A DNA stretch of 56,314 bases, the filler included, from Sphacelaria rigidula (Eukaryota), in NCBI GenBank assembly GCA_964200075.2. It is 6 parts of 6 records of this genome, joined end to end, with 100 filler letters (N's around TTAATTAATTAA, not from the genome) between each part and the next. Parts side by side here need not be neighbours in the genome. Positions count along the whole stretch, not along the records: positions 9,404 to 18,706 come from CAXNAA020008802.1; 5 more parts are not named here. One strand, 5' to 3'. A program made the position numbers and the translations under genes. Shown piece by piece: positions 1 through 56,314 of this stretch (position 1 is the first letter of the stretch; every line of letters begins with the position of its first letter). The notes below the pieces were generated by a model. It made no database searches. It was not told where the DNA came from and saw only the letters and a list, made by a program, of their open reading frames with translations.

Positions 1-1
1 G

Positions 2-1510
2 GCGGATGAACTCAACGTCTGTGAGCAGTTGATCCTTGTCGTCGCGGATATATTGCTGCTGTGAGCTACATGGTTTTCTCCCTTCGACAGCGATTCCCCT
101 CAGGTGCCGGTAGAAACCGCGTTGGTCACCTCTCGCGATGTGCGCTTCAAGTCGGCTGACGTACGTCTCGGAAAATCTCTCCACCGCATGTGCTCTAACA
201 CGACGAAGTTCCTTGTTGGCCTTCTTCAAAACTCTCTTGAGGTTGGTGTCAGTGGGCGTTGACATCGATGCCCTCCGTGCTTCTTCCCTCGCCATCCCTG
301 GAGCGTGGATCTTTGCCTTGGTCTCGGCACTCGCGCACCAGCCGTGGGAGCCTCGTTGGTTTCTCTCGTGGGGCGTGGTGTCTACTGCGGCAAATATCAG
401 CATCTTGGCGAGGCCTGCAGCCATGTCAGCGGCGGTAGCATCTATGGGCAAGGGGTCGAAAGGGAAGGCCGTTTGCAACGTCATTGCTCTCAACGTCGGG
501 TCAGCCATCAGCCTTTCAAGGTCGGCCGTTCTGCATCTGGATGCATATTTCCGTAACTTGTTATTGGGCGCAAAGCGACCACGGAGCCGGACCTTTGCAG
601 ATACGAGGTTATGGTCAGACTCGCGTTTGCCGGGTGGTGGGCGACGGACGGAAATGTTGCGTACGAGTTTTCGGTCCGTCTGTCCTGTGAGGATGTAGTC
701 AAGGCGATAGCGTCCCTTCCCGGCGTTGGGGCTTTGGAAAGTGTACGGTATGCCCCGCTTGGGTATTCTGCAGAACGTATTTAGCACAGCAAGGCGTTGT
801 TCCTCTGCAAAGGCCAGTAGCCTTCCACCGTTATTGTTCAGTACATCCCACCCGTATTCGCCAAGTACCTTGCTCTCATTCTCTCCGCCCCCCTCCCCTC
901 GTTTTCCAGTGCGGGCTTTAGCATCCATCATGACGAATAGATGTTCCTTGCCAGGTACTTGTGAGACGGTATCGGATACGTCATCCCAAAAGTTGTTCTT
1001 GTCGCGTAGCGGAGCGGTCTCCGTCGGGGCATATCCAACTACAAATGATACTGCGTTGGATTTGCCGTGTAGTTCAAGTGTCACCTTCATAAGTCGAGCA
1101 CTGAGGTACTCGACTGTGGCACCTTTCCCTCCCATCTCCTCCAGGATTGACTCCTTGGTAGCGATCCCTACCCCATGTTGTCCTGCCCTTCCCTTAGCCC
1201 CGCTTGTATCACCAGAACAAAATACCGTAAATCCCGCCGCACTGAACACCGATTGACCATCTCTCCTGGTTTCGTGTAACCCTACGATATCGCATCCCAG
1301 ATACTGACAAGGTTTCAGGACAATCTCACCGTGGCCAACGCCGTTCACACCTTTGAAAGCAAGCGTGCGATCATTGTAGGTGCCGACAGTAAGCTCGCCG
1401 ATCCTGGCCCTCGCCCTCGCAGTCTTTTTCCTCTTGTCGGCAGCACTCCGACCTGCTCGTCTCCTACGCCTCTTTTTCCTTGCGGCGTGTTTTTCTTCTT
1501 CTCCGTCCCT
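2..1510 (-). mobile_element. RTE-like non-LTR retrotransposon ORF, APE endonuclease domain plus linker (runs off the left edge)
   Basis: Manual minus-strand translation gives ELTVGTYNDRTL...CDIVGLHETRR...QHGVGI...LSARLM...VVGYAPT...FVMMDAKARTG...LNNNGGRLL...LNTF...RLDYIL...ESDHNLV, the ordered APE endonuclease motifs of RTE-type LINEs. No stop seen to the edge. The catalytic DxN reads DAK, so this copy is probably degenerate. Confidence 0.9.
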
Positions 1511-1812
1511 TTACATACAAGTATATATTTCTGTTCCAAAATGGACACTGCTCCGTGCGTGCTTGTTATCAGACATGATTTCGGGGGCAGCAGTCCCGAC
1601 ATGCCTCGACCGGTTCCACCACTGCATCGTTTCTTGTGCTTACACACGTGTAAATACCTAGCAACTCTACTCTCCTTGCCACGTTTCCCACGCTTTCGGC
1701 GACGGTTACCTGGTGTCGCTGCCGCGGGCTGTGTAGCCGCGGCAAACTTTGCCGTTGAGAAAAACTCCGTCGGGAAAAATTCCACCGCACCAGGATTTAG
1801 TGCCGTCATCAT
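1345..1812 (-). CDS. Short basic ORF at the 5' end of the RTE-like element, with an N-terminal PAM2-like motif
   Basis: Starts MMTALNPGAVEFFP (PAM2 consensus LNxxAxEFxP), followed by RRRKRGKRGK. Overlaps the endonuclease ORF in a different frame. Confidence 0.45.
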   Translation of the reverse strand: MMTALNPGAVEFFPTEFFSTAKFAAATQPAAATPGNRRRKRGKRGKESRVARYLHVCKHKKRCSGGTGRGMSGLLPPKSCLITSTHGAVSILEQKYILVCKGTEKKKNTPQGKRGVGDEQVGVLPTRGKRLRGRGPGSASLLSAPTMIARLLSKV

Positions 1813-2649
1813 CGTCGAGCGTAAGCAGCAGGTAGGGCAGCAAGACGGTTGCTACGCTATTACTGCTGTTGCTGTTGTTACTACTGCTGTCGACGACGAT
1901 GTCTTTTCTACACCTCAGGTGTGTGCGTGCAGGTTCGCAGTTCACACACCCGCCCCAGGCAGGGCAGCCCGGGGAGGGAAGAAAGATGACCTTGTAGTAC
2001 TTCAGCCCTGCGAGTCATCGAAGACAAATGTTGAGTCGTAGGGCTTGGATCAGACTCGTCCTCGTTTCCCCGAATGGAACGTCGGATGCGAGTCGCCACG
2101 AGGATTGTCTCGTGAGATGTGTAGTAAGTTATGCGACGGAGAACCGTCTACATAGCGCCGATCTTGAAGCATCAGTCGACACTATGTGATCTTGAATTGC
2201 GAAACTCAACCGCCAGGCTGCATTTCCCGCTTGTGGCGTGAATTTGACCTCTGAGTACGCAGGAAGAACTTGATAAGCGACTCGAAGAAGACCACCGCGA
2301 AAATCCGTTCCCCACGAGTAGCGAGAGGGGTGCGCTGGAAGCTTCGAGAGCGGCGCAACAAGCCCTTGCTGCAGGCATGCGGGGTCTCATCATCGACGTT
2401 GAGGTAGGCCTATATGCACCACATTACTGTCCTGCACTAGTGCTGCACTAACGCAGGACTAACGGGCGTATTTCGCAAAAAGTGAGTACAGCATTTGAAA
2501 AGGGAATTTTCTGAGGCTAATGGGTATCGATATGATCAGAGGTCATGAGTTGCTGACTGTTGTTCCACGTCGGTATCGCACTAGATGCACCGCATCGACT
2601 GCCGCCCGCTTGTCTCGAATATATGTTTTATGCGTTCAAACTGTTGCAG

Positions 2650-3410
2650 GTGATGCAAATGGATGACCAGCATCCCGAGTACGATCCCGATCTTTTTATT
2701 CATTTCGTCGGGGAGGTGTCCAAGAACTTGGCGACGATGGCCGGGCGGACCAAAGTCATGTACAAAGGAAATACCATGGCGGCTAAGGCTATGATGGCAT
2801 TACAGGTGTGTGCAGCTAGAACATCAAATCCTGCCCGTTTAGAAATTGAATACCTGGCTCCAGTTTCGCGCAGTTCGCTATCGTTTTCGAGTCAAGTAGG
2901 AGCATGCCCACTGTAAATGCCTCAGCAATTAGAGCAAATGCAGGCAAACTCTGATCCATTGGCCCGTTGGGAACTTGAACGTCTGTTGACCGCGTATTGC
3001 CCCTGCCATCTAAGGGAGTGAATCTCTTTCGGGCTTCGAACCTGCGCGAGGCTTTTGCTTGACGAGTTCAGGGCTTCTTGCAACTCGGCAGTGACACACG
3101 TCATCCATTCCATCTCAGCATTGGTTGTAGAGGCAATTAACCCTACGAAGTTCGTCTTTTTACGTCAGTTGTGACCGCTTGCAGGTAGAGATGGCGGGGG
3201 GTGGATCATGCTTGGTAGGCGATCGCTGAGAAGACAAAATATAAGGACCAGACGGACCTTTTTTGCCTTTACCGTCACTCTCAGAAAGACAACGAAGAGG
3301 ACGTGAGGAGGGGCTTTGATCCGCGGGATGATATAGAGTTCTGCTCCTTTTTGGCACCCACGTTCAGCCGCGATGAGATTATGAACGGAGGCATCGATGC
3401 CGACAGGTGT
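2650..3410 (+). pseudogene. Degraded exon-like segments of an unidentified gene
   Basis: 2650-2805 is a clean AG|52 codons|GT segment (VMQMDDQHPEYDPDLF...MMALQ). Further CAG-preceded segments near 2944 and 3185 read protein-like but contain stops. Confidence 0.3.
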
Positions 3411-3771
3411 GGCCACTCTTGTTACTCGCCCGATCCGGAGATTTCATGTGCGGTAATATTTGTCGAACGTAGCGGGATAATATGCTATTTGTATTTGGTG
3501 AGAGGGCGCAGTGATGAGATTGAGTCTGGGCTTGTTTCACTGGACATCAGCGCCACGTCTGTTTTGTGAGCCGTTTTTTGACGTTGATGCCTCGACGCTG
3601 ACAACTGTATACACTCTCGTCGAATCATGACGCGTACGAATCGTTCTGTACGAATCATGGTTGGCAAACATGCACTTTATTCATGATGCTCGAATCAAGG
3701 GCGGGGAGTGGGGATATGGTATGTTAGAACTATGCTGCACGAATCTCAAGTGGGAATTGTGAATCTCTTTT

Positions 3772-4330
3772 GTCGTACAAAACACAATTATACTAGAAAA
3801 TATGTTGGAAATAATCATGTACGATGATCATGAGTGAGGAAAATGTGCGAAGAAGTCGTACTGTACGAGTGACGGGCGGGAAAAATGTTGGAGAGAGTCA
3901 TACTACACGAGCCACCAGTGGGTTGAATGTGTGAGAGAGTCGTACAGTACAAATCACGGGTAGAGAAGGTGGGGGAGAGAGCCATACCGTATGAACCACA
4001 AGTAAGAAGAATGTGCGAAAAAGTCGTATCGTACAAATCAGGAGTGAGAACGATGTTTGGAAAAGTCAAACCGTACAGTCAAGGGCAGGGAAAGTATTGA
4101 AATGATTCATTTTGTATGATTCACATGTGGGGAAAATATGTCAAGAGTCGCACCATCCGAATCAAGGGTTGAGAAAATGTTGAAGTAAGCCATACCGTAC
4201 GAATCAAGGACGGAGAGAACGTTGGAGAGAGCCGCATCGTACAAATCAGTAGTGGAAACATATATGAATTATCACGTATAGATCATGAATCCAAAAATTG
4301 TACGAGTCGCAGGTGTTGTTTGAATCACAC
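3772..4330. repeat. Diverged 42-bp tandem repeat (about 12-13 units)
   Basis: Consecutive units such as gtcgtactgtacgagtgacgggcgggaaaaatgttggagaga and gtcatactacacgagccaccagtgggttgaatgtgtgagaga are each 42 nt. Confidence 0.75.
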
Positions 4331-7300
4331 GAGTAATCCGTGTAAACGATCAGTATGGACGAATCGTGGTTCGATAAGTCCAATGCATGCAATGTTATAC
4401 GTACACAGCCTCGGCCAGCGCGACTTGTTTTTTCGTCAAAGCGCCGCACTTCCCACTGTTGAAGGTGATAATATTACTCGCGCGTGTTTGTTTGTCTGTG
4501 CTGCCGTGATACATGATGACATTGTGACAGAGGATTGGAAAAGTTCTCTCGCATCGCCGCGGCTCAATTCGGCGAAGATGATAGGCTGCTGGTGGTGGCA
4601 GGACCTAGAACCCCGACAGATGTTAAGGTTCTCGTCAAGGTATAATTTTCATTGCGCTTACTCTCGCAGTGCATCCAGTACGTCTCCACACTGAAGTCCG
4701 CGCGAGCTGAACACGCGGACTTCAAGCCGGGCATGTCAACATGATACATAACTCACCAAACGATGATAAGCGAGGTCATCGGCTACACAAACAATTGCGT
4801 GTGACAATGTGACTGTGTGTTCAGGTAATAGGGGCTGCTAAAGGGCGACCAATTGTGGTGATCAACCCCAAAGTGAGCCACAAACCGAGGGAAATGGCTC
4901 GCTACGAAACGGTGTACCAGCTGAGGCAATTCAAGGTTATCCCCATCAAAGTAGACCCCAGGGTGAGTCGCACGCAGCGGCCAGCTTTTGCGTTGGCCGC
5001 TTGCACGGGCTGAGGCAAGCAGCATGGCAGCGCGGAATCAAGGTTTTTGAGTGTTGGACGCAAAAGGTGGTTCATAAATCTTGGCAGAGCGACAGTTCCA
5101 CAGCACGTAACGCTAAACCCTTGGAGTGATGCCGAATCAAACTGATCATTAGTTCGTGCTTGCTTTTGTGTTGCGGGATTCCCGGGCCTTGACGGTTCAC
5201 AGCGGCTATTATAACCGTCCAGGAAGAGTCAGTAGCACTATTCTGAGGAACGTGAAAGTTTGAGGTGAGCATGAAACCCCTGAACGGCACTCGACGAAGG
5301 CCGTGACAATGGCATTGTTCATTCATGATTGCCCTGCTCCCCCTCAGGTCATATGGGTCGCTCAAATGCGTGATTTGCATTGCCCTGGCTTCGGCGGTCC
5401 AGACGATACGTCTCTCTCCGTATCCTATTGCTCGTGCTAAATTCTTGTGCTTCCCTTACGCTAGTGTCGTGGTGACATGTCCCTACCGCACCCGTAACAC
5501 TGCCCCTGGCGCTTTTGTTGGGAATCAATCCACAGGAAAGCGCCGCGCGAAGCCCCTTCGCTATATCCGCGGAACAACGGAAGCAGACATATGTCACGTG
5601 CGAGTTGGGGGCGGTGGTGCCGAGGGTTCTCATGGCCAGATCATATCCGGACGGTTTTAAGGTACAGTATTGTCAGCTACACACTTCACACTGGGGTATG
5701 GTACTGCCTCGTAGTCCATGGCACGCTGTGAACCCCTGCAATGTCAACACGTTTCCGTCGATAAACTCTTACGGTTAGGAAAATGGAGCGGGCGGGGGGT
5801 TCGTGTACATGCTGTGCCTCATTTCGATTGGCGCAGTGGTCTTAACAAGCTGCCAAATCGAGCCGTCGAGCACGTGACGTCGCTGAGATGTTCACGCCCG
5901 CTGTCCCCTGCGTGAAGCTTCCGAGTTCACCGTGTTGACCTTTTCTTTCTGCCCTTGATTTGCTCTTGTATGGTCTAAATCCCGTATGAATGATCAGCTG
6001 TATATCGATTTGGATGGCCTTGGCTTCAAGCTCATGGAGACCTATGATAGGCTACCTATGATCCCGATCGTCTGCCTGAAAGCGCAAATGATGGTTGGAC
6101 AGTATCAGAGAGAGCAAACGCAGCGGCGTGTGAGTGAGGAGCACAGGCGGTGGTCGAACGACGCGCCTACTGAGGACGAAGAAGCCGATGATGATGAGGA
6201 TGGAAGACATGTAAATAACCCGAGTCTGCGGGATTGAGTATTGTGACTCGGCTTGCGTTGATTTCAGTTGGATATGGACGGCTTGGTGCTGGTGCGTGTG
6301 TCCGTTCTGTCGAGTTTGATTAGCTCCATATGCTGGAAGTCCAGACCTGCACGATGCGATAGAGCAATCGTCGCGATAATAGTTAGTCACCTGGACACCA
6401 GGGAAACCACGTCGAACCCATCGAAGGTAACCATAAACGGTAGGTGCGTGCGGCAGGGTTAGTTGCATCGTCGCGTCGCGAGTGAAAAAAATTCCGAAGC
6501 AGAATGAAAAAGTAACAGAGCAGTACTCATCAACGGGTTATCCGCGTGTGCTTCATGGAGTCGGGCTTTAACGTCACCGTACGCACCTTCACTATAGGTG
6601 CGCATATGTTATTTTACGCATGTCTTTTGAGATCATCGTTTTTCTGCCGGAGTTGACTGGCGAATGTACAAAAATCACTGGAGAAACGTGTAGCGACTGC
6701 AAAGCAATGGGTTGCAGAGCTTGGTTGCTACATGACCCTGCGTTGTTGATACTCCGTAGTATAAGTGATCCTCTCTATGCGAGTAGAATGTTGGTCGTAC
6801 TGCTCAAGACTTCACGATATTGATGGTATGCTATCGTGGTGATGCCGTGAAGATTTTGATTGACACAACAAGGAGTCTCAGGTGACACTATGAAGACGTG
6901 CCAGGTACCTTCGCGAGGACCGCAAGAAACGGTGAAGAGGATATTGCGGAGTTTGAGCGCCCACAGGAAGTGGGAGGGCCGGCCAATCGGGCGATCGTTG
7001 CTTGAAACACCAAGGGTGTTTCGACACTCCACCCAGCAACTCCCCCGCCATCGCTCGCTCGAAGAAGCACATGTTGTGCTCATTTGTTTTCGAAGGTGTA
7101 CAGCACACCCTTTTGATGACTCCTCGCGGGCCATGATCATGTTTCTTCAAAAGTGAGATTTGGGTGTTTTGGCCGAAGTTCTTGTGCTAGGATTGTCGAA
7201 TTGTGATCTATAAGCACACGAGAGATTACCACAAGATCGTTTCCTCCCTTCCCCCTCAACATACCCCTGTATCAGCTGGTTCTCTCTGAGATATTCTATG

Positions 7301-8726
7301 TACATGGAATAACCAGACCTTCCACCGTCTACAGTAGTCTACAGCTGGAATAGGGAATTTTCGTAATTTTTTTGTAGTATGCGATTTTCAACAGTGTTTT
7401 CGCGTGCCACCACTGATCCCAGTGAACGTTTGATCCCGAGGTTTGGGGATCGGGAGACACTAGGCATCCACCCCACGATCTGAAGCAGAATATTCTTTGC
7501 ACTCAATATTGAACGACATACGGTCTGGCCCGTTTTAGGTGGTCCTGCGACTACCCAGCCCCAGGTTCTGACCCTTGAGTATTTTACTCGATTGAAGCAA
7601 TCCCGTTTATTCTCGTGGACAAATAAAAAATGATGGTTTCCTTTTATCTCTACCTTTACATTCGCTAGACCTGAAAAACTGTCTTTTCTGGACCATTGAC
7701 GATCGATAACACCTCCTGATGAACGAGGTACTTGCCCTATCACCCCGACAGCACCTATTGAGGATTGTGCCCTGAGCACGACCTGCTTCTCCTCTCAATA
7801 TCTACCTACGCTAGGACCTTCGAGTGCTGAAGGAGATTATACTTTACGAGAAAAATTAAAAAAATGCTCGACTACAAAAATTGCACAGCCGAGCTCTGCA
7901 TAACAGGGGGGGGGGAGCCAATCCTGATCGCTCTCGTGAATAATTTAAAAGACTCTTACGAATTATTTGTACCTACTTATAGCGCTTGAGGCGCAAAGAA
8001 ACGTGTTTTGGACCCGAAATGGTCAATAATAGCCTCTAACAGCGGATCCTGAAAAATAAGGTTCATCTAAGAAATAGGGTTGAAGTGGCATTTCTTTCTC
8101 GTAGGTGGAAAACACGAAACCGTAACAAAGAGCGAAAGTATCTTCCTCCCCCAAACTCCACAGCAGTTAAGCGGTTCTGGCTAGGTGCACCCAACGAATG
8201 CGGTGTACACGCGTGTCGATGACGATATCACCAGAGAGAGAAGCAATGACAGAGAGGAAGCTCCTCGCCCGTGTCCTCGCTCGGCGATTATCAATACCGC
8301 TCGAGAGACTGGCATCATTGATGTTACCAGCATGTACCCAATTTTCCATGTTGTGCCAGAACACCGAGCTACGGAGAGTTAAACATCCGAAGATACCATC
8401 GAACAGCAATACTAAACTTTTCTGGGATTGGCATCAGGCAGTCCTTGAAGAACGGAACAGAAATCGACCAGGTACCGTTCGTATCAGAAATCAATGCGCA
8501 TGAAACGCTTTGCAGGTTGGAAAACACGGCTTTTGATTGAAATAAACTCTCCGGGCCCTCATTTGTGTTGTACGCGCCCGTAAAAAGTATTTCCTCGTTC
8601 ATCCATACCTGGCTGGGGGACAGGGAAGCCGTCCTCCCTCAGGTTTTGAGAGTCGTCTGAGTTGTGTGGATGCAGTTCATAAAAATCAAACTCTCTAGCT
8701 TTCACAGGTGTTGCGACTTCCGTGCA

Positions 8727-9166
8727 TGTTGTTACCGTGACCACCTCTGAGCAGACAGGAGTACGTGCGGTAGAGCAACGAAATATAGCTATGATCCGGT
8801 TTGCCTACCGTACTGCCGACAACGTCGCGTGAAAGCCACAAGACCCTTGCTGTCGGCGGTTGATGGCGTGGATCTCGAATGCAACGACATGCGGTTGATC
8901 GTAGAGGACTCTCGTCTATCCTCCCAACTTGTGATAATGCATGACCTCCTGACATCGGAATAATGATTAATCATGGGAAGCTACTCGTACTGTTGTAACT
9001 ATTATTTAGGTGTTTACGCGGCCAGCGTGTGCTGCAGATTGCGGCATGGGCGGACTCCTATGCGCCACGCTAGCAACAGTTAGGTCACCACCACAGGTCT
9101 GTTTTTTCACTCCGCATGTCAAGAAGGTTTCTACAAGTGTTTGATCTCTCATACACCCCCCTTCAA
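8727..9166 (-). mobile_element. Probable Ty1/Copia-like polypurine tract plus 3' LTR (about 429 bp)
   Basis: The minus strand reads TTGAAGGGGGG (9166-9156) immediately followed by TGTATG..., and ends ...GGTAACAACA at 8727. This gives TG...CA termini after a Copia-style PPT. No second LTR is present in the contig. Confidence 0.5.
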
Positions 9167-9303
9167 CTGGCGTGTGGCACGCTCTTCTGCTCGGGCACCC
9201 GGTTAGGGGGAGGTCGGTGAAAATCAACGATGAGTAACACCCCCTAAGTTCAAATTGGATCTATCTGTTATTGCCGTAGCACCGTCCTTGCTGGCATGTG
9301 TGT

Positions 9304-9403
9304 NNNNNNNNNNNNNNNNNNNNNNNNNNNNNNNNNNNNNNNNNNNNTTAATTAATTAANNNNNNNNNNNNNNNNNNNNNNNNNNNNNNNNNNNNNNNNN
9401 NNN
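9304..9403. other. Artificial contig linker (N44-TTAATTAATTAA-N44); same at 18707-18806, 28110-28209, 37512-37611, 46914-47013
   Basis: Identical 100-nt spacer with stops in all frames, separating contigs of decreasing near-equal length. Confidence 0.97.
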
Positions 9404-9416
9404 TCGCGACGTCGTC

Positions 9417-9490
9417 GGAATCCGAGGTCAATGGTCCTATGACTACGGCCTTCAAGTCATGAGTCCCCTCCCCCCCCCCCCCCCCTCCCC
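9417..9490 (+). mobile_element. Poly(C)-tailed LINE 3' stub, subfamily A (diverged)
   Basis: ggaatccgaggtcaatggtcctatgactacggcc...tcatgagt followed by a C-run. Confidence 0.65.
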
Positions 9491-10216
9491 ATCCCCGTGG
9501 ATGATCTCGCCATCCTCGTTTGCTCTTTTATGCCTTGTCGCCCTCAGGCTGGCAACGGCGTGTGCTTCCACGTGATGACGAGCCGTGAAACAAATTAGAG
9601 GAAAACGTTGCCGTGGCCGAAACTGACTTTATAGCAGACCTCTGACCCCACCATTACTTTTTTTTTTTTGTCTTTACCATTTCATGTCTCGCGATCACCT
9701 GACTTCCTTGAGCCCGTTGTTATCTGTGTTCCGTTTGCGCCGACAAGGAGTACCTCCTCGCCGCGGACGTGCGGTTCAGCACCTTGCAGCTGGCTCTGGA
9801 CGAAGATTGCATCGTGAAATTCACGCCCTTCTTCAGGTATAATCGAGGAAGTTCTAGAGCAGACGTATCTCAGGGTGCGTCGTCGCACGTTTCGATCTCT
9901 TGTGAGGGCAAGCGGCTGCCACCGCTCATTGAGTTTATTTGTCTCTGTCTTCTAAGCTCGCTCCATCCCGCTATTCCGCCGCACGTCCTTTTGGTACCTG
10001 CTTCAGCTGAACTCCTCTGCTATCAGCAGCCATCTCACCGATCGTCGGATTTATCCCGCCAGCTTCCAGCTGCGTGCGTATGGCTTTTGAAACGCCTCTC
10101 CAGGTTATATTGTCCCTTCTTGTTTTTTTTTCTTCTGTTTTTCGTCATGCTTTTATTATACCAATTACTTTTCTTTCTGGGTACGAATCCGCGGTGTCAT
10201 TGCTTTAACCCACCTA

Positions 10217-10326
10217 CCTGGTCCGGCGAAAACCCGGCGTGCTCCGTCCCGGCTTTGTAGGGATGCGAGGTCAATGGTCTGATGACTATGGCAGGCATGA
10301 TCATGAGTATGAGTACCTCTCCTCCC
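10217..10326 (+). mobile_element. Poly(C)-tailed LINE 3' stub, subfamily A
   Basis: ctggtccggcgaaaacccggcgtgctccgtcccggctttgtagggatgcgaggtcaatggtctgatgactatggcaggcatgatcatgagta plus a C-rich tail. Matches the copies at 18516, 37433 and 53934. Confidence 0.8.
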
Positions 10327-10644
10327 GCACACATGCCTGACGGTTTGGGAAGGCGGAGTGGACCAGTAACCCTCGCAACGCGTCGACGTTTGTCAAATTT
10401 TCTTTGCGTCTTGCTTCCTGATACTTTCAGCGAGATAGGAATCAGATGAATCACGAGCAAAGCAAAAAAAGTAAAGTATGGTACTCGTTGGGGATCGAAG
10501 GTTCACCCCTTCTTCTGGCCGGTTTTACGGTATATCAGTCGGATCACCGGGTGGCGGCGGCATAACTGTTGACGTCGTATCATCATTTTTGCTGACAATA
10601 CGTGGAAACTTGGGAGCAAACTTACGGGACAGGAATGCGGCAAG

Positions 10645-10685
<41 letters not shown>

Positions 10686-11385
10686 TACCCTCTACACCTT
10701 ATAGTTGAGTTGGTTTCGCCCTTTCTTTCTTTTTGTGTGCTCGCCGGGACGACNNNNNNNNNNGGAGACTTGGGGCGCCACCTCCGGGACCGATTTTCGG
10801 GGCGCCCCCCCCCCCCCCCCCTCCTCTCCACACTTCCTTCTCAAATCTTCATGCATGTTGAGGGGTTCAGTTGCCCGCGTTTCTTGCAGATGCGGGTCGG
10901 CAAGCACCATAAGTGGGTACATTTGCGGTGTGGCGGATGTGCTTATTCTCCTGTCGATTACTGACCAACGATTTTGCGTCTTTTCCTTCTTCGTTTTGGG
11001 TACGCCATGTTGTTAGGGCAATGGCAAGAAAGGACAAACAGTGGCATCAACGTTTGCGGCGACTGCCGCGTGGTGCAGAGGGTGCAGGTGGTACGTCCGG
11101 CGAAGATGAGGATACGATGTCTGTCGCCTGTTCCGTCGCGGAGAGTCTGTTCGAGCACGCGATCCGCGTTACTGGGATGGTAAGTTTGTGTCTCAGTAGG
11201 ACGAAAATGAGCTTCTGAAAGTAATTTCCAGCTGAAGAATGGTGAATGGTCTCCGCGATACCCCCCCCCCCCCCCCCCGCACACCCTCACCCCCCCCNNN
11301 NNNNNNNGTGTTTTTTGTCCTAAGGGGGGAAAAAAGAACCTCTTAGAATTTTTCCCCCATTAAAAAAGGTGAAGGTTCCTCCCCC

Positions 11386-11416
<31 letters not shown>

Positions 11417-11428
11417 TGAGTCGAATCG

Positions 11429-11490
11429 TCTCGAAAGGGATGCGTGGTCAATGGTCAAATGACTAAGGCAAGCAACAAATGAGTACGCCT
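11429..11490 (+). mobile_element. Poly(C)-tailed LINE 3' stub, subfamily B, with 16-bp TSD
   Basis: tctcgaaagggatgcgtggtcaatggtcaaatgactaaggcaagcaacaaatgagtacgcct is flanked by cccctgagtcgaatcg at 11413-11428 and 11491-11506. Confidence 0.9.
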
Positions 11491-14433
11491 CCCCTGAGTC
11501 GAATCGATGCTACCAATTTCACCTTTATTCTCACGTGAGCGTTTTGTTGTGGGATTATTTCTTTATCCCGTCGAGATACGGCCTGTGCACCAAGGACACC
11601 AATTAAACATTAAACTGTACGTCGACAACATAACGTTGGAGCCTGACTCGTACACAACTGCTTGTTAACCTCGTGCGTGTCGACTTCTTGCCTGTCCATT
11701 TGAAGCTGCCAAGATCCTCTGTTGCCACTGGTGCCGCGTCTGCCTGTCGTCAGGTACCATGCTGCATGATCTGCATGTCTGTGTTCAATTTGAGCACGAG
11801 TTCTTTTCTGTCCACACGCCAGTCTGGTCGTCCAGACGCACAGTCGCAGTGTCGCTACGTGCCTGTGTTTCTCTACGGAAGGAACATAAGCATGTGACGG
11901 TTTCGAGCAGCACACGTCGAATCGCGTACTGGAAAAATATGGGAAATCGGGCACCGCGAGTATTGTGATAAAACGGCGGATCTTGTGTATAAAAATGAAA
12001 GATGAAACGGCTAATCTTGTGTGCAGAAAAAATGAATGAGGAATCATGCATCGACAGGAATAGAAGTGCCGTGCGAGACCCGATACACAGCTAGTGAGAT
12101 CGACTGCTATTCGCGTAGGATGCGACCAGAAACTCACCACTAGACGCCACAAACAGAGAAGGAAATGCGGCAGTCTGCCTGGAAGACACTACCGACCGTC
12201 TGTGGCGTCCACAGCCGCATGAAGCTCCAGCGTCATTTGAGGCCTTGGCAAGACTGCGGTCACACTCCAGGACGAATGGATTGTTCAACGTTGTCCCTTC
12301 CGTACCACCCTCCTTCCATTTTTTCTCCTGTTTTGCGCCGTCAAAACGCACCCGCACACCCTTGACTCCACGACGCTTGTACCGACAATCCGACATGGGG
12401 CAACACACAAACAGGAGAGTGGCCCTCCAGCCATGCTAGTGTTGGTGTCGTTGACGTCCGTGTCTCTAGATCTGGTGAAGTCCGACCCGTGGGAGGCGAC
12501 CGTGCAAGCGGCTGTGGGTGGTCTGGGCGTAAACATCAGTCATACGGGAGGAAAGGTGCGGATTCCTTCTCTGGGTGAGTTGAAGAATTATTCTATGCCG
12601 CTTGGGTATCTTTGCTCGCCCTGTAGTCTTGAGGGCGGAGGTCGTTTCTTGAATCGCGGTTGAAGCTTACGTCTCGTTCGTATTTTCGTTCATTGAAGAA
12701 AGTGTGTTGAACTTCTTTGGTGAATCCCCATTCGTTGAAAGGATGCAACATTGTTACTACCTTGAAGCGCAGCAGCTACTCCTCAACGGAGAGCAGAAAA
12801 TGGGGGAGGATCTGTCACGGGACCGTAAGAAGAAGGGTAGAGATTGTCACCATTCTTCATTTTGTGTCTCTTCCTCTCTTTGTGCGCATTGACTGATCTC
12901 CTCGCGCTTGTAGGGGTTTCAAAATTCCCACTGAGGGATTGAATCCGATCAAGTGGGGATGGTTACACGAGCAATGGTGATCATATCCACCTTCTCCCAC
13001 TTTTCACCGACGACATATGTACGGATTTGATCCTTATACTCACCGGCGAAGCTCTTGTCTTTTTGTTACCCTTTACCTGTCTGCTCTTTGCGATCGCGCT
13101 ACATGTATTCCGCCCCCTTTCGGATTTATCCCTTGCAAGGATGGTGTGATGGAGGCGTCCATAACACTCGTTGGTGTTCACCTCACCGATGTGCGTCCGG
13201 AGGCCCGCAACAACGCCTACACGTAAGCGGCGGGCAATCCTCAAAGCATCGCATGACCCCATCGCTACACCGAATTGATACAGCATCACGTTCACGTTGT
13301 CTACTGTACTGGCTACATGATTGAAGCTCTGAAACGAACCAGCAAACTATTCCGTGGAATTTGGTTGTCCCTGGCGGTATCTATCTCATTAACATCCGTC
13401 CGCAGACTTCGAACAAAGCCTTTGACATACGCGGCGAACAATTCTTCACCTTCGTATTTCCACTGCAGCGCACGGCACGGTTAGACGCTGCTGCACGAGG
13501 GCCATCATCGTCACTCACCACGGGTTTGATGCCGAAACGACTCTGGAGATGTTCGCACCCTGGACAAAAGACAACATTGCCAAAAACTATACTGCGTACA
13601 GTATCGGCTATTGCGTCTATTGCAATCGTCAATAGATCCCATACTGCACGCAGTACATTTGCTGACAATATAATCTATTGGCTAGGGTGTGGAGATGTTG
13701 CGAGCATTGTGTCCGAAGGCTAGCGGTGATGGAAGGAGGACTACAACGTTGAAACCTTTCCGAAGGAACGTCCTCCGTACCTTGTGAATCTTGCTCGTGC
13801 AGTGGCATGAGCGTCCTATGTATAGCGCTTTCGTTTTACCGAGTGTTTTGACCTTGAGGACGTTTATGCTATGACCACGACTAGATTCGTTGCAGATCAG
13901 GGCATGTGCGACAATGAATAAGTCAACCAATCAATAATATGAGGAACCTAGAAGTAGCTAAGTCTCCCAGGGAGCACTCACGACCACAATTCTGGTAGTC
14001 CTCCTGAACGCACGTCTTGATCAACGCCCCCTCGCCCGGATATGAATGATCGAGGGTCACTCAGGCGTACGCATTTGCGGTATGTATTCGTGTTCGTATG
14101 TCGTTCGTAATGCTCACTTGCAAGTACTGGAAAGCAGCCTTCGAGCTGACTTGATTAGTGTGAGAAAGCGTGAGGTCTTGAAGGGTCAACGTGTGGACAT
14201 CACTGCACTAAAAAAGGTACGTGACCTCCCTCCCCCCCCTCCCTCCGCGCCGACCCTAGCGGGATATTGGCACCGTTGCTACCATCATCGAAGGAGGCGT
14301 TGTTGGGTGCGCGGGATACCGACGACTATGATGGCCATGAACCTGACGGGATTGAGAGGACAGACGAAGGGCTGGCGCAAGGCGGGTCTAACGAGGTGAA
14401 GAAGGGAGTGGAGGCGATGGAAAGAGCAGGGGG

Positions 14434-16003
14434 GGGGGGGGGGGTACTCATTTGTTGCTTGCCTTCCTCGTTTGACCATTGACCACGCACCCCTTTCGAG
14501 ACAGAGCACCGCTCCTACTCCTAGTAGAGACACCTCCAACAGTTAGGCGCTCATCACGTTCCCCGTCCTGTTTCGCGGTCTGTGGTCACCATCTATCTCC
14601 TCTTGTAGCCATCGTTTTCTCCCTACTGTCTAGTGCGTCAAACGATTTCATGCCACCTTGGTATACTCCCCGTATTTCCCCCTCTAGCACGTTCCGTACC
14701 TCCTTGCATGGTTCACATTTTGCTTAATATATTATTTCTACTCTATTTCTTTTGCAACAGGGGCAGTTCTGTGATCTAATTTCTCCTCCTCGCGACTACT
14801 GGCATATATCTTCCTTCTTTCTGGCAGGTCCAGATCCCCCACCCGGAATCGACGTTTCGATGTTTTCGCGGAGTTGAGTGAGATATGGTTTCATTCCTAT
14901 CCCCTCTCTCGACCCCCCGAATATGCCTCGTCCACTTTCCGTCTCAAGCGCTTCTTTTCCCCTTATTTCTATCACGTTCCTTACCTTTGTCTTGTACGCC
15001 GCACTTTCATATATCATCTTGGTTTCCTCCCATCTCCTTCCTTGCTTTCTCAACTTCTCCATCCCACCTTATTCCAGCCTGCCCTTTTGTCATTTTTTCC
15101 CATACAGTCCAATCAACTATGGCTTGTAATCTCTGCCTCTCCATGTTGGTTACGCTATATTGCCATCTCATTTTTTCCATGTCTCTGTTTCAAGTGGGTA
15201 CACGTATTCCCAATCCTGCCCTCAATGCTGCGATACTCGTCATGCTTGAGCATTCAAGTATTTTCTCAGCTACTGTCATCTGTACTGTTTCCAAGCTTCG
15301 TCACAAACTTCGCGTTATCCTCCCATACTTGTGCATATTACAGTTTTGGTACCATCGCGTTCATCAAAATACATACCTTGATCTAAGTATCTAGGTGCGA
15401 GTCTCTGAGGATCACGTGCACCCTGCCTATCTGTGCCTTACCCTTTTCTACTACTTCATTCATGTGTACATCCCAAGAACAGTTTTTTCAGATCTTTACG
15501 CCAAGTATGTATACAGTTCTACGATCGGCAAGTTCTCCTTCTCCGACTTTCATTTAAACTCTACCGCATTCTTCTTATCTTCGTTACATGCAAGTACCGC
15601 GCATTCGTTCACGTTTGCCGTCACACTCGATTTACTTGTGTATTCTAGCGCCTTCTCTATTCCCTTCTGCGATCCTCTGGGTGTTTCTGATATCCCCACG
15701 AAATCATCCGCGAACATCAAACCTGATACCGTATCTTCCCCCACCTTGACTCCTTCCTTTGCTATTCCTACTGCTATGATCAGGTCATCAATAAAAACTT
15801 CGAATAAATTGGGTGATAACGTACATCCTTGTGCAACTCCTTGTGAAAAATAAAAATATTCCGATATTTCCCCGTATAGCATCATCGTACTTTTGGCAAA
15901 TTCTGTCATCTTCTTCACCATTCTTCACATCTTTGCTCCGATCCCAGTTCCCCCATATCGTTTTCTCCAGCCCAATTTCTCCATACTGTTGTCATACTGT
16001 GTC
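14434..16003 (-). mobile_element. 5'-truncated non-LTR retrotransposon (RT to 3' end) with poly(C) tail and 11-bp TSD
   Basis: RT motifs QGVAQGCTLSPNLFEVFIDDL and LMFADDFVG (ORF 15550-15921), then frameshifts and stops and a Cys-rich remnant near 14760. The 3' end reads ...AAGCAACAAATGAGTA(C)16. TSD agagcaggggg at 14423-14433 and 16004-16014. Confidence 0.93.
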
Positions 16004-17849
16004 AGAGCAGGGGGAGAGCGAAGGAGCTCTGGCTTTATGTGATCAATTTAAGGCAACGAGAAAAAAATACTGCGCCGTTCGTCGAGTTGTTCAAATATAC
16101 CTAACAATGGATTGCCATTGATCGACATAATTTAACAAATGGTTATAGGGTGAGAGACCGGAGCCCGCGATGCAGCTGAAGGCCAAGATAGACGAGGGTG
16201 CGACGGACGCGCACATAACGCTGGCGAGCTTCGCAGTCAATCTCATGGTGGAGCCCATTCAGGTATCATGCCAATGAACCGTGTTTGTTACCATGATCGC
16301 ATTCTTCACATGATATGTAACAGGTCAGATGAGGTGTCAACTCCTGTACCCGAGCGCGTTCAACGAGCTCATATTTTCCATTCGGACTACCCAAACACAC
16401 AAAGGGGCGGGATCTGATCCGAAAGTGATACACGCACTTACTTGTTGGGCTCTTGGAAATCATGCAAATGAGGTCATAATCCACCATGTATCTGTTTTTT
16501 AACGACTGTTGTACCCCCCGACCCGTAACGAATCACTCTCTCAGCTCCCCCGTCCTCTGTGCATGTGTTGTGTTTGTGTCGCAGGAATCTCTGATAGTGA
16601 TGACGGGGGTGAGCGGGGCGCTCACGCAAATGTTCGCGGGACCGGTGGGCACGTGCATTGACCAGGGCCTGGAGAATAACGACGAAGGCCTGAAGGATCT
16701 GGAAAAACTGGAATGCCTCGACCTTATCGACGAAGCAGAGCTTGTGCAAGACAGTGTTGGTGGAGTGGAGGATCCGACTAGCCCAGTAAGTGGTACCAAG
16801 GCTAACTGTTGAAAAGCAGCGCTTTGAAGTTTGATTTGTGTTGGATGATGTACGTATTCAGAGGCAATGCACTCGATGGGGAATCGGCGAATACATGTCC
16901 ACACTTTCCTGCTGCTAGCGAAATCCCTAGGATGTGTCGGAGCAATTTTGAGGCCTGTTTCACGCTCTGTCACAGTCTGAAACCTGCCGAAAACAACAAT
17001 TGCACACCACAAACAGTAGGACCAGAATCTTACTGAAAGTAGCGGATATACAAAAGTGTCCAGGTTGGAAGTGAAAACACTTGGGAATTTTCACAATGTG
17101 TGAATTCAACGAGTGTCTGACTTTGTGTAAAGACGTGTAAAGAAATCCCGTATTGTGCACTGCCGATCATTTTGATCCATTGTCAAACCAGGTGTATGCT
17201 GGTGCCCTGCTGTCCAGCTGGCCAGAAATAAAATATTCTTGACCTCTGAACACAGAGCAAGTTCCCTCCATAACTGCTTCGGGATTTTTCAGCCCGGGCC
17301 ACTTATCTCTGCGTATACTTGTATATATGATGAACCCTGGCAAGTGTTGTTAAACCTTCACTCTCCCTGTACTCTCTTTTCTGCTTCTTGGGTATGGTGT
17401 GGTCAGCAGGGTAGGCTTGATTTTGTTTTGATGTGGTCCGGAACAACTCATGTTCCAGCTTTTATGGAGCACCACTTGTAGCGAGCAAGCATGCAGATAT
17501 TTACCTGGGATTCACTCGTTCCGTCTCCCTCTCCCATCTTTATTGCTGCCCGTCACAACAAGGCGACCACGCTTGGTCCCGATATAAGGGAGGAGACTGG
17601 AACGATCTCAGCCACGGATGCAAAACCACCTGGCAATCTGGAGGCAGGAATAGTAGCCACGAGGAAGGGTGCTGATGGAGAGCTACAAGACCATGGGAAA
17701 AAGTCTTCTGTATCTGCGCGCGTTGAGTTTGACGATCTGAGGATCAACTTCATCGAGGTGCGGTGTTACGGTACATTTATCCCAATAGTGAAGACAGCCA
17801 AAACTTTGGTTTCGCAAGCTAGGGTCGCACAGGCTGCCCGAACTCATTC

Positions 17850-18052
17850 CCCCCCCCCATTCGCACTCTCCCTAATGATATGGTGAGACACTCATGAGGC
17901 AATGTGTTGCCCGTGGCCGTTTCTGGAAGTGGCGGTACCAGAAAATGAAGCAACTCATTGGAGGTTGTTCTCCATGCGAAAGACAAATAGCGTGCTTCGG
18001 ACGGAACAATTTCAGCAGGATGCCGCTCACCCTTCATGATTTGATTTGATTG
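17850..18052 (+). repeat. Interspersed repeat, second copy at 56211-56314
   Basis: atggtgagacactcatgaggcaatgtgttgcccgtggccgtttctggaagtggcggtaccagaaaatgaagcaactcat matches the end of the window. This copy ends in (gattt)n. Confidence 0.7.
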
Positions 18053-18175
18053 TCGCACTTTAACTGACCCCCCCAGGGTCCACCCGTGGTCTCATGATAA
18101 ACGTACCTAAGTAGAACGAAACTGCAACACGCTCTAAGAAGAAAAGAAAAAAAAGAACAGCAGCAGGGAAAAAAA

Positions 18176-18460
18176 AAACGCGCTTGACCTTACCAGTTCT
18201 TGTAAGTTTGTCATATTTATGGAACATGGAGTATTTTGAAACTTTCAGGTGTTGCATGGCCGTCGCCAGCTCGTGTCGTGAGATCTTTGGTTAATTTTAA
18301 TTACGAGCGAAACCCGTAAGTATTTTTTGTTTTGATTATTTAATTATAAACTTGGTAAATATCGCTATAAGCTTTTAGGTTTTGTAAAAACATGAACGTT
18401 TTATAAAGCATTTGTAAAATATTGAAAAAAAAATAGCTTGAGGAAGGTAAGGGTGAGGTT
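18176..18460 (+). pseudogene. Organellar (probably mitochondrial) SSU rRNA fragment inserted in the nucleus (NUMT)
   Basis: Contains accttaccag, caggtgttgcatggccgtcgccagctcgtgtcgtgagat...ggttaa...acgagcgaaaccc and gaggaaggtaagggtgaggt in order. These match conserved 16S-type blocks around V6-V7, with very AT-rich variable regions. Confidence 0.85.
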
Positions 18461-18515
18461 CATGCGACTCGCCAAACACATCACGGCTCTTCGCGCTTGG
18501 TGATCGATTGCGAGG

Positions 18516-18665
18516 CTGGTCCAGCGAAAACCCGGCGTCCTCCTTCCCGGCTTTGTAGGGATGCGAGATCAACGTTTATATGACTACGCCATGCAAAATC
18601 ATGAGCCCCCCCCCCCCCCCCCCCCCCCCCCCGCCACCCCCCCCCCCCCCCCCCCCCCCCCCCCC
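18516..18665 (+). mobile_element. Poly(C)-tailed LINE 3' stub, subfamily A
   Basis: Same about 90-nt core as 10217, ending tcatgag followed by a roughly 60-nt C-run. Confidence 0.8.
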
Positions 18666-18876
18666 GCGGGGCCCGCGCCGTCCTCGCCGCGCTGCTCGCT
18701 TTCGCGNNNNNNNNNNNNNNNNNNNNNNNNNNNNNNNNNNNNNNNNNNNNTTAATTAATTAANNNNNNNNNNNNNNNNNNNNNNNNNNNNNNNNNNNNNN
18801 NNNNNNTGTTTTGTTTGTGGGTTTGTTTTGAGTAGTGATGTGGAGAAAAAAGGGAGGGGTGAGGGCCAGAAGGGCG

Positions 18877-18910
<34 letters not shown>

Positions 18911-18913
<3 letters not shown>

Positions 18914-19457
18914 GAAGGGCGGGAGCTATGTGTCCAAACTTTTTCTCTCGGCAGATCCTTACCAGGACCCGGAAACATTCACACAGACGCGACACAACAT
19001 GATGGGAAAAAAGAGTTCCGCTCACCTCTCATGAGTTGCCCAATGTTCCCACTCGACACGTTGAGCCAAAGATAAATGGAGACAAACTCGAGAACAAATT
19101 ATCACCAAGTATATAATTTTTTCAGAAATTATATTTGGTGTCAATTTGTGGTCGAGTTTGTCTTCATTTCTCTTCGGCTTTACGTGTCGCGAGTGGGAAC
19201 GTTGGGCAACTCATGAGAGGTGAGCGGAACTCCTTTCCCCACTATGTTGTGTGTAAGGTTGGTGATAATTTGTTCCCGAGTTTGTCTTCATTTCTCTTCG
19301 GCTTTACGTGTCGAGTGGGAACGTTAGACAACTCGTGAGAGGTGAGCGGAACTCCTTTTTTCCATTATGTTGTGTCGCGTCTGTGTGAATTTTTCCGGGT
19401 CCTAGTAAGGATCTGTCAGGAGAACATTTTTGGACACATAGCCACCGCCCTTCCTAC
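18911..19457. mobile_element. Foldback/MITE-like palindrome with about 200-bp arms and an internal about 120-bp duplication
   Basis: 18911-19108 is the reverse complement of 19259-19457 (aggaagggcgggagctatgtgtccaaa / tttggacacatagccaccgcccttcct). 19136-19252 is an extra partial right arm. A G-run lies on the left and a C-run on the right. Confidence 0.85.
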
Positions 19458-19997
19458 CCCCCCCCCCCTCCCCCCACAATCCCGGAGGGCAATTTTTGGA
19501 AAATTATCATGACTTTTTTTTTGTAATAAATTGATAAAAAATCACTGAAAAAAATACCAAGTCTCGGGAGGCTCTACAATAGCGGTGGCAAGAACCGCAT
19601 GGTTCTATGTCCTTGTATATCTCGAGGACAACCATGTGTACGAGTGTACTACAGGAGGTATAACAAGAGAAGCGCCACATACAACAAGACACCGTATCGG
19701 GGGAGGGGTGAAATGGAAGGCAAGGGTTTCTAAGAAAAATGAAGACAAGGGCGGATATTAGGTATCCCTGCCACCTTCGCTGTGTAGAGACGGTGTGCAT
19801 ATCGAAATTTCTCCCCGCTCTCTCTGCACTCTCGGAACAGTATCCGGTATCCTACAGACTAAAACATGACCGAAAGGAAACACCGCCACCCCCCACTGGC
19901 TGTTATCGTTGCTTCAGCCGCAGCATTAACAAATCCGACAGCAGCTTTGGCGACATCGATGGAAATGAGGAAAAAGTCGATAACAACGTCAACGGTG

Positions 19998-20013
19998 ACA
20001 GCAGCAGCAACAG

Positions 20014-20046
<33 letters not shown>

Positions 20047-20079
20047 TAGCAGCAGCAACAGCAGTAGCAACAGCAGCAA

Positions 20080-20110
<31 letters not shown>

Positions 20111-20200
20111 AGCAGTAGCAACAGCAGTAGCAGCAGCAACAGCAGCAACAACAGCAACAACAGCAGCAACAGCAGTAGCAACAGCAGCAACAGCAGCAAT

Positions 20201-20231
<31 letters not shown>

Positions 20232-20328
20232 CCAGCAGCAATAGCAAGACCAGCAACAAGACCAGCAGCAGCAACAGCAGCAGCAGCAGCAAGGCCAGCA
20301 GCAGCAGCAAGGCCAGCAGCAACAAGAC

Positions 20329-20360
<32 letters not shown>

Positions 20361-20830
20361 AGGCCAGCAGCAGCAACAGTGGCACCAGCACCACCACCAG
20401 CAGCAAGGCCAGCAGCAGCAGCAGCAGCAGCAGCAACAACATCTGCAGCAGCAGTAGCGGCGGCGGCGGCGGTAACATCGTCCGCAGCAGCAACAGTGGC
20501 AGCAGCAACAGCAGCAGCAGCGGTGGCGGCGGCGGCGGTGATCGTAGCTGTAGCGGCAACCGTTCTAGCAACTGCAACAGCATCAGCAGCAAGAGCAGCA
20601 GCAAGAGCAGCCACAGAAGCGGCGGCGGCGGGAGTAGCAACAGCCGCAGCAACAGCCGCAGCAGCAGCAACAGTAGCAGCAGCAACAGCGGTGGCAGCGG
20701 CTGCGGCACCGATAGCGACAGTAGTAGCAGCAGCCGACTCCGTGTCACCCGCAGGGGCAGCAACAACAGCAACAGCCGCAGCAGGAGAAACAGCAGTAGC
20801 AGTAGCAGTAGCAGTAGCAGCAGCACCAGC
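19998..20830. repeat. Long degenerate (CAG/CAA/CGG)n trinucleotide array
   Basis: About 830 bp of agc/aac/agt/ggc triplets, open in several frames on both strands. Confidence 0.95.
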
Positions 20831-21044
20831 AGGGGGGGGGTGAGGGGGGGCGTGAAGAGGACCAGGGAAGAAGACAGTGTGAGTGTGATTGGGGCGTTTC
20901 CCTTGTCCTGATTTTAGATACTGTACACCATTGAGTGTATGCACCGTGCTTTTTCCTTCTTTTACACCATCATGTTACAGTGGTGTACGTGATACTGAAG
21001 GGGTGATGACATCGTTTTCTCTGGTCCACTATGGGCCGTTATTA

Positions 21045-21251
21045 GAGATATCTCAATCTCGGTTCCCGGTTTCCTGGTTTGTTTTGTTCCACATTTTCCC
21101 AAGTGAAAGTGATGGCGATTCATCAGATGATGACCCTTTGACCGCCAGGTCAGGCCGTCCTATGAATCCTCACCACTTTCACTTGAAAAAGTTGTACAAA
21201 ACCCAGAGTCAGCGAGTAAACCAGGAAACCGGGAGCCGAGTCTGAGATACC
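21045..21251. mobile_element. Palindromic MITE, copy 1
   Basis: gagatatctcaatctcggttcccggtttcctggttt ... aaaccaggaaaccgggagccgagtctgagatacc. Confidence 0.8.
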
Positions 21252-21378
21252 GGTCGGTGTGTTTCGCCCCTTTTCACCCATTTCCATCCATTCCATCAGA
21301 TTCCATGATGAAATCTGAATGAAATAGATGAAAAGGGACAGAAGGGATGAAAAGCATGAAAAATGGCACCTGTTCGTA

Positions 21379-21587
21379 GAGGTATCTCAAACTCGGTTCC
21401 CGGTTTCCTGATTTGTGTTGTTTTATTTTTTCAAGTGAAAGTGTTGGCGATTCATGAGAAGATGATGAAACCCTCTGACCCCCAGTCAGGTCTTCCTGAA
21501 TCGCCATCATTTCCACTTGAGAATATAGTACAAAACCCAGAGCCAGCGAATAAACCAGGAAACCGAGAACCGAGTTTGAGATACCTA
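21379..21587. mobile_element. Palindromic MITE, copy 2 (TA flanks, Tc1/mariner-like)
   Basis: aggtatctcaaactcggttc ... gaaccgagtttgagatacct, flanked by TA at 21377-21378 and 21588-21589. Confidence 0.8.
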
Positions 21588-22137
21588 TAGAAAGGGCCCT
21601 TAGGCGTATTGCTGTTAATTTCCCATCAGCATTCCTGTTCTTTGCGTGCATGATGCCCCGGCCGTTAGATTGCTTCTGTCTTGTTTACCGTGGGTACGTC
21701 TATCTGTAAACCACTAGCGGTATGGATCAATCGATTGATGGGGCACTCGAGATTTAGCGCCCTCTCTATTGTCGCTCAACATTCTCTGTTTTTTCCCCTC
21801 CTTCCCACCTGCTCCTATCCGGCTCCCGGCCCTCCTTTTCCGTCGAAACAAAGCAGGGCGGGGAAGATTTCGCCAACCTTCACGTCGCACCTATGGTCTT
21901 CACGCAAGAGGGGTACGAAGGGAACTGGGAAATTGAGGATGTATGTGATGAGGTGAGGAAACGTGTTTGGTGCCATGTTTAGATATCGTGGTGCTCGTGT
22001 CGGTGAGTGTTCTTGATCAATTCATTCCTTTGAATCTTGATGCAGGCAGGCAAGTCGGCGTGCCGCGTGATTGGCGGAGGAGAAGTGATACAGCACAATG
22101 CAGATGATTGCTGCTAGGCTGTCCCTTGTGGCGGGGG

Positions 22138-22186
<49 letters not shown>
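22138..22186. repeat. Compound (TA)n(GA)n microsatellite
   Basis: Read directly from the sequence. Confidence 0.95.
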
Positions 22187-22187
<1 letters not shown>

Positions 22188-25100
22188 AGTTATTCGGGTT
22201 GGGTTCTTCATACTTGAGGCATTTGACACAATTCGAGGCTCTACAACAGCGGATATAGTCCGATTCGAGAATCACCTCTGCACAAAATTCCAACTGAAAA
22301 AATGAAGAATCGTGAAGAAGACTGTGTGTGTCGATTTTTTTGGCTAATATCACGGCGAACGCCGTTTTCGTACTGTATTCAGTTGGATTATTGCCAAAAG
22401 GCCATCCTCGAAACACAAAGCTTAGCGAATCGCATAAGTGGGCTAGACTCCTTTTCATGAGGGGATGCATGGTACCTACCCAGTTTGACACGCGTGGTGA
22501 CGACCCTCCCTATGATGGGACCCACGAATCCATCCATATATTATTCGAAAAGGAACAACACTGCGGCAGGTGATTAGTTTTCGATCGGAATTGTGCGGTG
22601 GAAAGCAAAAACGAAATACGTTGTCGAATATCCCACAGCTGAAGAGTAAAATGCACGACCACACGCACACCCCATCTCCCAACGGAGGACCTGATTCACC
22701 GGCTTTGGTTTTGTGTGTGCTGTTTGTTGGGTGTCACAAGTACCTCTGTCATTTTTTATGCTCGTCCGTTGTCTCTTTCGCTGGTGTGAAAACGTGTTGC
22801 TAATCTTGCTGGGTTGGTTGCTTCCTTGAGCCCATCTTGTCTCGGTTCCACCACCTTTCGTCTCATGAATCATGTTACTAATCGCTGCCCGGACAAACGC
22901 CTAACAACCATCATGATTGCAGGGGGATCTACTACTACCGCCGGCGAAAAGGCGGTCGCTTGGAGAACCTACATCTCCAATCTTCTCGCGTCGTTGGCGC
23001 TAGGCCAGCCTCACGACAACGTGACGGTCTTCGTGTGCCGCGAAATTAGAAAAAATGTGCACTAGATGTATATAGAACACGTTACCGACGATAGTGTTTT
23101 TTGTCGTGTGAGTTTTGTTTGGCCCGAGGTGTTTTTCTTGCCGAAGTCAGTTTTTTTGTTCTATGTGCGTCGTTTCGCGCCCTAGCACTCCTGTGTGTTC
23201 ATGTGTGTGTTTGTTTGTATGCTTCTGTGTCTTATTGAACAGTCAGCAGCGAGGATGAGGGGTGGGGGTCGGGGGTGTACACAGGGTTGGTGTGACTCGG
23301 TTCATGGATGACGATAGCATGTCCCCTTTTCCTCAGACTTGTCACAGGCCCGTGGACGGCTCTACTTCGCAGTTTTCCTTTCTCTCTCTACTTTCCACTT
23401 CCAGCGTCCAATTTTGTGGAGCAGCGGAGGATCAGAATCAAAATACAAGAGTGGACGAAAAGGGCAAAAGTGATTTGGGGGTAGGACAAGCGCACACATG
23501 ACCGAACGTAAAGGAAGGTTCGAACCATCGCAGTGCAACGCGTCCTTGCATAAAAGAGGGGTGTTATTATTGTGATTTTTCGGTTTGATTTTATCATATT
23601 TTTTTTCCAATTTAGATTCATTATTTTTTCGTCGGCTCTGTTTGTTTCTATTTTGTTTCGGTTTTCGTTCAGATTTGTTTTTTCCGATTTTGTTTTGGTT
23701 CATATTTCGGTTTCATTTTTATACTCCGGAGTATGTTTTTCTTTCGGTTTTACTTTTATGTGTGTCTTTTTTTTTCATCACGTTTCCTTTCAGTTCTACT
23801 TTGTTCAGTCTCTTCTTGACCTTTTGCTGTTGTTTTTCTTTCTGGTTTCATTTGATGTTTGTTGCGACCTGTGTTATGTTTTGATTTTTCCCTCTCTCCT
23901 TCGTTATTTTGGTGATTTTGTTTCATCGCGCACCCCTTCGGCCTCTATTTCATTTGTTTTCTTCAAAAACAATTTTGACTTGATTCTATTGTGCTGCTTT
24001 GGGTTTACCCTTTTTGCACCTTGACACTGTCGCTTTGGTTGGCAGTATCGCTGTGGCACTACTCGTAGTGTCTTACAGCTCTCACCACTGTTTATCGCGG
24101 GTATGGTGATGCGATGGGCATGGCGGTCTTTTATTTTTGTCGCACTACCATCTCTTGTGCGACTTTCTTTTCCCCATTGAACACGGGCGGCATTGACCAC
24201 CGCTGCTCACAGGGTATGTTGATTTTGGTCTCTAGATTCGTTTTTCGGTGCCATGTTTCCTCCAGTGATGTGGTATGGGGTGCTACTATTAGTTTGTGCA
24301 CGGTTCTGAGATTCATCACACGAGGCAGTCAACGGAGGGCTTTCGTGTGGCACCGTACTCGGTTTCCAGGGCGATCGTACGGAGAGTGCTCTGAGCCTTT
24401 TATCAAACCACGATCTCTTCTACTCTTTCGGGTGCATTCGCAATCTGAGTGGGAGGAGCTTGATGTTACCGGTGTTGACGTTTCGTCGGCTCTGCTTGTT
24501 AGTGGCGCATAGCATCGTGTCGGCGGTTTGGGGGAAGGGTGAAGATACGCTTTTGGATTCGCGCATCAGTGATTAAAAGTCAGTGGAGGCGAGTGGCTCA
24601 TGTACTTTGTGCTCCAAGGCCCGTCAAATGGGGGAAGGGTGATGGGGAGAGAGATTGTTCACCGCTTGGTTTGATTCGTTTCTCGTTTTTTATTTTCTTC
24701 CGATGGCGGTGTTTGTAGGCACCGTGCTTTGAAGCTATCGTCGGATGGGCAGTCCAGCACTGTGACATCGCTGCCTCCTCTTTTTACGTGATTTCCTGTC
24801 CTGTTCGTTCGTTTGTTCGTTCGTTTCTTTGTTGTTTGTTCTTCATTGTACTTTGACATCGCACCCGTCTGATAATATCGTTGCGGTGTTAGTGGTGTAC
24901 GAAAGGAGTCTTTACGAGTCATACGAGCGAGTTTATAGGGAAGGGGGGGGGGGATGTCATGGTATGTTGTAAGCCATATCGGATGAAGAGGTTTAGCCGT
25001 ACGCGGAAAACACCAAAGCCGCGAAGCACAGGTGGAGTGATGTAGGTGCGGTGAAGATTAGGTGGAGTATGTACGTTGAACGAGAGGGTACACTGACGTC

Positions 25101-25519
25101 ATTACACGTTTTAGCACCAGTCGACTGAAGCTATGAAGGGGGTAATGGGGAAGGAAAATACGTAGCAGAGGGGCTCCACACTGAAATAGCAGCTACCGTA
25201 GTCACCGCGTGTGGTCTACTCACTGTACGTATCCATGGGTATGACGAATGATGATATCGAAAGAGATTAAAATAAAGGAAGAAAAGCACTCAGCCATGGT
25301 CAAGCATGTATGTGAAGAGGAATCAAAGAGTTTGGAAAGTTGTTGTCGTTGTTGTTGTTGTCGTTGTTGCTGTTGTCGTTGTTGCTGTTTCAGGAGTGCA
25401 AGAGAATATCCGATGGCGTCCTCGACGCGCCCTCACACGAGTAGTGATGTGATGTTTTATGAGTTGGTATGATCATCGTGTATGGATGCATGTGGAAGCG
25501 CGTCAGAATGCAAGTCTGT

Positions 25520-26530
25520 AGTAGCGATGCCATTCTCTTGATAAGGCAGCTCATGCGGGACAGGTGGGGAAGGCGGGGGGGGGGGAAGCGGGGATGTTGC
25601 GCACTTGTCCACCAGCAGCATGCATTTCCCTCTCGAGTAGGGCTGAATGTAGTAGTGATCTTGTTGGTTTTATTTCTGTACCACACCTGACAACAGTAGA
25701 TATAGCCAGTAGCTGTCTTTTCCCGTCGTAAACCATCTGTCGAGGGGTGCGACGGGAGATGACTATAGTGATGCAGGGTGCGTGTGGATGGCTTGTGGTA
25801 ATTTTTCATTGTCTCACTTTGTTCTGTCCGTGTGGCGCTGTGACTGTCGTGTGTGGCGGTCTCACGGATGAGAGTACGTGGATGGGGGGGCAGGGTGAGA
25901 TAAGTGATTGACCATTAGTATACATACACGAGTGGTTGGGTGGGCGAGGAGGGAGTAGTATTGCTCGCTTTTCGACCAGACAGCATGCATTTGTGCCCCC
26001 CTTGAGTAGGGCTGAATGCAGTAGCGATGTTGAGTTCATTTTTCTGTAGAACACATGACAATAAACACAGCCAGTAGCTGTCCTTTTACCGTCGGGCGTC
26101 ACCTGTCTAGGGGTAGGTGTCGCTGTGTGGTTGTGATTTCGCCATCTTACTTTGTCTTGTCCATGTAGTGCTCGGACTGTCGTGCGTGGCGGTGCAATGA
26201 ATCGGAGTGAGTGCATGATGGGACTCGGGGAGATAAGTGAATGGCCACTAGTTTACGTACACATACAGGGTGGGGGGGTGGGGGGGAAGGGAATATTGCA
26301 CATGTTTCATCCAGGCAGCAGTCACATATGTCCCTCTTGAGTAGGGCTGAATATAGTAGTGATGTTTAGGGCGGGGGGGTTGTCACAAACATCATGACAG
26401 TAGATAGATCAAAGTGATCCAGGGTACGTGTGGCTGCGTGTTGGTGATTTCGCTGCCTCGTTCTGTCTTGTATGTGCGGTGTTCCACTTGTCGTGCGTGG
26501 CGTTGCAACGGGATGGAGTACGTCCACGAT
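25520..26530. repeat. Diverged tandem repeat, about 335-370 bp, 3 units
   Basis: Anchor gagtagggctgaat at 25635, 26004 and 26339 with colinear flanks. Confidence 0.8.
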
Positions 26531-27584
26531 GAAACAGGGTGGAGCAGTAGACGCACCAGCAGATATATACATATGTAAGATAAGGATGCCATCGGTGTTG
26601 TTGTTGTTGTTGTTGTCGTAACATTAATATCGTCCCACTATCCGCGCAGTACTTGTATATCCGTGCTGCGCATCTGATGCGAACGCCTTCCGCGTTCACA
26701 GGGTGTATGTATGATGAAATAAAACAGGGTATATGCATGATGGAGTTTGACTGGGTTTATACGTTTGGGAGATTCTCCCCACTGGAGCTGTATCATGGTG
26801 CACTACAAACGGGATCTTGGCGTATTGACCGAGGAATAAAATACTCGAAAGCTTCGCGCCACACTATGCTATCAGGGTTTACGATTCGACTCAAAGGCAC
26901 TGGATTCCTTCTCTCGCCGGATCGCCGTAGTATCCGAAGAAAATGAGATTTTTCGCCAGTGAGTCGTGTGTCGACATACGCGCCACAGGCGGGTCCAACT
27001 ACTTGCGATCACGGGCCATCTCCGGCAAGTCACCACTCGAGTCTCGAGAGCCAGGAGCTGATCTTTCGGGTGAGGTCTAAATCAACAATTTGAATACCAT
27101 CACGTGGCCAGACGTTTATTGTTTCCACCGAGTCACGCCCACTTGACCGAAGAAGGGTATTGGCGACTTGGAGATAGTTTACAAGACCCGATTCGGAAAA
27201 TATCGACGACGCAAAGTCAACCCATACGACTCATATCGGAAAATGAGGGACGAGTAGCTCAAGGAGTGTCACTCCCACGACTTGAAGCCAAAGTCGTTAG
27301 TCATGAGAGACTCCTTTTGGGAGGCTTGGGATCAACGATGTGGGCCACTCTTGGCGGCGACGGATGTGGGGAAATTGTGCGAGACGAAATCGCTTTGAAA
27401 TCTGCGTCACAAAAAGATTCGGGATACACCTTCCTCTATTAACACAACGCCCGTGCGATGACCGCGGGGCACCGCAAGGCTTCTGCGCCAGGATGTGAAG
27501 TGAACTGTGTGTGTATGCTCGGTATCTCCGCGAAGCACGGGACCCCGGCAACGTGAATGCATTTGCAACGCTCTAGTGCAATCA

Positions 27585-28050
27585 AGTAGGTAGGAAACAT
27601 CGGGGTGAACTTGCTCGTGTGATCAACGGCGATTTTGTGTGATCCAAGAAATATAATCCTTTGAAATCCCGTACTTTAGCCCAGGCGTACATAACAACTT
27701 GGGGGTAACGTTTTCGGATGATCAACAGCCACATTGTGTGATCCATGACATTCGCCTCTGAAAGCCCCCGCCTGTGAGCCTCGGCGTATATGATAACGCC
27801 GGGTATTACTTGCTCGGACGATCAAGGACGATATTCTGTGATTTAGACAAAATGTTTTTATAGAAAGTACTTCATTCGTGCCAAGGCGTATACGATAATG
27901 TCGGAATAGCTTGCTCGGATTATAAACGACGATATTGTGTGAGCCAAGAAATATGCGCCTATGGGACATTCCGCATTTGAACCTGGGCGTATATGATGAC
28001 GTCGGGATTAAATTGCTCGGATGATCAACGACGATATTGCATGACTCAGG
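27585..28050. repeat. Diverged about 100-bp tandem repeat (about 4.5 units)
   Basis: Anchor ttgctcggatgatcaacgacgatattgtgtga recurs at about 27621, 27720, 27820, 27921 and 28023. Confidence 0.8.
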
Positions 28051-29258
28051 AGCCATGCCACGATGGGGGGGGGGGGGGGGGGGGGGGGTTTTTTTTTTTG
28101 TTCTTTTGTNNNNNNNNNNNNNNNNNNNNNNNNNNNNNNNNNNNNNNNNNNNNTTAATTAATTAANNNNNNNNNNNNNNNNNNNNNNNNNNNNNNNNNNN
28201 NNNNNNNNNCTGTGGTGATGTGCTGAGCCATGTGTAAACAGCCCACCCACGCTCTTCTGGACGCGTCCGGCGGGTGCGGGGTAGGGAGTTGAGTTAATTC
28301 GACTTGATGAAAATCCTTCATCTCCAGAAATGAAGGAATGATCAGAGCACAGCACTAGAGATGGATTTCCAACGGTTTCGCACCTCTTCTCGAACATTTA
28401 GACCGCAACTTTTAACTTGAGGCGAGAAAATTTAGCCATCAAAAGTGGTTTTGGCAATTTGAGACAGTTCTCGCCCGTTTTGCTGGCATGTCGGCAATTT
28501 CATCAGATTTTCCTGCTTTTCTTCTTCGAAATCTTCGAAGAACACCACAATTTCCTTTTTTCCGTATATCTGATGCGCTGCTCCCTTCAAAACTCGGAAT
28601 CCTATTTTGCAACAATCAAGTGAGAAGACCAATAATCTTTGTGTCAAGTTGGACGACCTGGGGGAAATTGGGAGCGACTTCTCGGCAGGCAACATACTCC
28701 CAACACCTTGGAAGCGCACAAGAAGAATGTAAAACAACGCAAAGGTGCCTCGGAGACGCTCTCTTGTCTCAACTAGTTGGGCCAGCCTGTGACCCATCCT
28801 TTCCAGATCCAGCCGTGGCTACTACATTCAAGAACATAGCGTCCCGAAATAGAGATGCCAAGTCTTACTGTGGCTGGAACACCGAAGGGAAGGAGTCGCT
28901 TACAGTAAGATAAATTGTGTGGCAGAATCCACGAAAGCTTTGGCCAAAACTTGTGTTCAGCGATTTCCATTTCACCAGTAGCAGTCTAGGCGCTCGATTT
29001 CGAAACACCTGTATCGACACGTTTCCCCTCAGTTCTCTTGTAGTAAGGAATATGGTTACGCCGAGCATCCAGTGACGATCGTCGTTGTTCTTGTCCTTTA
29101 TTCCCCACACAACGCAACCGCGTTTTGCACATGGAAAATCCACACGAAAACGGAATCCTTCAACTTCTCGACATGACGAACAACAACAACTAATACAGCC
29201 AAACTATAAGTGCAGAGAACTGTAATACAGGTGAAACACCAAGCACTCAGTTACCCAC

Positions 29259-32200
29259 CTGCGCCACATAGTCAAACACAGCCTTTACCAACTCCCCCCC
29301 TCCCGCACCGGCTCCAGCTCCCGCCGTAGCCCCTCCCGCTCCGCCAGCAGCCTGAGGTATCACGGGTGGCATGCTTGCCGGTAGGCTCGTGCGCGACCCC
29401 GTCCTCGAATGAAGACTCCCAGCTCCGCGGCCTAGCGGCATCGTGCTACTGGATTCAGGGGCCCTTCTTGTTGCGGCTGGTACTGAACTTGCCAACGTCG
29501 TTGACGGCGTGGTCGATGGTGCTGGAGACGGCGCAAGGGCCGGGCGTGCGCGGTCCGATATCGCCACATAATTCACCGGAAACCATCCAGTCTGCTTTTC
29601 CATTTCACAATCCGTAGGGGTGACGGGGTCATAGCAATGACGTACTGAGTCTCGGGGACATGGGCGCGGAATTATATCAAGGTGTTATTCAAGGCGTGAC
29701 ACGATGCGCGTAGTTGCTATCCATTTACAGGGTTCCCATGTTTTTGTTATGCTCGTTGAAGATCATTTCGAACTTTCCGCACATTGGTATTTCCCAGTCG
29801 CCTGTCTCAGCGATTGGACAGTGTGCCCATGTTCATGAAAAATAACTAGCACCATGTTGAGGCTTCTACGCCGTCACAAACTGTGGGTTGTACCTGCTGC
29901 GAAAAGCACTAAAATAATGCTGTATTTACTGCTTTCATCCAGTGGTCATACTTTCCAGGTGCGGGGTCTGATCGAACACGCTAAAGTGAAGAAGAATAAG
30001 AAAAAAGTGACTGCGCGGACGGAAAGTATCATACCGTCTACTGCGCACTGCCTTGTGGCTGCTGGGAGCATAATGTAGTTCCCACTGCATTCCAATATCA
30101 TTCGTAGCTGGGAATAGCCCCTCGGCAAAGTCAACTAGGCTCTCACGGTCAGCCGAATGCAAGACACCGAGCATTTGCCGTCAAGTGTACAACAGCATTA
30201 GAAAATGTTGTACATCATCTGCATAAACGACAGCCTTCGCTTTCGATTACCTCGGATCTATCCGTCTCTCTCGACCCTCTACCTGCACACGACATAACCA
30301 ACAATGATTCCGGTGCTACATGTATTTTTCTTGCTGTCGGCCCTTTCTTGCGCAGAACGAAGTGCTGCAAATCTCCGCACCCTAGCTCGCAGCGGCAAAA
30401 TATTTGAACTTCACAATTTTTGCCGTCACGGGTCGCCACGCTCTGGTGGTCTACACACTATCATTTTATCAGCACACCTCCAGACGGTTACGGCGGGACG
30501 TCGAGTGTTTGAATCTCGACATATGCCTTCTTCCCGTTTCAGAGAAGAACCTGGTTTCTGCCATTGAAAAAATACGAAGAAAGTCCACTTGACGAGCGTC
30601 GACGCGGTGCAGTGGCGCGGTGGTGCTGATCAATCCGCGGTACTAAAATGTCGAACGTGTACCGGAGGATACATGGATTGATCCCATGACAATAAAACAA
30701 ATTTGAAACGCTACAACAGTCGGTCTTCGCAGCCGGAGTCTGTCTAGAGTGACGATGGCACCCAGGCGAATTACCGTAGTTACTGCGTGTGCGCTGAAAC
30801 TCCGTGTGCGTGTTTTTGTCGGCGCTGCAAAGCAGGCAATGAATTTTTATATCCAACCCGTTCAATCGTGGATAAACACGACCTCTTCCATTGCTCTGAC
30901 CCATCGTTCAACACAGCGATATGCTACAAACTTCCTCTTGCAGTGATTGTCCAGGGCCTGCGTCGCTGACGACACCGTGTTGGTACTCTCTTTGATCACG
31001 TTGTTTGTTTTTTCTTGGTTAATGCAGGGGTGGCATATCTCTCAGTTTTGGCAAAGTAGGCCATCCCGCCCCTCCCTCCCCCCCGATCTTTCGCCCTGAT
31101 GGAACGTTTTTACATGTTGCCTGGAAGCCACTGTTGAAGCAGTACTCGTATGAAGGCCCCTGCAAGCCACTCATTAGCTTCAGGAGTGCTCCAGCGCACG
31201 CAAACAACTGGTGTAGTGAGCCTTTGGTGAAGTGATCTTTTACTACATCCCTCTTCCCATAGAGTGCGGCGCGGATTCTAGGAAACTCCAACACTCAGCC
31301 ACCTTCATGGTGTTCTTTCAATCATCCACCAGCTCGACTTCTCTGACTTACGATCGATTCGTACCGATGTCTCGAGACTGTAAATCCTTGCTAGAGTACG
31401 ACTCAAGGAGAAGACCTTCAAGACGTGGGCCAACTTCACTTCCGAACCACGTTTGTTTTTTGTCTTGTCTGTGCTTCCCCCTTCCCCTAAATTGTGTTCA
31501 GTGGAGAGAGATGGCGCACTTACACTGTCTCTTGCCGTTGTATAGAGCGAAGAGATACAACACACACATACTGACTCTGGGCACAGTTGACTGCAAGGTC
31601 AAGACTGTTCAGGGGTTCTTCAGGACTACTTTCTACGTAGATGCAATGCAAATATCCATTTGTTTGGGGAAAAGGCGTTTTGAGTAGCGAGAGAGAGCTG
31701 TTCTGAACCTCAAATGTGGCGTAGGCCAACTCAATCCACCTGCGGGGGGGTCGCTGTATAATGGTTAATCCCAGCGCGTTCAAACGGTTGATCTTTCAAC
31801 CCTCTTGAGAGCGTACTCATACTTAGTGGGGGTGAGGATCTGGTCTGCACGCAGGGTCCATTTGTGAATCGGCATCTTTTTCAGTCGTTCTCAATTGAAA
31901 AGGATGCCGATTCACAATGAGCCGTCATCCCCGGATAGTCCACTCCGATTCCAAAAGGGTTCAATGCCTACGGCATGCTGCGGCTTTTGACAGTCTCATT
32001 GAGGATGGCGATATTGAAGGCGAGAAGGAGCACAGCAGGACGCTCGAGCGTTACAACAACTGTGCGCATGTTTCTCTTTTTGACCAATAGGATCACAGCA
32101 GCCGAACAGGGTTGAGAAGCCAGATTGGGGGTTCGCTGCAGCTTTGCTTGTGTTTGTGAAACGCTCATGGTGAACAGGATGGCTGTGCCCTGTACGCCTT

Positions 32201-33776
32201 CGTATCTAGCTAGCGTTGCCGTTGACGGTCACGACAGCGGACATGCATACGCGATATACGAGCAGCTGTTTTCTTGTGTGGTGTGCTAACATTACCAGTA
32301 GAGGGCATGAGCTATATGCCGCATGGCGATGGCCTAGCGCGCCCGGACCTCCTTGGCTAAATGAAGGCATTGTCTTTGCCGCCAAAGTAACGATTGATGA
32401 CGAATTACGAACCTCGGGTGAAAGAAAGAGAAAAAAAAACGGTCTGGTGGCGAACGGGCGCTGAAGGGATTCAAACACGGCCTACTCAAGTAGCAGAAAA
32501 TTCGATGAGAGGCCACGGGATGCGGGAGAGATGATCAAATCCAAGACACAAATGTACTCGGCAGGTAGCGAGGAGGAAATTGAACGATGGAATGATCCCT
32601 GGCGACTGCTAACTCCTTCCGAGGAGGAAGAGGGCTAAAGTTCAAAGTACGGCTGGGGGAAAATGTCGCATGTTTCACCGTGAATTAAATCGCACATGTT
32701 CTCCTGTACCTCTGGCGGTTACGTTTAGCATCATCATACCGTACCGCACAGATAATCAATTCTCCACCCTCTTTCGCTGTTGGTGTACAACCAGGCAGCC
32801 GTATGGCAGCCACTCCCTTTCCCTTTATGCAATTGAGTGAAGTGCCATGTGCCACTACTCCCGAACAGCACTGACTGTTCCCGCTGATCGGGCTGAGTTT
32901 CCGGTGGCTGCAAGGCTCAACCATTGTCTCCTTGCTCACTCCGGGGAAGCACCAGTACAACAGTACTACACAGTGAACAGGACACTGCATTGCATTGCGT
33001 ACCTTGCCACGCAGCTCCCCAAGCCCCCAACCTTCTCCAGTAGGTAGACGCTTCAAGTTGATGTGGTCACCCGTCCGAAAGCTCAACTGATCCTTGCCTG
33101 TGTGGGTTTTGCGGGTTCCCGACGGAACATGCGGACCAGGCGGGTTCGTTCCGCCAGAAAGGACAAACGGGTTGCCGGGATTTTTCTCGCCGCGTATGCC
33201 GACTGTAGAACGGCAGATAACAATGATTACTGAGCAATGGCGAATGCACCAAACATCGTGATACTGGACACCTGTCAGCTACAGCATACATTTCTCTGAT
33301 GCATAGTGTCCTGGGTGACCACCCCATTGCAGATAGGTGACCACACGGCACGGTACAGTGCGGTAGATTTTCGGAACTTGGTATAACTTATAACTATAAC
33401 TGTAAACTGCCACACCCCACGTTGTTCCGCCACAAGACACCGATTGGAATTGGGCAAAAGGGAGACATGCCATTCAACGCAGTGAGCAACCTGCAGAGCA
33501 AAACAGTTACAGCAAAAGCAAAAGCTAACTAAGAGGTAGCCTAGACTTACGCGTGCAGCACATTTCATGTTTAGCTGCGCGTGCATTGTACTGGTTGTGT
33601 CGTACACATGTACGGCATTCGTATCAACAATTCGTCTCTTGTCACCGCAACAACGAGGGGACTCCAAGTTGTACATGGTGACAGTACCGCAACAATGGCA
33701 TTTGCAGCTTGCCTTCCAGCGACAACGTACCTTCGCCTCGATAGTCAAACAGCGCGATACATGTCTTTTCAGACAT
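29259..33776 (-). CDS. Multi-SH3-domain protein, 5' part; exons 33776-33731, 33097-33003, 29591-29259 (3' exons not found in this contig)
   Basis: Phase-compatible GT-AG splicing gives MSEKTCIALFDYRGEG|KDQLSFRTGDHINLKRLPTGEGWGLGELRGK|TGWFPVNYV, a complete SH3. It is followed by a P/S/A/G-rich linker and the start of a second SH3 (ELVKAVFDYVAQ). Confidence 0.9.
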
Positions 33777-34539
33777 ACCATATGGGCGGGAAAAGAGCAA
33801 GCTCTGTTGACGCTGACCGATGCTGTGCCCTTTTCAGGCTGACTTCGGGTTCTCTCAAGTGCATCGTTCAGTTTCTTGTTTCTAAGTATTTATATTTACC
33901 TCGATACTCAGGCCCGCAGTGGGAAAATGGGGAAAATCCAGACAGCAATAAACAGAGAACAACATGATCCAGCGAACAACATCCAGCATTGTTAGACTCC
34001 GAATAGCAACCATACACCCGTCCGTCTCCAGCTTTGCACATGATATTATGTTTCCGGTTTAAGGGGTTGTTTGCCCATACCAAAATGCTCGACAAAAACG
34101 TCCACATTACTCGTAGTACCGGGGGAAAGATGGTTGAATCCTGGACCCCGTGGACTCGCCCAGAGGACCGGGAGGGGTTGACGGAAGTGCGACGAACTCG
34201 AAGTAAGCGAGCAACCCAAACTCACGATGTTCGACAGAGCAGTGTATAAGTACTGTAAATTTATAATGGAGACGTACGTGGTGACGGATGGCTGTCGACC
34301 TTACTTGTCACAGACAGTCGTATCCTAGGTCTTCACCAGGAACTTACATATTACTCAGGATATACATACTGCTGTTGAGTGCTGTGTACCGCTCGAGCGG
34401 GGTTCGTGATGTTGTCCGGCACTGTTGTACTGCGGATCGGATCTTGCATTGTTCTGTACAGTATTCAGTTTATCTACCTAAAGATACATGTGTTGCTGTT
34501 GTAAGATAATCGCACCAGTAACCGCCGGGTGCTGCAGAT
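33777..34539. promoter_or_regulatory. Candidate bidirectional promoter / 5' UTR region
   Basis: 763 bp between divergent ATGs at 33776 (-) and 34540 (+). Inferred from gene layout only. Confidence 0.4.
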
Positions 34540-35074
34540 ATGACCAAATCCCTGGTCGGTGGCCTCGTGCCGCTTGGAAAGGGGTCTACCCCGGGATCTT
34601 CGGGTTCAAACACTCTCAGCGGAGGGCTGATTCCGTTGACAGGCCAGAATAAGTCTAGGTCATTAACTGCGGCTGCTGCCGGAGGGTCAACGGCGACGTT
34701 TGGGCGCCTCGGCCAAGACAGCGACGGCAGCGACGACTGGGACAAGGACGATGACAAAAGTACCTCAGCAGGGGATGCGGCCGGGGGTTCTTTTACGTTT
34801 ACGGAAGGCAACAATGAAGTGAGTTGCTCTACTACAACAGTCAGTACCGTGATTATGCTTCCGTGTTTGGTGCCGCCAAAAATGATTGGAGGGATCCACG
34901 TTTCCAAACAAATACTCCTAATTGAAATATCTCGTTAAGGGTAGTTTCTGCTCTCATGATGAGTAGGGTGCAACCCCGTCGTACACCAGATCTTCATTCA
35001 TTCGGAGCAGCTGCCGCCAGCTGACATTCAACGCCGGTGACTCTAACGCTACGTATGACCAGCTCCTCTCTGTT
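34540..35074 (+). CDS. Unknown protein, probable first exons 34540-34818 and 35021-35074
   Basis: ATG...GAA|GTGAGT (93 codons, G/S-rich with an acidic DSDGSDDWDKDDDK patch), then CAG|LTFNAGDSNATYDQLLSV|GTGAGC in phase 0. Confidence 0.55.
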
Positions 35075-35304
35075 GTGAGCGTTATCCCGGAGTACAAGAT
35101 CCGTACAGTAGTCCTGAAGCCGACCAATTTACATCATGAATGCCCTAGAGCACCAGATTTCTCTTCGGAATAGTATCACAGCTGGGCTTAGACGCGATGG
35201 ACGTCTATGGCATAGCTGATCAGTCCATTTCTGCCCGCAAGAACTATTGCGAATGACCTCACATCGTGTGTCCGTGGTTCCCAACCCCTTATTCATACAT
35301 GCTG

Positions 35305-35699
35305 TTTGATTTGAAAGCCGTTGGTTGTCACGTATTTCCAGAGGTCCGCCTAGGAGCGTCGATCTTCGACATGTGACCAAGGGGACACCGAGTTTTTTCT
35401 CATTATTTATTTGTCGCACTTTGAACCCCTCCCCTTCCTCGGGACGAGTCCGTGGTCTCAAGGGATCAACCCATCTCTCCCCCGATACACGCCTTACATT
35501 TTGGTCTCGCGGATTGGGGCAGCACTCCTGCACCGCGTCAACTCACATCAAACAAACGCAGTCAACTACTTTGTCTCACGTTCTCACGCTTTCCACGGTG
35601 GAAGTCAGATACTACGAACAAAAAACCCAACGCATCGGGACTCAAACTCTCGTTCTCTCCACCCTAATGGCGACAGCCGGACCATTGCACCACCGGCGC
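35305..35699 (-). mobile_element. Candidate tRNA-derived SINE
   Basis: Minus-strand head gcgccggTGGTGCAATGG...GAGTTTGAGTCCC carries A- and B-box-like motifs at tRNA spacing. The 3' boundary is uncertain. Confidence 0.5.
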
Positions 35700-37432
35700 G
35701 CGGCGGCAATGAGGAGATGCCAACCCCATCCCCCGCAACCTTCCCCCCCCCCCCCCCCCCCCCCCCCCACCCAACCCACAAGCACGCGCCTGCCCCGCAC
35801 GCACNNNNNNNNNNCCTTCGCCCCCCGGGCGCGGGGCGGACTGAGGGAGTCCCCACCCCCCCCCCCCCAACCCCCCCCCCCCCCCCCCCGAATTTCGGAC
35901 AAAATTACATGGACTGTTGTGTCAACAGGACCCACGAGTAACCTGCTCGATTGATTAAAATGACCACTGGGCTCGTGTTGAACCATCGATCACGCTAGCA
36001 GCATTGGTAGGACACCGTACCATACTGCCCCGTTCATGTTGGTACTGTGTGTAAAGAGCAAGACCCAAACGTGTAGGAATAGTAACCGAAGTTCCTGTTG
36101 GTTACATACTCACAATTTGCCCGCTACCCGTACGATGTATTTTGGGTAGATGATGTTTCTATCTCAAACAAGAGAACTCATTCCGCAAGCACTGGCCAAC
36201 CGCGCCAGCTCGTGTGGTCACACTTCGGTCACATGTTTCGGGCTAGCAACTTTGAGCGGAAAGAATGGAAGGGAGAAGGGATCAGAGCCGTCGATACACG
36301 ATGCCACTTTGTTTCAAAGCATATCCGCTTTGATCTTGGCACTTGTTGGTTTTTGTCGCAGGAGACGGCGGGTATGTATGTGTTTCATGTGCACGGGCAT
36401 TTTCTACTTATAGTAGCAGATTGGAATACCATGAAGAAGGGCCGAAGCTTTGTGTCGTCTTGATTATCGCGACGGTCGAGCGCACCAGGTTTTACTTCTG
36501 ATGGATTTAGATTATAAATATCGCAAAAACGCCGTTCTGCATATGCGATAGGACGACCAAGCAATACGGCACGAGCCGCACCCATTGTTGGTTTCATACA
36601 TAGCTGTTCGGGTGGTCCAATGCGGTCACAAAATCGAGGCGCTAGCTCACATGGGTATCATCATATTTGCCCCGACGAAGAACAGTCAGGGAGACAGGAC
36701 CCAAATTGCTCGTGTGGGTTGGGAACGAACCCTCCCTGCTCCCGCATCCTATGCCATGACTTAAAATATCTACAATTTTCACTTTCCACAGCGTGGAAGA
36801 CCTTTCACAACAAGAATTCAGTGAACGGGACGTATGGCAAACAACGCGGTAGCATCGTTCCGTGAAAAGGGAGCCTCATTGTGCGGCGGGTACTCTAAGA
36901 AACGCACCCGACGCGCAGAAAGTTCTCTTCGACTGTGATCGAAAGAGAAAACAGCCCAAAGGCTCAACGGAAGTTGAAACATAGAGGCGCTTCGGGCCCC
37001 ACCCAAACTGCACCACTTTATGAAGGCATACAGCATGTGCATATCATACATGGAAACGAGAATGTTTTTGTCCACAGGCAAATGGATTTCCCGGACCCAC
37101 GCTAGGGCTACTGGTCGATATGTCAGGTGCTCCTATAGAAGTGGTGTCTGCTGTACTTTGCCATAGTGTAAGCACACTGCGGCCTGAAGCCCCCGCTGTT
37201 CATGTTTGTGCGCCTCGCGATGTGTGTACTGCCTTGCTCCAATCTCCGTACAAAAATGAAGCAAAATGAACACTAGAGCCTCTCCTGAATAAAAGTAATT
37301 ATGATTTCCTACACTGAAGTCAAATAACTCATTTTCCACAGAGAAGTCTAGTGACTATTCTATGATTAACTAAAAACAGACAATTTCCTGGTGCCATACG
37401 AAACTCAAGAACATGCCCCCCCCCCCCCATAG

Positions 37433-37478
37433 CCTGATCCGGCGAGAACCCGGCGTGCTCCGTCCCGGCTTTGTAGGG
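37433..37478 (+). mobile_element. Subfamily A stub (partial), directly after a C13 run
   Basis: cctgatccggcgagaacccggcgtgctccgtcccggctttgtaggg, close to the contig end. Confidence 0.75.
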
Positions 37479-37611
37479 GCGGACCCCCGACGAGGTTGGG
37501 GTCGCGTGGCGNNNNNNNNNNNNNNNNNNNNNNNNNNNNNNNNNNNNNNNNNNNNTTAATTAATTAANNNNNNNNNNNNNNNNNNNNNNNNNNNNNNNNN
37601 NNNNNNNNNNN

Positions 37612-37754
37612 TATTGGCGACATTGACTCGAACGAACCCAAGCGTGGGAATTCCCAGCTCCTCGTTGTGCTCGGCGTTTCTCATTTCAATCTACGTGAAG
37701 ATTTTGCCTCCCAAAACCATGCACTTTTGGGAGGGGGCTATCGTAGAAAGTGTC
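37612..37754. mobile_element. GACAC-TIR MITE, right half, inserted in the Ngaro/DIRS RT
   Basis: Matches 44811-44949 and ends ggggctatcgtagaaagtgtc. Confidence 0.85.
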
Positions 37755-39089
37755 GCCTCTATCTCGGTATCCCAATCTGTACTCTTTTGGGGGGCTAGAA
37801 TAGGTGTCTCGCCTTCTTCTCCGTTGCCGAAGAGTCTGACGTGGTCGGATGCGAGGGACGCGGACGCGATCAAAGCGCTCGTGTCGTGATCGGAGTGCTG
37901 TTCGCGAATCTGCAGGTAGTCGTCTACGTACACTGACGTGAAGAAATTATCATGTAAGCCTCCTGCTGAGTGTGGGGTGGTCGTAGAATCTTTTGGATTT
38001 GGTGTGGGGTCCCCCGTTTCCTACCTATCGGCTATCTTGACGTGAGCTGTCATCTCCTTGCCTTCTGGCAGTAAAACCGCGTTGCCAATGCTCGTCTTGC
38101 AGTGGGCGTGTTCTGCCGCCGATGCCAATACTCCCCAGAAACTTGGCGAGCCTGACCAGCCGAACGTGAGCCGGAAGTCACACACGACCAGGTTGTCCAC
38201 AACGTAGCCGAATTGATGGGCGTGGTCTGGATCTATCCTCACATTACGGAACGCATCCGATACATCTGCCTTTGCCATTAGTATGCGTTTTTTAGGGTAT
38301 TTTTTTCGCAACGAAATGAGCTCCTTGAGGAACTTATGCAGCGCTTCTCCGCATAAACAGGCCGACACGTCTTCAGGGTTTGTGTCGCCGGTCGACCCTC
38401 TTTCTCTTTTCCGAATGCGTTGCGCGTCGAAATACAAATCGTTGATTATGCGGACTTTGTGTGTGGTTACTGCTCCCAGGGGGGACAACCGCAGGTTCGG
38501 GTTTTTTCGGGCGGCCGACGTTTCGCCTATCAGACATTTTCCCCTGCCTACATCATCTCCCAGTTATTCCCAAATGTTTGGTTGTTGATCGTGGGCGCTA
38601 CTGTGGTTGTCATACTGTAGTGCGCAGTCGAGGTTCTCTTGCGTGGGGGATGCAGTGACTGCCGCGCCGACGGGAACACCTGTGGATACAATAGTAACGA
38701 GTTCGTCTGTCTGCGGGAAACCCTTTCTCTCCCCGAAATACTTCCTGATCTCGTGCGGGTCTGCCGGCGGCGTGACTAGCGGTCCCCCGATAGACCTCGC
38801 GACATCCCCAATGCGTCCACCGTGTTTTTCTGTGATGCGCGTGCAGATATTTGCGAGTCTGTACAGTATGTCTTCCTTTTTCTTGGCTCTGATACCTGAT
38901 TTTTTCAACTCTCCTTTTTCTGAGTAGCACAGTGCCTCTAGTTCAGCGTCAGACTGTCCCGATCCATCTCCACCGTTAGGAGGCGGCTCCGCCGCCGACC
39001 GGCTAGACTGAAAACCAATACATGATACACCTGTTTTCCGTCCTGCACCAGACGCCGAACTACTGGCTCCTTGATCCGTTGAGGAATTA

Positions 39090-39570
39090 CTAGCGAGGTA
39101 ACTGGCCCCTGGTTCTGCGGAAGGGTAACTGGTCCTATGCTCACTGAGGTGGACACTGATCCTACGATCACTGGTGAAAACCTGTCCTCGTGTTTACTAG
39201 GGGGGTAACTGGCCCCACGTTCAGTGAAGGGATAACTGGCCTCATAGTCAGAAATGGGGTGACTGGCCCCATGGTCACTACTGGGGTAACTGACCCCACG
39301 GTTAGTGAAGGGATAACTGACCCCATGATCACTTGAGGGGTAACTGGCCCCACGGTCGCTGCTGGGGTAACTGACCCCATGATCGTTCAAGGGGTAACTG
39401 GCCCCACTGTCAGTGAAGGGGTAACTGGCCCCATGATCGCTCAACAGGTAACTGGCCCCACGGTCGCTGAAGGGGTAACTGGCCCTACGGTCACTGAAGG
39501 GGTAACTGGCCCCACGGTCACTGAAGACTTAACTGGCCCCACGTTCACGAATGGCATAACTGGTCCCTGC
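39090..39570. repeat. 30-bp tandem repeat inside the retroelement pol N-terminal region
   Basis: ggggtaactggccccacggtcactgaa-type units, about 12 clear copies at 39200-39570 plus degenerate ones. They encode 10-aa repeats (VGPVTP...). Confidence 0.9.
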
Positions 39571-40215
39571 TGCATGCAAAACTGTCGGGGTTTGCTCTAG
39601 TGTGCCAGGGGTTACTGTTGTCGGCGGCGCTACGCCGACCGCCTGTGAGAGCGAAACTGAGTGGGTTTTTGCTATCTGGCGGGTTCCGCGATCGTGTCCT
39701 GAGTTAACTGACGTGACAAACTGCCGAGGGCACACTGATACCCCGTTTCCTTCGTACCCCTGATTTCCCATGTGTTCACAACCCCGGTCGCAAGGCACCG
39801 CTACCTCTGTCTGCTCTCTACATCTCCCACCATGAAACACGGTCGCTGGGACCGACCCAGGTGAAGGTGCCCCGATAAGCCTCGCGGACCTAGAGGCGCC
39901 CGCAAACATCGTGTTTACGTCGTTACCCGCTTCTCCTGTCAATGTCGGCCCTGCCGGTGGGTAGAGCCCGCGCCCTCATCCGCTCCCGTTTCCTCTCCCG
40001 GCGGCGGCGCCACCCCCCCTTCCCCCGCCGCGCCCTCCGTAGCTGTGTGAATACCGTGCTACCGGTGCCGGGGCGGGCGCCGGTTGCTGGTGCTGGTGAG
40101 CAGGCAGTTGTTGGACCTGAGTTAGTGCCTACTATGCCGGGGTTACCGGAGGCTGCGGGGGCGGAGGCGGTGGTGGTGTCTGGTTCGGCGCCGGCGCTGT
40201 CGGCGTCGGCGTAGC

Positions 40216-41484
40216 CTACGCCTGCCCGGATGCCAGCGGGGACACGATATCGTGTGAGAACCTGCAGTTGTTGCGCGTGCACGGTTGGTTTTGCCAGTGG
40301 TAAACGCAAACGTGCTTCGGAGTCTGCCACTGGATCTTTCTCTGCACGAAGGTCGACGGGGGTCCCGCCGGCGTGGTGTTGCTCGAAGAGGGGGGAGCTG
40401 GGGGGCCTGCCTGCGACGTCGCTTTCCGTTTTTTGTTGGGTTTTGCCTCGCCGACCGGCCAGAATGCAGACCTCTCGACGAGGCAGTTAGGCCCGTCCTC
40501 GGTGACGAGGGCTTTTAGTTTTGTAAAAGCTGGCGCCGCTACCGGTTCCCCCGTCATCGACGGTGGAACTACGGCCGGGTATGTCCTCCGGAGCTGTTGT
40601 GCCTGAAGTGCCACCCGGTAGAAGAACTCCTCTATGCTAGTGTCCATGGCTGTTGAAAGCTTGTCGCGCACCGTCGTTTTATGTGAGTACAGTGGTGTGT
40701 AATGATAATCTGTGTACTCCCTTACTTGGTTAGCTACTGATTCGAACTCCGACTGGAGGGCGCGCGTGCGTGTCTTGCATAACTCGGGAGCGTGCTCCAT
40801 GGGGGTGAGCAAAAGCGTGAGCAGGGACGCGACAAACGTGTGAAAATGCATATCAGCCGGCATGTCCATGGGCGTTGAGCCTGGTGGCACCGGTTTTTTT
40901 AAGCTCATTGTCTTGAAATTGGCCAGGGTTTGCAGCTGGTTGGCGGACGCGTGCGTAACGTGAGCCACCTTCTTGAGCGTGAGTTGTTGTAGGTGGAAAG
41001 TGAGATCTTCACTGACGTCAAAGCCCCCTCTCAGGAGGAAAAACATGGGCCCAGTGGTGGCCCGCCACGAGTCGACGGCACGTTTGGCATTTGCTTTCAT
41101 ACCCGCCTGTTCAGCTGCGGTCCGTTGTGCCGCCGCTTGCGCGCCAGCTGCTGAAACCTGCGGTTGTGGTGGTTGTTGCCACCCGTTCCCGATCTGTAGC
41201 GGTGGTTGCTGTGGGGGTGCCTGCGGGAGTGATAGGAGCTGCGGCTGCTGGTTATTCTCGACAGCCTGCAGGCGATTGGCCAACTGGGCCAATACGGCCA
41301 GCATGTGCTGCTGGAACACCTGCTGCAACATGACGGGTGCTTGCAGTAGTACGCCCTGAGGTTGGTCGACTGCCGCTCCTGCTGCCGCGTGTGGGTTATT
41401 ATGCCCTGCCATCCCCTCGCCGCCTTGGTGTGCTTGGCTCCCGCCGCCGTCTACGGGAGGTCCAACGGCCCCCACCCCAGCCAT
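40216..41484 (-). CDS. Gag-like ORF1 (422 aa) with C-terminal CCCH zinc finger
   Basis: Intact ORF with a Q/P-rich N-terminus, ending CVYHWQNQPCTRNNCRFSH (C-x8-C-x4-C-x3-H), upstream of the RT. Confidence 0.8.
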   Translation of the reverse strand: MAGVGAVGPPVDGGGSQAHQGGEGMAGHNNPHAAAGAAVDQPQGVLLQAPVMLQQVFQQHMLAVLAQLANRLQAVENNQQPQLLSLPQAPPQQPPLQIGNGWQQPPQPQVSAAGAQAAAQRTAAEQAGMKANAKRAVDSWRATTGPMFFLLRGGFDVSEDLTFHLQQLTLKKVAHVTHASANQLQTLANFKTMSLKKPVPPGSTPMDMPADMHFHTFVASLLTLLLTPMEHAPELCKTRTRALQSEFESVANQVREYTDYHYTPLYSHKTTVRDKLSTAMDTSIEEFFYRVALQAQQLRRTYPAVVPPSMTGEPVAAPAFTKLKALVTEDGPNCLVERSAFWPVGEAKPNKKRKATSQAGPPAPPSSSNTTPAGPPSTFVQRKIQWQTPKHVCVYHWQNQPCTRNNCRFSHDIVSPLASGQA

Positions 41485-41907
41485 GCCGTTTCCGTGTGGT
41501 GCCAGATTTTCATCTCTGCCTGCTTGAGCCGCGCCCCCGCCAATGCCAGATATGATGTAAAAGTCGATCGATCCTCTGCGAAGCGCGCTAGTTCTTGCCT
41601 ACTTCTCCCTACTTGTGATGCTTTTACCAGTAGGCCGCTGCTGGATGACGGCTACTTGTTACTGGTGATAGTATCTGTAGTCGTGTGTGCGGCAACCTAG
41701 CTGCGATGGCCAACTTTTCTACTGGCAGCGGCCCTGCAGCTGAGAAACAAGGACAGACAACGTACCGTTTTCTGTACGTACGTCCCACATTGTCGGAATT
41801 CATATACGCCTCCGCAAACACCGCTTTCATACTGAACGCTACATACAAGGGCCGAAACTGCACTTTTCAACAAGGTTTTATTTTTTATACATAAGGAGTA
41901 GCCTTTC

Positions 41908-42352
41908 AGGCCACTTCTCATTCGATTTTTTGTTTTTAAGCGCCTATTTCGCCCTCCTCCGTCGTGTTTCCCCGAGGGCTGGGCGAATGTTGACACCTTG
42001 GGATGACTTGCTCTACTCGTTGAGACTATTCCCAAGCACCTTTGCGTTTTCCGTTGGTCGTAGTTCTGGTTTTGGCCCAACTTGCATTTTTAATAACAAA
42101 CGATCATTCTATTTGAAAAACTGGCTGTTCTCCTCCTGTTTTCTGATAGTTGGCCGTTTGTTACTGGGAATGAAACTTGGATCAAAAACAAAACTGCGAC
42201 CTATGGAAAGCGCTCAGACACTCTGGAATAGACTGAAAGAGTAGAGCAAGTGATTCCAAGGGGTCAATACCCGCCTGGGGCGAAAAACGACGGAGAAGGG
42301 CAAAAAAGGCACTTTTCAAAACATCAGTTTTTCGATACATAAGAAGTGGCCT
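41908..42352. mobile_element. MITE with diverged about 110-bp TIRs
   Basis: aggccacttct...cttgctctactc (41908-42018) is inverted at gagtagagcaag...agaagtggcct (42239-42352). Confidence 0.7.
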
Positions 42353-43412
42353 TACACCATCACATATAATTTGAGTGCACGATGGAGCCCTGCACCCTAC
42401 AGTTTCAGAGGAATATGGGGTATCAATTGAAACAGAAGGTGCTGGGAAGGCGTCGGCGGAAATTGTTCGCGCCAATGATGCGTGAAGCAGCGGTGCACAG
42501 CTTCATCCTTTGTTTTTTGTGTTTCAGTCGACTTGTACAACATGGGTCTGGCGTTCTGTGGTACTACCATAGCACAAGAACGGGTTTGCCGTGGGCCAGT
42601 CACTGGCTGACTACTTCAGGTGTTTCCCGCCTTTTTTGTCCCGTCTACTTCGTTGGAACCTCGTCATTCTTCTGCGGTTTCCCGTTTTTTCGGCTGTAGC
42701 GTGTAGTTCGACGGCTGGTCCGTCGAATGAGGAATTTGAAGGGAAAAAGAGGGAGTTGTGACTTTAACACGGCGGGACGCTTGATGCGGAAGTGCCGAAT
42801 GCTGAACCCCAGTTGCCACTGGCTGATTGCATGCAGAGCATTTTGCACATGTTGTACATGGTCACTACACCTCGAAGGGATGTAATAGAGTATATATGCC
42901 AAGGTTAGTCGTTCCGTTGCACGACATCCGAAAACGAGAAAATAACACACGGTAGCCCGCGACCACAAAGTACGAAATACATTATGGCCTGCTGTTCAAC
43001 TATATGCGTGTGTGTCGGCCCGGACGTGCGATTCTTTCGCTCTTATCCCCATGTGCGGCCAGCCTTGGCTTCCTCGTTCCCATTCGCCGCTCCTCACGAT
43101 GAGTCTCTTCTGCTGCATGCTACAGGCAAATTATTTTGAATCGCTCATCACTTTGAATGACATTTTAATATATACTAAGTGAAGATAACACAAGCGAGAT
43201 ACCGCAATTTTTCTTGCCTCCAGTGGCGCTCCCGCGAGGCCCGCTCACCAGCAGGGGGGGGCGTTGGGGCTCCGCCACCGATGATGAACTGGAAAACAAT
43301 CGATGTACTAGCCACGCCAGCGGTCAGTTTAAACTTAGCTGGCCGAAGCTGCGAGTCCATAGCCCTAATAGTATCATTTTGCACACAAAACAAAAAGAAC
43401 CGTGTTCCGTCA

Positions 43413-43715
43413 GACACTTTCTACGATACCCCCCCCCCAAAAAAACCCCCAGCCCATAAGTGTAACAAAAAAGATGGTCATACAGCTCCTGATGTTTAGG
43501 TTCAGGCTGCATGAAGTGCCTCATGTGGGCGACACTCGCGAGAAGGCACCCAAGCGTGGGAATTTCCGGCTGCTCGTTGTGCTCGGCTAATTCCAGTTCG
43601 ATTTACATCAAGAGTTTGCCTCCCCGAACCAGGCACTTTTGTTTTGGGGGGGGGGGGTGTACTCATGATCATGCATGCCCTTTTGGTGGAGGGGAGGAGT
43701 ATCGTAGAAAGTGTC
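43413..43715. mobile_element. GACAC-TIR MITE with 4-bp TSD (gtca)
   Basis: TIR gacactttctacgata / tatcgtagaaagtgtc; gtca at 43409-43412 and 43716-43719. Confidence 0.88.
43646..43680 (-). mobile_element. Minimal subfamily A stub nested in the MITE G-run
   Basis: The minus strand reads gggcatgcatgatcatgagtaca(C)12, with ttttgg duplicated on both sides. The segment is absent from the other two MITE copies. Confidence 0.75.
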
Positions 43716-44707
43716 GTCAGGGTGAGGGCTTGAAGACTTCGTTGAAGTCCGACAATTGTGTATGATAGGGGTAAAGTTGGGTGTCATGAGCAACACGAGA
43801 GGTGCGCAATGTACCCAACACCGTTGCAACGATTTACCTTTTTGCCGTGCATGTTTAATTCCCATGCCCAGGGAGTCACGTGCTGATGTGGCGGAGACGT
43901 GCCGCCAAGTGTACGACACTTGGACCTCAGAGGAGGAAGTACCCGCGGCGAGGACCCACCTCTCTCGACCATCGAAAGGGTGCGGAAGATCTGCTGCTGG
44001 CGACCTAGAGCTTTTTCGCTGGCGCACCCGAGGGAGTTGAATGTTGTCAGGCATTTTCCAACCCTCGCCTTCTAGGCACCTATCTACAAGGGAATCTCAT
44101 CCCATGAAACAAGTAAAGTGGTGCAGCTCGCCGAGGTAGTGCAGTTGCAGTGTAAGCGTTGCGAGATGACACACGGGGACTGGGGGTGACTCGATTGAAG
44201 AGCAGTCACCACACGATCCCTTACGGTTCGGACCACATCAGGTGTGGCGGCATGGTGACGAGGATCGCCGATTTTCATGGAATTGGCTCTACATGATACT
44301 CTCGTCTTTTTTACCCTCTCTTCAATTTTGCCCTTGTTTGGATTGAGTATTTTTATAGTGTGCTGTGTTTACTACTCGGAGTATATTGTTTCTTGCATAT
44401 TTGCCGCTTTTCGAGTTAGCGATGGTTTTCGTTTAGTCACGCTGGGTATACGGCAACAGTCAGGCAAGCAAGCGAAAATCAACGGTGAAGGTGCGGGTGG
44501 GGACGATGGACCGAAAGGAACAGTAACATTAGTCATGCTCGCATGCGACATATCCGATTTATATGCCCGCAGTGCGCTTTTGATCGTAGGATGTGCGACA
44601 TTGCCGACAGTCGAGCAATTCGCCTGGATGTCGTGACAGTCGACCTTATATCGCCGGATGCCGGTGCAGTCGCCCAAGAAAATGCTCGAGAGTGGAAAGC
44701 TTCAAGT

Positions 44708-44949
44708 GACACTTTTTACGATAGCCCCCCCCCATAACCAGCTGGAAGTGTCACGAAAAAAATGACCATATAGCGCCTGATGCCGGGTTCAGGCTGCATG
44801 AAGCACCTCATATTGGCGACATTGGCTAGAACGAACCCAAGCGTGGGAATTCCCGGCTTCTCGTTNNNNNNNNNNCATTTCGATTTACGTCAAGATTTTG
44901 CCTCCCAAAATCATGCACTTTTGGGGGGGGGGCTATCGTAGAAAGTGTC
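44708..44949. mobile_element. GACAC-TIR MITE with 4-bp TSD (aagt)
   Basis: gacactttttacgatagccccc ... gggggctatcgtagaaagtgtc; aagt at 44704-44707 and 44950-44953. Confidence 0.88.
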
Positions 44950-45256
44950 AAGTGAAGGCTATCACATCATGTCTGACCGAAATGACACACCGGTATCGTA
45001 CAGAAGCGAAGTGCCACACATCTATATCACAGAACACTGAAAAGTGTCTGACGCGGCACTAAAACTGCTTCGCTTATCATGTCGTATGAATAGCATTTTT
45101 TTTCACTTTGCAGTACATTGTACAAGGATTTCATCCCATCCTATCGCCAATCGTCAAGTATGGACAGGCATCGCAGGATACCTCCACGCATTCCGGGGGT
45201 GGGAGGAGGGGGGCAAGACACTCGCGGAACCCACCCTTGAAAGCAAGGTCAGCTCA

Positions 45257-46563
45257 TGTTTTTCAAATTTTCAAATTGGTTGTTGTCTCTGCCTATTCCA
45301 GATTCGGCATTGGATTTCTGCGACAGAAAAACAAGCAGAACTTTTTGAAAACTCATAAAAAAACACGTAGAACTTTTTAAAAACTGCTCAAAACGTGACC
45401 CCATGATCTGGGGTACAGTGTACTACACTAGATACAACACAATTCTTCAGTGGTATATGGAGTACAGAGTACTACACTGAACACAAGACAACACAGAAGC
45501 TCTGCAGTGTTTTCTAGAACCTGAACACGTTCTCTTGTTGCAAAGTTATTAGTGTCCAGCTGCTGCAGCTGCTGTACTACTACGGAAGAACACACCCTCG
45601 AGGTAGGGCATGCCGCATCGCGCACACCCACAACACAGCTCACACGCACACATACACCGACGAACCACCACTACAGGCTGGTTCACGCTTATCACCCAAG
45701 AAACACCCATCGGCAAAACCTCACGCCGTTTATAGGAGTAACACCCTGAAATTTTGCACGAATATACTATGGGTCATTACGCTACTTTGCAGGAATGGTC
45801 TTTTTTGAGTTCTTTGAGGTTTTTCACCATTTTTCGAGGGTCCCAGTTTTGGGGGTAAACCTCGACCCAATCGGACCCCCGTAAAACGGTAACAAAAAAC
45901 CCCCGTTCCTCCAAAGTTGCATACTGTCCCAAAGCACAGTTGTGCAAAATTTCAGGGTCCAACTCCTCAATAGGGCGTGAGGGTTCGGCCTTTGTGCCAT
46001 GAAGTTTGCCGTACCGCGGTGAAATCGCAAACTGCTTGATTTTAGTACCAAAACGGCGTTTTTGGGCCTTCTTTGACGTGAACGTGGAAATTCGAGCATC
46101 AGTTGATCGAGTTTTGCAACGAAAATTTGTGGAGCCCATTCTTGGGTTATGCGGAGGCAGATAGTTTGCGAAAAAAACGAAAAAACGAATATCGTCGTGC
46201 CGTTTTTCTTGGGTCGCAGAATGGAGGCTACTTCGACAAACGACTTCGATCCCGTCGGACCCCCGAAGAACGGTGAAAAACTCAAGATGTTCCAATTTTC
46301 AAATTGCTCGTTGTCTCAGGCTATTCCAGATTCGGCATTAGATTCCTGTGACAGAAAACACTCTCGTGTTTTTCGGAATACTTTAAAAAAACAACGAGAA
46401 CTTTTCGAAAACCGCTCAAAAGATGACCCCATCATATGGAGTACAGGGTACTACACAGAAAACAAGCCAACTATGTAGTGGTATATGGAGTACAGAGTAC
46501 TACCCTAAACGCAACACAATACGGCAGTTCTGCAGTGTCTTTTAGTTTCAGAACCTGTAAACG
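45257..46563. repeat. Diverged about 280-bp direct repeat pair (45257-45530 and 46287-46563)
   Basis: Shared ctattccagattcggcatt, gtggtatatggagtacagagtacta and ctgcagtgt...agaacctg in the same order. Confidence 0.75.
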
Positions 46564-47037
46564 AACCTTCTGTGTGTGTGCCCCCGGCTGGTGCGCCCAC
46601 AAATACAAAAAGGTCTAGACCGGTGTCCAGAATGGATGGGACGACAACACACACACGCACAGTGTACATACAAATGCCGCACAACAGACAGCAGACAACT
46701 TGTAGTCTGCCGATGTGGGGGGGGGTGTTGCTCTATTGGAGCGGAAGCTTCGAGGCGAGGATACCACCATCAAACCCAAGAACAAAGGAAAGAGGCGGAT
46801 GCCCGCAACAGCAGCGGCCCAAAGTGGAGATGACTGACGAGTACCGGAAATGGAGCGCACACTACTGGCGGCCCGGAGGGGAAGGAGAAGGAGGAAGAGA
46901 TCGTTGATCGGGGNNNNNNNNNNNNNNNNNNNNNNNNNNNNNNNNNNNNNNNNNNNNTTAATTAATTAANNNNNNNNNNNNNNNNNNNNNNNNNNNNNNN
47001 NNNNNNNNNNNNNCCCCCCCCCCCCCCCCCCCCCCCC

Positions 47038-47112
47038 GAAAGGGATGCGTGGTCAATGGTCAAACGACTAAGGCAAGCAACAAATGAGTACGCCTCCCCC
47101 CCGCGCCCCCCC
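47038..47112 (+). mobile_element. Poly(C)-tailed LINE 3' stub, subfamily B, between C-runs
   Basis: gaaagggatgcgtggtcaatggtcaaacgactaaggcaagcaacaaatgagtacgcctccccccc. Confidence 0.85.
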
Positions 47113-47567
47113 ATTTTCCCCTTCTCTTTTGTGACAATCTTTCGTCCCATTTTCAAGCTTGCTGTATTGTGACGTGTGTCCCCTTTCTGTACCTGCATAG
47201 TTGGCGGACGACAGTTCCTACAAAACAGTACGGCCAGGTCGCAACTCACCTTCGCGACCTTGCCGTTTGCGCATCCCCTTTTCCTCAAGCCCTGGAAGGG
47301 ACCCCTCACGGATTTTATTTAGGTTCATACTGCTTCTGAGCTTGACGCCCATGTCTGTTGATTCTCCCGGTTTCTCTATCGTTCTGCTTCGGGTCTCTCC
47401 TTTTCTCGGCTTACTGGCTCCATTCATGAGGCACCGTCCTAGCACGTGGAACAAGATACAAAATGATTGGCTTGCGAACCGGCTATTTTTGCCATCACCA
47501 ATGGCGTTCTACATCAGGCCACATACCGTACCCATCATACCATGTCGTCGTCCGCAAATTGCCGCAG

Positions 47568-50500
47568 TCTATCCCACCTCCTACACTTGCGCACGACCTG
47601 GGGGGAGCTCTGGGTTCCATGGAGCATGCCGACGTCAAGTTTCTCGCGGGCGGGAAGCCCATCTATGCGCACAGATCAGTGCTGGCGTGCCAGAGCGAAT
47701 ACTTTGCCGCGATGTTCCGCTTCAGGTGCGCTTAATTCCGCAAATACTCGTGGTGCATTTTTCCTCCGTGGAGAGGTCATTTGCTGTTGGTTTCCGCTCC
47801 GCAAGGTGATGGACACATGATCAATGGGCGTTGTCCTGGATTGCAACAACTTCCCCGCAATGAACCGCTGTCTGGTAAATCTGTTAACCTGAAAGAAAAC
47901 AAACGTTTCGCTGGTACAAGAAAGCTTGTGGCACTGAGTCAGTGGTTTGTCGTTGCGAGTAATTGCCCACGACCTTGGGCGGTCTAGATGAATGTGTTGC
48001 TCCGCAAAGAATGATGTTTTCGACATCGATCCTGTACAAATGGCAGTCTCTGACGTGGATTCATTTCGGTACGTCCTATCGATAGTTACGAGGCAGCGTC
48101 TACTGTCGAAGGGTAGCTACCAGCTGCACTTATGCCCCTTGCGTATCTACGGGAAATGTCAAATATCTACAGCTGGCGCAGCTCTATCGCACCATCTGTT
48201 TGTACACTTCGGACTACGCATTTGGACCATTCTTGTATGCAGTTGCGCACCACTCCTTGACCTCCGTCACTCTCAACAGCTGGGTGATGTATTCTCGTCA
48301 AGTACCGTCGTTCCCGTTTGCCGTGTTAGTGTTCATGCCTCCGTTTTTCAGATTTGGTCGTATAGAGTTTCCGGCTAATGCTACGGTTTCCAGAGAGCTG
48401 GACCAACACCTGCTCTCATGGACTTGTGTCTTATATGAGCTGCTCTGGGTAGCCCTGTCGGAAGCCTATCGGGGAACTTCCCAGGGCCGTTCTCACTCTT
48501 GCGTGTCCGAGGGTTCATTCTGCAATGCGGTTCGTTTCATCCTCGTGCATCTCAGCTTTTTTTTGCTTTCTGCATTCCAGACTTTGCTACGCAATCGTTT
48601 CGCTATTCCACCTCGGGTGCCTATTTCTCGACCACGACTAGATTTCCACGGGATCGTGTATTAATAAACAAGTGTTTTGAGTCAGCCAGTGAATCGATTG
48701 TGCAACTCATCAAAACATTTCATTGAGCACGCCCACAGCGTCAACCTCCACACGGTGAAACGTTATTTTCACAGGGATCAGATGGGCAGTGCTCGGGGGA
48801 AGCAGCCTCTGGTGAGAGCCCCATCCGACGGGAGCGCGTCGATGATGGCGGAAATTGTGGTACCGGATTCTTACCTGGGATTCGTGAGGTTGCTCATCTT
48901 CCTATACACAGGTAGGCAGGCCCCTGCTACGTGATGCTACAGCAGGGCTCGTCACAGCTACACCTACGTCGAGAGTACTTCAAGTCGTCGCTCGATATAG
49001 CATAGGAATATCGGTGGTCATGAGCACCGCATACGACACGAAACGTGACAACAGTGTTCCAGAGTCCTGGGCGTTTTTCAACTCTGTGTGACTGGCCATC
49101 AACGTCTGTGTAGGTGTAGCGCATTCATGAGATTTTATTTTGTGAAACACATATATATCATGCTTCTGGTCACCATGTTTGCTTTTCTGCATTTGCATGT
49201 TAACAAGACATGGCTACTGTTTTTATCCTTTACAGGAATTCCTGGGAGGTTTTGGTGCAGAGGTCGCTGTTTGTATGTACAACAGATAAACACTTCCTGA
49301 AAGCGGTCGTTTGGTTCTCGCAAGTAAGGAAAACTTCGGCCAGCTCGCTAACATTGTTCCGCTAGCTATCGTACGCAGGAAATATACTACCAAAGCCCAA
49401 CGCGAACAAGACAATGGTCCCAGGGCAGAATGATTCAGCCAACCTTGGTACATTCGAGGTTTGGTCGACACACTCCTAGTTCTGGAAAAAATACTTCACA
49501 TACATGACAAAACATTCTCCACACACCCTATAGCATGTGCGTCCTATCTTGCACGTGTATGGCGGTCGCCCTCCAACCCGATGACGTACGGCAGCAGCCG
49601 CGCCATGATTCGCCGTGGTTCGGAGGATGCTGAATATTCCGTGTCTTGTTCCAATTCATGGCGAAGTGCATTTTCTGAATTTGGGAATCGTATTCACGCG
49701 TGTTGAAGATATACCGGGTGCGACAAATCTCGCCTAAAGAACGAGGGGTGAGTGAGGCTCTTTAGAAGCTCCCGGTAGCCCTTAATCAAGGCGCATTTAT
49801 TAGGCACGAGACATTTACTCGCTTCTGATGTTCCTTGTTCCGCCGTATTCGTCACGCAAACAGGACACGTTTGATGAAGAGCTACAGTTGCAAATCTGTT
49901 CGGTACCTCAAATGTCTATTCATGTACAGCCGGGGATGGCGTCGTGCGATGTATACAATATGCTTATATCTATACCCAAGCGATGAAGTAATAACCATGA
50001 TGGGCACTACCATTGTAATGGGCATAGTAAAGGAATATGTTGTGCAGTAAACTAAACTTTGCTAATCACCAATGATAGCGTCACAACATGAAACGGAATG
50101 CCTACACTGTATTCAAGTGACTAACACTAACCATCCCGGGCCATGGCAGTGAGATACGTTATACTATAGTCATGCACTTAGTACTGCGTTGTTGCGTGTG
50201 TGGCCATCCCATCTATTCTGGACGCTAGTCTATACCTTTGGGTCACACAGGAGAAAGGTCAACCCAGGAGTTATTATTGTGTTCTTTACTAGCACCCAAC
50301 CTTCCTTCTTCTGCGGTGCTTGTCTTACGTGTTATCTCGAGAAGATTTCACCGGCCCCGTTCCCTCGTCGGCCGTGGAACCAAACGTTTTGTACCCACGA
50401 CGTAGTCGCTCTCCACTGTTGGGCATGACCCCGGGTCGTGTGACTTAAACGAGATCCGAACCCACCCCCCAACCGTCAAGAGGTTTCGAAGTTACCAATT

Positions 50501-53500
50501 GAGCCACAGCGGCGACCGACTCGTACCGGTAATCAGTAATCAAGAGTACATCAGTCAAGTCAGTAGCTGTGCCTACAACGCCAAGCGATTGCCCGCGCGA
50601 GCGCTATTGCACAGAGTCCCTACTGCACATACTACATGTATGTGTATGTGAGAGAAAATGACGGCCGTGGTGAATCCTACTGAAAAAATGGCCAATACCT
50701 ACCCCGAGTTATCTTTACGCACACTACAGCACAGGAATTCTTGATCAGCAGTAGAAGGGACCCGGAGCACTTTCTCCGTGAGGCATACCTCGCAGGAACC
50801 CTGCACGATCATTCAAGCTTCATGTGTGATATGGATATCCATCTGGGACGTCCATCTTGGATCTCATATCCACGCGAGAGTTTGGGATGTCCCTGATGGG
50901 CAGGGCATTCATCTGGAACATGAGTATCCATCTGAGGTGTCCATCGAAGAGCGAATGATGATCTAGAACACCCACTTGGAACATTGGTGGCTATGTGGGA
51001 TCCAACCGGGGCATTTACCTGACATGGTCATTTGGGATAAGCATACCCATCTGGGACCTCTGCATTTGTCGTGACCAATCCATTCAGAGTATCCATCTGG
51101 ATCTGGGATGTTCCAGATGTATGTACATCTAATTGGATGCGGACGTTCCCCTGGAATAGGTGCGACCACTTCGCAGTGTCGACGGCGTTCGCTGATTGCA
51201 GGTTACCGCGAGTAACCAAACGTAACTCCAATCCTCCCACGTAGTCGTAGTAACGCTGACCCTAGCCCATGGACACCTCGCGCGATGGTGAACATGCACT
51301 TGACATAAAGAATACGCTGGTGAAGTGCCTTGCAGTGTACGCTGTCAGGGGAAACATCTAGGCCAGCGCGCGATGGTGGAGCGCGGTGCAGAAAACACTC
51401 TTAGGGCATGCAATTGTAAAGTCTAGGCTTGTGTATCGGTAAGATTTGGCGAGATTGTTTTGTATCGACGTATCGGCGCAGCCGATACGTCGATAATATC
51501 GGGATATATTAGTGGTTGTGTCTTCAGGCGCAAGGTGGCATCAGGAGAGAGCGTAACCCGAGCCCAGCTGCTGCTGTTCCCATCCCCCCCCCCCCTCCCC
51601 GGCTGGTGATGGGTTCTCGCTAGAGGCACCGCCGGAGGCCGGAGAAACATGCGATTTGGCTTCACTTCCTTGTAAGAATCAGGCACAGTATGCTCGAGAA
51701 GCCGTCGTGCAGGAACCACGCCAAACATTTTGAGCAATAAAAAGTACAAGACGACAATGAGACGCATTGGACTGGTACATAGGAGTAAAGGGACGTTAAG
51801 AAAATCATGGTGAAGGTTTGGCAAACAGTACTCACTCACTCGGAGTCTTCAGTAATTCACTGCTCCAGGGTGTGAAGACCCACAGGGGCAATGGTCTGTA
51901 CGTAAGAGCCGTCGGATCCTTACCCTGATTGAGCTGCAGACATCGTGTGCGAAGAACTGAAGCACTGTACTGTACCGTGCTGAACTGTACAAATCGGTAT
52001 ACTATGTGATTATCCGACGGGTAATGACCTATGCATCGTACTCACAGCCGGAAACGGCAAGTGACGAAATAACGGTCTCGGTGACCGATATGATACAATA
52101 CATTGTATCGGTCCGATATATCGGTGTAGATCGCTACCGATATGCAGCCTCGATGAAATGACGTGCTGTATACGAAGAGACGGAGGAGTCGGATGGGTAT
52201 ACGACATGAATAGGAGTTCTCTGATGGGTGTCGCCGACGAACGCGATGTCCTAGGGGGGTACAAGTATCCCGAATGAATGTCCCAGATGGATGTCCACAT
52301 CGCAGATGCATACGTCAGATGAAATACCAGTGCCTTACATGGCGCTTGCACGGATATATGAGACGGTGCACCTTGCCATGCGTGAGAGGACCGCGTGCTT
52401 AGAGGACCGCATCCGAATTTGAACATCCCTATGGTTAGGGTTAGGGTTAGGGTTAGGGTTAGGGTTAGGGTTAGGGTTAGGGTCAGGGGCGTGGTACCTT
52501 CAGGGACTGACCCGATTGGTTTTGAAAAACGTCGATCCTGAGGTGTTTTGAACTTCGGCGCGGTCCTTTACGCATGTGGTCCTCTCACGCATGACACACC
52601 TACCCTGCCCCTCCCCAACGGTTGATTCGTTCCGGGGAAAAGACCGGCTTCCCATGGTTGCTTTCCCTGTCCATTACCTCAAGACTCGAGAGTTTACAAA
52701 GGGGGTTTGAGCCCCATTTTCAATCTGGAACCCCATTCTCCAGGAGACTCTGTTGGCCGTCGTTTTGGTTGCTGGTATTTTTACAAATAGTCCTACTCGT
52801 CTCTGCGTTCATTTTCCGCTATTCTTGGTTCATCGCTCTCCACACCGGAGAAGAAAACAAATCGCCGTCAACCGTTAGCCCCAGGGAAAAACACTATTTT
52901 ATTCAAGAATACGTTGAGTAATGTCCCAAATACAGCCACACACATTCATAGGAGCGACGAAGGACCATGGGCGACAACCTCAAAGATTAGGAAGTATGAT
53001 ACACAGTGGAGTATATGGCGCAGCCGGTGGACAAATGCCGTAGTACACTGCACCACCGTATGCAATACGGTCAGGTTACGGATATCGTGAAGGAAGACCA
53101 TGGACAACGTGAATTCATTTCTCGGTGTTATGACTCAACTCTGTGAATAAGATGGCTCGGCATGATATGAATACATACACGTAGTAACTAGCGTTATAAA
53201 AATATTATGGCACACGTTCTACTTCACGGTTCGCGTTGTCTCCAGAGCAACACCTCGATGCGACGACCAGTACTTCATGCTGTGCAGTCTACTTGTTGAG
53301 CCAAACGAGACACACTTCGCGATGCGGCGAAAACCATTTACATACTCACTGGACAACCATGCCTGTACGCGTAGCATACTTTATAGAGGTAGGAGCTGAA
53401 ACATTGACACGATACTAGTATCACCGGTACGCGGAACATCTCGGAAGCAACAAAGGAAAATATTACAGAGAGTTAAAGCGATGCGAACCTTCAGTCAAGA

Positions 53501-55218
53501 GCACATGATGGCATTAATACATTTCTCCGGAGTATAACACACCCGGGGGTCCCTTCAACCGAAAATTATATAGACCTACATGCGTGGAGAAGATCCCTGC
53601 AAATTAGTCATGCTACGATAGGGGGGGGGAGGGGGGGGTATCTGATTGCGCAATAAAAGAGGCCCATGGGTGTGTCAGACGACCTGCAATGCTCGCGATG
53701 CGCTTGTAGTTGGTTTAAAACGGTGTCAAGCAGTATGAATCAGCGTTCTATATCTATAACAAGCTCGCTCGAATAACCGTTACTCCTTCGAACGACGATT
53801 TGACTTGGAATTCCGTAAATGAAGTGGCTCGAAATACCCCCTCCCCCAGTGCTCCGTCTCGAACGCGATGCGTGGTCAATGGTCGAACGACTAAGGCAAG
53901 CAAAAAATGAGTACGCCCCCACCCACCCACCCCCCGGCAAAAACCCAGCGTGCTCCGTCTCGGCTTTGTAGGGACGCGAGGTCAATGATCTGATGACTAT
54001 TGCATGCATGATCATGAATACACTCCCCCTCCCCCCTTATTGTAGGATGACTCGAATGATTGGCTGAAAACTGCACTTTTTGGTGTGACACCGCTTCGTC
54101 CCGATAATTTAAGTGATGCAGGAAACTCCAGCTATGGAGGTCACGAGTTCGAATGCCGACACATACTTAATCTTTTCGCAGAATCTGGTCCTGGCGTTGA
54201 GGTGACATACCATGCATGCACTACACACTTTTTTTCATTTTTCTAGCGGCAGAGCGTGCACCAACAGGTTGGTCTGCAGTGCACAGCGAAATTCGTACAT
54301 CGGGCTGATTCAAGAAACTGAACAAGTTGTTGTGTTTCGGGGTATGCACGTTATACCGATGGCCCAGTTCCTGGGGATATCCCGAGTGCAGCTTTGAACG
54401 GGAATGTCTCCAGCAATATTCTTATGTAGCTTCCAACTATGAGAACCCCTTTACGACGAGCATCTGCGCCAGTATTTCAAGCCCTATCGTGACATGACTC
54501 ACTCGGGTATTTTCCTCACGACGTGTGCTAGATCTTAGCCCGGCATTATTATTTTTCTCATTTCCTTTCCTTTCCTTTTCTTTTCCTTCATTTCCCCTCC
54601 TCTCCTCTCCTCTCCTGTCTTCCTTCTCTTTCCTGTTTTCCTTTGTTCAGCCGAGCCTATGTATCGTCCTTTTTATCTTCCATCTTCCTTCTTCTTCTCT
54701 CGAGTTTCTTTAGTGGTTATTCCCGCTCATTTACCTCGGCTACGTTTATCTATCTTGTAGCCACGGCTGAGTGAGTACTGTTCACAGTAGTGGATCAGTG
54801 GATATGCACCCGCCAATCAATTACTGCGTGTATCAGGCAGTAAAGCATGAAGTCGGCGCTGTAGAGCATAGCAATCAGGAAAAGAGTGGTCCGGTTCTCG
54901 AAAACATCTCACCTGCGAGGCATTGCAAGGCAACTCCCTTCGTAATGCAAGATCTTATGAAGGTCGGTTTGCAGAAACAATGGTTCCAATTTGTTTCGGC
55001 ACGACGGTCGAGTATTTCACGGTGAATATTGGCTACATGCACCGTTTGTGCTCTTCACGTGTACGCATGTCCTCGCCCGCATTACTGCAGGTGTGCTACC
55101 GGACAGCAGCCCGGAGTCGGTTCTCGAAGACCTGCTCGCCGCCGACCGCTACCGACTGTTGGAGATGAAGAGGACGTGCCAGAGCTTGCTGTCGCTACGA
55201 GCCGATAACTGCCTCGCG
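47568..55218 (+). CDS. BTB/POZ-domain protein, internal exons 47568-47725, 48775-48911, 55091-55218
   Basis: Phase-compatible splicing gives ...HADVKFLAGGKPIYAHRSVLACQSEYFAAMFRFR|...EIVVPDSYLGFVRLLIFLYTG|VLPDSSPESVLEDLLAADRYRLLEMKRTCQSLLSLRADNCLA, the canonical BTB motifs. Confidence 0.92.
50160..50517 (-). mobile_element. Candidate tRNA-derived SINE in the BTB intron
   Basis: Minus-strand head gtcgccgctgTGGCTCAATTGG...GGTTCGGATCT carries A and B boxes. The 3' end is approximate. Confidence 0.55.
51424..52151. mobile_element. Possible non-autonomous hAT-like element
   Basis: Imperfect TIRs aggcttgtgtatcggta / taccgatatgcagcct with clustered TATCG/CGATA subterminal motifs. No TSD recognised. 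Confidence 0.45.
52435..52488 (+). repeat. Interstitial telomere-type repeat (TTAGGG)8 TCAGGG
   Basis: Read directly from the sequence. Confidence 0.95.
53848..54024 (+). mobile_element. Tandem pair of LINE 3' stubs (B then A) separated by a C-rich tract
   Basis: B stub 53849-53915, A stub 53934-54024. The pair is flanked by ccccctccccc at 53837-53847 and 54025-54035. Confidence 0.85.
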
Positions 55219-56314
55219 GTGCGTGTTATCCCTTTGCACATGAACAGTATGCAACAACCGTGACTGTCGAGAGAAAAGAAAAGAAAAAACTCCGAGCAGG
55301 AAACGGGCAAAACCAGCACCACGACAAAGGGGATGAGTCAGTCGTACGGTGACGTTCTGTGACAGGGCAAGAGACATTTGATTTTTTTGAAATCACAGCA
55401 GCAGACTGTCTCGTGGCGGCACACAGTGACCGCCCGCGCCAGCTGCTGGAGTAGCTTAGTAGCACAAGCAGCGCGGACGGATTCAGAAGAGCAGACAAGA
55501 GGTGTTTGACGCCGTACCCAGCGGCGATGGTAAAATACTGCACTGCACTGCCGTATGTATCACCGTGGCGAACGATGCTGTACTCTGCATCTGTCCGCTG
55601 CTGTTGTACTTACAGTGGGAATGTACGGCACTGCACCCGTACGGCACTGTTCTCGTGCACTGTTCTCGTAATACTGACAATAGCGCCATCATGCGTTTCC
55701 GTATGCCATTATCGTGACTGTGATGGTTGACTGTACTGCCCTATTTGGTACCACGATGAGACATTCTTCTTGAAGGGTGATTCACTCCCTGCCTGTTCTT
55801 CGCTTCATGTATGATGTGATACCACATCCCCGCAGAAAATGACCATCCGTGTACAGAGCTATTACAACAAGTCCGTGAAACCATAATGAGGCCCCGGCAA
55901 ATCTGGCGTTCACAGATATGGATCACCTCGAGTTTGCACAGATTGGGGTCTCTACAGATTCGGAGTTCGTCTCCATCAAACGATCTTATTGTCACTATTA
56001 TTGCCAACACGATTCCCGCACATAAGGTCAATCTCTCGAGCCCGCGGTCACAGATGCAAGTTCACCTTTCCAGTACCGTCACTGCTATTCCTCACATGAG
56101 ATAGGGCGCTCATTGCTTCTTCTGAGACCCCGAAAACAAGGTAAAATGGTACAAAAAGAATAGAAAGACGTCAAGAAAATAGACCAGAAAAGAGCGATGT
56201 CGCGATGATTCCCCCCCACCTCCCCTACCCGATGGTGAGACAGACACCCATGAGGCAGTGGATACGCCGTGGCTGTCTCTGGAAGTGGCGATACCAGAAA
56301 ATAAAGCAACCCAT

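Follow-up and report, generated by a model that had tools for sequence, protein, structure and literature searches.

Does a LINE that ends in a run of C carry this run as a tail of its own, and does the run bear on where the element inserts? The question is raised by a locus of the brown alga Sphacelaria rigidula (assembly GCA_964200075.2), in a window of 56,314 nucleotides made up of six joined parts of the genome; to our knowledge, LINE tails take the form of poly(A) or of short tandem repeats. On the plus strand, positions 14423-14433 read AGAGCAGGGGG, and a run of 16 G (14429-14444) is followed by the reverse complement of a sequence ending in AAATGAGTA. The element lies on the minus strand, with a decayed body truncated inside the reverse transcriptase (RT) domain (14445-16003) and a TGA stop codon that precedes the tail by 4 nt. 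Read along the element strand, the tail-side copy of the target site duplication (TSD; 14423-14433) is C5 and then TGCTCT, and this C5 together with the 11 C outside the TSD (14434-14444, minus strand; G on plus) makes up the 16-base run. The tail of this copy is missing the G of the CG with which such tails usually begin, and inspection of the focal locus revealed no A run beyond the C run. The 11-mer has a second exact occurrence at 16004-16014, at the truncated 5′ end of the element. An ORF at 15550-15924 (minus strand) matched Pfam RVT_1 (E 3.1e-8, 34 bits with a cutoff of 29.6), and the initial annotation of an RT-encoding non-LTR element ending in C16 without poly(A), bordered by a perfect 11-bp TSD, is borne out on each of these points.

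A direct-repeat search recovered the TSD pair as an exact 11-nt repeat (D10, spacing 1581 nt). Two other exact repeats of 11-12 nt (D7 and D11) occur by chance in the same 1.85 kb, and the length of the focal TSD is for this reason weak evidence on its own; its placement, with one copy abutting the tail and the other 7 nt past the last residue of RT homology (15996), has a chance of roughly 1e-4 (~320 placements over 4^11). The same search found no long direct or terminal repeats around the focal element, and there was no Pfam match for five other ORFs of the window and no Rfam match in a scan of the window. As the focal copy aligns to residues 822-1360 of the 1360-aa intact relative P0005, it is 5′-truncated and extends to the extreme end of the ORF. 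It contains many stop codons in all three frames, and its nucleotide identity of 74-76% to intact copies indicates that the insertion is old. The stretch 14434-16003 (minus strand) is thus confirmed as an old, 5′-truncated and dead non-LTR (LINE) copy. Contigs from the public runs X1, X3 and X4 bridge the junction at 15905-16003 (run X5 has no piece there), so the insertion is present in all three, and no true orthologous empty site was found among their contigs.

A protein search recovered 17 relatives of the focal family, including the full-length P0005 and P0008; one relative's protein is named from Ectocarpus sp. CCAP 1310/34, and the protein cluster has members from two Ectocarpus species, with many intact ORFs of equal length. 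Full-length copies, which the initial annotation had proposed to reconstruct, were found as intact relatives with endonuclease and RT, each with one ORF of 1328-1360 aa that encodes an N-terminal extension, an APE endonuclease, the RT and a C-terminal Cys/His motif. RVT_1 (E 1e-31 to 4e-37), Exo_endo_phos and Exo_endo_phos_2 were found in three of three full-length proteins (P0005, P0008 and P0014); the truncated focal copy has no endonuclease. The best matches among solved structures were L1 ORF2p (E 6.6e-21) and R2 (8.8e-20). With its LINE-type RT, N-terminal endonuclease, 5′ truncation, TSDs of variable length (11 bp in the focal copy, 12 bp in a second copy, W2) and no terminal repeats, the family is an APE-type non-LTR retrotransposon. 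The stop codon of the intact relatives lies 4 nt before the tail, which leaves almost no 3′UTR.

The family has probably been catalogued already as RTE-X of Ectocarpus, an assignment made by description and based on PMC12477816, the available text of which presents RTE-X as abundant Ectocarpus LINEs with a 3′-sharing non-autonomous partner. According to that text, RTEX-1_Ec32 and RTEX-2_Ec32 encode endonuclease and RT and are abundant, and RTEX-N1_Ec32 is a very abundant non-autonomous element of ~600 bp with a 3′ end in common with an autonomous LINE. The likeness lies in the brown-alga host, the abundant LINEs with endonuclease and RT, the short non-autonomous partner with a common 3′ end and the origin of the focal RT relatives in Ectocarpus species; the main text of PMC12477816, as far as available, makes no mention of a C tail or of target choice. 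A search of running text in the literature, by spellings other than 'poly(C)', found no printed account of a C tail, and its nearest matches, in their available portions, concern internal C tracts of L1 3′UTRs and a DNA-transposon TIR. The earlier suggestion of an undescribed poly(C)-tailed family thus holds for the tail, within the literature searched, and probably fails for the family itself.

All 13 copies examined (eight window matches to the 3′ domain, one mini-insert and four copies in public contigs) have a C-rich tail, and none ends in an A run. In the window, which was searched with an nhmmer profile of the last 100 nt of the LINE, C-rich sequence follows each of the eight matches with E<1e-3, and C12 follows the mini-insert (23 nt). 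A pattern scan of public contigs gave six matches (four in metagenome and two in genome contigs), four of them true copies with tails of CG and then C8, C10, C13 or a C/T-rich run; the other two (L002 and L005) are chance hits without LINE homology. Viral contigs gave no match by DNA pattern or by protein, and the MAG holding one of the true copies (L006) contains a single copy only. In four public runs, hundreds of contigs with the family 3′ end run into long C runs: those running on past 11494, the end of W2, number 204 (X1) and 134 (X4), with a consensus start of C17 or C12, and those running on before 14429 number 388 (X1), 297 (X3) and 60 (X5), with an additional 15-21 G. The tail is preserved across subfamilies (79% and 96% identity), including those more than 20% diverged. 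These observations support the C tail as a property of the family and not of a single copy, as had been proposed from the focal copy.

The runs might have no role in integration, being slippage-expanded C-rich 3′ remains or homopolymer artefacts of assembly or sequencing, with any bias in the flanks reflecting the C-run richness of repeat-dense DNA. Homopolymers do expand by slippage, assembly gaps lie beside several runs and the majority of the window's runs have no connection with these elements; this account is nevertheless quite improbable, given that the focal run is internal, flanked by unique DNA and the TSD, and that the same tails recur in contigs of four separate assemblies and four sequencing runs. 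R2 is a known case of untemplated addition by a LINE RT. The C run could be absent from the template if the nicked DNA received untemplated G from the RT or a terminal transferase before the RNA was engaged, or if a nucleotidyl transferase C-tailed the RNA. The spread of tail lengths between copies, from 4 to more than 50, would fit such addition, whereas the scattered interruptions by T, A and G and the fixed CGCC at the start have the look of sequence that is inherited and mutates. The full-length copies, presumably the sources, also contain the C run in their DNA, so that transcripts through the run would contain it, and we consider an untemplated origin highly improbable.

About 60-75 nt of the LINE 3′ end is common to non-autonomous elements, which have the tail as well. 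The profile matched four non-LINE units in the window, all on the plus strand: a unit at 10218-10326 (E 3.2e-9) with the C/T-rich tail CCTCTCCTCCC; a diverged unit at 53943-54036 (E 3.9e-7) with a C-rich tail; a domain at 9404-9496 (E 1.2e-4), whose 5′ side is lost in an assembly gap and behind which come C4 T C16 and further C-rich sequence; and a longer element at 17859-18665 (E 2.6e-4), split by an AT-rich 425-bp insert into two parts (17859-18033 and 18459-18605) and ending in a tail of C27 GCCA C29 (18606-18665). The diverged unit stands directly behind W4 (53849-53935, plus strand), a short copy with a 22-nt C-rich tail (53914-53935) and a 5′ flank of C5TC5. Two further short copies on the plus strand are W3 (47038-47112), with a body at 47038-47090 and a 22-nt C-rich tail at 47091-47112, and W2 (11429-11494), a 5′-truncated copy of the last ~57 nt of the LINE with the tail CGCCTCCCC and a TSD of 12 bp (11417-11428 and 11495-11506), or 16 bp if the four preceding C are counted. 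An assembly gap leaves only the start of a further non-autonomous unit, at 37434-37511 (plus strand), and the mini-insert (43646-43680, minus strand) consists of 23 nt from the end of the related 3′ domain (43658-43680) and its C12 (43646-43657). Sharing of the 3′ domain with non-autonomous elements suggests specific recognition of the 3′ end, unlike in L1, and in this respect the family departs from the simple 'G:C counterpart of L1' that the initial annotation envisaged. Folding gave no support for a structured 3′ domain, either by RNAalifold (-3.2 kcal/mol, 2/14 pairs compensatory) or in single folds (z -0.39, -1.08, +0.56 and +0.02).

Target sites were assessed at nine junctions, all from this one 56-kb window and with five boundaries (J4, J6-J9) set by eye. 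A C run of C4 or longer is present in the last 16 nt of the 5′ flank at eight of the nine, compared with 4.6% of all 16-nt windows (binomial 2e-10, an overstated figure because the junctions are not independent, the flank of J8 being the tail of a neighbouring unit); the exception is junction 10218, with only CCC. Long runs lie on the 5′ side of four copies: C24 (47014-37) abuts the 5′ end of W3 beside an assembly gap, C30 (11387-11416) is directly upstream of the W2 TSD, C13 (37416-37428) ends 5 nt before the gap-cut unit, and C10 stands at the inferred 5′ edge of the longer 17859-18665 element, where the boundary was set by eye. Short TSDs at the 5′ ends of contig copies L006 (C4G) and L003 (C3T) were dropped, since a wider alignment showed that homology continues upstream; these contigs show no 5′ junction and were left out of the count. 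Calling TSDs automatically around all the C runs gave results too noisy to be of use. Small as the sample is, it supports an enrichment of target sites for C runs on the element strand, and hence for G runs on the primed strand, in keeping with the G/C-run bias predicted from the focal copy. G/C runs of at least 9 nt number 28 in the window, against 8 A/T runs, and about 9 of the 28 touch these elements; the genome has many such runs that arise otherwise, and the local background is higher for it, but eight of nine flanks against 4.6% is a large excess even when discounted, and this too speaks against runs without a role in integration.

LINEs of the R1/R4 groups that target microsatellites (Waldo, Mino, Kibi, Koshi and Dong) are strictly site-specific for di- to tetranucleotide repeats. 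A homopolymer-specific LINE would in the same manner insert into existing long (C)n/(G)n tracts, and most of the 3′ run would then be target DNA (TSD or read-through), the element adding little beyond CGCC. The four long 5′ runs and the frequency of G/C runs in the window are in accord with this, as is the mini-insert, which landed at a C run of a MITE-like repeat whose paralogous empty site (44923-44932) is already C10, so that part of each run can come from the target. We nonetheless regard homopolymer specificity as rather unlikely: the focal copy has only C5 in its 5′ TSD copy and C16 at its 3′ end, W2 has a 12-nt non-C TSD between run and element, and the copies on unrelated contigs all have 8-13 C after a fixed CG, a pattern better fitted by a templated tail. 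[quoted passage not shown] That the element itself brings the run is upheld by the focal copy and qualified by the C10 empty site.

The focal copy and the mini-insert offer the clearest junctions, and in both the entire C run forms the start of the TSD, which favours priming from a G tract. In W2, by contrast, the run lies mostly outside the TSD, and the nick may therefore fall beside the G tract and not at its end. Immediately past the inferred nick stands an A in the focal copy and a C in the mini-insert, and two other copies have the nick within a longer run; G-tract priming thus finds partial support, and a fixed nick at GGGGG/A is not supported.

The explanation that we favour, and consider reasonably probable, is a templated C-rich RNA end with G-tract priming on it, in a brown-alga LINE family with carried non-autonomous elements; priming from G tracts on the templated C tail is plausible on the junction data. 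The RNA template of the family would end 4 nt past the stop codon, in a fixed CG and a C-rich run of variable length instead of poly(A). The endonuclease would nick the opposite strand at or inside a G tract, and the G-ended 3′-OH would pair with the C run of the RNA and prime reverse transcription, homopolymer slippage giving rise to variable tail lengths. The protein may recognise its template by the conserved 3′ domain ('stringent' recognition), and the small non-autonomous elements could be carried along in this way; old tails and other G/C homopolymers would become new targets. The tails and junctions together suggest that base pairing between tail and target guides the insertion sites of the C-tailed LINE and its small 3′-sharing elements.

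Mammalian L1 has a poly(A) tail and nicks at TTTT/AA, and the T tract primes on the A tail. The family resembles L1 in its APE endonuclease and RT, 5′ truncation and variable TSDs, in a homopolymer tail complementary to the primed strand and in TSDs that start with the base of the tail. It differs in that the tail is C and not A and cannot come from polyadenylation, and in having almost no 3′UTR, a single ORF and a conserved 3′ domain in common with non-autonomous elements. A C tail with a matching G-tract target bias would be an independent natural replicate of the T-tract/poly(A) pairing of L1, would help to separate endonuclease choice from the choice made by primer-template pairing and, if true, would put to a natural test the rule by which LINE target choice follows from tail-to-primer complementarity.

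In the available portions of PMC3747384, L1 is described as recognising little beyond poly(A), and 'stringent-type' LINE/SINE pairs with repeat tails are exemplified by eel UnaL2/UnaSINE1 with (TGTAA)n and the I factor with (TAA)n. As far as that account goes, the present family shares with stringent-type pairs a non-A tail, a LINE 3′ end in common with short non-autonomous elements and a variable tail length consistent with slippage, whereas here the repeat unit is just one C, the shared 3′ domain codes for protein and the stem-loop typical of those pairs has no folding support. The same portions report that the plant p-SINE and Au SINEs end in poly(T), a tail that a proposed partner LINE recognises; these too are retroposons with a homopolymer tail other than A, but there the tail is T and the partner LINE putative, while here the tail is C and the autonomous partner is identified.

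A broader proposition, possible but held tentatively, is that a brown-alga LINE lineage swapped poly(A) for a templated poly(C), with a 3′ end made without polyadenylation, that this tail pairs with nick-exposed G tracts, that the lineage has dependants in thousands of copies, and that it exploits, and also creates, the G/C tracts in which these genomes are unusually rich. With a C tail, one may ask how a Pol II-type transcript comes to have a C-run end or retains it. [quoted passage not shown]

At 14423–16014 the analysis bears out the initial annotation of a non-LTR element with reverse transcriptase (RT), a poly(C) end, no A run and an exact 11-bp target-site duplication (TSD): the focal copy (14434–16003, minus strand) is an old, 5′-truncated LINE insertion ending in C16. 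The TSD copy at the tail side (14423–14433) reads AGAGCAGGGGG on the plus strand, the same 11-mer recurs at the far side (16004–16014), and the G run extends to 14444, giving 16 G on the plus strand, beyond which lies the reverse complement of ...AAATGAGTA. This exact 11-nt pair (D10 in the direct-repeat listing) was identified as the TSD because of its placement, with one copy adjoining the tail and the other 7 nt past the last residue of RT homology; chance exact repeats of 11–12 nt (D7 and D11) are also present in this pyrimidine-rich stretch. Between the TSD copies, the minus strand encodes an RT fragment (RVT_1, E 3.1e-8, Pfam) aligning with residues 822–1360 of a 1360-aa relative, with stops throughout all frames and 74–76% DNA identity to intact copies.

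Searching proteins with the RT fragment retrieved 17 relatives; one is named from Ectocarpus sp. CCAP 1310/34 and another belongs to an Undaria gene set, which places the window in a brown alga. P0005 and P0008, full-length relatives of 1360 and 1328 aa, respectively, combine an APE-type endonuclease with RT, a C-terminal Cys/His motif being read in both sequences, and the protein clusters contain many equal-length ORFs on separate contigs, with members from two Ectocarpus species. The LINE ORF ends in ...KASNK and its stop codon is the TGA inside AAATGAGTA; as GTAC alone lies between the stop codon and the G/C-run part of the tail, this is a LINE with virtually no 3′UTR. Upstream of the full-length LINE in public contig L006 (reverse strand, 1–215) are ~80-nt tandem units rich in ...CATAGACAT...CCAGTTTTTTTT, which may be a repeated 5′UTR/promoter region or unrelated flank. 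Elsewhere in the window, 602–1429 (minus strand) has weak similarity to the endonuclease region of P0008 and of a further full-length relative, P0014 (24–25% identity, E 3e-6 to 2e-7); this stretch of the window has no Pfam match and may represent a remnant of another LINE.

A profile built from the last 100 nt of the LINE (E<1e-3) located eight places in the window, and C-rich sequence follows all eight: C16; CGCCTCCCC; two 22-nt C-rich tails; 16-nt and 11-nt C/T-rich tails; C4TC16; and C27GCCAC29. A ninth tailed case in the window consists of a 23-nt mini-insert and then C12. The pattern used on public contigs has 21 letters and stops at GAGTA, so that no tail is presupposed. Six contigs matched, of which four carry true copies, ending in CG+C8, CG+C10, CG+C13 and CGCCTC7TCCTCCC and spanning subfamilies with mutual identity of only 79%; the other two were chance matches without LINE homology. 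Contigs of four public sequencing runs matched to the window show that the trait extends to hundreds of further copies: 204 (X1) and 134 (X4) match the 3′ end and continue behind 11494, with a consensus beginning C17 or C12, and 388 (X1), 297 (X3) and 60 (X5) continue before 14429 with 15–21 further G. With a C-rich tail in all 13 copies inspected, an A tail in none and these run-on contigs, the C tail proposed in the initial annotation stands as a feature of the family.

Four of the eight profile matches are non-LINE units that have only the last 60–75 nt in common with the LINE. Three are short; the fourth is longer (17859–18605) and broken by a 425-bp insert (18034–18458), which is AT-rich and, from its depth and joints in the sequencing runs, highly repeated too. 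Over the non-autonomous units, summed contig depth exceeds that of unique DNA by a factor of thousands, which, contig depth not being a copy number, shows only that they are highly repeated. The likeness to stringent LINE/SINE pairs lies in this 3′ domain common to the LINE and its dependants. The main text of PMC12477816 describes seven RTE-X LINE families in Ectocarpus (16,418 copies) and a ~600-bp non-autonomous family of >6000 copies whose 3′ end is common with RTEX-1 and RTEX-2, the same arrangement of LINE and 3′-sharing partner as in the window, likened by description only.

The flanks of the insertions are biased towards C. C4 or longer occurs in the last 16 nt of flank (element strand) at eight of the nine 5′ junctions readable in the window vs 4.6% of all 16-nt windows, with five of the nine boundaries placed by eye, one flank being a neighbouring unit's tail and all nine coming from one repeat-rich 56 kb. 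The focal TSD reads C5+TGCTCT on the element strand, the short copy at 11429–11494 (plus strand) has a TSD of 12 nt, or 16 nt counting four preceding C, directly behind a C30 run, and that at 47038–47112 (plus strand) adjoins C24. A MITE-like repeat of ~250–300 bp occurs twice (43408–43715 and 44705–44950), providing a filled site, with the mini-insert in the stretch 43590–43725, and a paralogous empty site, respectively. The repeat has terminal inverted repeats (...GACACTTTCTACGATA), each with a C9–10 or G10–12 run on the inward side. The empty state (44876–44960) reads ...GATAG C10 AAAAG..., and at the filled site a degenerate C-rich stretch of 15 nt and AAAA precede the insert, with C12 and AAAA behind it. 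The C run was already present at the paralogous empty site, and the exceptional junction (10218) has CCC only. The mini-insert duplication starts with a C run, as does the focal TSD, which is what priming on the C tail by a G-ended 3′-OH predicts. The nick consensus GGGGG/A suggested earlier did not hold, since the base after the inferred nick is A, C, or G within the run. An empty orthologous site for the focal insertion, also sought in related samples, was found in none of the three with contigs across the junction (X1, X3 and X4). Short TSDs at the full-length copies in public contigs L003 and L006 were rejected, as homology runs on upstream.

We consider it probable that templated RNA ends, template choice through the 3′ domain, pairing between G tract and C run, and slippage act together. 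The RNA would end in templated CG(C)n, template choice by the enzyme would depend on the conserved 3′ domain, the nicked G tract would start reverse transcription by pairing with the RNA C run, and slippage would make tail length vary; the tails, the common 3′ domain and the flank bias are observed, and nick position, pairing, templating and slippage are what we infer here. Folding gave no support for a structured 3′ domain. Among the rival readings, insertion specific to C/G homopolymers already in the genome, the element itself adding hardly any tail, is unlikely in our assessment; that C runs have no role in integration, or are an artefact, seems to us improbable; and untemplated addition of the tail, in place of a templated CG(C)n end, appears very improbable. 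The likeness to L1 is a homopolymer tail complementary to the primed strand, and the poly(A)-LINE feature, when tested, was absent from this family. Tails described in the accessible text of the reviews and papers searched are poly(A), poly(T) (plant SINEs) and tandem-repeat, and that text, in which the spelling 'poly(C)' itself is not searchable, yielded no poly(C)-tailed LINE. In PMC12477816, on transposable elements of Ectocarpus, the main text mentions neither tails nor LINE targets, and the C tail may already be noted in its Fig. 1C ('terminal motifs') or supplement annotation notes.

Homopolymer runs of at least 9 nt in the window are strongly skewed in base, with 17 of C and 11 of G (38 nt at most) vs 3 of A and 5 of T. 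Only approximately 9 of the 28 G/C runs touch C-tailed retroposons, and some of the others lie in MITE-like repeats. A fold-back element at 18879–19468, with arms of ~250 bp and outer bounds of G32 (left) and C12 (right), may be a pair of C-tailed retroposons lying head to head, or a TIR element whose ends are homopolymers. The five scaffold joints (9304–9403, 18707–18806, 28110–28209, 37512–37611 and 46914–47013) each consist of 44 N + TTAATTAATTAA + 44 N, and four further gaps of 10 N are present. A C24 run directly adjoins one joint and long C/G runs lie ~21–41 nt from two others; the assembly seems to break at C/G homopolymers. Two regions with long open frames have no Pfam match: 19712–20911 (plus strand), a 399-aa frame of nearly all Ser/Asn (AGC/AAC-type repeats) whose overlapping frames are all open too, and 38021–41598 (minus strand), with frames of 180, 209, 196, 187 and 460 aa that, judged by eye, resemble a retroelement gag/pol remnant.
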